Shown here piece after piece: positions 1-50,972 of a DNA stretch of 50,972 nt. The stretch is from an uncultured Candidatus Saccharibacteria bacterium (GTDB lineage: Bacteria; Patescibacteriota; Minisyncoccia; Phycocordibacterales; SBAW01). Positions within the stretch are counted from its first letter, which is position 1. Every line of letters starts with the position of its first letter. Location of the stretch: NCBI GenBank assembly GCA_964615415.1, contig CAZTNI010000004.1, positions 1-50,972 on the forward strand, given 5' to 3'. The position numbers were made by a program, and so were the translations under genes. The notes under the pieces were generated by a model that searched no databases, was not told where the DNA came from, and saw nothing but the letters and a program-made list of their open reading frames with translations.

Positions 1-55
1 GAGCTTCATCTAGAATGATTAGATCGAAATCTACCATATTGATTAGCTTAGCCCA
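1..55. repeat. Terminal overlap: nt 1-55 are identical to nt 50918-50972 (circular contig closure; unit length 50917 bp)
   Basis: Direct comparison of the window ends: gagcttcatctagaatgattagatcgaaatctaccatattgattagcttagccca occurs at both. Confidence 0.95.
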
Positions 56-1063
56 CGGCGAGACGAATAAGCCTGCATCTTCATCTCTATCTCCACGACC
101 AAGGATATCATAGTTCATGATGTGATACTTGATTTCCTTGTTCATCATCGAATTAATTGCAATCATGTCTGGAACAGAACCAGATAACATGACAGCATTA
201 TGTGGAGTACACTTCTGAATCTCTCGCTTCCAGTTAATCTTGAGAGTAGCTGGACAGATGATGAGAACTCTGCAATTAGGAATAGACTCTGCGATTGAGA
301 TTGAGATTGCAGTCTTGCCTAGTCCCATGTCATAAGAGATAATAGCTCTGTGTCCTACATGAGCTGAGTATTTCTTAGCTACACGTTGGAAAGGTTTAAG
401 AGATAACTTAATGTCATCTGGAATCTCTGGTGCGTCTTGTGCAATAGAGATTTCTAGTAATGCAGAGCGAGTCTTGAGTTCATTCTCTAGAAGAGTCTTG
501 ACTTCTGGAGAATAATCAAACGTGACAGATGGATTCTGTTTAGGCAAGAGAGCAGTTAACTTGTATGCTTCTGATGTGGAGACAGCATAGTAATCTGTTC
601 CCGCATACCAAGTTGTGATGCCAGAGACGTAGATATCCTTGACCAAAGCATCGCGCTTTCGGAGAACAATTCTCCCGTGCTTAGCATCCAGAGAGACTGA
701 GTAATCACCCTTGTTAATGAAAGAATGAATCTCATTCTCTACATTTAGGATGAAAGAGAGAGTGTAATTTGTACCTGACAGACTGGTCAGAAAATCATGC
801 CAATTTTTAGCAGGCAGCAAAAATACTCCACTTCCCATGTGATAAGATATTCCAATCTGCTTTGAGAGGAATGTCTTAATCTCTGGTGTGGATTCAGTTG
901 GCTTGAAAGAAATCCTACGAGTCGATACGTCGAAAGCTAGAACGATGAATGTCGGAGGTTGATTAGCTTGAGGCTTAGCTATGTGAGAATTGTTATCTTG
1001 AACTAAGACTGGAGGTGGAGCTGGAACATATGGAACAAGAGATAGTTGAGTTGACTCACTCAT
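1..1063 (-). CDS. SNF2/Rad54-family helicase, N-terminal part (partial in the window; same gene as 49956..50972 across the circular junction)
   Basis: Hand translation from the ATG at 1061-1063 (MSESTQLSLVPYV...) runs off the window start. It contains motif I/Ia (YDMGLGKT...LIICPATLKINWKREI) and reads ...AKLINMVDFDLIILDEAH through the 55-bp overlap into ORF 49956..50954. The joined gene is 2025 nt (674 aa). ATGAGTGA overlaps the upstream stop. Confidence 0.85.
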   Translation of the reverse strand, partial: MSESTQLSLVPYVPAPPPVLVQDNNSHIAKPQANQPPTFIVLAFDVSTRRISFKPTESTPEIKTFLSKQIGISYHMGSGVFLLPAKNWHDFLTSLSGTNYTLSFILNVENEIHSFINKGDYSVSLDAKHGRIVLRKRDALVKDIYVSGITTWYAGTDYYAVSTSEAYKLTALLPKQNPSVTFDYSPEVKTLLENELKTRSALLEISIAQDAPEIPDDIKLSLKPFQRVAKKYSAHVGHRAIISYDMGLGKTAISISIAESIPNCRVLIICPATLKINWKREIQKCTPHNAVMLSGSVPDMIAINSMMNKEIKYHIMNYDILGRGDRDEDAGLFVSPWAKLINMVDFDLIILDEA

Positions 1064-1733
1064 TGGATTCTGCCTTGTAGTTGAAAGCTACTTGTGCTGA
1101 TGCGTTTTCATCTGCTGAGAACTTGAGAGATATAGATTCAATCTCTTGTGCTGAGTCTGCAAGCTTGAGTTTAGAGAGTAGAACTTGTTGAGATGAAACT
1201 AGACTGATGAGTTCCTCTTTACACTTAGCTCTGAGATAGGATGGATTCTCACCAGAGAGTGTGACAGAGATGTCTGTATTAATCTCACGCATTGTTACTG
1301 TGTAAACTTCTTTAGTCTCAATGAATGAGTCGGGAACAACTGGAGTGAAGCGTTCTGGAACGTTAGTCTTATACCATTTGTTATCCTTGGATACAAATGC
1401 TATTAGCTCCGCGGGTGGATTGTTAGAGAGAGTCTTTTCCATCCGAGGAATACGAGATACAATTGTAGCAATATTACGACGCAATCTGATTTTGTTACGC
1501 TCGAATTCCTTTTGGTCCCGTGCTCCAAATACAAAGTCTGCTAAAAACATAGAGCGCAGAGTGATTGTAGGTGGAAAGCCTGCGGAGATTGTAGCGTCAG
1601 AATTTAGAAGGGGACTTACGGAAACGACAAAATCACAACTTAAGCCTTGGGCTTGAGCTGTGTCCTCGACTAGCTTCTTAGCTGTATTTAATAGGATGGA
1701 TTTAAACTGTGGATCTTCTAGATTTTCTATCAC
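1056..1733 (-). CDS. Hypothetical protein (225 aa after trimming the track ORF)
   Basis: The first 37 codons of track ORF 1056..1844 overlap tRNA-Thr. An in-frame GTG at 1731-1733 is preceded by AGAGG and lies just downstream of the tRNA. Confidence 0.6.
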   Translation of the reverse strand: MIENLEDPQFKSILLNTAKKLVEDTAQAQGLSCDFVVSVSPLLNSDATISAGFPPTITLRSMFLADFVFGARDQKEFERNKIRLRRNIATIVSRIPRMEKTLSNNPPAELIAFVSKDNKWYKTNVPERFTPVVPDSFIETKEVYTVTMREINTDISVTLSGENPSYLRAKCKEELISLVSSQQVLLSKLKLADSAQEIESISLKFSADENASAQVAFNYKAESNE

Positions 1734-1786
1734 ATTATTATACCTCTGATTAGAGTTGATAAAGGATAATACTATACAAAGAACAG

Positions 1787-1859
1787 AGCCTCCCGCGAGA
1801 CTCGAACTCGCGACCGCTTGATTACAAATCAAGTGCTCTACCAACTGAGCTAGAGAGGC
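1787..1859 (-). tRNA. tRNA-Thr (anticodon UGU)
   Basis: Hand-folded cloverleaf: GCCTCTC TA GCTC AGTTGGTA GAGC A CTTGA TTTGTAA TCAAG CGGTC GCGAG TTCGAGT CTCGC GGGAGGC T. 73 nt. Confidence 0.9.
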
Positions 1860-1863
1860 GTGT

Positions 1864-1970
1864 GTTAGTGTTAGAACCTCTTACTTGCTAACAGAAACTT
1901 TCAGAGGAATTGTTATAAGTATGAGTTACTGCTGTTAGTCAGAGCCATACTGTATCTATCTAACACTAAC
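1864..1970. repeat. Nested inverted repeats forming a structured spacer between the tmRNA 3' end and tRNA-Thr
   Basis: gttagtgttaga (1864-1875) pairs with tctaacactaac (1959-1970). The inner pair is ctaacag (1888-1894) with ctgttag (1932-1938). Confidence 0.6.
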
Positions 1971-1973
1971 AAG

Positions 1974-2439
1974 TGGACCTGGGGAGAATCGAACTCCCGT
2001 CTTGTATAAATACTTGTGATTATTATTTACGGGGGTAGACTATTTACTTTGATTGCAGGCCAAAAAGAAATAGACAAAGAAACACACCAAGTCGGTTTAC
2101 ACAACCTTAACTCCTGCAATTAATAGGGGCTATGATTTCTCACGGCCCTCCACCACTCTATTTAACTGACTTATTAGAGTAAGTCTTGTAGTATAGAGAC
2201 TACAATCCTAATCTCTCACACTACATCGTGAGGTTCTTTGGTGCGCAACTTGGATTACTATGGCGTTACGCGGCCATACGATTGATGTTCGCATTCTTAC
2301 GAGCGCGGAAAGCATCAAGCGAAACAACACTGTTGTCAGTGGCGTTTGATTTGTGGATAATCTTATTTAAAGTCTACGATTACCAGAGAGACTCCCCGAA
2401 ACAATTACTTTCTTTACACAATCGAAACCAGTCAGGCCC
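1974..2439 (-). ncRNA. ssrA: tmRNA (SsrA), full length, about 466 nt
   Basis: The 5' end GGGCCUGACUGGUUUCGAUUGUG matches the tmRNA 5' consensus pattern. The 3' end is GAC-GGGAG UUCGAUU CUCCC-CAGGUCC-A. The acceptor GGGCCUG/CAGGUCC has a G3:U70 wobble and an A73 discriminator. An internal tag-like frame ends ...NRMAA-UAA, with the stop inside hairpin AUGGC-CGCGUAAC-GCCAU. There is no credible CDS in the region. Confidence 0.8.
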
Positions 2440-2535
2440 GAAGAGAGCATTTACTTTTTCCACAGACAGCGAAAAGAAATACACAAAGAAAAGTCTGCAA
2501 CCGTCCCAAGGAGGGGGACTCTGTGACTGAGAGGA

Positions 2536-2853
2536 TTACTTTCTATCTACTAACTCAGCTATTTTTGTTGTATCTTCCAACTTCGCAATTCTTTCAAGAA
2601 GTCTATCAACCTCACTTCTGAGAGAATCTACCCGTGCAGTAGTAAGTTCAAGCTCTTTGTTTCTAATGGAATTTTCTTTTGTGATTTCTTCAACGAGCAA
2701 ACTCATCGCAATACTAAAAGCATCTCGAACTTCTTGTACTTCAGCTTTTCTACATTCAGCAGCAAGTACTCCTAGCCTATAACAAAGCATTTGTTCTTTA
2801 GTATCGAACTCGAAGTCATTGCCGATAATAGAAGATACTTCATGAAGCTTCAT
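2536..2853 (-). CDS. Hypothetical coiled-coil protein (105 aa)
   Basis: ORF track entry on the same strand as the operon. The C-terminal half is heptad-like and charged. Confidence 0.7.
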   Translation of the reverse strand: MKLHEVSSIIGNDFEFDTKEQMLCYRLGVLAAECRKAEVQEVRDAFSIAMSLLVEEITKENSIRNKELELTTARVDSLRSEVDRLLERIAKLEDTTKIAELVDRK

Positions 2854-2979
2854 ACTTTACCTATTGTTGATGTGAGTGGTGCAATAAAAAATCCTAACCA
2901 GAACCCTGGAATTTAATCCATACTCAGGAATTCTCATTCTGTTGCAACAGTGAGAATACTAGCCGGAAAGGATTTGGAT

Positions 2980-3054
2980 ATCTACTGGTGGGAATCGAAC
3001 CCACATTGGACGTTTTTTCCAGTATCGTCTCAACGAATTGAGATTTACAGTAGA
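2980..3054 (-). ncRNA. Non-canonical tRNA-like element (75 nt): perfect acceptor and T-arm, irregular D and anticodon arms
   Basis: Acceptor TCTACTG/CAGTAGA plus T-arm GTGGG TTCGATT CCCAC. The middle folds only as an extended arm (GACGA..ACGTC) with an oversized loop around CUGGAAA. It lies in a 320-nt ORF-free gap (2854-3213). Confidence 0.4.
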
Positions 3055-3213
3055 ATACCTAAGTTTGTGTTATTGAGGCAAACTTAGAAACCCACAGAGA
3101 GTTTAACTGAGTTTAATGTCATCAAGTCACTCACAAATTGAGACACCTAATTACTTTAAGTTGATTGGATAAAGAATTAGGAAAGAAAAGCCAGTCTATA
3201 CATTACTTCTATT

Positions 3214-3735
3214 TCAGTTGGAAATCTCAGCGAAACGCTTCGCAAGCTCTTCCATAGTAAGCTTGCCTTCCTTGAAGAGAGACTGAAGCTCATCGAAGCG
3301 ATTAATCTTCTCCTTAGCAGAGACAGAAGTATCCTCACGCCAAGTATAAGTCTTGCACTTACGAAGACCAGCTTCAATCATTTCCTCTTCCGTACCATTC
3401 GTAGCCATACGAACAGCGGCCTTACCATCTCGTGTAGCAGCATCACGAGTTACATCATTGAACACAGCAAGAAGCTTATCAACACCACCACAATCAGCGG
3501 CAGCTTCCTCTAATGTTTCAAACTGCGGATACTCGAAACGTTCAGCGGGAATTGAAATCTTAACAGGAATAACATCCTGTCCAGCGGGAGTGTCCGCCTT
3601 ATTGCGAACGTTGTTTGTAATCTCAACGATATTCGGACGATACTCACCAGCCTTAGCTAAACCTGCAAGAACTTCCTCATCCTTCTCAAGATACTTCTTA
3701 CCAAGAAATGCGGGCAGACGCTCGTAACGCGGCAT
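3214..3735 (-). CDS. Hypothetical protein (173 aa)
   Basis: ORF track entry in operon orientation. The overlapping plus-strand ORF is Ser/Ala-rich junk. Confidence 0.75.
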   Translation of the reverse strand: MPRYERLPAFLGKKYLEKDEEVLAGLAKAGEYRPNIVEITNNVRNKADTPAGQDVIPVKISIPAERFEYPQFETLEEAAADCGGVDKLLAVFNDVTRDAATRDGKAAVRMATNGTEEEMIEAGLRKCKTYTWREDTSVSAKEKINRFDELQSLFKEGKLTMEELAKRFAEISN

Positions 3736-3798
3736 TGTTAACTCACAAAGAAAGTTTTGACTATCACTTGTACGCGGATAGTCTTGGCGTTGATGTGC

Positions 3799-3984
3799 TT
3801 ATTTCTTAAGGTAAAGAACTAATTCTACTTCACGAAGATGAATGAATCCTTCATCCTCTACCCTTTCGATTTCTAAATAATCTGATTCAGAACTAAAGCC
3901 AGGAATAACAACTACAATCTCTTCTTCTGGACCCATCGCTTCTTGCACCTTTTGTAATTGTGCAATTAAATCTGTGACTTTCAT
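3799..3984 (-). CDS. Small protein, MK(V/I)x(D/E)LI family, copy 1 (61 aa)
   Basis: Track ORF 3799..3996 trimmed to the ATG at 3982-3984, which follows GAGGAttaag. The sequence is MKVTDLIAQLQKVQEAMGPEEEIVVV... Confidence 0.65.
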   Translation of the reverse strand: MKVTDLIAQLQKVQEAMGPEEEIVVVIPGFSSESDYLEIERVEDEGFIHLREVELVLYLKK

Positions 3985-3985
3985 C

Positions 3986-4156
3986 TTAATCCTCAATGAT
4001 TAAAAGAACATAATCATGTACTGATGCATCTACTTCAATTACATTCTTATCATTACTACCATCTTCAGGTTGTTCAGACTTCTTACAAAACTTAAGTTCT
4101 CTATCTAAAGAGAGTCCACTATTTGCAATTTCTTGCAATAAATCCATAACTTTCAT
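3986..4156 (-). CDS. Small protein, MK(V/I)x(D/E)LI family, copy 2 (56 aa)
   Basis: Hand translation: MKVMDLLQEIANSGLSLDRELKFCKK...VLLIIED. GAGGT lies upstream. It is below the ORF-track cutoff. Confidence 0.5.
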   Translation of the reverse strand: MKVMDLLQEIANSGLSLDRELKFCKKSEQPEDGSNDKNVIEVDASVHDYVLLIIED

Positions 4157-4182
4157 ACAACTTACCTCGCGTCAGGAAGGGT

Positions 4183-4211
4183 AATATAGCACTCTCTAGG
4201 CTCCCTGTCAA
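4183..4211 (-). promoter_or_regulatory. Near-consensus sigma70-type promoter (TTGACA-17 nt-TATATT)
   Basis: Minus strand reads ctcTTGACAgggagcctagagagtgcTATATTaccc. It sits directly after the stop of 4220..4684 and upstream of 3986..4156. Confidence 0.6.
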
Positions 4212-4219
4212 GAGCCAAT

Positions 4220-4684
4220 TTAGAGGCTGTCAACTGGGACCGCGGGAGCGGGAGCGGGAGGCTGAGAATTAGAATTGTTTAGTTCATTAGTTGCCCAATA
4301 TTCTATAACATCTGCGATTTGTGGGAAGGTGAGACGAACTGGAGAATATTCTAATTGAGAATGAACTGAAATTCCTCTCTCCCTGAGTTCTTTATTTGTT
4401 GGATAGTATCCATCATTCAATAAAGTTAGTTCAACTCCCCCAAACTTAAAACCATACTTTTCTGGAAAACCATAGAATTCCTGAACTTCATAGGGAAGAT
4501 TTAAAGCTTGGCCTAGAAAGTGTAAGTCATTATCAAACTTTCCGAGTCCTGAAATTTCACAGGCTACACCGAGACAGCAATAAGAATTATCAAACTCTTT
4601 CAACCTACCTGTTGTTTGACGAAGCCTTCCAGACCTAAGTTCCTTGCATAGATTCATGCAATTGTTAAATTGGGTTTGGTTCAT
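4220..4684 (-). CDS. YCCLGVA-motif family protein, copy 1 (154 aa; Pro/Ala-rich C-terminal tail)
   Basis: Shares LRSGxxxQ...YCCLGVACEIS...LNDxG...IADxIxYW with 5391..5762 and 5764..6222. Confidence 0.8.
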   Translation of the reverse strand: MNQTQFNNCMNLCKELRSGRLRQTTGRLKEFDNSYCCLGVACEISGLGKFDNDLHFLGQALNLPYEVQEFYGFPEKYGFKFGGVELTLLNDGYYPTNKELRERGISVHSQLEYSPVRLTFPQIADVIEYWATNELNNSNSQPPAPAPAVPVDSL

Positions 4685-4797
4685 CTTACGTCATCTCCGT
4701 TAATAAATTTCATAACTATTGCTACTATTCCTACAGCGCACAAAAACATTACTGTTGCCATACCTATAATACTATAGGGATAAAGGGTACACATCAT
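4681..4797 (-). CDS. Small hydrophobic peptide (38 aa)
   Basis: Hand translation: MMCTLYPYSIIGMATVMFLCAVGIVAIVMKFINGDDVR. There is an ATGA overlap with the neighbouring gene at each end. Confidence 0.45.
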   Translation of the reverse strand: MMCTLYPYSIIGMATVMFLCAVGIVAIVMKFINGDDVR

Positions 4798-5048
4798 ATC
4801 TTACTCCCCTTTGGTTTGTAATCACGCATTTCAAACATCACTTCCCAAGTCTTATCATTAAGCTTAATCATAGACTTGATATGATGAAGATTGAGGAACT
4901 TAAGAAGAGTCTTATCACGCTGGAGAATTGATTTGATTATCTCGCTTTCATTTGTAGCGCAGAGTATAAGGACTTTGAGCTTAGTTCTATAAGACTCATA
5001 AGTATAATCATACTCTACACGGATACCGTCGATGATTAGGTGTTTCAT
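4794..5048 (-). CDS. Hypothetical protein (84 aa)
   Basis: ORF track entry, translationally coupled to its neighbours. Confidence 0.7.
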   Translation of the reverse strand: MKHLIIDGIRVEYDYTYESYRTKLKVLILCATNESEIIKSILQRDKTLLKFLNLHHIKSMIKLNDKTWEVMFEMRDYKPKGSKI

Positions 5049-5272
5049 TATTGTTCTACCTTTATCATGTCAGATATAGCAGTAAGTCTATCAATAAACC
5101 ACTGTGCATCCTTTGTGTTTACCAGGAGAAAACCAGCGTTTCCTCCGCGATTGAAAACAGTAATACAGGTATGTTGTATTCCTTCATCTACAGAAATAGA
5201 AGAAAGAATCTCCGTTGCAGGAGAATAGAAATCTTCTTCATATTCTTTTGGAACGTATCGGTATTTCTTCAT
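5048..5272 (-). CDS. Hypothetical protein (74 aa)
   Basis: ORF track entry. GAGAGGAAT lies before the ATG, which follows the conserved post-tRNA leader. Confidence 0.7.
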   Translation of the reverse strand: MKKYRYVPKEYEEDFYSPATEILSSISVDEGIQHTCITVFNRGGNAGFLLVNTKDAQWFIDRLTAISDMIKVEQ

Positions 5273-5307
5273 ATTCCTCTCAGTTAAAGTAAAAGTACAT
5301 ACAACAA
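5273..5307 (-). promoter_or_regulatory. Conserved post-tRNA leader, copy (TTGTTGTATGTAC...GAGAGGA)
   Basis: Minus strand reads aaTTGTTGTATGTACttttactttaactGAGAGGAat-ATG. Related copies are at 1734-1786, 6872-6911, 8048-8086 and 8372-8411. Confidence 0.5.
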
Positions 5308-5380
5308 TTCCCCCAGCGGAACTCGAATCCGCAACCTAGTGATTAAAAGTCACTTGCTCTACCAGTTGAGCTATGAGGGA
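5308..5380 (-). tRNA. tRNA-Lys (anticodon UUU)
   Basis: TCCCTCA TA GCTC AACTGGTA GAGC A AGTGA CTTTTAA TCACT AGGTT GCGGA TTCGAGT TCCGC TGGGGGA A. 73 nt. Confidence 0.9.
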
Positions 5381-5390
5381 TTGTGAAGCT

Positions 5391-5762
5391 TTAACTCTTT
5401 GCAATTACCTTTTCGATTTCATCTGCGATTTCTTTGAAAGATGTTCCATTGTCATTCATTGAGGTTAATGCATAAACTAGAAAAGGAAGGTTTCCAAAAG
5501 CACTTCTGAATCCGTACATTTCCCTTACTGTTGGACTATTAACAAGAGCAGTATCCTCATCAGCATCAGGAAAAATTACTGCATAATTCGTTTCACTATT
5601 TGTCAGTTTCCATTCAACTCCGGCAAGGTCGTATGCTACACCCAGACAACAATACTTGTTATCATAACTGCGAAGACAATTTTGACCTTGCTCATACTTC
5701 CCAGACCTCAGAGCTTCAACAAGCTTAGTGAGGTTTTCTTTTTGTGTTTGAGTGAGAGACAT
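5391..5762 (-). CDS. YCCLGVA-motif family protein, copy 2 (123 aa)
   Basis: MSLTQTQKENLTKLVEALRSGKYEQGQNCLRSYDNKYCCLGVAYDL...MNDNGTSFKEIADEI. Confidence 0.8.
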   Translation of the reverse strand: MSLTQTQKENLTKLVEALRSGKYEQGQNCLRSYDNKYCCLGVAYDLAGVEWKLTNSETNYAVIFPDADEDTALVNSPTVREMYGFRSAFGNLPFLVYALTSMNDNGTSFKEIADEIEKVIAKS

Positions 5763-5763
5763 T

Positions 5764-6222
5764 TTATTCCTCTATTGTAATGTTATCAATCCAATACTGA
5801 ATAATATCCGCAATCATTGAGAAAGTAAACTCTCCCGAATCATTGAGAACATCCAATCTAACTTCAGTATAAGCTCGGAGAAAGGTTTGATCCTTAATCA
5901 TCTTTTGTTCAAACACACTAGCTTGGTCTTCTCTACTGTATACATCCGACAACATTAAACCACGAGAATTTTCAAGCCCGAAATATTTAGTAACATCAAA
6001 TGGCATGGACGTAGAACTTGCAACATCCTTGTTAATTTCGTAACAAAGATTATTTGCAATATTGTATTCCCATTTACCAAGATTGGAAATTTCACAGGCT
6101 ACACCGAGACAACAGTAACCAGCCTCAGTTTTAAGCAAGTCTGTAGCTTGTTTATACTTTCCAGAACGTAGAGCAGCAATCCATTCTTGGATGCGTTGTT
6201 TCTGTACTAGTGTGAGAGACAT
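5764..6222 (-). CDS. YCCLGVA-motif family protein, copy 3 (152 aa)
   Basis: MSLTLVQKQRIQEWIAALRSGKYKQATDLLKTEAGYCCLGVACEIS...LNDSGEFTFSMIADIIQYW. Confidence 0.8.
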   Translation of the reverse strand: MSLTLVQKQRIQEWIAALRSGKYKQATDLLKTEAGYCCLGVACEISNLGKWEYNIANNLCYEINKDVASSTSMPFDVTKYFGLENSRGLMLSDVYSREDQASVFEQKMIKDQTFLRAYTEVRLDVLNDSGEFTFSMIADIIQYWIDNITIEE

Positions 6223-6449
6223 TATTGAACAACTTCCTCAGGATTGACAAAGGAAACATTACCATGTTCATCTTCGATTGCTACTTTTGGAAGCTGGAGC
6301 GAGAACACTACACAGTCTGATTCTAAATCAGCGGAGAAATCATGAACAGATAGGATATCTCCTACAATATCCAAGTTCATATTCTGTGTAAGCATTGTGC
6401 GTTCAAGCAGAGAGATTAACTCTTGTTTTGTTGTAGCTAGGATTTTCAT
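6222..6449 (-). CDS. Hypothetical protein (75 aa)
   Basis: ORF track entry with 1-nt and 4-nt overlaps with its neighbours. Confidence 0.7.
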   Translation of the reverse strand: MKILATTKQELISLLERTMLTQNMNLDIVGDILSVHDFSADLESDCVVFSLQLPKVAIEDEHGNVSFVNPEEVVQ

Positions 6450-6670
6450 TTTGCTGCCTCCTTCATAGCCTCTTTTAATTCTTCGTCTGTGAAGGTGTCA
6501 AGACTAGCCATAAACTTATTATGGAGAGTGTAGATTGTATTTGGAGCTTGTGTTTGCAAACCAACAATTCCTTGTGTTGCTGTTTCTTTATCACCTCCAT
6601 AAACAGCATCCATAGTGAGTTTTAGAAGTGAGAATTCTAACAAATCTAAAACTAGTATAACTTGTTTCAT
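6446..6670 (-). CDS. Hypothetical protein (74 aa after trimming)
   Basis: Track ORF 6446..6769 trimmed to the ATG at 6668-6670, which follows AGGAGGAAGTAAA. Confidence 0.65.
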   Translation of the reverse strand: MKQVILVLDLLEFSLLKLTMDAVYGGDKETATQGIVGLQTQAPNTIYTLHNKFMASLDTFTDEELKEAMKEAAK

Positions 6671-6790
6671 TTTACTTCCTCCTTGAAAAGTGAAATAATG
6701 AGTGGAACAAATACCCTCTTTCGGAATTGAACCGAAATATCTGGAGCCAAAGTCCAGTGCATTAGCCAATTATGCTAAGAGGGAGAGTTT

Positions 6791-6871
6791 CTACCATGTA
6801 TCATTATGTTCTGTACCAAACATCCAGAGTGCTACGAGAATGTAGACTACTATTACTATTGTGATTAGCAT
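6791..6871 (-). CDS. Possible small hydrophobic peptide (26 aa)
   Basis: Hand translation: MLITIVIVVYILVALWMFGTEHNDTW. GAGGAGAAATAAA precedes the ATG. The ORF is very short. Confidence 0.3.
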   Translation of the reverse strand: MLITIVIVVYILVALWMFGTEHNDTW

Positions 6872-6911
6872 TTTATTTCTCCTCTAAAGTGAAGGTACAT
6901 ACAAACAAAAG
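6872..6911 (-). promoter_or_regulatory. Conserved post-tRNA leader, copy
   Basis: Minus strand reads cTTTTGTTTGTATGTACcttcactttAGAGGAGaaataaa-ATG. Confidence 0.5.
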
Positions 6912-6995
6912 TGCCCCATCCCGGACTCGAACCGAGACGCTATTTCTAGCGAGAGATTTTAAGTCTCTTGTGTCTGCCAGTTTCACCAATGGGGC
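6912..6995 (-). tRNA. tRNA-Leu (anticodon UAA), class II with a long variable arm
   Basis: Acceptor GCCCCAT ... anticodon arm AGAGA CTTAAAA TCTCT, variable arm CGCTAGAAATAGCG, T-arm CTCGG TTCGAGT CCGGG, then ATGGGGC A. 84 nt. Confidence 0.9.
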
Positions 6996-7004
6996 GGCGT
7001 TACA

Positions 7005-7169
7005 TTAGATTATTACTACTTCAATAGAACTATATTCACAGTTAGGATTTACGCATTTTTGAACATCTATAACAGGTTTACAATTTCTGGCTCTAGGTAA
7101 TACTACTTGAACATCTCCGTGTTCCTTCTCGAATTGTTTAAGAAGTTTGATAAGCTCAGAAATCTTCAT
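7005..7169 (-). CDS. Small protein, MK(V/I)x(D/E)LI family, copy 3 (54 aa)
   Basis: Hand translation: MKISELIKLLKQFEKEHGDVQVVLPRARNCKPVIDVQKCVNPNCEYSSIEVVII. Confidence 0.5.
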   Translation of the reverse strand: MKISELIKLLKQFEKEHGDVQVVLPRARNCKPVIDVQKCVNPNCEYSSIEVVII

Positions 7170-7266
7170 GTTCACACTTCTCCTCTTGATTCACCCAGGT
7201 TGAGGATGTTACATCAGATTCTAGTATGATTACTAGAAATATGAGTGCTATGAGCCAGTAGATCAT
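7156..7266 (-). CDS. Small hydrophobic peptide (36 aa)
   Basis: Hand translation: MIYWLIALIFLVIILESDVTSSTWVNQEEKCEHEDF. GAGGTAGATTAAG precedes the ATG. Confidence 0.4.
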   Translation of the reverse strand: MIYWLIALIFLVIILESDVTSSTWVNQEEKCEHEDF

Positions 7267-7267
7267 C

Positions 7268-7429
7268 TTAATCTACCTCAATGAGAAAGATAGGAGTATC
7301 TTCCTTATCACCAGCAGTCACTTTAACTGACTTAATAGGAAGATATACATTGGAAGTAGCAACTCTAACTTTCACTTCCATTTCGGGAGATTTCCAGAGT
7401 ACACTGAGAAGTTGTATGACAGTCATCAT
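7268..7429 (-). CDS. Small protein, distant member of the MK(V/I)x(D/E)LI family (53 aa)
   Basis: Hand translation: MMTVIQLLSVLWKSPEMEVKVRVATSNVYLPIKSVKVTAGDKEDTPIFLIEVD. Confidence 0.45.
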   Translation of the reverse strand: MMTVIQLLSVLWKSPEMEVKVRVATSNVYLPIKSVKVTAGDKEDTPIFLIEVD

Positions 7430-7430
7430 T

Positions 7431-7595
7431 TTAAAATCTCCAGTTAAGTCTTACAATCAGAGTCCAACGCCAGAAATCAAGAGTGAGTGTCCAATTACGC
7501 TCAGTAATCTTGTTTTCTTTATCACTGGGATAGCAATAAAGCCATACTCCAAGACCTTCAAGAAACTTCTCACTCTTTCTAGTTTCAATTTGCAT
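7431..7595 (-). CDS. Hypothetical small protein (54 aa)
   Basis: Hand translation: MQIETRKSEKFLEGLGVWLYCYPSDKENKITERNWTLTLDFWRWTLIVRLNWRF. The ATG directly follows the TAA of the upstream gene. Confidence 0.4.
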   Translation of the reverse strand: MQIETRKSEKFLEGLGVWLYCYPSDKENKITERNWTLTLDFWRWTLIVRLNWRF

Positions 7596-7805
7596 TTACC
7601 TTTTCCTCGATACAAGGTTAGACAACTGACGGAGATTCTCTTTCTCTTCTCCGCGGAAATAAACCAGAGTTGGAGCTGTCTTGTGAGAAAATACCATAGC
7701 TCCCATGTACTTTTGAACACGGGAGCATTTCACACAAGTTGTTGTTTCTGGAAGAACTTCGAGGCGAGCGGGAGAGATTTCAGAGCGACAGATTGAGCAA
7801 ATCAT
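7596..7805 (-). CDS. DksA/TraR-type C4 zinc-finger protein (69 aa)
   Basis: MICSICRSEISPARLEVLPETTTCVKCSR shows the CxxC-(17)-CxxC pattern with the ARL..P signature typical of TraR/DksA C4 fingers. Confidence 0.7.
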   Translation of the reverse strand: MICSICRSEISPARLEVLPETTTCVKCSRVQKYMGAMVFSHKTAPTLVYFRGEEKENLRQLSNLVSRKR

Positions 7806-8047
7806 TGTCCTATCACATGAGCATAAAGAAAGTCGATAATAGCAGAGTTACTTTCCATCTCATAACCAGTCCAAGAGACACCATCAATTACTTCTACTTT
7901 GTCATGCCCTCCCCAGATAGAAGCATTTTTAAGTGCCTCTCTGAGAGATTCAGGAGTATTAGAAGTTGGAATAAAAATACGGGGTCCATAACCACACTTA
8001 GAATCTTGAAATTTGACTAAGAGTTGGGCATTCATTATTCTAAACAT
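7802..8047 (-). CDS. Hypothetical protein (81 aa after trimming)
   Basis: Track ORF 7802..8077 trimmed to the ATG at 8045-8047, which follows AAAGAGGATAAG in the conserved leader. Confidence 0.65.
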   Translation of the reverse strand: MFRIMNAQLLVKFQDSKCGYGPRIFIPTSNTPESLREALKNASIWGGHDKVEVIDGVSWTGYEMESNSAIIDFLYAHVIGQ

Positions 8048-8086
8048 CTTATCCTCTTTGTGAGAGTTATACAACAAAACAAATCA
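8048..8086 (-). promoter_or_regulatory. Conserved leader, copy (nearly identical to 8372-8411)
   Basis: Minus strand reads gaTTTGTTTTGTTGTATAACTCTCACAAAGAGGAtaag-ATG. Confidence 0.55.
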
Positions 8087-8371
8087 TTAAAGCTTCACTC
8101 CCCAACGATTGAGAACAAAAATGCGGGCCTGCGGGTGAAACTTTCGCAAGTCCTTGATAGAAGTGCAAGAATCCAATTTCAATCCATGAGAATAAATCTT
8201 CCTATCCCCAAGCTTCTTCCACGTACGATAAAGTTCGCAAGTGAACTGAGAGACAGAGAAATTACGCTTACTCATGAACTGATGAGTCAAAGAATCAGGC
8301 TCTCGCATCTTCTTGGCGATATTCAAACAACGAGCAAGAGATTCTCTGAATTCAGCTTCGGCTCTTCCCAT
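8087..8371 (-). CDS. Hypothetical protein (94 aa after trimming)
   Basis: The N-terminus of track ORF 8087..8440 overlaps tRNA-Met. It was trimmed to the ATG at 8369-8371 (MGRAEAEF...), which follows AAAGAGGAATTAAAT. Confidence 0.65.
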   Translation of the reverse strand: MGRAEAEFRESLARCLNIAKKMREPDSLTHQFMSKRNFSVSQFTCELYRTWKKLGDRKIYSHGLKLDSCTSIKDLRKFHPQARIFVLNRWGVKL

Positions 8372-8411
8372 ATTTAATTCCTCTTTGTAAGAGTTATACA
8401 ACAAAACAAAA
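8372..8411 (-). promoter_or_regulatory. Conserved post-tRNA leader, copy
   Basis: Minus strand reads TTTTGTTTTGTTGTATAACTCTTACAAAGAGGAattaaat-ATG. Confidence 0.55.
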
Positions 8412-8483
8412 TGGACCCAGCGAGATTTGAACTCGCGCACTTCCGATTATGAGTCGGCCGCTCTACCGCTGAGCTATGGGTCC
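8412..8483 (-). tRNA. tRNA with CAU anticodon (elongator Met, or Ile2 if C34 is lysidinylated)
   Basis: GGACCCA TA GCTC AGCGGTA GAGC G GCCGA CTCATAA TCGGA AGTGC GCGAG TTCAAAT CTCGC TGGGTCC A. 72 nt. It lacks the initiator-type three G:C pairs in the anticodon stem. Confidence 0.85.
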
Positions 8484-9044
8484 GAAATACGGTTTATCCT
8501 AGTTTCATCACCGTAAGTTTTTTAACTAACTAGGACTCAGGCTAGTCATTATATTCGCCGCGCGTCAGACTATTATGGCGTTAAGATATTATCTTTCTCT
8601 GTTTATATTGGAATCCCAATACTTTAGAGTACGCCTGCAATTGAGCGCGAGCTAGCTAGTTTCATCTTTCATATTAACGAGAGGTGAGAAACTAGCAAAC
8701 ATATCCTAACGCGGTTTGTTTCAGAGAGCCATACACACAACAAACCATAACAGTTGTGTATAGCTTACCACAGATAGGGATTTATATACTCATCATCGTT
8801 GCCCTATCAGCACTAGATTGAGGATAGATTATTCAACATATCATCGAAATGTGTTGAATTTTCGGAATCTATCATTCCGCCCTTTCAATGTAGGGATACA
8901 CGTTATGTCCCGTAATACTGACATAACACCAAATAAAGGACGATAACCTAGAAAACGCAGCGTGAACTGGCCCCTTTTGTTATCTAATGTGTTCACGCAC
9001 ACTAGACTTTTTGTGGGGACTAGGATAACATACCGTCCAACAAT
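8484..9044 (-). ncRNA. Candidate large structured ncRNA (about 560 nt, ORF-free, hairpin-dense), bounded by a tRNA-like element and tRNA-Met
   Basis: There is no ORF above about 27 codons in any frame, while the rest of the genome is densely coding. Perfect stems include 8961-8967/8991-8997, 8903-8909/8920-8926, 8831-8838/8853-8860, 8735-8741/8753-8759, 8655-8663/8688-8696 and 8498-8504/8528-8534. The strong promoter at 9245-9273 lies upstream. Confidence 0.45.
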
Positions 9045-9156
9045 AGGGCACCTTAGGAATCGAACCTAAGTACAATAGAGACGCAAACTCAGTCATGTAG
9101 GTCATGCTACACTTTATCTATTGTAAACTCCACTTCCTACTATAAAGGTTGTGCCC
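9045..9156 (-). ncRNA. tRNA-like element (112 nt): acceptor, D-like arm and T-arm, with a 53-nt extended arm in place of the anticodon arm
   Basis: Acceptor GGGCAC(A)/(G)GTGCCC, T-arm CTTAGG TTCGATT CCTAAG. ACAATAGA pairs with TCTATTGT (8 bp) and encloses hairpin GTAG-CATGAC-CTAC. No canonical anticodon loop can be drawn. Confidence 0.45.
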
Positions 9157-9244
9157 TGATGAAAACTAACACTCCCCCGCCTTATGCTAATATCAGCACA
9201 AACCCACATACAGGTATCCAGCATGGGCCGTCGGGAGAGTGGTC

Positions 9245-9273
9245 AATATAACACACTCTCTACCCTTTGTCAA
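9245..9273 (-). promoter_or_regulatory. Near-consensus sigma70-type promoter (TTGACA-17 nt-TATATT) reading into the ORF-free RNA unit
   Basis: Minus strand reads ctcTTGACAaagggtagagagtgtgtTATATTgacc. It shares ctcTTGACA...TAGAGAGTG..TATATT with the promoter at 4183-4211. Confidence 0.6.
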
Positions 9274-9284
9274 GAGCACAAAGA

Positions 9285-9392
9285 CTAGAACACACTTACA
9301 ACAAGCACCACAAGCCAGAATAACACAATCACAGGACTGAGAAAGAGTAGTAGAATACCACATTCTTTCCAGAGCTGGAGATACTTGTTCAT
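9285..9392 (-). CDS. Small hydrophobic peptide (35 aa)
   Basis: Hand translation: MNKYLQLWKECGILLLFLSPVIVLFWLVVLVVSVF. The start is 1 nt after the TAA of the upstream gene. Confidence 0.4.
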   Translation of the reverse strand: MNKYLQLWKECGILLLFLSPVIVLFWLVVLVVSVF

Positions 9393-9393
9393 G

Positions 9394-9630
9394 TTAAACA
9401 TCCTTGCAAATTGTAAGAGCTTTCTTGAGATAAGAATGTTCCTCACTACCAGTACACTTCTCACTATATACTGGCTCTACTACAACTTCGACACAATACT
9501 GAGAAGAATATTTATTCTTCCAAGATTCTGCCAAAGTTACAGCTTGTTCCTTATCAAAGAGTATTTCACTCTCTAAGCATCCATCTTGATTAAAGGGCAA
9601 GTACCACAAGCGAACTGTGTATCTATTCAT
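9394..9630 (-). CDS. Hypothetical protein (78 aa after trimming)
   Basis: Track ORF 9394..9660 trimmed to MNRYTVRLWY... (ATG at 9628-9630), which overlaps the stop of the small upstream ORF. Confidence 0.6.
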   Translation of the reverse strand: MNRYTVRLWYLPFNQDGCLESEILFDKEQAVTLAESWKNKYSSQYCVEVVVEPVYSEKCTGSEEHSYLKKALTICKDV

Positions 9631-9631
9631 T

Positions 9632-9763
9632 TCACTTTCCAGCCGGAAGAATGAAAGCAACTATGAAATCTCTTGCATCGTTGATTGAAGCAAACATAGC
9701 AATCTCTGGATTCTTTTCCCAGCTTGCTACTGGCAGTCTGTAAACAGAATACCATCCTAACAT
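9632..9763 (-). CDS. Possible small protein (43 aa from the ATG; 56 aa if it starts at the GTG at 9800-9802)
   Basis: Hand translation: MLGWYSVYRLPVASWEKNPEIAMFASINDARDFIVAFILPAGK. GGGAGGAG lies upstream of the alternative GTG. Confidence 0.35.
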   Translation of the reverse strand: MLGWYSVYRLPVASWEKNPEIAMFASINDARDFIVAFILPAGK

Positions 9764-9857
9764 ATTCCTTGATTCACGAATATATCGGTCTGCCTTATTC
9801 ACACTCTCCTCCCAAGTTAAGAATGTACTAGCACTAAGTCTGGCTCCCCACTTTAAC

Positions 9858-10160
9858 TAAAATTCAACTATTCGAGGATTCAAGGATTCGAGGATTCAAC
9901 TAGCCTCTACCCCCTCCTCCCTGTCCTAGCTAGTGTCATTCTGCTACACTAGGCAATAGCTTCCTATCTCTACTAGTGTCTATTAGACACACATAGTAGG
10001 TAGGTTGTTTATTATTTTTTTTTGTAACAATACAGTAACAACTACAGCCTACCCCCTAATCTGGCACAGTCCTTGAAAGAGGACACTATCCAGCTACAGG
10101 GGTAGCCCTACCCTAGGCTTGAATCCTAGAATAGTCGAATAGTTGAATAGTTGAATTTTA
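9858..10160. repeat. Iteron-like repeat block: a 16-bp perfect inverted repeat plus 8-bp-periodic direct repeats, flanking a core of about 210 bp with an AT-rich tract
   Basis: taaaattcaactattc (9858-9873) is the reverse complement of gaatagttgaatttta (10145-10160). aggattc occurs three times at 9875, 9883 and 9891, with a reverse-complement copy at 10121. gaatagt occurs three times at 10129, 10137 and 10145. The tract gtttattatttttttttgtaac is at about 10007-10028. Further gaatagttga-like copies are at 10189-10198 (reverse complement) and 11189-11198. Confidence 0.75.
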
Positions 10161-10241
10161 ATTACAGTTAGGTTCAAAAGTAATTAAGTTCAACTATTAC
10201 ATTTATTGTTACAGTTAGTGCTAGTAAGCAATAAGAGCACT

Positions 10242-10289
10242 AAAAAAAGATGCTAAGGAATCGAACCTTAGTTAAAAACCATTCATCTT
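10242..10289 (-). terminator. tRNA-like minihelix (acceptor plus T-arm only) followed by U7: probable intrinsic terminator or 3' end of the first-gene transcript
   Basis: Minus strand reads AAGATG-aatggtttttaa-CTAAGG TTCGATT CCTTAG-CATCTT-TTTTTT. Confidence 0.5.
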
Positions 10290-10291
10290 TA

Positions 10292-10315
10292 GTGTTTAAC
10301 AATCAAACACTCTAG
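10292..10315. repeat. Left copy of a 24-bp imperfect inverted repeat (internally dyad-symmetric) flanking gene 10429..10830
   Basis: gtgtttaacaatcaaacactctag compared with the reverse complement of 10870-10893 (ctgtttgacaatcgaacactctag) matches at 21 of 24 positions. Internal dyad: TGTTT-N7-AAACA. Confidence 0.7.
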
Positions 10316-10428
10316 CTAGTATCACTGGAAGTTGTACGAGAGAGACTGAAAGACTTGGGCGAAAGATTGGGCATACTGTGCTTCAATCTTTACGCCATCC
10401 GGGTACACGATGATTGCGTAGGTCATCG

Positions 10429-10830
10429 TTACTTCTTAAGCGGGAAAAACTGCGCGTACTTGTTGAACAGCTCTTCCACTTCCTCGATAGAAGATTCCAG
10501 AGCGGAATCATCCATCGAAAGGAAAGTGTTTGCATCCTTCACGAACTGGTTAGCGACGTTCTGCATGATTCCGCAAACAGCGCGAGCAGTACGGATGCGA
10601 GCGTCATCGATCGGATGCGAGAGATCGAGCTTGTCTGCCGAGAACATGACTTTTGCCAGTTCCTCTGGAATCGCATCCTTGTGTGCTTCCGCGAGTGCGC
10701 GAAGTTCTCGCGCTGACTTCAAGGAACGCAACGCGGACTTTGCCGCGTTAAGTTCCGCTTGTGCATCGTTGGCGGTCTTAAGTGCCGTCATACGCTGCGG
10801 AAGCTTGTTGCTGTGAGTCGTGTAAGACAT
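10429..10830 (-). CDS. Hypothetical helical protein (133 aa); first gene of the leftward arm; strongly GC-rich relative to the genome
   Basis: AAGAGGATACACACA precedes the ATG. The 60-nt lines I counted inside it are 58-60% GC, against 33% for a typical early-region line. The antisense ORFs (10355..10816 and 10414..10716) are Ser/Ala/Cys-rich junk. Confidence 0.75.
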   Translation of the reverse strand: MSYTTHSNKLPQRMTALKTANDAQAELNAAKSALRSLKSARELRALAEAHKDAIPEELAKVMFSADKLDLSHPIDDARIRTARAVCGIMQNVANQFVKDANTFLSMDDSALESSIEEVEELFNKYAQFFPLKK

Positions 10831-10835
10831 TGTGT

Positions 10836-10866
10836 GTATCCTCTTTGATTGGTTGTGAGAGGATAC
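10836..10866 (-). promoter_or_regulatory. Hairpin that sequesters the Shine-Dalgarno sequence of gene 10429..10830
   Basis: Minus strand reads GTATCCTCT-cacaaccaatcaa-AGAGGATAC. It is a 9-bp perfect stem whose 3' arm is the SD sequence. Confidence 0.5.
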
Positions 10867-10869
10867 TAA

Positions 10870-10893
10870 CTAGAGTGTTCGATTGTCAAACAG
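10870..10893. repeat. Right copy of the 24-bp inverted repeat; overlaps a TTGACA hexamer about 40 nt upstream of the first gene (operator-like)
   Basis: ctagagtgttcgattgtcaaacag. The minus strand reads cTGTTTGACAATCGAACActctag. Confidence 0.7.
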
Positions 10894-11496
10894 CGACCTA
10901 ACGGTAGCCAAGTGTGGCACCGCACTACCCTACATAGCAACTCGCGTGCTAGAATATGTAAGTTGTTGTGTGACAATGACTTAGCTTTTTCGTTAATGTA
11001 ATCTTAATGTTCTGTTCGGGTGCGTTTCGGGGTATTGGTGCCACACTGTAGCGGCGTTGCCGCAACGTTCAGAAACTATACACTTTCATGATGTTTGAGA
11101 ATCATTCTCAATCTTAATGTAGCACGCTTGTAAGCAAGTGCTTGCTTGCATATCCTGTGCTTGCTTGACGTGTGAATAGATGCGAGTGGAATAGTTGACG
11201 TGTAAACTAAAAGCACTTTACTCTGCAAAGCACTTTATAACATAAAGAGGGGGAGGGAAAAATCACACGGTCCATCGCGCGGAAAGAGACTCAGATAATT
11301 TTTTCAAAAAATTCCTAGAAAGAGAATAAGATTAATGATTATTATGAGTTAAATATAATAATGTTAATAATGGAAATGGGATAATCCTCCGGTATGACTA
11401 GCCTAGCACCATTGCCTTGCCAGCGCGGGAGTGTTAGATTAGATTCCAGAGGAAGGCCAGAGAATCAATAACTATTTTAGAGAGGTTTTTAGCAAA
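10894..11496. promoter_or_regulatory. Divergent control region with several short repeats and an AT-rich block
   Basis: gtgtggcacc (10912-10921) pairs with ggtgccacac (11037-11046). gtgcttgcttg occurs twice (11138, 11157). ttgacgtgt occurs twice (11165, 11195). Palindrome aattttttcaaaaaatt is at 11297-11313. An AT-rich tract spans 11320-11390. GCGCGGGAG is at 11423-11431. Confidence 0.6.
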
Positions 11497-11619
11497 ATGG
11501 CTACATTTAAGAATCCAAGACCTCCTAAATTCACAGGTCAGAAGTTCATTGATGCTCAGAATAAGAGAAATACTAAGAAGACTAATGTCTCGAATAAGAG
11601 AACTCCTAAGAAAAAGTGA
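11497..11619 (+). CDS. Small basic protein (40 aa)
   Basis: Hand translation: MATFKNPRPPKFTGQKFIDAQNKRNTKKTNVSNKRTPKKK. AGAGAGG lies upstream. It is below the ORF-track cutoff. Confidence 0.45.
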   Translation: MATFKNPRPPKFTGQKFIDAQNKRNTKKTNVSNKRTPKKK

Positions 11620-11626
11620 GCCAATC

Positions 11627-11875
11627 ATGGTCGAGAATAATGGATACACATTCATTAAGTTTAAAAATGGCTTTGTTGAGGCTTCACTTAGGGATTTCGA
11701 GAAGGTTAAGCACTTCTGGATGAACAGTGCTGATTCTTTCATTGAAGTCGCGGGAATGTATGGTGAGAGAATCGTGATTAAACGCGCAGATGTTGTGTAT
11801 ATTGTGGAATGCACACCAGAAATCAAAGCTCGCATAGATGAAGATAATAGAGAGCGGGAGTTAAAAGGTGAGTAA
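11627..11875 (+). CDS. Hypothetical protein (82 aa after trimming)
   Basis: Track ORF 11549..11875 trimmed to MVENNGYTFIKF... The upstream part overlaps the small basic ORF in another frame. Confidence 0.6.
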   Translation: MVENNGYTFIKFKNGFVEASLRDFEKVKHFWMNSADSFIEVAGMYGERIVIKRADVVYIVECTPEIKARIDEDNRERELKGE

Positions 11876-12413
11876 TAAAGCCTTAGACATGTCAAAAGTG
11901 CACGAAAAAAATGAATTTCGACCTCCTTCTTCTGCGACAGGCTTTAGAGTCAAGAAATGGAGGCCGAAGTATGATATGATTGTTGCAGGACACATCATGG
12001 GTAAGAGTAACATAGAACTAGCTGCTGAATATGATGTGACTCCTGTTACAATCGCTAACATTCTTCGTGCTGACCATGCGCAGACTCTCATAGCAGAGGC
12101 GCACAGAAGGATTAGAAAGGATACAATCGAGAAGACTAGTGAGAATGTGGATATGCAAGCTCAGATTAGAGAGCTTGCTTTAAAGAGAACTAAAGAATTC
12201 CTTGAGAAGGATGTTCTCGCGGAGAATTCTCCTTTTGCTTTCATTGATAGAGTGCATAAGTTAGTATCTACTGGAAGTGAGAGAAGTGTTCAAGTTGCTC
12301 CCGTCCAGGTAAATGTGCAGAACAACCAAGTGGTTGACAATTCGCAGAAAGAACTGAAAGAGGTTCATCTGAATCGCATTGCAACCGCGCTTGAAATCGT
12401 GAAAGATGGATGA
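11868..12413 (+). CDS. terS: Putative terminase small subunit
   Basis: Sits immediately upstream of TerL and overlaps it. Has an HTH-like segment (SNIELAAEYDVTPVTIANIL). 181 aa. Confidence 0.6.
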   Translation: MSNKALDMSKVHEKNEFRPPSSATGFRVKKWRPKYDMIVAGHIMGKSNIELAAEYDVTPVTIANILRADHAQTLIAEAHRRIRKDTIEKTSENVDMQAQIRELALKRTKEFLEKDVLAENSPFAFIDRVHKLVSTGSERSVQVAPVQVNVQNNQVVDNSQKELKEVHLNRIATALEIVKDG

Positions 12414-14028
12414 CGATATCAAGCAATACACACAAGCTGACATTGATGCTGCAAGAAGGCGCGGAGAACAGAAGTTAGAACATTTAACTTCTGATCAAAT
12501 CAAGCATCTTAGAATCAAATCTAAGAATAACTTATTCTTCTTAGCTTATGGTATTCTAGGATTCGACCTCTTGCATCCAGTGTTGCATAGAGATTACTGT
12601 AGATGGTTTGATACAACGAGAGATACTGCTCAGTTTAGATTAAGCCTTCTACCAAGATCTCACTTTAAGAGTACAATCAACACGATATCTGATACGATTC
12701 AAGTTCTACTGCCAGATGATTTAGGTACAAGTCTCTATCCTAGAAATCTTGGACCTAATGTTAGAATCCTAATAGCCCACGAAATTGACTCAAAAGCTCA
12801 GCAATTCCTGTCTGCTATTAGAGATTTCGTCTATACTGGTGATGTGCTGCTTACTTTGTTTCCTGAATTAACTCCCTCTAAAGGAAGAAAGGATAACAAA
12901 GGTGAACTTGAATTAAATAGAGACAAGATTTGGCCAGAAGCTACTGTCTCTACAATGGGTGTAGGTGGCAAGAGACAAGGCTCTCACTTCAATTATCTAA
13001 AGCCTGACGACTTGCAAGGTGAGTCTGCCACATATTCTAAAGCAGAACTAGTTGCTACTAAGCAATGGGTAGATAACTTACAGTCTTATCTCTTGACTAC
13101 TTCAATTGATAAGATTGACTTTGCAGGTACAAGATGGGCATTCGATGATGTGTGGAAGCATATCATGGATATCTATGGAGATTCTTTAAAGATCTATCAT
13201 AGAGCTGTGATTGAGAAGAATCCAGTAACAGGTAAAAGAGAACCAATCTTTCCTGTTACATATGATAAAGATGGAAACATCATCTCTGGATTCACAGAAA
13301 AGTCTCTTGACATTCTCAAACGTAACAAGAAGGTTTGGACAGCTCAGTATCTTAACAATCCTTTAGAAGGTGCTTCTACCTTCCAAGAGGATTGGCTTAG
13401 ATATTGGAATTGGTTCCAAGATAGAAGACATGTTGCTATCTTTTCTGGTAATGAGAAAGAACCAACAGCTGTCTATGATATCTCTGACTTAGATAAAGTC
13501 ATATTCATAGACCCAGCTATGACTGGTAATTTTGGTATAGCTGTAACTGGAACTACTCCTAAAGGTCAACATTTAGTTCTTGACTCTATTAAGAGAGAGT
13601 TTGAACAGCCGGAGTTTATCAACTGGCTATTTCAAGCTGTGAATAAGTGGAAGCCTAGATTAGTTGTGATTGAAGGTGTTCTATTCTCACATCTCTATCA
13701 ACATTGGTTAGTTAGAGAGATGTCAGCTAGACACACAAGATTCCCAATTGAAGCTGCTTCTACTAGACAGAAAGCTAAGGAAGAGAGAATTACTGGACTT
13801 TCACATTACTTTGAAGCCGGACAAATTCTCTTCCACCAAGAGCAACATGATATCATACAAGAGTTTCGAGAATTTGGTGCATCTACTAACATCCACATTC
13901 TCGATGCTCTTGCTTATGGACCTGAGTATTGGAGAAATCCTCCACCGCAACATGTACTCAATTCTATAAGAGAAGCAGAATATACTGTCATGGGAAGGGA
14001 CAATCTCACTGGTTACTCGGAGATGTGA
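12406..14028 (+). CDS. terL: Terminase large subunit
   Basis: 540 aa, directly upstream of the portal. P-loop-like LLPRSHFKST. C-terminal RNase H-like nuclease signatures: VIFIDPA, VVIEGV, HILDALAY. Confidence 0.85.
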   Translation: MDDDIKQYTQADIDAARRRGEQKLEHLTSDQIKHLRIKSKNNLFFLAYGILGFDLLHPVLHRDYCRWFDTTRDTAQFRLSLLPRSHFKSTINTISDTIQVLLPDDLGTSLYPRNLGPNVRILIAHEIDSKAQQFLSAIRDFVYTGDVLLTLFPELTPSKGRKDNKGELELNRDKIWPEATVSTMGVGGKRQGSHFNYLKPDDLQGESATYSKAELVATKQWVDNLQSYLLTTSIDKIDFAGTRWAFDDVWKHIMDIYGDSLKIYHRAVIEKNPVTGKREPIFPVTYDKDGNIISGFTEKSLDILKRNKKVWTAQYLNNPLEGASTFQEDWLRYWNWFQDRRHVAIFSGNEKEPTAVYDISDLDKVIFIDPAMTGNFGIAVTGTTPKGQHLVLDSIKREFEQPEFINWLFQAVNKWKPRLVVIEGVLFSHLYQHWLVREMSARHTRFPIEAASTRQKAKEERITGLSHYFEAGQILFHQEQHDIIQEFREFGASTNIHILDALAYGPEYWRNPPPQHVLNSIREAEYTVMGRDNLTGYSEM

Positions 14029-14031
14029 ATA

Positions 14032-14226
14032 ATGCAAGTTAAGATTAATCTAAAGACTGCTATACTATTACTTGGTGCTCTTGGTTCTATGTCTGCACGT
14101 CCTGAATTGCTAAACTTCTTGCCTGAAAATTGGGCTAATGGACTTAGCTTCCTCTTTACTGCTGCTCTCGCATTTAGCAATGCTTTAGCTAGAATCCCAC
14201 AGGAGCGTTCAGATGATGCTAAATGA
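14032..14226 (+). CDS. Small membrane protein (64 aa)
   Basis: ORF track entry with two hydrophobic segments. Confidence 0.55.
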   Translation: MQVKINLKTAILLLGALGSMSARPELLNFLPENWANGLSFLFTAALAFSNALARIPQERSDDAK

Positions 14227-14452
14227 GGCGAATCTTCAGACATTAGAAGAGGAAAAGCTTTATACTGATGAAGTTAAGCTTCTGTTCTCTTCTATTGCTT
14301 GGCGCTGGTTCCATGCAAATCTTAATCGAAAGTTAACTACTATTAAATTATTTGGTATCATCAAAAAGTCTATCTACGTTCGTGACTTGAGAGATATCTT
14401 CACTCTCCTTTTCGGTTCTCCTAATGGCTTATCCGAAGGAAGTATATCTTAG
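14213..14452 (+). CDS. Hypothetical protein (79 aa)
   Basis: ORF track entry that overlaps its neighbours at both ends. Confidence 0.5.
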   Translation: MMLNEANLQTLEEEKLYTDEVKLLFSSIAWRWFHANLNRKLTTIKLFGIIKKSIYVRDLRDIFTLLFGSPNGLSEGSIS

Positions 14453-16304
14453 TCCAGAACGCGAAGAAACGATTAAACTCTGGTTAATGTGGCAGATTAA
14501 CAATCACAGAATGGAACGCTCTGGGTTTGTTGATGATATAACAAGATACAATAAGGATTACTGGGCTGTACCTAACGAGACAGTTAGAAAGTTTCCATTC
14601 CAGGGTGCAGCTAATATCGTAATTCCAATTACTGCTATTGTTGCTGAAGCTGTACATGCTAGAAATATGCAGAGACTTTTCTCACAAGACCAGTTAGTTA
14701 ACCTTAAGTTCTTTGATCCTAACTGGTCACCATTCGATAGAGATATTGAGTTATTCTTAGATTGGCAATTGATGAATCAGATGAAGTTTAAAGCAAAGGC
14801 TGAGTCTGCAATCTGGGAACAAGAACTCTTTGGAACTGGTGTGATTAAAGATGGTTACATGAGATTAGTGAGAAATGTAATCTACGAGGAAAATGAATTT
14901 GAAGTTCCAGTCTATACTGGTCCTTGCATAGATAGCGTTCCACTTGCCAATTTCTTAATGCCATTCTCTGCATTAGATCCACAAACAGCTCCTTGGTGTG
15001 GAGAAGAGCATGTTACTAATCAATATGAACTGAAGCAGTTAGAACAAGCTGGATTATTTAGACCTGGAACTTATGATAGACTTTCTAACTACTACACTAT
15101 GGCTAATAATCTGAACTTGTCTTCGGATAAGTTTAGACAAAGTGTAGAAAAACTTCAGAATCAGCAACCTGCTTGGCCTAGCAGACTTGGTTGGTACGAA
15201 ATCTATGCAGGCTTTGCTCCACAAGAAAGTGATGGTAAACAGAAGAAGCTAATTGAATATGTGTTCTTATATCACTTAGATTCTAATACATTACTTTCTA
15301 TTAGACATAATTGGTTCTATGATGGAAGAAGACCATACGAAATTGGAGTGATGCAGAAGGTTGCTAATCGCTGGCTTGGTATTGGTATTGCTAAACAAAA
15401 CGAACAAATCCAAAGGTCTATTACTACTCAACATAGACAGCGACTAGATGCGGGAACAATCGCCAACGCTACTATGATGAAAGTTAAGAGACTCTCTGGT
15501 ATATCTCCAAGTGAACCTGTGTATCCTGGTAAGTTATGGTTCGTTGAAGATATGGGAGACATTGAGCCATTACAGTTCAATGGAACATATCCTACTGCTG
15601 CTAATAATGAACAACAGACATTGTACTATGGTCAGCAAAGGTCTGGTATCAATGACTTAACTTTAGGTATGAATCAAGTTGGTACGCCAGGTACAGCCAC
15701 TTCAGACATGGCGAGACTGCAAGAAGGTAGTCACAAGCATGATTACTACCACTCTAACATTCTTGATTTCTTATCTAGAGTCATTAGAAACACAGTAGGT
15801 AATATTTGTCAGTGGGGAACTTCTGACCCAAGATACTTCGAGTTTAGAGAGAATGGAGACATAGTAAGACAATTCTTTGACTTACCTCCTTCTCTATTAA
15901 AGTCTGGTATTCTTGCTGAGATTAGAATGGTTTCTCAGTCTGATAATAAGCTTCTGGATAGAAACAACTGGATGCAATTGGTAACAATCTTCCAGCAATA
16001 CTATGCCAATGCTTTCCAGTCTGCTTCTTTGATTGATCCTAAGATTGCTGTGATGGTTGCAGCACAAAGCATTAAAGCATCGACCGAAGCTTTCGAGCAT
16101 ATTCTTAACACATTCGATATTCCAAATGCTCATAAACTTTCACTTCGGCAATTGATAGATGGACTCCTTCCTCAAGTTGGAAATAACGACGGAAGAGCTT
16201 TACAGTCTCCGGGATCTCAGCAAAGCTTCCCAGTTTCAGGTAATGGTGCGGGTATTCAAACGGAAATGCCAACACTCACTGGAGAAGTTGGGCCAAGCGT
16301 CTGA
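14424..16304 (+). CDS. Portal protein
   Basis: 626 aa, located after TerL and before the scaffold and capsid genes. Confidence 0.8.
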   Translation: MAYPKEVYLSPEREETIKLWLMWQINNHRMERSGFVDDITRYNKDYWAVPNETVRKFPFQGAANIVIPITAIVAEAVHARNMQRLFSQDQLVNLKFFDPNWSPFDRDIELFLDWQLMNQMKFKAKAESAIWEQELFGTGVIKDGYMRLVRNVIYEENEFEVPVYTGPCIDSVPLANFLMPFSALDPQTAPWCGEEHVTNQYELKQLEQAGLFRPGTYDRLSNYYTMANNLNLSSDKFRQSVEKLQNQQPAWPSRLGWYEIYAGFAPQESDGKQKKLIEYVFLYHLDSNTLLSIRHNWFYDGRRPYEIGVMQKVANRWLGIGIAKQNEQIQRSITTQHRQRLDAGTIANATMMKVKRLSGISPSEPVYPGKLWFVEDMGDIEPLQFNGTYPTAANNEQQTLYYGQQRSGINDLTLGMNQVGTPGTATSDMARLQEGSHKHDYYHSNILDFLSRVIRNTVGNICQWGTSDPRYFEFRENGDIVRQFFDLPPSLLKSGILAEIRMVSQSDNKLLDRNNWMQLVTIFQQYYANAFQSASLIDPKIAVMVAAQSIKASTEAFEHILNTFDIPNAHKLSLRQLIDGLLPQVGNNDGRALQSPGSQQSFPVSGNGAGIQTEMPTLTGEVGPSV

Positions 16305-16417
16305 GAAAGAATTTGCTAAAGCTCAAGCTGAATATATGACGTACAAAGAAATCGTGAACTCTCTCCAGCAGTTATCCACTACTGTTCCAGACACTCAAAC
16401 ATTTAAGGACGATTTAG

Positions 16418-17047
16418 ATGACATCCCCGCTAGGGTCTCCTTCTGAGAAAGATATTCTTCTTCAGATGATGCAGCAGATGCAGAGTCTTACTTCTGTTGT
16501 TGCAGGTCTGCAAGAAGCTCAGACAAGACGTGAAACTCCTGCAGAAGTTGTTCACACAGATGAAGAGTTGAGAGAGCGTCCTTCTCTTATTGTTGATAAA
16601 TTTAATAAGGCTCTTGAAAGAATTGAGAGACCTATCAATGAGTTTAGAACACAAGAGAATCGCAGAGCTATGCTTGCAGACTCTATTGCTGCTGTGAGAC
16701 GTAGTGATGCTCGCATTGATAAACTCTGGAATAGGATTGAACCTGGAGTTATTGATGCAATGAATAGAGCTAACATTGACCCAACTTTCCAAGTTGTGAA
16801 CTATCATGCTAGAGCTTTGCTGGGAGACTTACTTCTTAATGATCCGACAATCTTAACACAGAATGAATCTATGCACATTCAGCCTTCTGGTCCCGCGCCT
16901 GCTGCTCCTGCGCCTGCACAAGTGAGAGAGCTTACAGAGAATGAAAAGATTATTGCTAAGCAGCGTGGATGGACAGCGGAAGAGTACATTAAGAAGACTG
17001 AAGAGCATAATGGAAGTTCTCTCATTGTGACAAGAGGTAAGAGATAA
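16418..17047 (+). CDS. Putative scaffolding protein
   Basis: 209 aa, helical and charged (Q/E/R-rich), located between the portal and capsid genes. The start is uncertain. Confidence 0.5.
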   Translation: MTSPLGSPSEKDILLQMMQQMQSLTSVVAGLQEAQTRRETPAEVVHTDEELRERPSLIVDKFNKALERIERPINEFRTQENRRAMLADSIAAVRRSDARIDKLWNRIEPGVIDAMNRANIDPTFQVVNYHARALLGDLLLNDPTILTQNESMHIQPSGPAPAAPAPAQVRELTENEKIIAKQRGWTAEEYIKKTEEHNGSSLIVTRGKR

Positions 17048-17526
17048 TGTCACAGGAAAGAGAAGTTATTAGACTTACTAAATCTACCAAGCCTGTCACG
17101 GAAATGTCCGATGAAGAGTACGAGGCAAGCATGGTGGAAGTATTAACTCGTGATATGTTATCTGGAAGATTAACCGTTGACCTTCCTGATGATATTCACG
17201 GTGAGTGGGCTGCTAATGACCCAGTTGCTATTGAACGAAAGAAAGCACTAGGCTTTGAGATAGACACTCAATATGCTACAAAGAATGCTCTGCATAGAGA
17301 TGCTTCTGGCAATCCGATCATTGGTGATACAATCCACATGATTATTCCTAAGAACAGATATGAAATTCTTAAGAAGATCGAGAAGCGTCGCTACAACGAG
17401 CAACATCAGATTAAGGAAGGGAAGACACCGGAAGAAAGAGCTTATCTTGAGAAGAATAAGGGAACAGATATGCCTTCGATTGATAACTCTAAGACAGAGA
17501 AAGTTGACTTAACTAAGCTTGATTAA
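17047..17526 (+). CDS. Hypothetical head-morphogenesis-region protein (159 aa)
   Basis: ORF track entry with an ATGA-type junction to the upstream gene. Confidence 0.7.
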   Translation: MSQEREVIRLTKSTKPVTEMSDEEYEASMVEVLTRDMLSGRLTVDLPDDIHGEWAANDPVAIERKKALGFEIDTQYATKNALHRDASGNPIIGDTIHMIIPKNRYEILKKIEKRRYNEQHQIKEGKTPEERAYLEKNKGTDMPSIDNSKTEKVDLTKLD

Positions 17527-17552
17527 ACTAACTTAATTTTACTAGGTAAGCA

Positions 17553-18056
17553 ATGCCTATCAGAATGACTGCTGTTCGTACACCTTCTGGCCAGGTTCCG
17601 AACATCCTCGCAGTTCCGTATGATGCAACTGATGCAATCGTATTTGGTTCTGTACTGTTTATTTCGTCTGGTATTTATAATCTTGCTGCGGCTGACCCTG
17701 CATTAATCGCAGGTGTTGCGCTTCAAGCTAAAGATACAAATCCAGGCTTTGCTGCTGCTAACAATCCTGTTCCGATTACAGGAAGAAGTGATACAATTTC
17801 TGTTGCCATTGCAGATACTACAACTATCTTCATGGCTACTCTTACCAACGGTTCTGCTACTAGAGTTGCTCCTGCTGTGACAGATATTGGTGCACAGTAT
17901 GGTATTACTGCATACTCTGGTGTTTGGACTATTGATAGAGCTAAGACTACAACATCTGCTAGAGTTAGCATTGTTGGCTATTCTACAGAGATGTATGGTG
18001 CTCCCGGCGTTGTATTCTTCAAGTGGCTTGCCGACCACATCTACGGCGCAACTTAA
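17553..18056 (+). CDS. Capsid-associated protein (possible decoration/cement protein)
   Basis: 167 aa, Ala/Gly/Thr-rich and beta-type in composition, directly upstream of the major capsid gene. AGGTAAGCA precedes the ATG. Confidence 0.6.
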   Translation: MPIRMTAVRTPSGQVPNILAVPYDATDAIVFGSVLFISSGIYNLAAADPALIAGVALQAKDTNPGFAAANNPVPITGRSDTISVAIADTTTIFMATLTNGSATRVAPAVTDIGAQYGITAYSGVWTIDRAKTTTSARVSIVGYSTEMYGAPGVVFFKWLADHIYGAT

Positions 18057-18078
18057 TTCATAGGATATAATAACCTAA

Positions 18079-18990
18079 ATGTTAGTACAGGGTAATTTTG
18101 CTCCGCTCTTTCGCGCTGGTTTGAGAGAAGACTTCCGTGATAGTTATCAGATGTATGAGCCTGACTATCCGAAGTTCCTCAAGACAATGACGATGGACGG
18201 ACCGGAAATTAAAGCTGCCGTCATCTCTGGGTTGAACAGACTTGTTGAACTTGGTGATGGTGAAGCTTTAACGTACGATAATCCGCAGATGTCTCCTGTT
18301 GTGATGGGTGTTGACAAGGAGTTCGGTCTTGGCTTCATGCTCACACAGAAGACTGTTGAAGATGATAAGTATAATAAGGCTAACCAGTCTGCGAAGTGGC
18401 TTGGCGAAGCTGTTAGAATGACTGAGGAATATCGTGCTGCTCAGTTGCTCGATGATGCTTTCGCCGGGAATACTTTCAAGGGCTTCGATAACCTTTCTCT
18501 TATCAACTCTGCTCACACATTGCTTGGTTCTGATTTAACTGTTAGCAATCAGGTTGCAGGTAATACTGAACTTTCTGTTACTGGTATTACTGCAATTCAG
18601 AATCTTGCGATGCAGCTCAAGAATGAGAATGGTTTCCCGATGCGTTGCAACTTGACTAAGCTCATTGTTTCTAATGATGCTGGTCAGTTGAATAAGGCTC
18701 GGCAGATTCTCGGTTCTGCTCTCGAACCGTTTACTGCTAACAATCAGGATAACGCTCTTAAGAAGGCGTTTGGTCAGATTGAGCCGGTTGTGTCTATCTA
18801 TAAGACATCTACAACGTCGTACTTCATGCTTGATGACAACCTGAATGATGCGTGGTTTGTCACTCGCAGACCTGCTACGTTTGATGATACTTATGATTTT
18901 AACACACGCGCAATGCTTAACTCTGTCACAACTCGTTTCTTGATTTGGGTTGTTGATTGGAGAGGTTGGTTCGGCTCTAACCCCACATAA
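18079..18990 (+). CDS. Major capsid protein
   Basis: 303 aa. Assigned from its position after the scaffold and its typical size. It is followed by a second capsid-associated gene and a strong terminator. Confidence 0.75.
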   Translation: MLVQGNFAPLFRAGLREDFRDSYQMYEPDYPKFLKTMTMDGPEIKAAVISGLNRLVELGDGEALTYDNPQMSPVVMGVDKEFGLGFMLTQKTVEDDKYNKANQSAKWLGEAVRMTEEYRAAQLLDDAFAGNTFKGFDNLSLINSAHTLLGSDLTVSNQVAGNTELSVTGITAIQNLAMQLKNENGFPMRCNLTKLIVSNDAGQLNKARQILGSALEPFTANNQDNALKKAFGQIEPVVSIYKTSTTSYFMLDDNLNDAWFVTRRPATFDDTYDFNTRAMLNSVTTRFLIWVVDWRGWFGSNPT

Positions 18991-18999
18991 GGAGATAAG

Positions 19000-19494
19000 A
19001 TGGGAAATCAAATTCCGTCTAACTTTCCTTTCACTACGAACCAGTTGAGTGATACAGGTATTGCAGAAGTTGGTGGTAATGTGAGAAGGCTTTTAGCCGC
19101 GGGAACACTTTTGATTGGTGATGTTGTTCAGCTTTCCGCAGCTGATACTGTAAACAAGACCACGACTAATGCTGATTACCAACGCTTTATTGGTGTAGTA
19201 GTGGGTGGTAAGACTTATGACGCTGGCGGAACTGTTAGCGAAAGAGCTGCTGAAATTGGGCAGACTGCTGCAACAGTTGGTCAGTGGGTTCTAGTTCAAA
19301 CTGATGGAATCGCTAGAGTTAAATCTGATGGTGCAATTCTTGCTGGTAGTAGAGTTATTCCAGATGCTACTGTCGCGGGTGAATGCGATGTAGCAGGTGC
19401 AAATCCTGGCGTAACTCTCGGAATTGCATTTGAAGCGATTCCTGATGGTTCAGCAGGAAGAATCCTAATCTCTCCTTCTTACGATGAAGCCTGA
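19000..19494 (+). CDS. Capsid-associated protein (possible decoration protein, second copy type)
   Basis: 164 aa, Gly/Ala/Val-rich. GGAGATAAG precedes the ATG. Confidence 0.6.
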   Translation: MGNQIPSNFPFTTNQLSDTGIAEVGGNVRRLLAAGTLLIGDVVQLSAADTVNKTTTNADYQRFIGVVVGGKTYDAGGTVSERAAEIGQTAATVGQWVLVQTDGIARVKSDGAILAGSRVIPDATVAGECDVAGANPGVTLGIAFEAIPDGSAGRILISPSYDEA

Positions 19495-19515
19495 GGTGAT
19501 CTAGGTCTAAAAGAG

Positions 19516-19584
19516 TGGGACTATATTAATAGAGAGTTAGTTTTAGATAACTATTCTCTGCTAATATAGTCCCATTTCTTTTTG
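19516..19584 (+). terminator. Rho-independent terminator after the capsid block
   Basis: tgggactatatta (19516-19528) pairs with taatatagtccca (19562-19574) as a 13-bp perfect stem, followed by tttctttttg. Confidence 0.75.
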
Positions 19585-19600
19585 CTGGATTAATTACTAA

Positions 19601-19815
19601 ATTAATTACACTCCCGCGGTTTGCAGTTGTAGTTAGGTGCGCGGAGCTAGTGCGGAGCGAAGCGGAGCACAGCGTAGCGCACTTGCAGTAAAACTATCCC
19701 TCGCGCGGGAGCATAATAAACGCACAGGAACTCTGATTGAATCCGTATCCCGCATAACCCGCGGTTGCCGTTGTAGTTGCGGTTGCGGTTGTAGTTCACT
19801 CTTATTCATAATCAA
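19601..19815 (+). promoter_or_regulatory. GC-rich regulatory island A (homologous to island B at 48888-49030 in the same orientation relative to transcription)
   Basis: Contains gcggagcgaagcggagc, gcgcgggagcataa and ggttgccgttgtagttgcggttgcggttgtagttcac. The internal direct repeat ccgcggtt(t)gc(a/c)gttgtagtt is at about 19614 and about 19759. The island ends about 20 nt before the ATG at 19816. Confidence 0.55.
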
Positions 19816-20076
19816 ATGAACATCCCTGTTCTAATTCACAGTAATCCAAAAGAAGTTAGAGTATCAGCTTCTGTCAAATTGAATCCTGGTGTATATCAGG
19901 TTCTATTAAGTGACGGAGTTGATTCTGAGATTGAACTCAAACTAGAAAATGGAGCTGCTTATGCAGCTAAACATAATCTAAAATTTCAAACACAGAAAAC
20001 TGTTACAATACAAGCTCATGTAATTCGGCCTGGAACAGAAACAGTAATTTCCTTGACTCTTAGGAAGCTTTCATGA
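19816..20076 (+). CDS. Hypothetical virion-module protein (86 aa)
   Basis: ORF track entry; first gene after island A. Confidence 0.7.
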   Translation: MNIPVLIHSNPKEVRVSASVKLNPGVYQVLLSDGVDSEIELKLENGAAYAAKHNLKFQTQKTVTIQAHVIRPGTETVISLTLRKLS

Positions 20077-20717
20077 TTAATCTGATTAACCTCAGAAAGA
20101 GTGTTCGGAGGGCAACAGGACAAGACGAACTTGATTTAGAAGATCCTGATCTTGATTTACTTCTCAATATTACATATTGGGAAATTCAAGAAAAGTTTCA
20201 CATTCGAGAAACAGAATCTTCTACAATATTTTTAGCTAATGCTGGTCAAAGAGAATATTTATTACCTCCAAGTTTTGAATCTCTTCGTATTGCTGCAATT
20301 ACTGATCCAACTAATGGACAGCATACTAAGTTAGAAAGAATCAGTATTAAAGAATATGAAGATATTTACAATCAGGATGTAGAGTCCAGAGGAACTCCAA
20401 CTAAGTATTTTAGAGGAGATAACTCTATCATTCTTTGGAAAACTCCTGATCAAGAATATACAATTACTATTCATTATCGTACTAAATTAGATGATCTTTC
20501 AGATGCTACTCCCGACCCTCAACTTCCGCGTTCCTGGCAAGAGATGTTGAAGGCAGGAGCTATCTATAGAGCATTCTATGAAAATAGTGATTACGATAAA
20601 GGTAATAAAGCCAAAGCACATTATATTCAGTTAATTCAATCTGCTGTCCCAGTTGAATCTAAGGAAGAGTGGGATAGCTCAACTGCTGGCGTCCAACCTC
20701 TTGGAATTGATTACTAA
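20073..20717 (+). CDS. Hypothetical virion-module protein (214 aa; possible head-tail connector or adaptor by position)
   Basis: ORF track entry with 4-nt overlaps with its neighbours. Confidence 0.75.
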   Translation: MINLINLRKSVRRATGQDELDLEDPDLDLLLNITYWEIQEKFHIRETESSTIFLANAGQREYLLPPSFESLRIAAITDPTNGQHTKLERISIKEYEDIYNQDVESRGTPTKYFRGDNSIILWKTPDQEYTITIHYRTKLDDLSDATPDPQLPRSWQEMLKAGAIYRAFYENSDYDKGNKAKAHYIQLIQSAVPVESKEEWDSSTAGVQPLGIDY

Positions 20718-21055
20718 TGTCGAATAATCTTGCACAGTGCCCTGATGTTGTTATTCCAAATGGAGCTGCTGCATCTCAATGGGTGAAGGTTGCTGATATT
20801 CATGAAGATGCGGTTCAAATTTCTCTTACTGCTCCTGCTGTTTTAGATGGTGTTACATATACTATTCAAGTTTCTAAAGATGGTATTACATCTGATGGAA
20901 CTTTGAATAATGGTACTACTGATGTGGCCCCGCCCACCGCTGGAAAATCTGTAAACTATCCTCCAATTGCAGCTAAGTACTGGAGAATTTTTGCTTCTGG
21001 TAATGCTGCGGCAGAGAGACGCTTTAAGCTTGCTAAGATTTGGAATGCATGGTAA
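20717..21055 (+). CDS. Hypothetical virion-module protein (112 aa)
   Basis: ORF track entry, coupled to its neighbours. Confidence 0.75.
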   Translation: MSNNLAQCPDVVIPNGAAASQWVKVADIHEDAVQISLTAPAVLDGVTYTIQVSKDGITSDGTLNNGTTDVAPPTAGKSVNYPPIAAKYWRIFASGNAAAERRFKLAKIWNAW

Positions 21056-21514
21056 ATGTTATATCCTCTTTTACAGAGGCTATTGAATGAGATAAGGTAT
21101 CCTCTTCTCTGGCCGGGTTCCACTGGAAGTCTGCCAGTACCTTCTGCTGGACTTTCTAATGTCACATTAGATAAAGCTTCTATTGATAATGATGGTATAG
21201 ATTTTTTAACAGCTACTATCACCTTATTAACTGCTGCTTCAGCTCCAATAGTAGGATATACTCCAACAGTTCTAATCTCTCCTGCAACTGGAATGGAATT
21301 GTTTGGAGCTACTTCTACGAATGGTTCGGGAGTTGCAACAGTTAATATCAGAGGTACCAATGTAGGAACTAAAACTGTGATAGCTTCTTTCAATGGAGTT
21401 ACAATTACAGCGCAACCTACATTTGATGTTAATTCTGTTCCTGTTCCCGGAACTGATGATAGAGATGTTTCATCCCTTGGATACCTTGGTAGGTTCGGAG
21501 TTGCTGCGAGATGA
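21056..21514 (+). CDS. Virion protein with a bacterial Ig-like segment (152 aa)
   Basis: ATSTNGSGVATVNIRGTNVGTKTVIASFNGVTITAQPTF resembles Big-type Ig-like repeats. Confidence 0.6.
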   Translation: MLYPLLQRLLNEIRYPLLWPGSTGSLPVPSAGLSNVTLDKASIDNDGIDFLTATITLLTAASAPIVGYTPTVLISPATGMELFGATSTNGSGVATVNIRGTNVGTKTVIASFNGVTITAQPTFDVNSVPVPGTDDRDVSSLGYLGRFGVAAR

Positions 21515-22338
21515 CTATTAGAAGGTTTAAGTTTGGGAGAAACAGTTCTTATAAAATAATTCCTCCTGTAGGTGGTGCCCAACTTGCTTGGGACTTTACA
21601 GGATTAACTACACAGTCTCAGTTTGAAGCATTAGAGGGTTGGAGAAATAATGATTATACTTACTGGGGAACTTCTAATGGATTATCCATTCAAACTGGAG
21701 ATGCTGCGCCAGGTGAAGAAAGATGCTTACAATCCAATCAACCAGTAGGTGCTTCTGATTATAATTCTGGTGGCGGATTCTCTATGCAATTCGCTTCGGG
21801 ATTCGCACCACAAACAGAAGCTTGGTTTACTCAGTATGTTAAATTTTCTCCGGGCTGGACTTCTGCAGGAACTGGCCCAAATAATGCAGACTTTAAAGCA
21901 TGGTTCTCTAGCGTTGGTCTTACTTATGCAACTTCTGGACAAGATGCAGCTAGAATTTTAATCTCGTCTGGTAGAGATGAATGGAAGGCAGGTAACTCTG
22001 GAATTCTAAATAGATGTACTTGCTTCCCGAATGGTGGTAATGACTTACTGTATATAGCTCTTCCTGCTGATATTGGAGATTTGGGTTGGTTCAGAGTTAG
22101 AATTCATCAGAGAGTCGGTGGAGCTGGACAAGGTATTTGGAATGTTCAATTCTATTGCCCAGAATATTCTGGAGCTCCAACAGTTGAATTACTAAACTCT
22201 GGTTATACGCCAAATAATGCTAACTATATTGGTGAGCTTCTATTTGGTAATAACATCAATAAGCCTTTATCAAATGCACAATGGGTTCGTTGGGGACAGC
22301 CTACTGTATATGGGGAAGACCCTGGTTGGGGGATATAA
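21511..22338 (+). CDS. Hypothetical virion-module protein (275 aa)
   Basis: ORF track entry. Confidence 0.8.
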   Translation: MTIRRFKFGRNSSYKIIPPVGGAQLAWDFTGLTTQSQFEALEGWRNNDYTYWGTSNGLSIQTGDAAPGEERCLQSNQPVGASDYNSGGGFSMQFASGFAPQTEAWFTQYVKFSPGWTSAGTGPNNADFKAWFSSVGLTYATSGQDAARILISSGRDEWKAGNSGILNRCTCFPNGGNDLLYIALPADIGDLGWFRVRIHQRVGGAGQGIWNVQFYCPEYSGAPTVELLNSGYTPNNANYIGELLFGNNINKPLSNAQWVRWGQPTVYGEDPGWGI

Positions 22339-23061
22339 ATGTCACAGCAATTAGGAACTAATGTTTCAGCTGCTGGTAGTACTGGTCAATCTGCTTCAGT
22401 TAATCATACATTATTACCTGGTACATTAGGAAATAGAATAGTAGAAATAGCTTTAAGTCATGAACATGATACAAGCTTGCCACCTACTCCTAGTGCAACT
22501 TACGGTGGAGTTAATGCTACGTTTATAGCAACTACAACCTCTAATAATCAAAAAGCTGTTTCAGTATTTCAAGTATTAGAGGCTGATTTACCTGCTGATG
22601 GTGTTAATGCCGCAGTTGGTACATTAACTGGAGGCACTGGAGCACAAGGTATAGCTATAATGGTTAGGTGTATTGAAGGTGCTCAACAGCAAGCTACACC
22701 AATTACATATCCAGCAGTATATATATCTACTGTAAATACTAGAGTTCCAGTTAGTCCTGCTAACTTTTCTACTGTTGCTGGTGATTCTATATCTGTGTTT
22801 CTTGGCTCAAATGGCGGAACAGCTACGTTAACTGGATCCGTTAGAACTTGGACTTTATCAGCTAACGTAACAGGACATGGTGGAGATTTTAATGGAGCTT
22901 TTGGTTATTGTGATTATACTGATATAACAACAGAATTCTTAACAGTAACTATGAGTAGCGAAGTTTTAGTTGCTATTTTAGCTATTTATCGTCCTAATGC
23001 AAGTGCTCCGCCAGGTGGTTTATCGCCCGGTTTAATACAACTTCTTTTGGGTGGATACTAA
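22339..23061 (+). CDS. Hypothetical virion-module protein (240 aa)
   Basis: ORF track entry. Confidence 0.8.
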   Translation: MSQQLGTNVSAAGSTGQSASVNHTLLPGTLGNRIVEIALSHEHDTSLPPTPSATYGGVNATFIATTTSNNQKAVSVFQVLEADLPADGVNAAVGTLTGGTGAQGIAIMVRCIEGAQQQATPITYPAVYISTVNTRVPVSPANFSTVAGDSISVFLGSNGGTATLTGSVRTWTLSANVTGHGGDFNGAFGYCDYTDITTEFLTVTMSSEVLVAILAIYRPNASAPPGGLSPGLIQLLLGGY

Positions 23062-24107
23062 TGCTTCAATTTGTTGTTCCCTACGGAGAAGCTTCTCAAA
23101 TTCCGATTGGCTCTCTTCGTGATGAAGATGGTGCTTTTATAACTCCAACATTTGCTGCTGGCGATGTTACTACTCAGCAAGATGATGGAAGCGGTTTTGA
23201 AAATGCGGATGATGCTACTCCAACATTAGATGGAAATGTAATCATCTTTGATGTATCTGCTGCTGAAGCCACAGTTCCTTCTGTTTTAGCAGGAAGAAGA
23301 GTTTATAGAATTATAGATCAAACAGTTCCTGCTGCTTGGCTTCCGATTGAATTTCAAATCGTTACTACAGACCATCCATTAGCTGCAATTCCTAATGGAG
23401 TTATTCTTCAAGCCACTGGTAATGCTTCTGGACAGACTACAACTAATATCAGACTTTCTGGTAATCCAGGTATTACTATTAGGTCTGGTTATTTCTTTAT
23501 TGTAACTGATGGGACTGGTGCGGGACAAGGTGGTTATGTTAATACATATACTGCCGGAGCTACTTATGATATTGTTCCTGAGAGAGCATTAGCTGTTGCT
23601 CTTGATGCAACTTCTATCATTAAGTTCTATGTTGATAATCCTAACCCACTTACATTAGCTGATGGTGGATTAACTACTGCTAAGTTTGCGGATGGTGCAT
23701 TAACAGGGTCGAAGTTTGCAGATAACTTCTTGTCTGCCGCAAAGATTGCAAATAACGCTCTTACTGCTGCAAAAGCTGCTTCTGACTTAATTACAGCAAT
23801 TCAGTCTGGTCTTTCTACTCTCACTCAAGCTCAGGTTAGAGCTGTAAGAGATGAGTTACTTGGAAGTTACACTGTCGAATCCACTGGTACAACTACCACT
23901 AACATTGTAGTTAAGTCTGGTGCCCCGACACTTGCTGCTAATATGTTGAAGGGTGGCATTGTTAAGTTTAAGCTTGATACTACTACAGCAGCACTCAGAG
24001 GAACTTCTGCTAGAATTCTTTCTAACACAACTTCAGCTATTGTTCTTGTAACTGCTGATGCACTTCCTGTAACTCCTGCGGAAGACGACGCTTTTTGGGT
24101 GTTGTAA
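23061..24107 (+). CDS. Putative tail fibre/spike-associated protein (348 aa)
   Basis: ORF track entry with the repeated segment LTTAKFADGALTGSKFADNFLSAAKIANNALTAAKA. Confidence 0.6.
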   Translation: MLQFVVPYGEASQIPIGSLRDEDGAFITPTFAAGDVTTQQDDGSGFENADDATPTLDGNVIIFDVSAAEATVPSVLAGRRVYRIIDQTVPAAWLPIEFQIVTTDHPLAAIPNGVILQATGNASGQTTTNIRLSGNPGITIRSGYFFIVTDGTGAGQGGYVNTYTAGATYDIVPERALAVALDATSIIKFYVDNPNPLTLADGGLTTAKFADGALTGSKFADNFLSAAKIANNALTAAKAASDLITAIQSGLSTLTQAQVRAVRDELLGSYTVESTGTTTTNIVVKSGAPTLAANMLKGGIVKFKLDTTTAALRGTSARILSNTTSAIVLVTADALPVTPAEDDAFWVL

Positions 24108-24128
24108 ACTTACTTAATCGAGTGCAAA

Positions 24129-25685
24129 TTGGCCAGAAGATATTTTAATACTGTCTTTTGGGACTCTGATGCAGATGGGAAAATAGAGGTTCCTGGGGAT
24201 TTATATGCTACTGTAAATCCTTTCTCTATTTACATTGGAGCTGAGGATGAGATACTAGCTGTTAAATTTTCTACTGAACGAGCTTATATTCCAACTCAGC
24301 TCCATGTAGGAGTTCCAGAAACAACTAACAGTGCTTTGTTTGAAGCTGGTGATTCTATCAGAGCACTAAATAGAATTAAAGTTATTAGAGTAGGAGCAAG
24401 TCCTTATTTAATAGGAAGTAATGTTAGAGGATCTATAGAAAATCCTACTCAGACTTTAGGTGGTGATGTAGGATTAACAGTTCAAGGCAGGGGTATAACT
24501 CCGGCTGCTACTGAATCTTCTATGGGTGAAATTAGATTCAGAGCTACTCAAAATCATACTACAACAGCTTGGGGTTCTAGTATTGATTTTGCTGTTGCAG
24601 CAACAGATAGTATAGTACAGAATATAATAATGCAAGTATTTGGTACTAGAATTCTAACTAATGTTCCAGTTGAAATCTATACAGATACTAATACTAAACT
24701 TAAAGTCTTTAATTCCACAAACGATGTTGGATTAAATCTCAATATAAATAATTCTACTGGTGTGGTGAATTTCACTATTGCTGGTGGAATTGGAACTAGA
24801 AAGTTCGAGTTTGCTGAATCTATAGATTTGACGGGAAATCTTACTTTTGTTGGTCCTTCTCGTAGGATTATCATTTCTGGTGTTAGTGTTACTACGCCAG
24901 CAATTACACTTGGCTTATCTACTAGTAATACTGGTATTGATAGCTTAGCCGCCAACCAAATTGATTTAATAGCTTCAGGCGCTGCTCGTGTAGTTATCAA
25001 TTCTGGTGCTGTAGAAGTTGGGCCTGTATTAAGAGCTTTCAGTGGGGCTCAAGTTATAGTAGGTGGCGTTACATCTACTTGGAGTAGAGATGTTTCTGGT
25101 GTATATATTGAAGCTGTGGGTTCTAATCCGATTAGATTAATTTCTAATGGACTCACAGGAATACTCATTAATGTTGCAGGTAGATCCTTATTCAATGATG
25201 GTAATGCTACAGATCCAGGTATATCTTTCCAAAGTGAAAGTAATACAGGTCTATATAGAATAGGTGCTAATAATCTTGGTATTTCTGTTGGAGGTGTGTT
25301 AAGATTTAACATTACCACTTCTGGTATGAGTACTACAGTACCTTTATTGTTACCCGACGGAGTTGCAGCTAATCCTGGTATAGCTTTTAATAGTGACGCG
25401 GATACTGGTATATTTAGAGCTGGTTCCAATTCATTATCTTTAGTTACCGGCGGATCAGCAAGATTTAATATAACTAACTTTGCTGCCACGTTTAACGTAC
25501 CAATAACCGCTTCTGTTGGTATAAGTATAGCTGCCGGACAAGTGTTTACATTTAATGGCGGAATAACGTCATTATTTACATTAAATTTACCTGATGACAC
25601 ATCTACATATATAACAAGAACTTTAGTATATGGTGCAGCAGATTCTGCTGGCGCAGGTTATCGTGTTGTTCGTGTCCCTAACTAA
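24129..25685 (+). CDS. Putative tail fibre protein (518 aa; TTG start per track)
   Basis: Internal repeats of the fibre-type motif DPGISFQSESNTGLYRIGANNLGISVGG / NPGIAFNSDADTGIFRAGSNSLSLVTGG. Confidence 0.7.
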   Translation: MARRYFNTVFWDSDADGKIEVPGDLYATVNPFSIYIGAEDEILAVKFSTERAYIPTQLHVGVPETTNSALFEAGDSIRALNRIKVIRVGASPYLIGSNVRGSIENPTQTLGGDVGLTVQGRGITPAATESSMGEIRFRATQNHTTTAWGSSIDFAVAATDSIVQNIIMQVFGTRILTNVPVEIYTDTNTKLKVFNSTNDVGLNLNINNSTGVVNFTIAGGIGTRKFEFAESIDLTGNLTFVGPSRRIIISGVSVTTPAITLGLSTSNTGIDSLAANQIDLIASGAARVVINSGAVEVGPVLRAFSGAQVIVGGVTSTWSRDVSGVYIEAVGSNPIRLISNGLTGILINVAGRSLFNDGNATDPGISFQSESNTGLYRIGANNLGISVGGVLRFNITTSGMSTTVPLLLPDGVAANPGIAFNSDADTGIFRAGSNSLSLVTGGSARFNITNFAATFNVPITASVGISIAAGQVFTFNGGITSLFTLNLPDDTSTYITRTLVYGAADSAGAGYRVVRVPN

Positions 25686-25694
25686 AACTTACTT

Positions 25695-25901
25695 ATGGCT
25701 ACGCAAATCATAAAGGTTGGTAAAAAGACTCTTGTCGCTCTTCAAACTCTTCATGCTCAGATGAATGAGGCAAGAAAGCAAATTGAGATTATAGTCCAAG
25801 TTGCTCTAGATAATACTGAGTATGCAGATATAGATTTAACGGTAATTAAGTATGATGAACAAGGTATTCATGTGGAGATTCTTGAGAAGAAGGAGGAGTA
25901 A
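25695..25901 (+). CDS. Hypothetical small protein (68 aa)
   Basis: ORF track entry. Confidence 0.65.
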   Translation: MATQIIKVGKKTLVALQTLHAQMNEARKQIEIIVQVALDNTEYADIDLTVIKYDEQGIHVEILEKKEE

Positions 25902-26549
25902 TTGGCTTATTCAATTGCTTGGAATGAAGCATTTCCAGCAGGTTCAAATCCTGCTAATCAATTAGCTTTATACATCCAGCAAAAACAGATTGCTGTTAGA
26001 GAGAGACTTGATGATATATTTGGCACGTCTGGTCCTACTTCTATAACAACTGCTGATCCATATAGAATTGATGTATTAAAGATGGGAGCTAGTGCAACTA
26101 GTAAAATTATCCCGGGTTCTACTTCGTTTGCTATTAGAAATAGTGTAGATGCAAGAGATAATTTTCTAGTTGATGATGCTGGTAATGTTACAGTTTTTAA
26201 AGATTTCCGTGTTGATACTGGACAAGCTTATATAGATAGGTTAGCAGTTGGTAACATTTCCACTACTTATACAGTGGATTGGAATTCTGGTAATACACAA
26301 GCTGTCACTTTAACAGCAGCAGTTTGTGTTCTTACATTATCCAATCCAAAGGTTGGAGCCTTCTACACACTTGAAGTTAGACAAGATGGTACAGGTGGTA
26401 GATTAATTACTTGGCCTGCGAGTGTAAAATGGCAAGATGACATTGAACCAGTACTAACCACAATCGCAGGAAAGACTGATATCATTGGTTTGTATTGGAA
26501 TGGTACTAACTATGCCGGAGCTGTGGCAGGTTATAACTATAACCTTTAA
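25902..26549 (+). CDS. Hypothetical tail-region protein (215 aa; TTG start per track)
   Basis: ORF track entry. Confidence 0.7.
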   Translation: MAYSIAWNEAFPAGSNPANQLALYIQQKQIAVRERLDDIFGTSGPTSITTADPYRIDVLKMGASATSKIIPGSTSFAIRNSVDARDNFLVDDAGNVTVFKDFRVDTGQAYIDRLAVGNISTTYTVDWNSGNTQAVTLTAAVCVLTLSNPKVGAFYTLEVRQDGTGGRLITWPASVKWQDDIEPVLTTIAGKTDIIGLYWNGTNYAGAVAGYNYNL

Positions 26550-26564
26550 ACTGAGGTAATTAAA

Positions 26565-26921
26565 GTGTTTAAAGGTCTCTTACCTAATGCTGCTGCGCTG
26601 GAACCAATGAGTCTTGATAGTGCTGTTATTCAAGATTCATCTGGGTTATGTGACCCATCAGAAGGTGAAGGAAGATTACAATGGGTTACAACTGGAGATA
26701 GACCAGGAAGTGTAATTGAATTCGCTTATGATGTGGGGTCAGGTTATGTTGTATCTGATCCTGCATTAGCTCCAAGTCTATTAGAACATAATTTTGATAT
26801 GACTGGAATTCCTGGGTTCACTTCTCTTAATAGCACTAACTTTAGAGTTAGACTTCTTTCTGCTGGAGTAGATCTTCCTGGTTCTCCTATATTCTTAACA
26901 CCTCCTTATTCTTGTATCTAA
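26565..26921 (+). CDS. Hypothetical tail-region protein (118 aa; GTG start per track)
   Basis: ORF track entry. Confidence 0.65.
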   Translation: MFKGLLPNAAALEPMSLDSAVIQDSSGLCDPSEGEGRLQWVTTGDRPGSVIEFAYDVGSGYVVSDPALAPSLLEHNFDMTGIPGFTSLNSTNFRVRLLSAGVDLPGSPIFLTPPYSCI

Positions 26922-27128
26922 ATGGAAACATTCAAAGAATATGGTTCTGTAATTATTTTAGTAATTTCTTTACTATCATATGCGTTTTCCTTTGTGGTGC
27001 TCTTAGCACAGAATAAAGCTAAGAATGACAGAATCTCAGAATTCATAGAAGATTACAAAGCCCATATAGAAGACTATAATAAACTAAAGAATGATGTGGC
27101 TTTCATTAAGGGAGGTTTAGAGAAATGA
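26922..27128 (+). CDS. Putative holin (68 aa, one TM segment, charged C-terminus)
   Basis: GSVIILVISLLSYAFSFVVLLAQ. It is immediately upstream of the endolysin and overlaps it. Confidence 0.6.
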   Translation: METFKEYGSVIILVISLLSYAFSFVVLLAQNKAKNDRISEFIEDYKAHIEDYNKLKNDVAFIKGGLEK

Positions 27129-27664
27129 TTTCAGACGAAACATTTGAAATCGTATTTCGGTTTGAAGGTGGGTATGTTAACGACCCAGATGATTCTGGTG
27201 GACCCACTAAGTATGGAGTAACCCAAGAAACATATAACACCTTTCGCAAGAAATGGAAATATTCCCTCCAACATGTTAGATACATAACAAAACAGGAAGC
27301 TAAACAAATCTATGATTCCTATTGGCGAGACAGCAGAGCAGAAGAAATCTCTAGAACACACCCTAGAGCAGCAGCAATCCATTTCGACTTTGCGATCAAT
27401 GCTGGATATGTCCAAGCAGGAAAGAGTTTACAGCGTTGTCTTGGTAATCTCAAGCTTGATGGGATTATTGGCCCTAGAACGCTTGCTGCTTTAGCTTTAG
27501 TAAAGGATGAGGATTTAGTTAAAGCTTACTCTGAAGAGAGGAGAAGATTTTACAATTCTCTTGCTGTAAGAAAACCTAAGAACCAGAAGTTCCTTAAAGG
27601 CTGGTTATTGAGGACAGACAAACTTGAAAGAATCGTCAGTGAACCCGGATACGGTAGCAAGTAG
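27125..27664 (+). CDS. Endolysin, GH108-type N-acetylmuramidase with a C-terminal peptidoglycan-binding region
   Basis: FRFEGGYVNDPDDSGGPTKYGVT is the GH108 signature. The C-terminal LDGIIGPRTLAAL is PG-binding-like. Confidence 0.8.
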   Translation: MISDETFEIVFRFEGGYVNDPDDSGGPTKYGVTQETYNTFRKKWKYSLQHVRYITKQEAKQIYDSYWRDSRAEEISRTHPRAAAIHFDFAINAGYVQAGKSLQRCLGNLKLDGIIGPRTLAALALVKDEDLVKAYSEERRRFYNSLAVRKPKNQKFLKGWLLRTDKLERIVSEPGYGSK

Positions 27665-27953
27665 GACTGATTATGCTTTCAAGCCTACTCGGTTTGTCTT
27701 TAAGTCCTTAAGTCAAACAGTGATTAAAGTGAGAGGTGTTGATATAGTACAGTTTATTAACACCTCTCCAATCACTGTGACTAATATTCTTGATGGCAAT
27801 GATAATCAAGATATCATACTTTATGGTGATGGACAAACCACGCTACAGAATAATAGCAATATAGTAACAATTTCTGGAGCTAATCTTTTACTAGCTTCTG
27901 GGAGATTGTATCAATTCATTAACTTCCTTGGAGCTTGGAGACAACTAGTTTGA
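27624..27953 (+). CDS. Hypothetical protein (up to 109 aa; start uncertain)
   Basis: ORF track entry that overlaps the endolysin 3' end by 41 nt. Confidence 0.5.
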   Translation: MKESSVNPDTVASRTDYAFKPTRFVFKSLSQTVIKVRGVDIVQFINTSPITVTNILDGNDNQDIILYGDGQTTLQNNSNIVTISGANLLLASGRLYQFINFLGAWRQLV

Positions 27954-29017
27954 GTAAGAATAGATTGCTCTCTGTTCCTGAGACAACTCCAGGGCAGAGA
28001 TTCATGGAAGAGCAAAACAGTGGATTGATTGTTCCAACTCTAGATGGCGGAATGAATACTAAGATTGATCCTGCTGACCTAGAGAATAATGAATTCACTG
28101 TAGCACAGAATGTTTACATTAGAAACAAACGTATTACTAGGCGATTTGGTACATCTGGTTTAGGTCCAACAAAGCCTAATAGTCAAGCTATTAGTAAGAT
28201 GTATACAGCTAAACAATCAGATGGAACTGTTGTTCAGATTAGATTTGGTCAGACTACTATTCATCGTAGAGCTTCTGGAAGCTGGACTGCAATTACTCCC
28301 GCGAGTTCAGCAATCACGGGACCAGCTAACAATGTGGTATCTACTGATAATAGACACTTCTTCTCGAACAATGGTTTACAAAATATACAAGAGATTGATT
28401 TAGCTGGTAATACTTATGATGACTTAGGTAATGCTCCTAAGTACAAGTATATTACATCTTTCTACAATCGTATTGTTGGAGCTAATCTTGTAGATGCTGG
28501 GAATGATATTCCTATTCAAGTTGGATGGAGCGGAGATTTTAATTTCGATGAGTGGGATACAACAGTTGACCCATCTGCTGGATTTGCTCCACTCGAAGAG
28601 TCTCAGAGTGATTATTCAGATTCAATAACAGGACTTTATGGTTTTGCTAAGCAGATGATTGTTCTTAGAGAACAGTCTATCTGGCTTGCTAATAAGATTC
28701 CTGGAACTAATCCATTTTACTTCTACACAGCAGTTCCTTCGATTGGATGTGATACTCCGACTAGTGTACAGAAGATTCCGGGAGGTATCATATTCTTTGA
28801 TAGACGAACAAAGTCTGTGTATATGTTTACTGTAGAATCTGGATTAGTTAATATTGGATTTCCTGTTGAAGATGGAATCTTTTCTTCTATTGCTGATCCT
28901 AATCAAGTATTCTCTGGTTTCAATACGACTGAATTAGAATACATGCTAGCATGTCCTATTCAGTCTACAGATACTGTTAGAGTTTGGACATTTAGTATCA
29001 AATCTTCCAGAGACTAA
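27935..29017 (+). CDS. Hypothetical virion protein (360 aa; possible tail tube/nozzle component by position)
   Basis: ORF track entry. Confidence 0.75.
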   Translation: METTSLSKNRLLSVPETTPGQRFMEEQNSGLIVPTLDGGMNTKIDPADLENNEFTVAQNVYIRNKRITRRFGTSGLGPTKPNSQAISKMYTAKQSDGTVVQIRFGQTTIHRRASGSWTAITPASSAITGPANNVVSTDNRHFFSNNGLQNIQEIDLAGNTYDDLGNAPKYKYITSFYNRIVGANLVDAGNDIPIQVGWSGDFNFDEWDTTVDPSAGFAPLEESQSDYSDSITGLYGFAKQMIVLREQSIWLANKIPGTNPFYFYTAVPSIGCDTPTSVQKIPGGIIFFDRRTKSVYMFTVESGLVNIGFPVEDGIFSSIADPNQVFSGFNTTELEYMLACPIQSTDTVRVWTFSIKSSRD

Positions 29018-29019
29018 TT

Positions 29020-29556
29020 ATGAAACCTACTTGGTGGTATAATGACTATGAAAATATCTCTTCAATAGATAATCTAAACTTTGAAAACTCTTCAGTTTTA
29101 ATCCAAGATTTAGTTGGAAACATAGAAAATCTTCAAGGTAATATTGAAGATTTAGGTCCAGCAACAATTCCTACTCCATTGTTAGTGTTTGGTAAAGATG
29201 ATGGAGGTTTAGATATTGAAGATCAATCAGTAGTGACTGGTTATGAAACTCTGATTGCATCTAAGACATGGACTTCGGAAGATGGAGAAGAGTTCTATCT
29301 TCAGAGACTTAAGTTCACTTATCAAGTTCTCAGTCTTGGTAGCTTTGAGATTCAGTACTCTAAAGACAATCAAGTAACTTGGAGAACTGAGAAGACTGTA
29401 GTTATTGATGCTGCAAATCTTGGTAAGCGAGTTCAAGTTGTTAACTCTAAGTTAGTCAAAGCTAGGCAGTTTAGTTGGAGAATTAGAAGTTCTAATGGTA
29501 TCATAGAATTAGTTGACTTTAAGGCCACTACTCACCAAGCTGGTTACTCTCGTTAA
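29020..29556 (+). CDS. Hypothetical virion protein (178 aa)
   Basis: ORF track entry. Confidence 0.75.
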   Translation: MKPTWWYNDYENISSIDNLNFENSSVLIQDLVGNIENLQGNIEDLGPATIPTPLLVFGKDDGGLDIEDQSVVTGYETLIASKTWTSEDGEEFYLQRLKFTYQVLSLGSFEIQYSKDNQVTWRTEKTVVIDAANLGKRVQVVNSKLVKARQFSWRIRSSNGIIELVDFKATTHQAGYSR

Positions 29557-29566
29557 TCTAATCAAA

Positions 29567-30166
29567 ATGACACAGCCTATTTTTACTATTACCTGCCATG
29601 AACCTGAGGGTGAGTTTGAGAGGAGTGTTTATCTTCTTGAACTCACTCCTCAAAACCTCTCTACAGTTTGGAAGAAAGCCAAAGACTTTCCCACGCTTTT
29701 TGGAAGAGAGCTTTCTGGAATCAATGAGTTTGCTGATTTGTTCCTCAGCTATCAAGCAGACGGAAGCATCAAAGCAAATGGATTAATCTTCTGTGTTGCA
29801 GATGATAAGGGTGATATCATTGGTGTGTTTTATATCACTAATGTACTGTATGAGAATAATCAAATCTTAGAAGCTGATGTTCACTATATCTTCTTTGATA
29901 GAAGGCATCGCGGGAGAGTTCCTCTTACTAAGAAGATGATTAGATATGTATTTGAGGAATTTGGATTCCGCAGATTAAATGCCAGAGTTCCTCTCTATTC
30001 TACAAAATTCGTTAGACACTTCATCTCTAATGTTGGCTTTCAGGTTGAAGGTAGAAAGAGGAAAGCATCCTTCTACGATGGTAAGTGGTTCGATGATATG
30101 TTGTATGGTATTCTGAGAGAAGACGTTCTCACTTCTGAAGATAGGATAAACGATGGGAGCGAGTAA
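29567..30166 (+). CDS. GNAT-family N-acetyltransferase (199 aa after trimming)
   Basis: FFDRRHRGRVPLTKKMIRYVFEEFGFRRLNARVPLYSTKFVRHFISNVGFQVEGRKRKASFYDGKWFDDMLYGILRED resembles the RimJ/RimL-type acetyl-CoA-binding core. Trimmed to the ATG at 29567. Confidence 0.7.
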   Translation: MTQPIFTITCHEPEGEFERSVYLLELTPQNLSTVWKKAKDFPTLFGRELSGINEFADLFLSYQADGSIKANGLIFCVADDKGDIIGVFYITNVLYENNQILEADVHYIFFDRRHRGRVPLTKKMIRYVFEEFGFRRLNARVPLYSTKFVRHFISNVGFQVEGRKRKASFYDGKWFDDMLYGILREDVLTSEDRINDGSE

Positions 30167-30869
30167 AACTAGAACTGTAGGTGGTGGGAAAGCTAGACCA
30201 GTAGCAGATAGATTTAATAAGATGCTACTGGAAGGCTTGGATAATGGAATGTTCGAGGATAGTATTTATAATCTATTCTCTGGAGCTGATAATCCATTAA
30301 CTACTCCCGCGCCAGTTGACATGAATGACCCGCAATTTGCTGCGGCGGGAAGATTATTTGATCAAGAAAGAACAAGGAGTGTAGCAGACTTGCGTTCTCG
30401 TTATGGTGCAGAAGGCGGAGCGCCGAGAGGTTCTGCTGCTATGACAGCGGAAGCTTTATATGCGAGTGATGCAGATGCTAGAAAAGTGTTAGGAATGAAT
30501 GATATTGCTAATACTATTCGAGAACAAAATAGAGCAGACAGAGCTATTACTTCTCAAGAGTTAATGTTCCAAGGTAATAGAGAACTTAGTGTATTAGCTA
30601 ATCTCTTTGACTCTTATAGACAAGCTAATAGTCTTGGCACAGCACAAGCTCAGATAGTTCAGCAACCTTCTGATTTCAGTCAAGCTTTAGGTGCAGTTGC
30701 TGGACTTGCTCCATTTGCTTTAGCTCCATTTACGGGCGGAGCAAGCTTAGGACTTAGCTTTGGTAACAGAGGTAATGCTGGTGGTTACACAACACCACAA
30801 TTTAATCCTAATATGTTAACTAGACGTTCTAGTACATCAATCACTCCCGCGCCACTTACATTCAGATGA
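30153..30869 (+). CDS. Hypothetical internal virion-like protein (238 aa)
   Basis: ORF track entry, Gly/Ala-rich. It is the first of three genes of increasing size at the end of the virion arm. Confidence 0.7.
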   Translation: MGASKTRTVGGGKARPVADRFNKMLLEGLDNGMFEDSIYNLFSGADNPLTTPAPVDMNDPQFAAAGRLFDQERTRSVADLRSRYGAEGGAPRGSAAMTAEALYASDADARKVLGMNDIANTIREQNRADRAITSQELMFQGNRELSVLANLFDSYRQANSLGTAQAQIVQQPSDFSQALGAVAGLAPFALAPFTGGASLGLSFGNRGNAGGYTTPQFNPNMLTRRSSTSITPAPLTFR

Positions 30870-32197
30870 CCATACCTAGACTAAATGGTACTTGGGATGA
30901 GATTGGCGAGTCTGTTAAAAGTCTTGCACAAACTATTACTCGAAGCATAGACCCGCACTTCGATAATAAGTTAGCTCTCTCCCAAATGCTGAGAGAAGAC
31001 CCGACAAAGCAGCAAGCATTACTTGATTTGGATTTGAATAATCCTGGATTGCTTGAAGGATTGTATGGTAAAGATGTTACTAATAAACTCCGTGGTATGG
31101 GCGGAGCTTCTGCTGCTGCTAAAGTAGAGAAGACAAAAAGAAATCTAGTAGATAAGCCTGTTGGAGAAGTTGGAGATACTGTTGGTGAAGAAGCTGCTCT
31201 TGCAGAGATGGGAGTTGATAATGCGTTAAAAAGAAATATCAAGAATGCTGAATTAGATGCAACACGTCAGCAGACTGATTACTATAGCAGCAAGTTATTC
31301 CAAGATAATTATATCTTTGAATTGACTAAAGGTAAGTATGCAGAACAGTATAAGGCTGACCAACAAGCTAGAGCTATGTATCCTGATTTAGCTATGTTAG
31401 ATCCTTATCAGATGGCGATGAGGCATTTTCAGGGAACTCTGGATGTGAATGAGCTTCATGCTCTAGCAGATAAGTCTAAGGAAGGAACTGAAATGTTTTG
31501 GAGAGCTTATAATACTCTAGTGCAAACTGCTCAGGATGATAAGCAGATTAAGGCTAGACAGAATGAAATAAGACAGCAAAATGCTAGAGAAGATAATAAA
31601 GAACTTAGAGCAGCTAAAGAATTTGCAGCTAAGTTTATCACGAGAGGTTTACCATTCCAAGATTTAGTCAATTATTACATGACTGGTGAAACCTCTAATC
31701 CCATGCTCACTAAGATATTCGAGCGGGATGAAACAATGAGAAACGCTGCTGCTGTTGGTAAAAACTTAAAGGCTGTTCAAGATTTCATGAAGGAGTTTAA
31801 GAATGCTGAACCTTCTAACAGACCAGCTATTCAGACTCAGTTAGAAGGTGCACTCTATACTGTGTTCAATGCTCCTGTTAAGATTGTTAAGACAGGTAAT
31901 GATGATACTTGGGCTCCTTGGGATAAGAGTTACAAGTATCAGTTAGATGGAATCATGGGAGAAGTAGATGGTGAGATGTTGTTTGAGCTTGCAAATAACA
32001 GAGAATTATTCGATGATATGCAAGCTGATTACACATACATTCAAGCTATGTCTCCTGATCAGATTGAAACTAGACTTAAACAGCTTGAAGCTTCTAAGGC
32101 TACAATTAATCCGTATCAGTACAAGAAAGCTGTAGAAGCTCTCAAGGCTAGACTTAACGTTAAACAACCTATGGACAGAAAGACACGGAGTCGTTAA
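30866..32197 (+). CDS. Hypothetical internal virion-like protein (443 aa)
   Basis: ORF track entry, helical and charged. Confidence 0.75.
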   Translation: MTIPRLNGTWDEIGESVKSLAQTITRSIDPHFDNKLALSQMLREDPTKQQALLDLDLNNPGLLEGLYGKDVTNKLRGMGGASAAAKVEKTKRNLVDKPVGEVGDTVGEEAALAEMGVDNALKRNIKNAELDATRQQTDYYSSKLFQDNYIFELTKGKYAEQYKADQQARAMYPDLAMLDPYQMAMRHFQGTLDVNELHALADKSKEGTEMFWRAYNTLVQTAQDDKQIKARQNEIRQQNAREDNKELRAAKEFAAKFITRGLPFQDLVNYYMTGETSNPMLTKIFERDETMRNAAAVGKNLKAVQDFMKEFKNAEPSNRPAIQTQLEGALYTVFNAPVKIVKTGNDDTWAPWDKSYKYQLDGIMGEVDGEMLFELANNRELFDDMQADYTYIQAMSPDQIETRLKQLEASKATINPYQYKKAVEALKARLNVKQPMDRKTRSR

Positions 32198-35100
32198 ATG
32201 GGAACAAGTATCTTTGAAAAACTTGGACCACTAGAAGGTGGAGTTAAATCAGGAAGTTTATTCGGAGATACTTCTCTCGTAGCTCCCACTAAAACAATTC
32301 CTGATATACCTATGTATGATACACCCAGAAGCATGGGTGGATACTTAGGTAATCTGTTCGAGCTTGGATATGAAACTATGGGTAAGAGGCTTCCTAAGAT
32401 GCTTCTTACACCACAGTATGCTTATAGCAATGAAGAGAAGAATGTCTTGAAGGAAGGCTTCTTTGCTATGGGAGCTAAAGTAGAGAATGCTTTGAAGGCT
32501 CCGATTAACTATCTGTTTACTCCAAGTGAAGAAGCCGAGTCTAAGGGTGAACAGATAGCTGGAGACTTGAAAGGATTAGGAACTGGTGTAAAAGAAAGTA
32601 CAGTTGGATTGTTCTCTAATCTTTGGAGTAATCCAGTTGAGACTCTCTCTGGTTTAGCACAAGGTATTGTTGGAATGACTGTTGAGCCTGTACTCACAGC
32701 AATTACAACTAAAGCTATTGTTGGCGATGAGATACTAGATGCTACACCAGAAGAGATTGGTGATGCTATGCTTGCTACTGCTGCATTACCTGTCTCTGCT
32801 GGTGTATATACTAAGCTTGCTAACTCTGGTAAACTTGCTAGAGCTGGCTTGAGTGCTAATAAAGCTGGTATGATGTCTAAAGCTATTGGCAGAGAATACA
32901 TGGCACAAGTTGCTTCTGGTGTTGTGCAAGAAGGACTGTCTAGTCCAGAAGATATCTCTGCTGAAATGATTGGTAGAAATATTGCTAATCCGCTGTTACT
33001 TCTTACTAGCGTGGGCGGGGGAGCTGGTAAGTATGTGAAAGCTTCAGTTGATAATGTGAATGATTGGATTAGTAATTCTGCTATTATCAACAAAGACATC
33101 ACAGTTAATATGCAGTCTGCAATGCAAGCTACACTTAATCCTTTGTCCTCTATGAGTGATGCATTGTTGTTTACAGATGCTCTCACTGTGAGTGACAATT
33201 GGATTGAGGCGGGAGCTAGGATTGCTATGAAAGATAAGAGTAAGATATTTACTCTAACTGGATTGACTGCTGAGAAGGCTGATGAAATTGCTAAGACATT
33301 TGCTATTGATAAAACATTCAAGAAGCCAGAGATGCAAGTTGGTGAAGGTTATGTTATCAATAAAGCAGATGGTATGACACTCTACTTTAAGGATAGCTTT
33401 GACCAATATGTTGCTACATCTGGTAAGAGTATAGATCAACTTGCGAAAGAATTTAAGCTTCCGCGCCAGCAAATGGCGACCATTCACCAGAACATAGCTG
33501 ACGTAATCGTTGAGAAGTTGAAGAAGCCGAAGGTTCAGGCTAACTTCAAGTTTGCAGAGATTCCTTCTGTGAAGCTTCCTGACATGGAAGGAGCTAAGCT
33601 CAACACTTATAAGTCAGACTTCAATGATGTACTTATTACAGCTAGAGAGTTAGACAAAGCACAGATTGAACAGTTCCAGAAGAGTGGATTCTTTGTTGGT
33701 GAAACTGTTAGCGTGAATGGGAAGCAGGTTAAGATTGAGGGGATTAGTGATAGTAAGGCTAGGGTTGTAGAGAAGTTAGAAGGAACAACTACAGCGAAAG
33801 CTCAAGAAACAATTGTATTAGGCCCGAAGAAACCTAAGAAGATTCTATATCAAGAGAAGGATAAGATTCAAATAGAAACAGATGGTGTAGAAAGAACTTC
33901 TAAGAGAATCAAAGGTGGAAAGGTATTCTGGAGTGATGGATTCGAATATGCCAGCACTCCTAATAAAGAACTCATAGGTTCTACATTAGCTGAAGATTTA
34001 TTTGATCCTGGTACATTAGATGAGGCTGGGCGTCCTGTATTACTAGTTAAAGCAAAAACTAAAATTACTGAAAAGGTTTTGAAGACTATTACGGAAGCTG
34101 GTTTAGAAGATATCAGTATCTATACTAAGTCTCAAACAATTGATCCTGGAGGAATCAAACTCAAAATCCGCGGAGATAAAGGTAAGTTCAAATTCATCCC
34201 GCGCGAGGAAGCATCCAAGATTTCTAATGGTGATATCACTGTTTGGGATAAGACAACATACAATCAGGGAATCATCAATGAGTTCTTAGCTTATGCTGAC
34301 TTGAACAAGAACAAGTCTCCCTTTGTGGATTTGATTGGTAGATTTGTTGACAGAAAAGCTAGAAGTCTTGGTGCTGATAATGCAACAGGTTGGGCTACTC
34401 CAGCAGCTAGAGAAACATTCACTCAAGCTGTGTATGCTTATCTGAATGATACATCTAATCCTAACTTCAAAGTTAACGAGCCTTTGCTTCAGAAGTGGAA
34501 CGCTAACATTGAGAAGGAAGCAAAGAATCTCAGACAGATAGCTTATGACAAGCTAGAGATGAATGGGATGAGATTAGAGGAAGATGCTACTAAGTTCCGC
34601 ATGATTGACATGGAAGGTAATGTCATAGCTAACTTCTCTAATTTAGATGAGATTGTAGAATTCTCTGCTGCATCATTCCAGAATCTTAATCTGCCTGACT
34701 TAACAGCAGTTTCAATGGCTCCCAATGTTAGTTTGGAAAGTATTCTTCCTACTAATAGAAATAAGGGTAGCTTAAGTCTATATAAGGATAGAATCCTTTC
34801 AATCTGGAAGCAATCTGCTATTGCTAATAAGCTTCGCCGTGCCGATAGAAGAGTGATGGACTTAGCACAAGGCGGCGGGCAGAGTGATATTGGTGCTGAG
34901 ATTGCTACTAAGATGGATGACTTTGCTCTTGGTATTGATGCAATGGAGCAGGGTCCAATGAAAGAGATTCTTAACAGAGAAGAGATGGTGATTAAGAAGG
35001 GACTTAAGCTTAGTCCTGAAACTAGAAATCAAGTCACAAGAGTATTGGAACAGAAGAGTCATAATGAGCTTAGAGCCGTTCTTAGCAATGAAGAGGTAGC

Positions 35101-36826
35101 TCTTGCTGATGCTCTTATGGCTTTCTTTACACGCGCGGGAGGTATGGAGAAAGTTCTTCAAGCCTCAGTTAAAGTTAGAAATGGTTTGAAACTTTCTAAA
35201 CTTAAAGATCCCGCGCTTATTGATGCTGTGAAGATGCTTGATAAGTCTGTTAAGGAGGGATTATTAACGGATGATAGAGTCCTCCGGTATGTTCATGCGC
35301 TAGATATTGGAGAAGATTTCACAGCAGCAGAGTTGATGGATAGATATAACTTCACTCCGGAAGCTAGAGAGTATGTCTCGGAGCTGAAGGAAATCTATGC
35401 GGATGCTAGAAATGCCTTTGGTATTGAAGAAGAGATTTCTGGTTATTCTCCGCACGTTGTAAGGTTCGATAGATTCTTCAATCAATATCAGAACGTACAG
35501 TTAAAGGATACACCATTCATCCACGAGATGAGACGTGTTGGTAGCTTGCCGGGAGATTTAAAGGTTACTGATTCTAATGAATTGATTCATAGATATCTTA
35601 AGACAGGTATCCATCATACAGCACCAACAGCACAAGGTAAGACTGCTGCTGCGTTGTATAATGAAATCAATGAGTTAGTTCAGACACTTGCTGAGTCTGG
35701 TGTTCCCGTCGAGGATATCCAATCGTGGATGAAGAAGTTCAAGGGTATTCCTGATCCTGACGTTGCTTCAGAGTTGGCATTTAAGAAGCACTTTGAAGAT
35801 GTATTCCAGAAGAATATCATGATGCCAAGTGTTGATGGTGTGATGGATTTTGTAGCTCTTACCAAGCTTGGTTTTAGACCAATCCTTGCACTGAAAGATT
35901 ACGTAGGTACTTATGGTATTGGATTACTCTTTGGTACAGATATTGCTAATGGATTATTGGATATCTCTCCCGCACGTAGAAATAGAATCAGCGTGCTTCA
36001 AAGAATGGGAGAACTTCCGCAAACAGAGTCAGATGCTTTACTTAGCCGCACAGGTAGAAGTGTATTGAGTAAGGTAACTGATGCTGGTATTAAACTCTCT
36101 GGACAAAACTTCACATATAAGATGTTCGTTGGTAATGCCTACATCACTGCGTTTGATAAAAGTCTCAAAGTGATGAATCAGTCTAAAGGTAATATCAATG
36201 CTCTTATTGAAGGACTTGGTGACTTACTTGATAGTCATCCAGAACCTATCCAGAGATACTATCTTGGTCTAGCACAAACTGATCCAATTGCTGCAAGTAG
36301 ATTCTTAGGTAAGAGCACAGCTTACGCTATTGCTAATAGATTCGGAAGATTACACAATCCGTTAGATTGGCAAGGTACATTTGGTAGAGCGTGGGGACAG
36401 ATTGGTAGCTGGAATCTTAATGCTCTTACTACTGTGATGGAGAGTGTTAATCATAGTAGGTCTAAGACTGCGGCCGCGGGAAAGCTTGCTAGAATGGGAT
36501 TGTATAGCGCAGGTGTAGCTACTGCGGCAGGTTTAGCTGGATTGGAAGTTAGTAATTGGTTAGTTAATCCTCTTACTATGATTCCTGGTTCTGGTCCAAT
36601 TGTGAATTACTATGAGGATGTCAGAGATGCTAACAGAATGATATTCTCTGGTGATGAAGATTTGGCTAGAAGAGGAAAGAATCTTCTTGAGTATAGCACG
36701 AAAGGATTTATAACTCCTACAATGTTGAGAGATATCAATGAAGGAATTAAGATTATGAAGGAAGAAGAAGATGGACTGAAGGCTGGTATGAGAGCATTAG
36801 GTTTTAGATTTCAGGATGAGGAATAA
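32198..36826 (+). CDS. Very large virion-associated protein (1542 aa; internal core/ejection-type by position)
   Basis: ORF track entry. It is the last gene of the plus arm and is followed by the bidirectional terminator. I recognised no catalytic motif. Confidence 0.8.
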   Translation: MGTSIFEKLGPLEGGVKSGSLFGDTSLVAPTKTIPDIPMYDTPRSMGGYLGNLFELGYETMGKRLPKMLLTPQYAYSNEEKNVLKEGFFAMGAKVENALKAPINYLFTPSEEAESKGEQIAGDLKGLGTGVKESTVGLFSNLWSNPVETLSGLAQGIVGMTVEPVLTAITTKAIVGDEILDATPEEIGDAMLATAALPVSAGVYTKLANSGKLARAGLSANKAGMMSKAIGREYMAQVASGVVQEGLSSPEDISAEMIGRNIANPLLLLTSVGGGAGKYVKASVDNVNDWISNSAIINKDITVNMQSAMQATLNPLSSMSDALLFTDALTVSDNWIEAGARIAMKDKSKIFTLTGLTAEKADEIAKTFAIDKTFKKPEMQVGEGYVINKADGMTLYFKDSFDQYVATSGKSIDQLAKEFKLPRQQMATIHQNIADVIVEKLKKPKVQANFKFAEIPSVKLPDMEGAKLNTYKSDFNDVLITARELDKAQIEQFQKSGFFVGETVSVNGKQVKIEGISDSKARVVEKLEGTTTAKAQETIVLGPKKPKKILYQEKDKIQIETDGVERTSKRIKGGKVFWSDGFEYASTPNKELIGSTLAEDLFDPGTLDEAGRPVLLVKAKTKITEKVLKTITEAGLEDISIYTKSQTIDPGGIKLKIRGDKGKFKFIPREEASKISNGDITVWDKTTYNQGIINEFLAYADLNKNKSPFVDLIGRFVDRKARSLGADNATGWATPAARETFTQAVYAYLNDTSNPNFKVNEPLLQKWNANIEKEAKNLRQIAYDKLEMNGMRLEEDATKFRMIDMEGNVIANFSNLDEIVEFSAASFQNLNLPDLTAVSMAPNVSLESILPTNRNKGSLSLYKDRILSIWKQSAIANKLRRADRRVMDLAQGGGQSDIGAEIATKMDDFALGIDAMEQGPMKEILNREEMVIKKGLKLSPETRNQVTRVLEQKSHNELRAVLSNEEVALADALMAFFTRAGGMEKVLQASVKVRNGLKLSKLKDPALIDAVKMLDKSVKEGLLTDDRVLRYVHALDIGEDFTAAELMDRYNFTPEAREYVSELKEIYADARNAFGIEEEISGYSPHVVRFDRFFNQYQNVQLKDTPFIHEMRRVGSLPGDLKVTDSNELIHRYLKTGIHHTAPTAQGKTAAALYNEINELVQTLAESGVPVEDIQSWMKKFKGIPDPDVASELAFKKHFEDVFQKNIMMPSVDGVMDFVALTKLGFRPILALKDYVGTYGIGLLFGTDIANGLLDISPARRNRISVLQRMGELPQTESDALLSRTGRSVLSKVTDAGIKLSGQNFTYKMFVGNAYITAFDKSLKVMNQSKGNINALIEGLGDLLDSHPEPIQRYYLGLAQTDPIAASRFLGKSTAYAIANRFGRLHNPLDWQGTFGRAWGQIGSWNLNALTTVMESVNHSRSKTAAAGKLARMGLYSAGVATAAGLAGLEVSNWLVNPLTMIPGSGPIVNYYEDVRDANRMIFSGDEDLARRGKNLLEYSTKGFITPTMLRDINEGIKIMKEEEDGLKAGMRALGFRFQDEE

Positions 36827-36875
36827 AAAAACTCCCTTAGTTCTCGATGTGAGAGCTAGGGGAGTTTTTATTTTA
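36824..36875. terminator. Bidirectional rho-independent terminator at the convergence point of the two arms
   Basis: A7-aactcccttag (36830-36840), a 15-nt loop, then ctaggggagtt (36856-36866)-TTTTTATTTT. Confidence 0.8.
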
Positions 36876-37037
36876 ATCTCCTAATTTTTCAATTAGAACT
36901 TTTTCTGGTAACGGAATAATAGAATTAAGCAAACCCGTAAATGTTGGAAAGTCACTAATTAGCAATTCAAGTCTTTGTTTATTTACTATAATTTCTGCTT
37001 TCCAAGAGTAAGTGATTTCTTCATGCTGAAGGCTCAT
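36873..37037 (-). CDS. Small protein (54 aa), last gene of the minus arm
   Basis: Hand translation: MSLQHEEITYSWKAEIIVNKQRLELLISDFPTFTGLLNSIIPLPEKVLIEKLGD. There is an ATGA overlap with the upstream gene. Confidence 0.5.
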   Translation of the reverse strand: MSLQHEEITYSWKAEIIVNKQRLELLISDFPTFTGLLNSIIPLPEKVLIEKLGD

Positions 37038-37273
37038 ACCTTCCAATCCTCCGGTATATCTGGGATAAGTTTCTCTCCCGCACTGGGATTACCATACTCT
37101 ACTAAATCAACCATATCCACCACACGTTGGATTCCAGTGTCGTAGAATCTCACAATGTAAGATGGATTAGAACTGGTAGAACCTGCTATAAGAAAGCGAG
37201 CTAACCCATGACCAAGTTTTCTAACGTACACATCGAATGGATTAACTATCTCGTGGAGGGTTTGGATTATCAT
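37034..37273 (-). CDS. Hypothetical protein (79 aa)
   Basis: ORF track entry. Confidence 0.7.
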   Translation of the reverse strand: MIIQTLHEIVNPFDVYVRKLGHGLARFLIAGSTSSNPSYIVRFYDTGIQRVVDMVDLVEYGNPSAGEKLIPDIPEDWKV

Positions 37274-37464
37274 AATAACCCAGACATTACAGCAAAGCGT
37301 CTCCTCTCTTCAGCAATCACACGCCAGATAGGAACATAAGTTTTATTTCCATAATAATCTGTTACTTCCATTGTATTGTGTGATATATAACCTAACTTCT
37401 CACAAAGAGCTATAGCAGCTTGTTCTTCATCCCAAGATGGGTTCCACATAAAATTAACGATCAT
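37270..37464 (-). CDS. Hypothetical protein (64 aa)
   Basis: ORF track entry. Confidence 0.65.
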   Translation of the reverse strand: MIVNFMWNPSWDEEQAAIALCEKLGYISHNTMEVTDYYGNKTYVPIWRVIAEERRRFAVMSGLL

Positions 37465-37691
37465 TTGATAGAATCCTTATGAATAACTACACTAGTGTTG
37501 TTTACTATCTTCATGCAATAGGGCCAAGCTGATTCGGGGTATCCTTTAGAATAGCAAAAATTTTCGTGCTTAACAAAAAGAATTATGAAAATAGCTAAAA
37601 AGAATAATGCTAGTGCAAAAAAGAGATCATACTTATTTATATAGATTGTTTTTCTTAAAGCCATATCAATCCTTCCTCCAATGGTAGACAA
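37461..37691 (-). CDS. Small membrane protein (76 aa)
   Basis: ORF track entry with TM segment LFFALALFFLAIFIILFV. Confidence 0.65.
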   Translation of the reverse strand: MSTIGGRIDMALRKTIYINKYDLFFALALFFLAIFIILFVKHENFCYSKGYPESAWPYCMKIVNNTSVVIHKDSIK

Positions 37692-38838
37692 TGTCTTGTT
37701 GTGCTGTATCTAGTTCGTTAGTTACAAGCTTCATACTTACTAGAGCTTCAAGGAAGCTATTGATTCTATGCGGCTCTGCTGCTGATTGGAAATGACGAAG
37801 AATAGTAGCACGAGCAACAGTACCATTCTCCTTGATATAATCTGCCATATCTGTCATTTCTAAACTATACTCATTCTTACCAACTCCAGCGAATACTAAC
37901 GGAAGTTTCTTCTCTGTGAGAGTGAGAATGTTAATAGCCATCTCAGCAGTAGGCCAATCAATAACTAACTCATCACCTTTAGCTACTGTTAGAATCATTG
38001 CAAGTTTCAGAACATGAACGTGCTTTCTAGCCATATAACCTGCCATCTTCTTAGGAATAGCAGTAGTGCTCATGTTCTGATACCAGTGTTCTAACTTCTC
38101 CCGCGCTTCTGGTGTGAAGGTGAAGGTGCCGGAGAGATTAGAGGAGATATGAACTAAATCATGAACTAGCTTCTTCTCTATCTCATTGAACGCAGCTTCA
38201 CCACCATTCTCCATTTGCTTATTAAAGAACAATCCACGCTTAGAGAGTTCTTTCTCATAGACGAATATCACACGAGAAGCAAAGCCACCAGAGATTGACT
38301 CTTCTGGCATGTTAGCACTAATCCAACCGGGAGTAGTACAAGCAGAGAAGTTTAAGCAGGGTCTTTCTGTACCTTCAAATCCGCGAGCCATTGTTCCAAC
38401 TGAAAGCTCACGATTAGCATCGAACAGAGATGTAAGTAAGTCATACATCTCCTTACCACCTTTTAGGATTAGGTCGGAGAATTCTTTGACTAGGACTGAG
38501 GCAGAGGAATCGGGAGATTGAATGATAGTATTAACAAGAGATTCTTTAGTAATCAGAGTCGGAGGACGTTTGATATTGGGGTCTTGCACTTGGAGGTCAA
38601 TACCATAATCCATCGCTGTTGACTTTCTCATTCCTGGAGGGCCGACGAACATTATGTATAAATGTGGGAAACATTCCCACCCTCCTAACTCTGCGCGCGG
38701 GATAAAGACACGCCTACGCAAAGCAGAAGCAAGTGTACCAACTCCGGCCCAGAATACAAAAGATTCTGGAGCTTCCGAACGAGGTACAACCCATTCTCTG
38801 AATGATTGAAGCCAGTTCTCTGTTTTGCGTTGGGTCAT
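37666..38838 (-). CDS. P-loop NTPase, putative replicative helicase (SF3/VirE-like)
   Basis: Walker A VGPPGMRKST. 390 aa. It is adjacent to the DNA polymerase. Confidence 0.55.
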   Translation of the reverse strand: MTQRKTENWLQSFREWVVPRSEAPESFVFWAGVGTLASALRRRVFIPRAELGGWECFPHLYIMFVGPPGMRKSTAMDYGIDLQVQDPNIKRPPTLITKESLVNTIIQSPDSSASVLVKEFSDLILKGGKEMYDLLTSLFDANRELSVGTMARGFEGTERPCLNFSACTTPGWISANMPEESISGGFASRVIFVYEKELSKRGLFFNKQMENGGEAAFNEIEKKLVHDLVHISSNLSGTFTFTPEAREKLEHWYQNMSTTAIPKKMAGYMARKHVHVLKLAMILTVAKGDELVIDWPTAEMAINILTLTEKKLPLVFAGVGKNEYSLEMTDMADYIKENGTVARATILRHFQSAAEPHRINSFLEALVSMKLVTNELDTAQQDIVYHWRKD

Positions 38839-38841
38839 TAG

Positions 38842-39675
38842 TTAAGCAGCAAACTTTAAACTATCCATCTTATTCTTGTCCCACACTTCACCAACATCGC
38901 AATCGACGGGGATTTTGAATGTCTCACCATTAATCATCAATGGACGGTGTAAGAGATGATAGACTTTCTCTGACACTTCTGAGACTAGTGTAAGTGGGAC
39001 TTCTAAGATGACAGAATCGTGAGAGGAGTTAACAATCTTGATTTCTTCGTTGGAAGGAACAACTAATTGTTCATCAATACCAACAACACCACCAGGAATT
39101 CCTAACTCTGGTTGTATTGCTCCCATGCAATGATCTGCAACTGTTGATTGAGGAATGTAAGCATAAGCTTCTTTGAATAACTCTGGACCCCAGCGACCGA
39201 AGAAAGTTCTTTCGTGTCCATAAACTGTTCTAAGCTTTCTCTCTGGAGCTAAGGCTCTTTGTATATCCATCCACCAGCGAGGAATCTCAGGATAGAGATC
39301 TAACCATTTCTGATGTAACTTCTTAGCATCAGAAATAGAGATAGACATATACGGAGGATAGATTGACTCACTATTAATCATGTGTGCAACCATCATTGCA
39401 GAGGTACCGTAAGAGCAAGAATGATTGAACTTCTTACCCATGTAACGTTCATCGGATGTAGGAATAACATCATCCGTATAGTTGAACATACCTCGGGTAG
39501 ATGTATAGTGAATGTCAAACTTTGTTCCAGCGCGCCTAAGAGCTTGCTTCATAGTCTCAGAGTTAGCTAGGTGAGCTACAATCCAAGACTCAGCCTGAGA
39601 GAAGTCATAAGCTAGAAGAGTACAATTAGGCGCGGCGCGGAGGATGGAGCGAATTGGGAATTTTTCTTTCTTCAT
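38842..39675 (-). CDS. Family-A DNA polymerase, C-terminal fragment (palm/fingers motifs A, B and C)
   Basis: LLAYDFSQAESWIVAHL is motif A (DYSQIELR-like). RYMGKKFNHSCSYG is motif B. VNSSHDSVILEV is motif C. Confidence 0.8.
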   Translation of the reverse strand: MKKEKFPIRSILRAAPNCTLLAYDFSQAESWIVAHLANSETMKQALRRAGTKFDIHYTSTRGMFNYTDDVIPTSDERYMGKKFNHSCSYGTSAMMVAHMINSESIYPPYMSISISDAKKLHQKWLDLYPEIPRWWMDIQRALAPERKLRTVYGHERTFFGRWGPELFKEAYAYIPQSTVADHCMGAIQPELGIPGGVVGIDEQLVVPSNEEIKIVNSSHDSVILEVPLTLVSEVSEKVYHLLHRPLMINGETFKIPVDCDVGEVWDKNKMDSLKFAA

Positions 39676-39974
39676 TAGACTCCCTTAATAAATTGTAAGA
39701 GTCTAGTCATTCTAGAAGGAGTCTTCTTCTCGAAAGGATCTACTTCAGAAACAAAGATTAGAACTCCTAGTTCACCGTCGAACTTCTTATAGTATAATAA
39801 TGTATCTGAATCCAGACCAAGATGACGCTTTACTATTCTTTCTAAAACATCAGCAGCGTAAGAATTCCAAGGTCTAGGACTGAGTTGATTTTCTTTTCTG
39901 TCTAACTTGAAGATTATATTTTCCATCTCACGTTCTGGAAAAGAAATCTCGTAGGGATAGAGTGGATGTCTCAT
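39675..39974 (-). CDS. Hypothetical protein (99 aa) inside the polymerase split
   Basis: ORF track entry. There is a TAATG junction with the polymerase C-fragment and an ATGA junction with the upstream ORF. Confidence 0.6.
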   Translation of the reverse strand: MRHPLYPYEISFPEREMENIIFKLDRKENQLSPRPWNSYAADVLERIVKRHLGLDSDTLLYYKKFDGELGVLIFVSEVDPFEKKTPSRMTRLLQFIKGV

Positions 39975-40228
39975 CTTACACTAACATCCCTTTCAAACTT
40001 ATAGGCTCTATCACACACTACACAGATAAACAAATTCTCGTGTGCTTTGAGAAGAGGATTTACTTTAGCGAAAAGCTTTGAGTTGCAACGATCTATATAT
40101 TCATATATGGTATCTTTACCTTTTGCGTACTCACCCTTACATCTAAACTCTTCCTTATCAACAAGCAATCTAACTACTGGCTGCCACTCCAGAGACTTCT
40201 TCGGATTGATTATCGTCGGGGACTTCAA
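39971..40228 (-). CDS. Hypothetical Cys-containing protein (85 aa) inside the polymerase split
   Basis: ORF track entry. Cysteines occur at FRCKG, RCNS and ICVVCD. The start lies 59 nt inside the end of the polymerase N-fragment ORF. Confidence 0.55.
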   Translation of the reverse strand: MKSPTIINPKKSLEWQPVVRLLVDKEEFRCKGEYAKGKDTIYEYIDRCNSKLFAKVNPLLKAHENLFICVVCDRAYKFERDVSVR

Positions 40229-41837
40229 TTTCTAGTTCCTCCCTCGGCATTGTTTGAGCGTTAAATCCAGTATCATCATAGTATTTAGCACACGACCAGC
40301 GAGATGTTTCTGTTCCACAGACTTTCCAGACAGAGCGAACTCTTCCATCTGGAGAGATACCAATGTTGAAGTAAGAAGAAACTAACTTCTCATTACCTCT
40401 AAGATTAAGAATCAGACGAACTAAGCCAAGCTTCTTACGCCAAGCATTCTTAGCTTCTTCTGTTTTCTTCTCTGCTATCTGTCCCTTAATATAACCAATC
40501 AAACTAACAAGAGCATCTTGGTCTGCTGTAACTCCGCCCTTGCGATTCTTACGCTCAGGTAAGCCAAGCTCGACATAGAGATAGTCTTGAACTTTCTTAT
40601 GAGATTGGATATTAATTACTTTACCAGCCATGTGCATGAACGTAAGATAGTCTAACTCCCAAGACTTCTTGAGATAATCCTGGAGGAACTTCTTACGCTC
40701 TGCATCCACATAGAATCCGAACTTAGTCATGCGATACGAGACTCGCAGAGACTTCATTTTATACTGAAAGTATGGATTTTCATGCATACCTTTTTCTAAG
40801 AAGTGCTCAAGAGCTTCGTAGGTTACTACACAGTCTAAACAGTTATAAATGTATAGAGATTCTCTGTTTGCAATCTTCTCTGAGTGAGACTTAGAATCCT
40901 CATCAAAGGTTATATCTGACCAGTAGCAAGGCCGCCAAGTGTAAATGGAACAGAGAAAGTCAAGCCCCTTTGGTAATTCTGGTTGCGTAATATACTGAGC
41001 AACCATTGTATCGAAAGTCGCGTCTGGAGATTCGATTCCGTGGAAGAGTCTTTTAACAGTGATATCAAATGACGAGTTATGGTAAACTGTTCTGGTGAGC
41101 TTGGGAAGTAAAGTTCTGAGGAGCTGTAATGTACTCTCCGTTTTGCAGACAAAACATATGGCACGTTCCCTTGAGAGTCCAAAGCCCACACAGAGTATTC
41201 CGAGATTGTCTCTTCTGGTTTCGATGTCAATGGTAATGTACTTGCCAGATTCACAATGGGCAATAATTTCTTGTGCGAGATTATGTTGCTCAATCGGATC
41301 TGCTGTAACTGTGAATCTGTCATTATAGACTCTCTGCTTTCCTTGTTTGTATAGGAATGCTTTTGCTATGTCAGCATCGAAGACTGGAAACAAAGAATTG
41401 TTAAATGCTACATCCCGCGGATTGTGAGTCGGGAGAGTAGGGATACCATTATATAACAAAGGGGAACCACGCCATGCATAGATACCATACTTTTGTGTAA
41501 TGTATCTGAGAGGCTGGTCCCCAAGTAGAATAATCAATTTTATCTTTGTCTTGTAAGCTTCAATGTAAGCTTTAATCTTCTGTAAGCCAGTAGCTAGAGC
41601 TTCACTTCCTTCTAAGTAACGGAAGTCATTATCATCCGGTCTTTGCTGAGATAGAGAAGCAACAACACAAGAATCAAGGGGGATAGGTAAACAAGTTGCG
41701 AGGGTGGCCCCGGCATCATTGTCTAAAAGCTTACCTTTTTCTTCCTCTTCTCTAGTAGGGAAGTCTGTGATAATTAAGACTTCGCTACCCGCTGTGCCTC
41801 TCCACGGGGTTATCTTTTGATTGACGTGGGAGTCCAT
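40170..41837 (-). CDS. Family-A DNA polymerase, N-terminal fragment: UDG-like domain, 3'-5' exonuclease, and the polymerase N-terminal half
   Basis: GSEVLIITDFPTREEEEKGKLLDNDAGATL is a family-4 UDG-like motif. ITIDIETR and YNCLDCVVTYE are exonuclease motifs. ...DGRVRSVWKVCGTETSRWSCAKYYDDTGFNAQTMP is the equivalent of TGRLS..PNLQNIP. The ORF then ends after a 22-aa acidic tail. Confidence 0.8.
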   Translation of the reverse strand: MDSHVNQKITPWRGTAGSEVLIITDFPTREEEEKGKLLDNDAGATLATCLPIPLDSCVVASLSQQRPDDNDFRYLEGSEALATGLQKIKAYIEAYKTKIKLIILLGDQPLRYITQKYGIYAWRGSPLLYNGIPTLPTHNPRDVAFNNSLFPVFDADIAKAFLYKQGKQRVYNDRFTVTADPIEQHNLAQEIIAHCESGKYITIDIETRRDNLGILCVGFGLSRERAICFVCKTESTLQLLRTLLPKLTRTVYHNSSFDITVKRLFHGIESPDATFDTMVAQYITQPELPKGLDFLCSIYTWRPCYWSDITFDEDSKSHSEKIANRESLYIYNCLDCVVTYEALEHFLEKGMHENPYFQYKMKSLRVSYRMTKFGFYVDAERKKFLQDYLKKSWELDYLTFMHMAGKVINIQSHKKVQDYLYVELGLPERKNRKGGVTADQDALVSLIGYIKGQIAEKKTEEAKNAWRKKLGLVRLILNLRGNEKLVSSYFNIGISPDGRVRSVWKVCGTETSRWSCAKYYDDTGFNAQTMPREELEIEVPDDNQSEEVSGVAASS

Positions 41838-41973
41838 TTATTAGCTTATGAGTTTGTAAGAGAGTTTTGTGAGCGATTAAGATTTGCAAACGTGAAACTA
41901 AATCGGAGATTTCTTTTTCTGTTTTATCTATGTCTTCATCAATAGAAGACTGAAATGCTAAGAATACATTCAT
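41785..41973 (-). CDS. Hypothetical protein (62 aa)
   Basis: ORF track entry with an ATGA junction to the GroES-like gene. It overlaps the polymerase start by 53 nt. Confidence 0.45.
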   Translation of the reverse strand: MNVFLAFQSSIDEDIDKTEKEISDLVSRLQILIAHKTLLQTHKLINGLPRQSKDNPVERHSG

Positions 41974-42398
41974 ACGATTTTCTTACGGGGGCGGTAAGGA
42001 ATGAAATGAGTATCTCTTAATTGAGAAGCACAATGAGCCATTAGTTGGGTATAACTTATGTAGATACTTCCATCTACTAATGACTCATCTATTAGATCAT
42101 AATCAAAGTTTATCTTCACATCCACAACTACTTTTGCATCTAGTCCGTCCTCCGGTATGATAATCATAGCTTCGGGCTTTCCATCTGCACCATCGAAAGC
42201 TACGATTGTTCCATCGTATGCGGAGAAGAGAACATAATCACCAATCTTAATGTCCACTACATCTGGACCGAGAGCTTTAACTATGCCTTGCTTACAGCGT
42301 TCCTTTGCTGTCTCTGGTGTGATGATTAATTTAGAGCGTGAATAATCACCTTCCCAGATTGGTTCAATCCCCACTTGATTTCTGATTAGTCTTAGCAT
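41970..42398 (-). CDS. GroES/Cpn10-like co-chaperonin
   Basis: IEPIWEGDYSRSKLIITPETAKERCKQGIVKALGPDVVDIKIGDYVLFSAYDGTIVAF follows the Cpn10 beta-barrel pattern. 142 aa. Confidence 0.55.
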   Translation of the reverse strand: MLRLIRNQVGIEPIWEGDYSRSKLIITPETAKERCKQGIVKALGPDVVDIKIGDYVLFSAYDGTIVAFDGADGKPEAMIIIPEDGLDAKVVVDVKINFDYDLIDESLVDGSIYISYTQLMAHCASQLRDTHFIPYRPRKKIV

Positions 42399-42552
42399 GT
42401 TCTCTGAGATAGTGGATTATGGCGTGATAATGTTCTGCTGATGTTAGTAATGCTGGTGTAGATTTGTGAGCTAAAGAAAGTTTTGTGATAAGAGAAGTTA
42501 AAACTTTCTTGTGATTCAGTGCAAAGAGTAAACACTCATCTACGGATTTCAT
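42364..42552 (-). CDS. Hypothetical protein (62 aa)
   Basis: ORF track entry. Confidence 0.45.
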   Translation of the reverse strand: MKSVDECLLFALNHKKVLTSLITKLSLAHKSTPALLTSAEHYHAIIHYLREHAKTNQKSSGD

Positions 42553-42824
42553 TGCTTGGGAATAGCATTGCCGGGAGCAATGATAATGTTAGGCTTCTTT
42601 TTTGCGGTCTTTAATGCATCATTGATGATAGTATATTCTTCTATTGTAAGCTCTATGAGAGAAAGAAGAACCACACCATTTGCCATCAAGCCAAGAAGAA
42701 CTTTAGTTTTATCTGCCTCTTCGACTACTCCTGAAACTGGGCCGCCGGGAGTGAGTCCAGAGAAATAGAAACGAACTTTTTGTTCTATCATTTTTTGTTG
42801 GTTAGAAGAGTCTATCTGAATCAT
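42549..42824 (-). CDS. Hypothetical protein (91 aa)
   Basis: ORF track entry. Confidence 0.65.
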   Translation of the reverse strand: MIQIDSSNQQKMIEQKVRFYFSGLTPGGPVSGVVEEADKTKVLLGLMANGVVLLSLIELTIEEYTIINDALKTAKKKPNIIIAPGNAIPKQ

Positions 42825-43134
42825 TGAGAGTCAGGCGAGTGTCAGAGCGGGTGGGATTTACTGGAAAATGATCTTCTTTTTGTCTATCATAAATATGTAG
42901 TTCATCATTACTTTGTAATCTGTCTCTTATATTACGAGCCTTCTCTAAACTATCAACCACATAATGCACTTCGTGAGAGATTCTGTAGGTGAGTTTTGGA
43001 GTTTCTTCAGGCATACGAATTAAAGTCTCTGGTCCAATGGAGAATGAATTTGTTAAGCCATTTGCTTGTTCTAGTTTTTCTAAGTCTAATGCGTCTGGCA
43101 TTTTTACTTCTACAATAGGTCTATCTTCTGGCAT
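42802..43134 (-). CDS. Hypothetical protein (110 aa)
   Basis: ORF track entry. Confidence 0.65.
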   Translation of the reverse strand: MPEDRPIVEVKMPDALDLEKLEQANGLTNSFSIGPETLIRMPEETPKLTYRISHEVHYVVDSLEKARNIRDRLQSNDELHIYDRQKEDHFPVNPTRSDTRLTLNDSDRLF

Positions 43135-43142
43135 CTTTACTC

Positions 43143-43421
43143 CTATAAAGTGAAAGGTAACTTATTCCAACTAGCCTTAAGCTTTTCATAGTCTTTGTTC
43201 TCTCTATGAAGAGTCCAATTTTGCACTCCTTTTATATCACACATCCAGGCTTTGTAAATCTTTTGATTATCTTTTCTCTTAATAAACCAACAGTAATTAC
43301 AATCTTCTGGAGGGTGTTCTAGTTTATCATTAAGATGTGCAACAGAATAAGGCATCTTGTATAATAAGATACACTCAATTCCATCTACTACTACATCATA
43401 ATCTTTAGTTGTATCTCGCAT
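43143..43421 (-). CDS. Hypothetical protein (92 aa)
   Basis: ORF track entry. The upstream sequence is ...cctataataaaATG, with no clear SD. Confidence 0.65.
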   Translation of the reverse strand: MRDTTKDYDVVVDGIECILLYKMPYSVAHLNDKLEHPPEDCNYCWFIKRKDNQKIYKAWMCDIKGVQNWTLHRENKDYEKLKASWNKLPFTL

Positions 43422-43452
43422 TTTATTATAGGTTATATTGTTTGTGTTACAA

Positions 43453-43526
43453 TGTCCCCGGCAGGAATCGAACCTGCGACCTACTGCTTAGAAGGCAGTC
43501 GCTCTATCCAACTGAGCTACGAGGAC
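43453..43526 (-). tRNA. tRNA-Arg (anticodon UCU)
   Basis: GTCCTCG TA GCTC AGTTGGATA GAGC G ACTGC CTTCTAA GCAGT AGGTC GCAGG TTCGATT CCTGC CGGGGAC A. 74 nt. Confidence 0.9.
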
Positions 43527-43599
43527 AAATATCTAGTAGAGAAGTAGTTTCCGAATCCTACTTTTTATGGCGGATAAAACTCTACTAGATAGTTACTAC

Positions 43600-43815
43600 T
43601 TAGCTAACCTGATTCTCTTCTGCAACTGCAATAGCTCTAGTAGCCCAGAACTTTGCAGTCTGAAGATGTGTAAGAGTAATAGAAGCTTCTCTAGAGTCCT
43701 CTACACCAAGTTCTTCAAGCTTAGTAAGCAAGTCAGAGAACAAAGTGCCAAGTTCTGCTGCCCTATTCTTACCAACTTCATTCAATTCATGAGACTTGAA
43801 TTCTGCTCTTGCCAT
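43600..43815 (-). CDS. Hypothetical helical protein (71 aa)
   Basis: ORF track entry. Confidence 0.65.
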   Translation of the reverse strand: MARAEFKSHELNEVGKNRAAELGTLFSDLLTKLEELGVEDSREASITLTHLQTAKFWATRAIAVAEENQVS

Positions 43816-43823
43816 TTATAACC

Positions 43824-44297
43824 TCACGGAAGATAAGGCTTCCAGTTGAAGGACTGATACTGCTTGCTAGCATCATTCTTATCTGCACGAACATCGCAAT
43901 CAGCACAAATGATAGCACCCTTCAATCCAGCCCAAGCATCACCAACAGACTTGTTAGAACCTTCGATAGAATACGACCAATCCTTAGGACCAAACTCTTC
44001 ATTCCACTTCTCTTCCTCAGAAGAGTTAGCAGGATTTGCACCAGTCGCAGCCATCTGGAATCTCTTTGTGATGCTCTGGTTCATCTCATCATGCTGACCG
44101 AGGAACACAGAAACAGCCTTACCCTTAAATACACCGTCAGTCTTAACGATTAAACGAACCTGAATGCCATGACGAACAGCGTTCGGGTCTTTATCGTAAA
44201 GCACGGGAACAAGGGAATCAACCTCGAAAGTATAGAAATCTTTCGGGAGGACGAGATATCCAGCAGTAGCCTGAGTGGGATTCGGATTAAAGCGCAT
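43824..44297 (-). CDS. Hypothetical protein (157 aa); possible ssDNA-binding partner of the Sak4-like ATPase, by gene context only
   Basis: ORF track entry immediately downstream of the Sak4-like ATPase. Confidence 0.6.
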   Translation of the reverse strand: MRFNPNPTQATAGYLVLPKDFYTFEVDSLVPVLYDKDPNAVRHGIQVRLIVKTDGVFKGKAVSVFLGQHDEMNQSITKRFQMAATGANPANSSEEEKWNEEFGPKDWSYSIEGSNKSVGDAWAGLKGAIICADCDVRADKNDASKQYQSFNWKPYLP

Positions 44298-44299
44298 TG

Positions 44300-45130
44300 T
44301 TATTTAAGAGGAGTTGAGGTTTTGATGTGTTCGAAAATCTTAGACATAGGAACAAATTTCTCGATTAGAGTTGGGAACAAACCTCCCCATCGAGTCTTAG
44401 CTGAAAGAACTGAATCACCAGATGTTCTAATCTGATACCAAGTTCTGTCACCAGAACCTTTTGTTTCTGTGTGCCAAGTCAAATCGAATAATCCAGTAAT
44501 ATCTTCTGGAAATGTTTGACCTGTAAAGCCCGGACGGATAGAGATGACTGGAGCTTGACCTCCCATTGATTCAGGTTTACCAAAAGTGAACCGCTCATGT
44601 GCAGTCATAATGAAATTGATGTTGAGTCTCTTACACTCAGTACACATCTGACGTGCGAAAGATTCAATTAGATTCATTTCAATTGCATAATCCTGCACAG
44701 TTGGGACGATGACATCATTCTGAACTAGAGACTTAAGACGGTCCTTTGTCTTAGATAGACCTAACTTCTGGTTTAACTCTAGTCCCTTGTTCAATGCCAT
44801 ACGTCTCAAATTCGTGGAATCCTCTACTACGATGGTGCGAATCTCATCCTTCTTCTCTGTCAGATACTTATCAATGATATCATACACCTTGTCGAATCCA
44901 TAAGCTTTCTCTGGAATCGGCATCTCATCATTGATTTCAATATACGGATTTGAATCTGGACAGAGCTTACGAAAGAGTGGAGATTTTAGTGTTGCAAATC
45001 CATTTGACGGAGTAACAATCAAAGCTTCTGAACCTACTGAGCCCGCAAGGAATGTTTTACCGGAACCAGAAGGACCATAAAGCAAAGCTGTTACTGCCTC
45101 GTGAGAGTTGTGATCTAGGAGGCGAGTCAT
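44300..45130 (-). CDS. Sak4-like (AAA_24/RecA-fold) ATPase
   Basis: Walker A LLYGPSGSGKT and Walker B-like TIVVEDSTN. 276 aa. Next to the Cas4-like nuclease. Confidence 0.7.
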   Translation of the reverse strand: MTRLLDHNSHEAVTALLYGPSGSGKTFLAGSVGSEALIVTPSNGFATLKSPLFRKLCPDSNPYIEINDEMPIPEKAYGFDKVYDIIDKYLTEKKDEIRTIVVEDSTNLRRMALNKGLELNQKLGLSKTKDRLKSLVQNDVIVPTVQDYAIEMNLIESFARQMCTECKRLNINFIMTAHERFTFGKPESMGGQAPVISIRPGFTGQTFPEDITGLFDLTWHTETKGSGDRTWYQIRTSGDSVLSAKTRWGGLFPTLIEKFVPMSKIFEHIKTSTPLK

Positions 45131-45171
45131 ACTATTACCTTATCCATCTAAACTCTCCATTATCTGTTGGT

Positions 45172-46209
45172 CTATATTTCATTCATCACCACTTGGTCAA
45201 CATGGGAGGGGTCCCAAGGTGAAAGCTTAAAGTTAGCTTTTAACTCATAAGCTATTGCTTCTTCTGAAGCTTTCTTGCAGACAGTATGATAATCACAAAA
45301 AGAACAAGAATGAGTTTGCATTGGCCAGATATCTTCTTCCTCACAGAGTGAGAGAATCTTATCAAAGAAGATTTGTTCCTTAAGCCATTGCTTTAACTGG
45401 TAACTGTTCTTTGTGATTGTAACGTTGGAGATTTTCCCGCGATTACTATTCGTCTGCTTGCCGTCATTCTGCAATACTTCAAAGATGATTCCTTGGATTT
45501 GCTTTCCATTGTCGATGGCTTCGGAACCATAATGAAGCTTGGACTCTGCAAAAATGTATCTTGTTGCTTGGTCATTGGGGTCGAGAGTAGCCTCGAAATA
45601 CTGGAGTTCTTTTGTTGTAGTCTTAAAATCTCTTCCCCAAAGCTTGCCATTCCATCTAATTATTTGGTCGGCTCTTCCATAGATAAAGGTACCATTAGGA
45701 AGTTGGATATTGAAAGGTTGTTCAACACCTACAACTTCAATGACACCCTTATCCTTTTCAGCACACCACCACTTGAAAGCCTTATTACAAGATTCTAAAA
45801 GTAAACCACGAGTATAGAATTCCCACTTCTTCAGTGGAGAACGTGCAAGTGGCATATCTTGAATAGCAGTCAAAGCAGCAGTAAGAGCTTCCATTCGTGA
45901 CTTCTTATTGAATGTAAACTCTATCTCTAAGACTTCACGAAACTTATGGTAAGCTGAACCAAAGTCAAAGATGACTTGATACTTTGAAACAGGAGGAACT
46001 CTACCTAACTTGATACGGTAGAAATACTTTCTCAAGCAATCATTAGCCATCTTCATAGCCGTAGAATCAGCGTAAGAAGGAAAGCGCGGGAGAGACTTGA
46101 GGAAAGTAGGTTCAGGGTTAGAAGGAAGTGGAATCGGCGCTGTAACTAAAATAGAAGCCGGGGCCGGGGTCAGGTCATCTAAACTAAGAATTTCTTCTTT
46201 AGTGTCCAT
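45172..46209 (-). CDS. PD-(D/E)XK nuclease, Cas4/RecB-like with a Cys cluster
   Basis: GRADQI...GRDFKTT is the D..(D/E)xK pattern. An N-terminal Cys (NDCLRKYFY) plus the C-terminal CSFCDYHTVC gives the 4-Cys arrangement typical of Cas4/AddB. Confidence 0.7.
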   Translation of the reverse strand: MDTKEEILSLDDLTPAPASILVTAPIPLPSNPEPTFLKSLPRFPSYADSTAMKMANDCLRKYFYRIKLGRVPPVSKYQVIFDFGSAYHKFREVLEIEFTFNKKSRMEALTAALTAIQDMPLARSPLKKWEFYTRGLLLESCNKAFKWWCAEKDKGVIEVVGVEQPFNIQLPNGTFIYGRADQIIRWNGKLWGRDFKTTTKELQYFEATLDPNDQATRYIFAESKLHYGSEAIDNGKQIQGIIFEVLQNDGKQTNSNRGKISNVTITKNSYQLKQWLKEQIFFDKILSLCEEEDIWPMQTHSCSFCDYHTVCKKASEEAIAYELKANFKLSPWDPSHVDQVVMNEI

Positions 46210-46416
46210 CTATAACTCTCTCAAGTGTTCGTCAGCTTGACGTGCTGACTTTTTGTAGATGTCAGTTAATGACATTCTTTGTTCTTGTAACACTTCTCGA
46301 AGAGACGAGATGAGTATGTTAACTATTACACTAGGAGCTATTGCTCCGTAGCACTGCTGGATGAAGTCTAAGTTATCTGCGTCGAATACTATTTGCTTAG
46401 TTATCTTTTCGCTCAA
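46210..46416 (-). CDS. Hypothetical protein (68 aa)
   Basis: ORF track entry. Confidence 0.6.
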   Translation of the reverse strand: MSEKITKQIVFDADNLDFIQQCYGAIAPSVIVNILISSLREVLQEQRMSLTDIYKKSARQADEHLREL

Positions 46417-46744
46417 AGTTCAGCTCCATGTTCTGAATGGTGATAACATTATGCTGATACAATCCGCGTGTGCTATCCCAATAGAGCAGGTTGACAAAGC
46501 CGAACTTAGCATAGAGATACAGAACAATATAAGTATTCAGTACAGCAGGACCAGAGAGAATGATGTAGTCTGAAGGCTTGGCAGAAGCTAACTGAACGTT
46601 AAGAAACTCCTGCAACTCCTTCAGTCTATTCAACTTTACGAATCCATTGGTGAGATAGACTAGCTCTCCATAAGACTTCGCGGAAGTGTAGTCATCCTTT
46701 GGACGAAAGTTTACGACAAATACTTTATCAGCTGTTTCTGTCAT
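46397..46744 (-). CDS. Hypothetical protein (115 aa)
   Basis: ORF track entry. Confidence 0.7.
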   Translation of the reverse strand: MTETADKVFVVNFRPKDDYTSAKSYGELVYLTNGFVKLNRLKELQEFLNVQLASAKPSDYIILSGPAVLNTYIVLYLYAKFGFVNLLYWDSTRGLYQHNVITIQNMELNFERKDN

Positions 46745-47177
46745 TTTCTAGTTCTAAAGGAGAAGTTGATGAGATTAGAATATTCTTAGAAGAACAGAAT
46801 AGTTTTAGGGATTCTATCTCTGAGGGTGAGAGTGTTACGTTTGGAAACTTTGTGGGAGATGTGAGGGGATTATTGAGGAGATGTGATACTAGATTGAGGA
46901 GGCTATAGTCCTCCGGTATAATCTTAACCTCACGCTCTACTGATACATCTAATTCGAGAGGCTCATAAATGCAACGTACACCAGGATTTGCTCCCTTAAC
47001 TAGACGTAAAGTATAGTAAGGTTTGAGATACTGGTGAGTTACATTTAGAGCCTGCCGAATTATATATAGAAGTTTAAGTGGCTTTGGTGACGCGAAGAAT
47101 ACTGTCTGTCTCTTCTCCAGTTCCCGCATCTGGGGTTCCACTAACTTTTGATTCTTCTTGCTGAGATGATAAGGCAT
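46728..47177 (-). CDS. Hypothetical protein (149 aa; start uncertain)
   Basis: ORF track entry that overlaps the upstream ORF by 104 nt. Confidence 0.55.
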   Translation of the reverse strand: MPYHLSKKNQKLVEPQMRELEKRQTVFFASPKPLKLLYIIRQALNVTHQYLKPYYTLRLVKGANPGVRCIYEPLELDVSVEREVKIIPEDYSLLNLVSHLLNNPLTSPTKFPNVTLSPSEIESLKLFCSSKNILISSTSPLELENDRNS

Positions 47178-47385
47178 TTGTTGTTAGATCTATCTCTGCA
47201 TCTAGAAGACGAACTATCTCTAACTTTACAGACTGTTGAAAGAATGGTAAAGTAGGACAGTGAACAAGTAAGATGAGAAGCTCCATCTGGTACTGAAAGA
47301 GATTCTTATCTGGAAAGTTAGACTTAAGAGTTGAGAACAAAGCTTCTGCATCAGCCTGATATTTTTCTAGGAGCTTTGTTCTCAT
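47074..47385 (-). CDS. Hypothetical protein (103 aa after trimming; acidic tail)
   Basis: Track ORF 47074..47430 trimmed to MRTKLLEKYQ... (ATG at 47383-47385). Confidence 0.5.
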   Translation of the reverse strand: MRTKLLEKYQADAEALFSTLKSNFPDKNLFQYQMELLILLVHCPTLPFFQQSVKLEIVRLLDAEIDLTTNALSSQQEESKVSGTPDAGTGEETDSILRVTKAT

Positions 47386-47563
47386 CGTAACTCTTAAGTC
47401 GGTCGGCAAAAGCTTCGAGTCCTGAGACAAACTTTTCCTCCTCGTCGCGGGGAATAATGATGGAACCTATGCAATTGTCATCTGATAGAAAGATTGTGAT
47501 AAGAACACGACTACCACGAATCTCCCTTTCAATTGAAACATTACCTGCGAGGGAGGAAACCAT
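47351..47563 (-). CDS. Hypothetical protein (70 aa after trimming)
   Basis: Track ORF 47351..47674 trimmed to MVSSLAGNVSIE... (ATG at 47561-47563). Confidence 0.5.
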   Translation of the reverse strand: MVSSLAGNVSIEREIRGSRVLITIFLSDDNCIGSIIIPRDEEEKFVSGLEAFADRLKSYDENKAPRKISG

Positions 47564-47966
47564 AACGCTTCTTCTTTGGGTTAAGTTTGTTCTTATGCAA
47601 AGAGTACAGCATAAGAGCATAAAATACTGCCTCTGGACCAGAAGTGATATACACACCAGTTTCAGTGCGAACAACTTTATCTGCTGTGATATTGGATAGT
47701 TCGTCGATTATCTGTGAGAGAGACTTGGACTGAAGTGACATGTTTAACATGCGACTAAGTGAGTCTGCCCAAGCAGCAATCTCTGAGCCAGCTTTACCAA
47801 TATTGATTATGATGTGATCTAATTTACCATTAGCATCCTCTGTGCAATGCACAAAGACTTTGCCAACGGGAGATTTTACACCAATGGAATAAGCCTGTGA
47901 AATATCAACCAGGCTCTTCCGAACCTCCTTTATATTTGGAACTGTTTGAGTCGTCATCTTCCTCAA
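47541..47966 (-). CDS. TSCPD-domain-like protein (141 aa)
   Basis: KVFVHCTEDANGKLDHIIINIGKAGSEIAAWADSLSRML...TGVYITSGPEAVFYAL resembles the stand-alone TSCPD domain related to class II RNR C-termini. The motif here is TSGPE. Confidence 0.5.
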   Translation of the reverse strand: MRKMTTQTVPNIKEVRKSLVDISQAYSIGVKSPVGKVFVHCTEDANGKLDHIIINIGKAGSEIAAWADSLSRMLNMSLQSKSLSQIIDELSNITADKVVRTETGVYITSGPEAVFYALMLYSLHKNKLNPKKKRYGFLPRR

Positions 47967-48234
47967 TGAGTGCTAAGATAGGAGTGGATTCTTCTGCTAT
48001 TAACGCATCGTCTTCCTCTGGGATATTGAAGGATTCCATCAGAGATGTTAAACGATCTAAAGCTTCTTCAACTGTAGAATTAACTGTGTCATTCTCTAAT
48101 GAATAGTTCTGTTCGTCTAAGTCTACATCAATTGCATTGAACAGTTCCATCATTGCCTTCTTAATACGGGGATTCATGTCCTCCCTGAGATTGGAAACAA
48201 TCAAAGGACGGAGATGTTTAGCTAAGATAGACAT
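47905..48234 (-). CDS. Hypothetical acidic protein (109 aa)
   Basis: ORF track entry. Confidence 0.6.
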   Translation of the reverse strand: MSILAKHLRPLIVSNLREDMNPRIKKAMMELFNAIDVDLDEQNYSLENDTVNSTVEEALDRLTSLMESFNIPEEDDALIAEESTPILALIEEDDDSNSSKYKGGSEEPG

Positions 48235-48237
48235 CTG

Positions 48238-48507
48238 TTATGAAGGGATAATTGTGGATTGACTATTTTCGAGAGCAATGAACTTGTCCTGCAAAGATTG
48301 CATAAAAACTGGGAAGTCTTCTTTTTGGATATTCATATCTATTAAAGCTTTGGAGAAAGCTTTATCAAGCATTGGGATTGTATATCTAGATTCTGGTGTA
48401 TTAAGCGCTAATGTAATCTCGTGCCTAATAAAATGATCTACCATTACTGCACCAAACACTAAAGCAACAATCTCACCTTCAGTAAAAGTTAGCGTGTGAG
48501 TTTTCAT
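48238..48507 (-). CDS. Hypothetical protein (89 aa after trimming)
   Basis: The first 12 codons of track ORF 48238..48543 overlap the promoter at 48534-48562. Trimmed to MKTHTLTFTEGE... (ATG at 48505-48507). Confidence 0.6.
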   Translation of the reverse strand: MKTHTLTFTEGEIVALVFGAVMVDHFIRHEITLALNTPESRYTIPMLDKAFSKALIDMNIQKEDFPVFMQSLQDKFIALENSQSTIIPS

Positions 48508-48533
48508 TAGAGTGACCAGAGGTCTGAGAGGAC

Positions 48534-48562
48534 AATATAACACCTTGGGGGTGACTTGTCAA
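48534..48562 (-). promoter_or_regulatory. Near-consensus sigma70-type promoter (TTGACA-17 nt-TATATT)
   Basis: Minus strand reads cccTTGACAagtcacccccaaggtgtTATATTgtcc. Confidence 0.6.
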
Positions 48563-48596
48563 GGGGGTAGCAGGAGGGGCTGATTTATAGTTAAAG

Positions 48597-48887
48597 CTAT
48601 TCTACCTGCATATATGTTGCAGCAAATAAAGCAGGATTGCAAGAACTGAATTTTCCATTTGAATCTTTAACAATGAAATCATACATCTTTACTTTAAGTG
48701 CACCATCTAAAGTAGCAAATACTATATCACCATCTGCATCTTTTCCCATATCACCTCCAATAAATTCTTCACAGGATTCTATGGTAAAAAGTGTGAGTTG
48801 TAGAGCTTCTACATCAGGTCCGAATAATTCTTCTACGACAGAAACTCCAGAAACTTTACGATATTTTAAAGGCATTAGATTTTCCAA
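48597..48887 (-). CDS. Hypothetical protein (96 aa)
   Basis: ORF track entry; first gene downstream of GC-rich island B. Confidence 0.7.
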   Translation of the reverse strand: MENLMPLKYRKVSGVSVVEELFGPDVEALQLTLFTIESCEEFIGGDMGKDADGDIVFATLDGALKVKMYDFIVKDSNGKFSSCNPALFAATYMQVE

Positions 48888-49030
48888 TGAAAGTTTGTGT
48901 TGAACTACAACGGCAACGACAACTACAACTACGGTTGGCAGGGGGATTTGTGTGTGCGAATGAGTTATGTTCCCGCGCTCGCTTCGCTCGCGCTGAGAGA
49001 TCGTAACTACGCGCTCGCCGCTTCGCGGCT
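48888..49030 (-). promoter_or_regulatory. GC-rich regulatory island B (homologue of island A at 19601-19815)
   Basis: Minus strand reads ...gccgcgaagcggc...gcgagcgaagcgagcgcgggaacataac...ccgtagttgtagttgtcgttgccgttgtagttcaac, ending about 30 nt before the ATG at 48887. Its upstream part overlaps the 3' end of ORF 49007..49237. Confidence 0.55.
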
Positions 49031-49237
49031 TCGCTTGATTTGTGCTAATGATTGCTGATAGTTAGACTTAGCTTGTTCGGCGGAGATAAAGATTAAGAAC
49101 ATCTTAGATTCTGAATCGATATAAATGGTGGACAGGGACAGATGGAATGAGTTAGATGTGAGAATATTAACAGGCAAGTCTCCACAAGACTTTTCGTGAA
49201 GCTTTAATTCCTTGATGAATTCGGAGAGAGTTTTCAT
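49007..49237 (-). CDS. Hypothetical protein (76 aa)
   Basis: ORF track entry. The C-terminal codons run into island B. Confidence 0.6.
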   Translation of the reverse strand: MKTLSEFIKELKLHEKSCGDLPVNILTSNSFHLSLSTIYIDSESKMFLIFISAEQAKSNYQQSLAQIKRSREAASA

Positions 49238-49240
49238 TGT

Positions 49241-49729
49241 TTACTCAGGATAAATGTAAGGTAAGTTACTAGGAACATCTGGAAAATACTTAGAGTAATG
49301 CTCTGGAAATTTACGAAGAAGATTAGAACGATGAGAGAGGTGAAGAGCTTCGTTTCCTAGCCATTTTGGATAATCTATTGTGTAAGTATCTAAGACTCTT
49401 AGTCCTTTAGATTGTTCTAGCTTATCTAACAAATCTCGAACTTTTCCGTAGATAGTATCTTGATATCCGCGAGCACGCCATTCACGACAAACTTCTATTG
49501 TATATTTGATTAATGCAAATGGATGATTCTCCCACATCTTTACTACTGGATGATTCCAAAATCCTTTTTTCTTTCTGCCGAGTTTATCTGTGGGAGTTGG
49601 AATGATTTCTTTCTTACGAAGAATGATTTGGATTAATTGTAATCCTTCTACTCGTTGCTTACCGAGACGTTTATAGTCTAAGACTCTTGCGGATTCTGTA
49701 AAATCTTCATAAGGTAGAAAAGTCTGCAT
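49241..49729 (-). CDS. Pyrimidine-dimer DNA glycosylase-like protein (DenV/Pyr_excise-like)
   Basis: MQTFLPYEDFTESARVLDYKRLGKQRVEGLQLIQ...NHPVVKMW...RGYQDT...HRSNLLRKFPEHY parallels the layout of T4 endonuclease V-type proteins, as recalled from memory. Confidence 0.55.
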   Translation of the reverse strand: MQTFLPYEDFTESARVLDYKRLGKQRVEGLQLIQIILRKKEIIPTPTDKLGRKKKGFWNHPVVKMWENHPFALIKYTIEVCREWRARGYQDTIYGKVRDLLDKLEQSKGLRVLDTYTIDYPKWLGNEALHLSHRSNLLRKFPEHYSKYFPDVPSNLPYIYPE

Positions 49730-49959
49730 TAGAGTTCCTCTTGTTTGAGTTGGTCTGACTCGAAGATGTCGAAGATTCGTATTATATCCTGACCTAAGAA
49801 AGCTATTAATGTAGCAGCTCTCTCATTCTTCAAATAGAATCTCGTCGGCTCTTCTTGGAAGCGAAGTAATGTTGACTTGGACATTTGCTGCACCTTCAAA
49901 AGCTTATCCGCGGAGAAGTAGTATGTACTAGCTCCGTGCTGGATTGAGATGAGTTTCAC
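49729..49959 (-). CDS. Hypothetical protein (76 aa)
   Basis: ORF track entry. Confidence 0.65.
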   Translation of the reverse strand: MKLISIQHGASTYYFSADKLLKVQQMSKSTLLRFQEEPTRFYLKNERAATLIAFLGQDIIRIFDIFESDQLKQEEL

Positions 49960-50972
49960 TTTCCACGCATCCTATTCAAGAGTTCATTGATTATGCTAGC
50001 GTTCTCTATGTTTGCAGCATTAACACCGTCCACTGTTTCTTCGATGATTTGAAGTTTCAGTCTGAGAATCTCCATGATATCTTCGGTGATGGTCTTTTCC
50101 ACTTGCATATAGTAAGCTACTGCACCGTGCATATCATTGAGACGTGCATAGCACCTAGCTTCGGCTTGCCTGTGGTCCTTTGGAGTCCACATTAAATCAT
50201 TGAAGATTACATAATGAGCCTTAGTTAGAGTAAGACCCTCTGCACCAATCTTAGTGGAGAGAACAAGATACTTAATGTCATCTCCATTTTGGAATCTATC
50301 AATCTTACGGAAACGTTCCTCTTCATCATCCTCACCTGTGATACAAAGAGCTTCCTTACCTAAGAATGATGTAATGTCAAAGCATGAGTTACGATACTGT
50401 GAGAAGATGAGAACTTTCTTTTCTGTCTCCTCATAGATATCTCGTGCTAGAGAAGCTGAATGAACAGCACAAGCATCAGCTAAGATTTGCTTGAGTCTCT
50501 GGAGTTGTGCTAAGATAGAGTTAATCTCTCGCTCATAATCTGGATTAGCAAGAGATACATAGATTCCTTCAAGAGCTAGATTGTAAGACTTCCAAGCTGC
50601 ATCTGGAATCTCTACGAAATGGTCAATGCGTTCGATGGTTGGCAAGTCCTTGATAACATCTTCACGCTTACGTCGAATCATGTAAGCTGAGAGCATATCT
50701 CGGAATTGTTCCGGATTCTTTAGAGTCTTGCCACCATAGAACCACTGACCCTCAAAAGATTCCTTAGAAGAGAAAGTCTGCGGGTCAATCATGTGAAGCA
50801 AAGGCCAGAGTTCTCCGGGACGATTAACTACTGGAGTACCTGTAAGATGTAAGAGATACTTAGACTTTAGTTCACGAGCAGCTTTAGACCTACCTGAACC
50901 TGTGTTCTTGATATAGTGAGCTTCATCTAGAATGATTAGATCGAAATCTACCATATTGATTAGCTTAGCCCA
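49956..50972 (-). CDS. SNF2/Rad54-family helicase, C-terminal part (continues from 1063..56 across the circular junction)
   Basis: Contains DEAH (motif II), LTGTPVVNRPGELW (motif III) and the helicase-C region (LVLSTKIGAEGLTLTKAHYVIFNDLMWTPKDHRQAEAR). The track's Met at 50954 is internal. Confidence 0.85.
   Translation of the reverse strand, partial: WAKLINMVDFDLIILDEAHYIKNTGSGRSKAARELKSKYLLHLTGTPVVNRPGELWPLLHMIDPQTFSSKESFEGQWFYGGKTLKNPEQFRDMLSAYMIRRKREDVIKDLPTIERIDHFVEIPDAAWKSYNLALEGIYVSLANPDYEREINSILAQLQRLKQILADACAVHSASLARDIYEETEKKVLIFSQYRNSCFDITSFLGKEALCITGEDDEEERFRKIDRFQNGDDIKYLVLSTKIGAEGLTLTKAHYVIFNDLMWTPKDHRQAEARCYARLNDMHGAVAYYMQVEKTITEDIMEILRLKLQIIEETVDGVNAANIENASIINELLNRMRGK
50918..50972. 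repeat. Terminal overlap, second copy (identical to nt 1-55)
   Basis: Direct comparison of the window ends. Confidence 0.95.

Follow-up and report, generated by a model that had tools for sequence, protein, structure and literature searches.

Introduction

Transfer-messenger RNA (tmRNA) genes were found by ARAGORN in 402 of 18,146 phage genomes (about 2.3%), and in the part of Table S1 considered here most of the listed carriers are larger than 78 kb (PMC9004378). The same part of that table holds at least seven carriers of 62 kb or less, including Salinibacter phage SRUTV-1 (50,672 bp) and mycobacteriophage Daenerys (58,043 bp) (PMC9004378), and virulent Bradyrhizobium elkanii phages with an average genome of 62,920 bp all carry a tmRNA (PMC12656738). 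In huge phages, both tmRNAs and SmpB are present (PMC7162821). The tmRNAs of isolated phages (Bxz1/cluster C, large siphophages of Streptomyces and Lactococcus, SRUTV-1 and the B. elkanii phages) are complete genes that often adjoin tRNAs. Two-piece tmRNAs are described from Methylophilales phage Melnitz and from pelagimyophages, where they are phage-borne, unaccompanied by an integrase and accessory or patchy; 17 of 47 Melnitz-like contigs carry a tmRNA (PMC9004378). Moreover, ssrA is a frequent integration site of phages, which then carry the 3′ end of the gene (PMC9004378). The T arm and the acceptor 3′ strand are what such attP fragments have in common with the gene described here, which also comprises the 5′ half, PK1 and a tag and is found in a genome without an integrase. 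To our knowledge, a role in infection has yet to be demonstrated for any tmRNA encoded by a phage.

Here we describe a full-length, one-piece tmRNA gene that is carried by a complete phage genome of about 51 kb, represented by a 50,972-nt stretch of DNA (the window) that was analysed as a whole. The encoded RNA resembles bacterial SsrA in its tRNA-like domain with G3:U70 and T arm, its long P2, its PK1 separated from a GCN resume codon by a short spacer, its AA-ending tag, whose stop codon lies in the loop of helix 5, its 3′ domain, which is plausibly rich in pseudoknots, and its full-length match to the covariance model. It differs from E. coli SsrA in being encoded by a virulent-type phage without SmpB, in its shorter D-loop analogue, in the CCA that is not encoded, in its escape from ARAGORN, in its length (466 nt against 363 nt) and in its tag, which has 25 residues, is net basic and ends in MAA, against the 10-residue ANDENYALAA. 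Unlike the tmRNAs of isolated phages, it shows no DNA similarity to phage-collection records, has a conserved long tag of its own and is negative with ARAGORN. Unlike the Melnitz type, it has the standard gene order, no riboswitch was found near the gene, and the genome is about one third of the size. Judged by sequence comparison, the gene is of a kind already known, as is the size class, though rare, and it belongs to a divergent new family of that kind. What is new at this level is the divergent family itself, the long conserved basic tag, the invisibility to ARAGORN and the swapping of modules between near-identical genomes; a new kind of molecule or mechanism is not revealed.

Results

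Identification of a full-length tmRNA gene

The Rfam tmRNA model RF00023 matched the minus strand of the window at 1971-2439 with 73.7 bits (E 7e-27; gathering score 47), and the match spans model positions 1-374 of 374, with low posterior probability in the middle of the alignment. A sequence-only reading of this DNA had recognized ends that fit a tRNA-like domain, as well as the alanine identity pair G3:U70 and a discriminator A; all of these were read at the corresponding positions of the minus strand (Table 1), and the G3:U pair is invariant in the five sequences compared below. CCA is not encoded, and CUU comes next after the discriminator A. The gene order is standard, with RF00023 and not a permuted family assigned, and a two-piece (permuted) tmRNA was ruled out, as the 3′ half is not encoded upstream of the 5′ half. 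An attP-type ssrA fragment, which had also been excluded by the sequence-only reading, was ruled out by the full length of the gene with both tRNA-like halves present and by a Pfam scan of the 70 ORFs of at least 70 aa in the window, in which no integrase or recombinase was identified.

The two kinds of program proposed for checking the gene gave different answers. While Rfam identified the tmRNA as above, ARAGORN at default settings called six tRNAs and no tmRNA in the window, and it stayed silent down to -ps80. At -ps70 it gave a call that was wrongly labelled permuted, yet contained the same 25-aa tag. Taken by itself the ARAGORN result counts against the gene, but it is overridden by the covariance model and the comparative data. 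The miss is a property of the tool and not a defining biological feature.

Table 1. Coordinates of the tmRNA gene and its parts, of other features of the phage genome and of the related tmRNAs (positions in the source named in the second column).
Feature	Source	Position	Strand	Details
Whole tmRNA gene	window	1974-2439	-	466-nt mature RNA; G1 = 2439, discriminator A = 1974; starts GGGCCUGACUGGUUUCGAUUGUG, ends GACGGGAGUUCGAUUCUCCCCAGGUCCA
Acceptor stem, 5′ strand	window	2433-2439	-	GGGCCUG including G3; pairs with 1975-1981
D-loop analogue	window	2422-2432	-	ACUGGUUUCGA; aligns with Rfam consensus GGaUUCGA
Helix P2, 5′ strand	window	2394-2421	-	three segments; pairs with 2002-2034
PK1	window	2356-2393	-	stem AGUCU/AGACU interleaved with GGUAAUC/GAUUAUC
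Spacer, PK1 to resume codon	window	2344-2355	-	CACAAAUCAAAC, 12 nt, single-stranded; sequence read
Tag frame	window	2266-2343	-	25 codons, ATDNSVVSLDAFRARKNANINRMAA (25 aa); resume GCC 2341-2343, stop UAA 2266-2268
Helix 5	window	2259-2278	-	UAUGGC/GCCAUA; stop codon in its 8-nt loop
Variable segment, plausible PK2	window	2156-2249	-	core pseudoknot 2156-2205, complementarity checked
Conserved long hairpin	window	2121-2155	-	UGGUGGAGGGCC...GCCCCUAUUA; 14 pairs, 96% paired, 4 compensatory
Variable segment, plausible PK4	window	2040-2119	-	stem GCAGG/CCUGC
Helix P2, 3′ strand	window	2002-2034	-	comparative pairing
T arm	window	1982-1998	-	GGGAG-UUCGAUU-CUCCC; 5 pairs, 100% paired, 3 compensatory
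Acceptor 3′ strand and discriminator A	window	1974-1981	-	CAGGUCC (1975-1981) + A; sequence and comparative pairing
Orphan PK4-like copy	window	2449-2500	-	CAGAC...UUUCUUUGUGUAUUUCUUUU...GUCUG...AAAAAGUAAAU; directly upstream of tmRNA
tRNA-Thr(UGU)	window	1786-1859	-	ARAGORN and Rfam; 114 nt downstream of tmRNA, same strand
tRNA-Lys(UUU)	window	5308-5380	-	ARAGORN
tRNA-Gln(UUG)	window	6712-6784	-	ARAGORN
tRNA-Leu(UAA)	window	6911-6995	-	ARAGORN
tRNA-Met(CAU)	window	8412-8483	-	ARAGORN
tRNA-Arg(UCU)	window	43452-43527	-	ARAGORN
Terminase large subunit	window	12406-14028		
SU10-type portal	window	14424-16304		
Major capsid protein	window	18079-18990		
Primase/helicase	window	37666-38838		
Family A DNA polymerase	window	40170-41837		UDG-like N-terminal region
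Sak4-like annealing protein	window	44300-45130		
PD-(D/E)XK exonuclease	window	45172-46209		
SNF2 helicase	window			spans window origin
Related tmRNA, L128	SRR14271340	11360-11812		RF00023 80.6 bits; tag ATDNSVVSLDAFRARKSGIKNINRMAA, 27 aa
Related tmRNA, L131	NCBI JAXOUH010031018.1, 51,687 bp	8219-8660		RF00023 94.5 bits; helicase 61%; tag ANDNDVVSLSEFKARKSFARSAKLAA, 26 aa
Related tmRNA, L133	SRR21686403, 46,687 bp	8302-8770		RF00023 73.2 bits; helicase 52%; tag ARDNSVVSLDSYRKHKGMTFNRKAA, 25 aa
Related tmRNA, L263	SRR23479362	4272-4765		nhmmer 249 bits; helicase 55%; tag ATDNSVVSLSAYRNRKVARMQNRMAA, 26 aa

The tmRNA is encoded by a complete tailed phage genome

The first and last 55 bases of the window are identical, indicating that the window is a complete genome of 50,917 bp, assembled as a circle. 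It is the genome of a tailed phage, with genes for TerL, portal, capsid, PolA and primase, in keeping with the 51-kb phage origin that the sequence-only reading had assigned. The Pfam scan of the 70 ORFs also gave a GH108/PG_binding_3 endolysin, Cpn10, a GNAT acetyltransferase and, in one ORF, an Acb2/Tad1 hairpin domain, a domain of known anti-defence proteins; SmpB was not among the hits. Six phage tRNAs were called by ARAGORN, every one on the minus strand, and the tmRNA is co-oriented with the leftward block that contains small early genes, the replication genes and most of these tRNAs.

Among 50,697 phage records, no DNA similarity was found to the tmRNA or to a 20-kb block of the window, and TerL, portal and helicase share only 22-30% identity with isolated phages. 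At the sequence level, the phage is thus new in comparison with isolated phages, none of which is a close relative. A search with the protein of a neighbouring gene (3214-3735) identified the same phage genome on seven contigs of at least 50 kb, with at least two sequencing runs among the matches listed. The 173-aa upstream neighbour has homologues only on contigs of about 1 kb.

Homologous tmRNAs recur in a syntenic phage lineage

Homology of the SNF2 helicase delimits a group of syntenic contigs of ~45-54 kb. Homologous tmRNAs of 442-494 nt were identified in four other genomes or contigs of this lineage (L128, L131, L133 and L263; Table 1), and their position is syntenic in all four, upstream of the helicase module; one further contig (L129) is identical to the window. 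The tmRNA is absent from the contig sequence of eight relatives (L132, L134, L253, L254, L257, L258, L259 and L261), and no remnants were detected in the tmRNA-less relatives by nhmmer --max with E up to 10. It is therefore accessory but recurrent, and not essential to the lineage.

Wider scans returned other sequences. A family-specific two-anchor pattern had no match in IMG/VR. Scanning IMG/VR with the 5′ pattern gave at least 120 loci, none of them close by blastn or nhmmer, and the 3′ 25-mer was not specific, since it matched phage tRNA-Ala genes and unrelated tmRNAs. The sole locus from the metagenome scan (L252) was rejected as a chance match inside a dehydrogenase-like ORF, and 104 matches of a loose tag-derived pattern in GTDB genomes included no tmRNA by nhmmer.

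Compensatory changes maintain the core helices

We aligned the tmRNAs of the window, L128, L131 and L133 (alignment A4) and added L263 in a further alignment (A8). In A4, 66 pairs covering the acceptor stem, three P2 segments, the PK1 stems, helix 5, the conserved long hairpin and the T arm were 97.7% paired, and 24 of them carried changes on both sides; when the partners were slid by 1-3 columns as a control, 42-49% remained paired. For the five sequences together, 52 core pairs (acceptor stem, T arm, P2, both PK1 stems and helix 5) had 98.1% of cells paired with 22 compensatory pairs, against 40-47% in the slid controls, and none of 500 shuffles reached the observed pairing. The nested helices were also recovered in an independent RNAalifold prediction, in which 27 of 84 pairs were compensatory. 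Taken together, the alignments show the core helices as kept by compensatory evolution across the ~45-54-kb phage lineage.

The same pattern was found helix by helix. All seven acceptor pairs are kept in the five sequences; pair 6 covaries between UA, CG and AU, while G3:U, three positions away, is invariant. In the D-loop analogue, all five family members share GGUUUCGA without change. P2 comprises 22 pairs that are 93-100% paired, six of them with compensatory changes, and helix 5 comprises six pairs that are 96% paired, with two to three compensatory. Both PK1 stems are 100% paired in the five sequences, with double changes in 5/5 pairs of the first stem and 5/7 of the second; stem 1 occurs in three entirely different versions (AGUCU/AGACU, CGUCC/GGACG and CACUC/GAGUG) and stem 2 in four.

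Downstream of helix 5, the assignment of PK2 to PK4 is plausible, with the knots drawn by hand. The core of PK2 would be formed by UUGUAGU/ACUACAA, with the loop CUCUAU paired with AUAGAG, and would hold a nested hairpin GACUUA/UAAGUC. L263 has the layout of the window with compensatory changes (CUCUGU/ACAGAG and GACUAU/AUAGUC), and H-type knots could be drawn by hand from unrelated sequence for L128, L131 and L133. In PK4, a U-rich loop strand (CUUU...UAUUU) would pair with the downstream AAAGUAAAUA, and an H-type layout can be drawn by hand in 5/5 members from different sequences. The conserved long hairpin between the two variable segments may be the equivalent of PK3; L128 has it unchanged, even though the segments on either side have been replaced.

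The tag frame and its conservation

The sequence-only reading had proposed an internal frame that ends in ...NINRMAA-UAA, with the stop inside a hairpin, and had left the resume codon ambiguous between tags of 8, 12 and 25 residues. The stop codon and its position in the helix 5 loop were confirmed, and the ambiguity was settled: the tag is the 25-residue option that resumes at GCC. The 8- and 12-residue options were set aside because of the frame and stop pattern, the in-frame indels, the synonymous changes and the Rfam placement. In the Rfam alignment, the resume GCA of the consensus falls on this GCC, 12 nt after PK1. The +2 frame of the tag stretch contains stops in 5/5 sequences and the +1 frame in L133 only; in L131, L133 and L263, the resume codon is preceded by an in-frame stop at a distance of a few codons. 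The differences in tag length are all multiples of three, including a 6-nt indel between the window and the ~99.5%-identical L128. Synonymous changes (GCC/GCG, GAC/GAT, AAC/AAT and UUC/UUU) occur within the tag, the last Ala is written GCG, GCC or GCA, and the clearest case is AGU/UCU, which encodes the same Ser. As judged from the five sequences, these patterns show a tag that evolves as coding sequence.

The tags follow the consensus A-x-D-N-x-V-V-S-L-x-x-[FY]-[RK]-x-[RH]-K-...-[MLK]-A-A, and they are conserved at the amino-acid level among phages with helicases of only 52-61% identity. All five are net basic, with 4-6 Lys+Arg and 1-3 Asp+Glu. The basic character of the tag and its conservation in the lineage suggest that some partner recognizes the peptide as such. 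All five end in AA, as MAA, LAA or KAA. The canonical ClpX degron ending, as in E. coli SsrA, is LAA only, and proteolytic targeting is thus uncertain. Cyanobacterial tags of the type ANNIVKFARKDALVAA also came into consideration, given a likeness in ...F-[RK]-A-R-K...; a literature search for four cyanobacterial tags of this type found nothing, and the likeness was dropped as evidence.

Replacement of putative pseudoknot modules between near-identical genomes

Between the window and L128, the flanking genes are 99.4-99.8% identical, and the tmRNA region is 86% identical with many gaps. The 5′ tRNA-like half together with P2 and PK1 contains one substitution in 96 nt, and both the 33-nt core of the conserved hairpin and the last 61 nt are identical or nearly so; the PK2 segment is 50% and the PK4 segment 58% identical, that is, effectively replaced. 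The replacement segments in L128 are unrelated in sequence and can be drawn as the same pseudoknots. Since PK2 and PK4 are replaced in genomes with only about 0.3-0.6% difference outside them, recombination with a divergent allele, and not gradual drift, accounts for the difference.

In L128, moreover, 63 nt are inserted between G1 and the region upstream of it. In the window, the tmRNA is directly preceded by a partial copy of the 3′ part of its PK4 (Table 1): 19/19 specified bases of TTCTTTGTNTATTTCTTTT are shared with 2063-2081, AAAGTAAAT is also shared at a similar spacing, and the same stem and U-rich/A-rich pairing can be drawn. The copy is present in L128 and absent upstream of the L131 and L133 tmRNAs. 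We infer that it is the scar of a recombination or partial duplication; a leader or promoter region is another possibility. Its use as a promoter motif was unsupported, the T-rich repeat occurring only twice in the window; neither a sigma-70-like site nor any other convincing promoter was found before G1.

Discussion

Proposed function of the phage tmRNA

The tmRNA would be transcribed with the leftward block of early and replication genes, and its co-orientation with that block makes early or middle expression likely. Host RNase P would cut the 5′ leader, the 3′ end would be trimmed, and a host enzyme would add the CCA that the gene does not encode, after which the host alanyl-tRNA synthetase (AlaRS) would charge the RNA by way of G3:U70. 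Together with EF-Tu and SmpB of the host, since the phage itself lacks SmpB, the tmRNA would then enter ribosomes that have stalled on mRNAs broken or devoid of a stop codon. Translation would resume at GCC, append the 25 residues and terminate at UAA. This bacterial-type way of working with the host RNase P, CCA-adding enzyme, AlaRS, SmpB and EF-Tu is deduced by analogy. The most likely benefit would be that ribosomes are kept free for phage translation when truncated mRNAs abound, be it through infection, host mRNA decay or abortive-infection RNases, in parallel with the six phage tRNAs for A-ending codons. Manipulation of host ribosome rescue by the phage tmRNA, as the sequence-only reading had suggested, is plausible. 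We consider it highly probable that the locus is a genuine, selectively maintained one-piece tmRNA of a virulent-type 50.9-kb phage with the function and benefit outlined here.

Alternative explanations

One alternative accepts a working tmRNA and places its main role in counter-defence: it would replace or supplement a host tmRNA that infection leaves depleted or cleaved, or clear ribosomes stalled by mRNA and tRNA nucleases of abortive infection, and the rapid swapping of the pseudoknot domain would reflect an arms race. The location among phage tRNAs for Lys-UUU, Gln-UUG, Leu-UAA, Thr-UGU, Arg-UCU and Met, the ORF with an Acb2/Tad1 hairpin in the same genome and the replacement of PK2 and PK4 between otherwise 99.4-99.8% identical genomes are consistent with this; however, neutral recombination explains the mosaic equally well, and PK2-PK4 of E. 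coli are known to tolerate replacement. We regard this alternative as possible, with the odds clearly against it.

A bolder reading, which we hold to be rather doubtful, is that the tmRNA re-programmes the fate of the rescued proteins, with a tag partner other than SspB/ClpX and with module exchange as a sign of selection on RNA-protein contacts. If so, the tag could be read by a factor from the phage or by another protease or chaperone of the host, and the exchange of PK2 and PK4 would reflect such selection and not neutral drift. As a corollary of this reading, ARAGORN surveys may systematically miss tmRNAs of this sort and underestimate their frequency in mid-sized phages.

The RNA could also act as a decoy that binds host SmpB, AlaRS or ribosomes and shuts down or diverts the trans-translation of the host without productive tagging. 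A phage without SmpB must have its RNA compete for the host protein, and the MAA and KAA endings are unlike the canonical LAA, as a decoy might have it. A pure decoy, however, would need neither a tag frame under coding constraint, with its in-frame indels and synonymous changes, nor the strictly kept PK1 and resume-codon spacing, and we consider it improbable.

Still less probable is a decaying relic of a host ssrA gene without function, acquired by imprecise excision of a temperate ancestor or from an att-site fragment. The habit of phages to integrate into ssrA and carry off its 3′ end (PMC9004378), the patchy presence among relatives and the partial duplicate of the PK4 region just upstream would fit such an origin, but the gene is full-length and not a 3′ fragment, no integrase accompanies it, and the five homologues, from phages with helicases 52-61% identical, keep 98% of core pairs by way of 22 compensatory changes and also keep the tag frame, which is not what decay would produce. 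A chimeric assembly, or contaminating host DNA fused to a phage contig, to which the metagenome-type assembly and the 55-nt overlap of the ends might point, can be dismissed almost entirely, as the same phage genome was found in seven contigs of at least 50 kb, from at least two runs among the matches listed, and related tmRNAs have the same gene position in the independent assemblies GCA_034680565.1, SRR21686403 and SRR23479362.

Significance

The genuine-tmRNA reading makes the phage a compact and tractable case, with a complete 51-kb virulent-type genome that has no SmpB. Its small family of homologues proves selection on both RNA structure and tag peptide, and natural presence/absence and module-swap variants exist among closely related genomes. 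The importance of the family would be higher if the tag directs a non-canonical fate, or if a census with covariance models shows many overlooked genes.

The sequence-only reading had called a tmRNA next to a tRNA set in a genome of this size uncommon. Within the part of the carrier table considered here this is borne out insofar as most known carriers are larger, and qualified by the few that are known at 40-63 kb; genome size is no barrier, given mid-sized carriers such as SRUTV-1 (50.7 kb) and the B. elkanii phages (~62.9 kb). The phage surveys assigned their tmRNAs with ARAGORN (PMC9004378, PMC7162821), and its blind spot may have biased the number of phage tmRNAs counted as well as the view that large phages are their main carriers. 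ARAGORN also misses the tmRNAs of L128, L131, L133 and L263, and at least two other tmRNAs in IMG/VR escaped it likewise.

Sequences around the tmRNA 5′ end

We identified a partial direct copy of the 3′ portion of the tmRNA pseudoknot PK4 directly upstream of the mature tmRNA 5′ end (Table). The upstream copy and PK4 itself have TTTCTTTGTnTATTTCTTTT and AAAGTAAAT in common at a similar spacing, and in both of them a stem together with a U-rich/A-rich pairing can be drawn. This copy was found only in the lineage of the window and its near-identical sister genome L128 (SRR14271340). In L128, a 63-nt insertion separates the upstream region from G1 of the tmRNA. The insertion contains a hairpin, AGGGUUUC...GAAACCCU, and two of its pieces, GAAACCCTAC and AGACGT, were found again in changed order upstream of the homologous tmRNA of a relative, L263 (SRR23479362).

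Table. Coordinates of the features described in this part
Feature	Location	Strand	Remark
Partial direct copy of PK4 3′ portion	window 2449-2500	-	compared with 2040-2090 (-)
63-nt insertion in L128	L128:11293-11355		falls between window 2439 and 2440
Non-canonical tRNA-like element	window 2980-3054	-	few hundred nt upstream of tmRNA
Homologue of tRNA-like element	L131:7580-7649	+
Similar tRNA-like element	L263 about 4050-4120	+
U-rich trailers	window 1774-1807, 5295-5328, 6899-6932, 8399-8432		plus-strand coordinates
50-nt imperfect inverted repeat	window 9850-10168		divergent intergenic region
Three paralogous small genes	window 4220-4684, 5391-5762, 5764-6222	-	YCCLGVA(C/Y) motif

A tRNA-like element and U-rich trailers

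The non-canonical tRNA-like element upstream of the tmRNA scored 27.2 bits with the Rfam tRNA model, slightly below the threshold of 29, and received no ARAGORN call. Its fold is a cloverleaf in which the 'anticodon' stem has 4 bp and the loop reads AAAAAAC; the loop of the similar element in L263 is also A-rich. Its homologue in another relative, L131 (JAXOUH010031018.1), has an identical T arm, and comparison of the acceptor stems revealed a compensatory change (UCUACUG/CAGUAGA versus UCUAGUG/CACUAGA). On the coding strand, each phage tRNA is followed at its 3′ side by a short U-rich trailer terminating in UUGUAU or UUGUU, and the tmRNA likewise carries one, CUUGUUAG. These trailers may represent a common processing or termination signal of the tRNAs and the tmRNA.

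Other viral tmRNAs in IMG/VR

Many of the tmRNAs on viral contigs in IMG/VR that start with GGGCCUGA (L008-L127, for example L053, L063, L068, L097, L039 and L075) are of the permuted type. The tags that ARAGORN predicts for them are unusually long, at 21-31 aa (e.g. AKTSTKDVVKVSMGRGFRFARGTEALAA). Two further loci, L113 (443 nt) and L140 (369 nt), were identified by Rfam as one-piece tmRNAs without an ARAGORN call.

Genome organization and other phage genes

Positions 1-55 and 50918-50972 of the window are identical. The assembly overlaps itself by these 55 nt, the genome being circular or terminally redundant; its true length is 50,917 bp, and the junction falls inside a SNF2 helicase gene. 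The inverted repeat, composed of short GGATTCAA/GGATTCGA-like units, is flanked by leftward early genes on one side and rightward structural genes on the other. The region is one of two spots at which L128 diverges from the window (93% identity there), and could function as an origin or in regulation.

The three paralogues with the YCCLGVA(C/Y) motif, annotated as DUF8296 in the precomputed annotation, are scattered between the tRNA genes; their copy number in relatives ranges from one to three. A Pfam scan of all window ORFs identified an Acb2/Tad1-hairpin domain protein of the anti-CBASS/anti-Thoeris sponge family, a Cpn10 co-chaperonin, a GNAT acetyltransferase, a pyrimidine-dimer glycosylase and a TSCPD-domain protein. 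Two ORFs divide the family A polymerase between them, and the larger has a UDG-like N-terminus.

Follow-up and report, generated by a model that had tools for sequence, protein, structure and literature searches.

In the tRNA cluster of phage T4, two small and stable RNAs of ~120-140 nt, the species 1 and species 2 RNAs, share a precursor with tRNAs and are freed from it by the tRNA-processing enzymes of the host; their role is not known. tRNA-like processing elements occur in eukaryotic and viral transcripts, namely in the MALAT1 mascRNA and in the tRNA-miRNA transcripts of murine gammaherpesvirus 68. In plant mitochondria, RNase P and RNase Z are directed to their cleavage sites by t-elements, i.e., cloverleaves of non-canonical form in which a GGTTCRANYCC arm is conserved (PMC1920247). 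Among large non-coding RNAs, phages and prophages encode GOLLD and ROOL, whose genes frequently lie close to tRNA islands; in one case, a GOLLD adjoins a tRNA-Met (PMC12286853). The region analysed here, positions 8484-9284 of a phage genome, is likewise phage-encoded, non-coding, several hundred nt long and located beside a tRNA gene. Unlike GOLLD, its main part (hereafter the body) is, with 561 nt, shorter than a typical GOLLD, and no homologue family was found. Plausibly, the region gives rise to a new, lineage-specific phage RNA within a known kind of niche.

The window, i.e., the whole stretch of 50,972 nt that we analysed, is a circular phage genome of ~50.95 kb. Its genes include those for a family A DNA polymerase, a large terminase, and a portal and adaptor of the SU10 type. 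No relative of it has been cultured, and the closest terminase match among GenBank phages is 30% identical. Identical or near-identical contigs were present in eight sequencing runs and represent two haplotypes of 50,947 and 50,762 nt; two exact-protein look-ups for further haplotypes returned only the same two genotypes. The minus-strand genes from ~11.5 kb down to position 1 constitute the early arm, where five tRNAs and a tmRNA accompany small orphan genes; a sixth tRNA is located separately at 43452-43527. Within the early arm, region 8484-9284 is the largest of several ORF-free stretches (the others at ~9660-10350, ~10830-11430, and ~1845-2230). The small proteins on either side of it are both orphans, and searches that started from them led to no homologue of the body. 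A conserved palindromic, iteron-like block lies ~0.6 kb upstream. The likeness in context to GOLLD and ROOL that had been proposed in an initial annotation of this DNA was borne out, with the region lying in a phage early arm that carries five tRNAs and a tmRNA and abutting tRNA-Met; such a context is typical of GOLLD but does not by itself prove membership. The features of the locus are listed in Table 1.

Table 1 Features of the non-coding locus and its boundaries in window coordinates
Feature	Position	Strand	Basis
Sigma-70-type early promoter, TTGACA-17-TATATT, with extended -10 TG	9245-9273	minus	Consensus scan
5' leader with a predicted three-way junction (closing strands CACUCUCCC/GGGGGAGUG)	9170-9241	minus	MFE and centroid structures concordant
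tRNA-like (t-element-like) element, 113 nt	9045-9157	minus	Fold and T-loop motif scan
Hairpin-rich non-coding body, 561 nt	8484-9044	minus	Stops in all frames; folding
Predicted long-range terminal helix, 15 bp	8489-9036	minus	Inverted repeat (I8) and MFE
Extended hairpin, outer helix 8873-8866/8830-8823, inner helix 8859-8852/8838-8831	8823-8873	minus	Predicted fold
First CUAGUU-loop-AACUAG hairpin, GCUAGUUUC ... GAAACUAGC, 9 perfect bp	8652-8699	minus	Inverted repeat (I15)
Second CUAGUU-loop-AACUAG hairpin, directly 5' of tRNA-Met	8494-8536	minus	Inverted repeat (I22)
tRNA-Met(CAU)	8412-8483	minus	ARAGORN; Rfam tRNA 71.3 bits

The region has no credible coding capacity. The initial annotation had described it as non-coding, and this holds: stops interrupt all frames, the ORFs are not kept between the two haplotypes, and tblastx revealed no protein-level similarity to the sister phages. 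Its statement that no ORF exceeds ~27 codons was wrong, as there are ORFs of 53, 41, and 36 aa on the minus strand and of 42 and 35 aa on the plus strand. Nevertheless, none of these ORFs of 35-53 aa is credible as a gene. The longest, a GTG-initiated ORF of 53 aa (8841-9002, minus strand), has no Shine-Dalgarno sequence, and in the second haplotype it carries non-synonymous changes and has lost its stop. A shorter ORF of 20 aa with an ATG at 8875 was discarded as well, since the start codon is gone in the second haplotype. A stop-recoded gene was also considered and rejected. TAA, TAG, and TGA are each present in all six frames, and reassigning any single one of them opens at most 104 codons.

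At the upstream end of the region, the promoter that had been proposed at 9273-9245 was confirmed with 11 of the 12 consensus positions and an extended -10 TG. The same TTGACA-N17-TATATT motif, often accompanied by TGTGTTATATT, occurs on the minus strand of the window also at 48562 and 4211, and in relatives designated L007 (at 7750), L008 (at 2761), L014, L015, L210, and L218. The L008 sequence aligns with the window at 9245-9273. The recurrence of the motif in the window and in its relatives therefore indicates a genuine promoter family of this phage clade. At the copy at 4211, the start codon of a gene (4156) follows after ~27 nt. At the copy at 9273, the first credible start codon (8371) follows ~870 nt downstream, and no intrinsic terminator was found between this promoter and the downstream genes. 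The leader directly behind the promoter showed a folding z of -3.5 in the 150-nt window 9151-9300, and the segment 9170-9241 contains zero substitutions between the two haplotypes.

The leader is followed by the tRNA-like element that the initial annotation had pointed out, and we found it at 9157-9045. It folds as a four-way junction with a 7-bp acceptor-like stem (AGGGCAC/GUGCCCU) stacked directly on the T stem. The T-arm consists of a perfect 6-bp stem with a GGTTCGATTCC loop (CUUAGG-UUCGAUU-CCUAAG). The D-like hairpin is weak, and an arm of ~55 nt replaces the anticodon arm, which in a canonical tRNA has a 5-bp stem and a 7-nt loop. A canonical tRNA was rejected for this element, as there was no default ARAGORN call and no Rfam tRNA match at E <= 10 (the threshold of the Rfam tRNA model is 29 bits). 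An intron-containing or low-scoring tRNA was rejected as well, since relaxed ARAGORN settings gave only forced, mutually overlapping solutions. We read the element as a tRNA mimic without a decoding role. It combines the structural hallmarks of t-elements, i.e., an acceptor-like stem stacked on the T-arm, the GGTTCRANYCC loop, and a non-canonical cloverleaf. Like the t-elements of plant mitochondria, it sits inside a longer predicted transcript, where cleavage would set the ends of the neighbouring RNAs. Unlike those organellar elements, it belongs to a bacteriophage and has a middle arm of ~55 nt. At the other end of the region, the 5' end of tRNA-Met (8483) coincides with the 3' limit of the non-coding block, as had been claimed.

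Between the mimic and tRNA-Met lies the body (9044-8484). It is ~4 times larger than the T4 species 1 and 2 RNAs and, unlike these, is flanked by just one mimic and one tRNA instead of lying in a dense tRNA cluster. Dinucleotide shuffles lay 35 kcal/mol above its MFE of -167 kcal/mol (z -4.8). By comparison, 14 coding controls of equal length had a mean z of -2.4 (sd 1.2), with one control beyond the body (z -5.6), and the antisense strand of the body reached z -5.9. Local windows of 150 nt were unremarkable save for 8551-8700, 8926-9075, and the leader. The structure excess of the predicted fold is therefore real but moderate. Six of the seven stems that had been listed by eye were recovered: the repeat scan returned 8655-63/8688-96, 8831-38/8853-60, 8735-41/8753-59, and 8498-8504/8528-34, and the whole-transcript fold returned 8903-09/8920-26 and the hairpin 8606-8621. 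The seventh, 8961-67/8991-97, is complementary by eye (CGTGAAC/GTTCACG) but absent from the fold, which prefers a competing hairpin. In the predicted terminal helix, which joins the two ends of the body, 9028-9019 pair with 8503-8494 over 10 perfect bp and 9036-9032 pair with 8493-8489 over 5 bp. With a duplex energy of -22.7 kcal/mol, it ranks in the top 2.3% of 2192 segment pairs of the same spacing in this genome. The helix competes with a local hairpin (8497-8504/8528-8535).

Between the two haplotypes, the region shows 7 substitutions, which all fall within 8653-8953. We mapped these substitutions on the MFE structure and the partition function of the whole transcript, a model computed from one haplotype. 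Two of them, G8873A and C8823U, are predicted partners (pair probability 0.72) and convert a G-C into an A-U pair at the base of the extended hairpin 8823-8873. Such a compensatory double arose in 0.85% of 200,000 random placements of seven substitutions (P = 0.0085). C8758U and A8653G turn a C-G and an A-U pair into G-U wobbles, by which pairing is kept only in the minus-strand RNA. Among the remaining three, A8861G lies inside an internal loop, A8841U disrupts a marginal apical extension of 3 bp, and U8953A disrupts a long-range pair of low probability. The structure-preserving variation thus amounts to a single compensatory pair and two wobble-preserving changes between two haplotypes, with no other homologues contributing. 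Despite an indel of 402 nt just upstream, there are zero indels between the haplotypes in the region itself. Divergence was 7/801 compared to 2/6040 in 2444-8483, i.e., ~26 times faster, and the region is the fastest-diverging part of 2444-9391, the block that aligns between the haplotypes. This suggests that the constraint on its primary sequence is weak.

Searches for known RNA families and for homologues of the body were negative. The 4227 models of Rfam 15 were run at gathering thresholds on the window and at E <= 10 with permissive filters on 1201 and 591 bases; nothing in the region matched at gathering thresholds, and only chance-level matches appeared at E <= 10. The kinship with GOLLD or ROOL that had been suggested from size and context was not supported, as no covariance model in Rfam 15 matched at E <= 10 even with the laxest filters on 591 bases. 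For GOLLD (RF01998), the covariance model including the conserved 3' domain remained unmatched both at gathering thresholds and at E <= 10, and for ROOL (RF03087), the model with its multi-pseudoknotted core remained unmatched at E <= 10. A hammerhead just upstream of tRNA-Met was rejected as well. The RAGATH-1 match at 8487-8548 reached 16.8 bits where 56.3 are required (E 4-9), has a G at core position C3, lacks the GAA, and forms interleaved helices instead. Moreover, a relaxed scan of the window for a hammerhead core (CUGAUGA - stem II - GAAA) found none. A decayed tRNA array was tried with nhmmer, using 15 clade tRNAs together with the tRNA-like elements, and only the T-arm matched. The body had no homologue in GenBank phages by blastn, and neither nhmmer nor blastn detected similarity to it in the loci of the sister phages or in 19 more distant loci. 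Exact 18-21-mers of the body retrieved no homologue from IMG/VR or JGI metagenomes, and every one of the ~190 loci returned by a hairpin-pattern scan was unrelated. As body homologues are absent from all collections searched, the body itself is an orphan.

The sister-phage loci were reached through terminase homologues, and even in the nearest phages the terminase is only 61-72% identical. At a comparable position, three of the closest (terminase 61-70% identical), L006, L007, and L008, have a stretch of 0.6-1.4 kb that is free of ORFs. This stretch is preceded by the same promoter in L007 and L008 and lies upstream of a tRNA in L006 and L008; tRNA-Met(CAU) is conserved in all three. In L006 and L008, it has the same orientation and is located downstream of a conserved gene of 129-137 aa and the palindromic block. 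L006 and L008 have blocks in common with each other but none with the window. Both contain a complete type I hammerhead with a stem III insert of 77-92 nt, reading ACGGUUA-CUGAUGA-GUCCGUAAGGAC-GAA-AUCAACGUG ... CACGUUGAU-A|UAACCGU in L006 and GCGGAUU-CUGAUGA-GCCCGUAAGGGC-GAA-ACAGGGU ... ACCCUGU-A|AAUCCGU in L008, with covariation between the two in all three stems. Furthermore, L006 (5558-5641) and L008 (~2176-2291) have their own acceptor-plus-T-arm elements with different acceptor sequences, and the L006 element scored 23.5 bits with the Rfam tRNA model, which is below threshold. Unlike these loci, the window has no hammerhead core and a different order of modules. Apart from the promoter (in L008) and a single hairpin (in L006), no sequence similarity between the window and these two loci was detected, and the body could not be aligned globally with the stretch that separates the two tRNA-like elements of L006. 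Given that the L006 and L008 islands hold a hammerhead and tRNA-like elements, the locus would yield processed RNAs at least there. In the closest sub-clade, it therefore appears to make processed non-coding RNA, at least in L006 and L008, the content of which is turning over.

The best-supported model retains the mechanism put forward in the initial annotation without the RNA family that it had suggested. We propose that an early phage transcript carries region 8484-9284 as its non-coding 5' portion and serves as a tRNA-punctuated precursor yielding a lineage-specific RNA of ~560 nt. The RNA polymerase of the host with sigma-70 would initiate at the promoter 9273-9245, producing a transcript that consists, in this order, of a leader of ~88 nt, the 113-nt tRNA mimic, the 561-nt RNA, tRNA-Met(CAU), and early genes. 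With the mimic and tRNA-Met as punctuation marks, RNase P would act on the 5' end of each (~9157 and ~8483), and the enzymes that mature tRNA 3' ends would cleave behind the mimic (~9044). These cleavages would release the ~560-nt RNA, both ends of which would be able to pair with each other and which may act in trans. We assign this reading a probability of only about 0.45, because we infer transcription, cleavage, and stability of the product, and because the structural evidence is thin.

A serious, though less probable, alternative is that the region acts only in cis as a leader or spacer, its hairpins and the mimic processing, stabilising, or timing the expression of tRNA-Met and the genes downstream, with no RNA working in trans. 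Considering that no terminator precedes tRNA-Met and the 94-aa gene, the transcript would continue into both, and the unrelated sequence at the same place in the sister phages fits a generic, sequence-independent role. The high divergence between the haplotypes and the only moderate structure excess are consistent with this as well. However, the remaining tRNAs of this compact genome are all located in short spacers, so that 800 nt would be costly for mere spacing. In addition, a definite fold is suggested by both the terminal helix and the compensatory pair, and the sister phages go to the expense of a ribozyme at the same place.

It is unlikely that the region is a non-functional remnant, i.e., recently acquired or decaying DNA (lost genes, lost tRNAs, or an inserted element) that tolerates transcription. 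Such an origin would fit the lack of homologues, the orphan genes on both sides, and the fact that nothing else within 2444-9391 diverges as fast. In L014 and L015 (terminase ~60% identical), we found no such island within 10 kb upstream of the terminase gene. The 10-bp terminal inverted repeat can also be read as transposon ends. Nevertheless, neither decayed ORFs (by tblastx) nor decayed tRNAs could be traced. No target-site duplication was seen by eye at the inverted repeat, and no second copy was found in the window, in GenBank phages, or in IMG/VR; an insertion resembling a MITE was rejected on these grounds. Furthermore, the substitutions keep pairing and are not randomly scattered, and the haplotypes show no indels here.

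A role at the DNA level, e.g., as a transcription-activated replication origin or as a packaging or regulatory site, is very improbable. Such an element would be consistent with a strong promoter reading into DNA that has no ORFs, with the conserved palindromic, iteron-like block just 0.6 kb upstream, and with an antisense strand that folds equally well. Yet, neither iterons nor tandem repeats nor an AT-rich stretch for unwinding occur in the region, the GC content there (0.39-0.43) equals or exceeds the local average, and two of the substitutions preserve pairs solely in the minus-strand RNA. Moreover, the region is not conserved in relatives at the DNA level, whereas the neighbouring palindromic block is. 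Least probable of all, the region might belong, as a divergent representative, to a known family of large RNAs (GOLLD, ROOL, group I or II introns, RNase P RNA, and others). Size class and genomic context agree with GOLLD and ROOL (PMC12286853), but 0 of 4227 Rfam 15 models match, be it at E <= 10 (1201 and 591 bases) or at gathering thresholds.

Going beyond the tRNA-punctuated precursor, one may speculate, with considerable doubt, that the body is the first example to be seen of a new type of large, structured RNA in phages and that the promoter locus is a swap site. Related phages would then exchange processed RNA cargoes behind a conserved early promoter, namely a mimic-flanked RNA of 0.56 kb in the window and a hammerhead-cleaved RNA in L006 and L008. 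Such phages would reserve one early-expressed position for structured RNAs that can replace each other, and the same promoter with different cargo would offer a tractable comparative system for what these RNAs do. GOLLD and ROOL are already known from phage tRNA islands, their role is not, and the RNA in the window would be an unrelated niche-mate of theirs. If the region is merely a leader or decaying spacer, it would be an ordinary feature of an uncultured phage.

A small motif recurs across these loci. The two CUAGUU-loop-AACUAG hairpins of the body have the 11-mer GAUGAAACUAG in common (direct repeat D4). Hairpins of this type occur 7 times in 257 kb of the clade compared to ~0.6 expected, and 7/7 are located in non-coding RNA regions, two of them in the body. 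The body hairpin at 8652-8699 aligns locally to L006 at ~5274-5228, with 3 of 300 shuffles equalling its score.

The CUAGUU-loop-AACUAG hairpin recurs across the phage clade, where we found seven copies in 257 kb as against ~0.6 expected by chance. Every copy (7/7) lies inside a non-coding or RNA-gene region, and the motif is possibly a common recognition hairpin for a protein or RNase. In the sister phage L006, two of the copies precede a non-canonical tRNA-Met-like gene, the same arrangement as that before the tRNA-Met of the window. The acceptor stem of this gene (GGACCCA/UGGGUCC) is common to it and the true tRNA-Met, and its anticodon-like loop contains CAU, with an aberrant D region.

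Coordinates of RNA elements, repeats and genes in the window phage, its sister phages L006, L007 and L008, and the more distant clade member L014
Feature	Genome	Position	Strand	Details
CUAGUU-loop-AACUAG hairpin	window	8656-8695, 8499-8533		
CUAGUU-loop-AACUAG hairpin	L006	5236-5266, 5171-5212, 653-691		
CUAGUU-loop-AACUAG hairpin	L008	2430-2456		
CUAGUU-loop-AACUAG hairpin	L014	4728-4751		
tRNA-Met-like gene, non-canonical	L006	5075-5163	minus	89 nt
Second conserved tRNA-like small RNA	window	2979-3055	minus	
Second conserved tRNA-like small RNA	L006	1478-1547		30.3 bits against Rfam tRNA model
Second conserved tRNA-like small RNA	L007	about 2735-2800		
Phage-encoded tmRNA	window	1971-2439	minus	Rfam 73.7 bits, E 7e-27
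Phage-encoded tmRNA	L006	467-908		
Phage-encoded tmRNA	L007	2114-2582		
Hammerhead ribozyme, complete type I	L006	6040-5909	minus	predicted cleavage between 5916 and 5915
Hammerhead ribozyme, complete type I	L008	2619-2477	minus	predicted cleavage between 2484 and 2483
Palindromic block	window	9840-10330		
Palindromic block	L006	6685-6936		
Palindromic block	L007	7651-7774		
Palindromic block	L008	3435-3747		
Terminator-like hairpin	window	10253-10271	minus	CTAAGGTTCGATTCCTTAG, then T-run
133-aa gene	window	10429-10830	minus	GC 0.51-0.54 versus ~0.39 for genome
Family A DNA polymerase in two ORFs	window	38842-39675, 40170-41837	minus	

The second tRNA-like small RNA combines an acceptor stem of 7 bp with a single inner hairpin and a perfect T-arm. 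The inner hairpins of the window and L006 are unlike in sequence, with pairing retained in both. ARAGORN called neither this RNA nor the window tmRNA, the region of which varies between the two natural haplotypes of the phage (94% identity, with gaps). Two sister phages additionally encode hammerhead ribozymes, in which stem III holds inserts of 77-92 nt. Their Rfam scores (~20 bits) are under the Rfam thresholds; comparison of the two showed covariation in all three stems (I-III).

An early promoter close to consensus (TTGACA-N17-TATATT) is common to the window and related phages and occurs three times in the window (48562, 9273 and 4211, minus strand). Just upstream of the copy at 9273, a 402-nt indel (9392-9793) separates the two haplotypes and removes two small orphan genes, and its flanks (9305-9387 and 9794-10331) are unusually divergent between them.

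The palindromic block is iteron-like, with CAACTATTC and GAATCCTCG repeated within its inverted arms. Its fold z-scores (-5.9 and -6.7) are the strongest in the early arm, and it is conserved at the DNA level in all three sister phages despite terminase proteins that are only 61-70% identical. We consider it a candidate origin or regulatory site. The stem-loop of the terminator-like hairpin, which lies downstream of the 133-aa gene and of a short ORF behind that gene, is a perfect look-alike of a tRNA T-arm. No Pfam match was obtained for the 133-aa gene; at its position the sister phages carry genes comparable in length (129-143 aa).

Elsewhere in the window, the DNA polymerase is split into one ORF comprising UDG-like, exonuclease and N-terminal polymerase parts and another comprising the C-terminal polymerase, the pair being separated by small ORFs of 85 and 99 aa.
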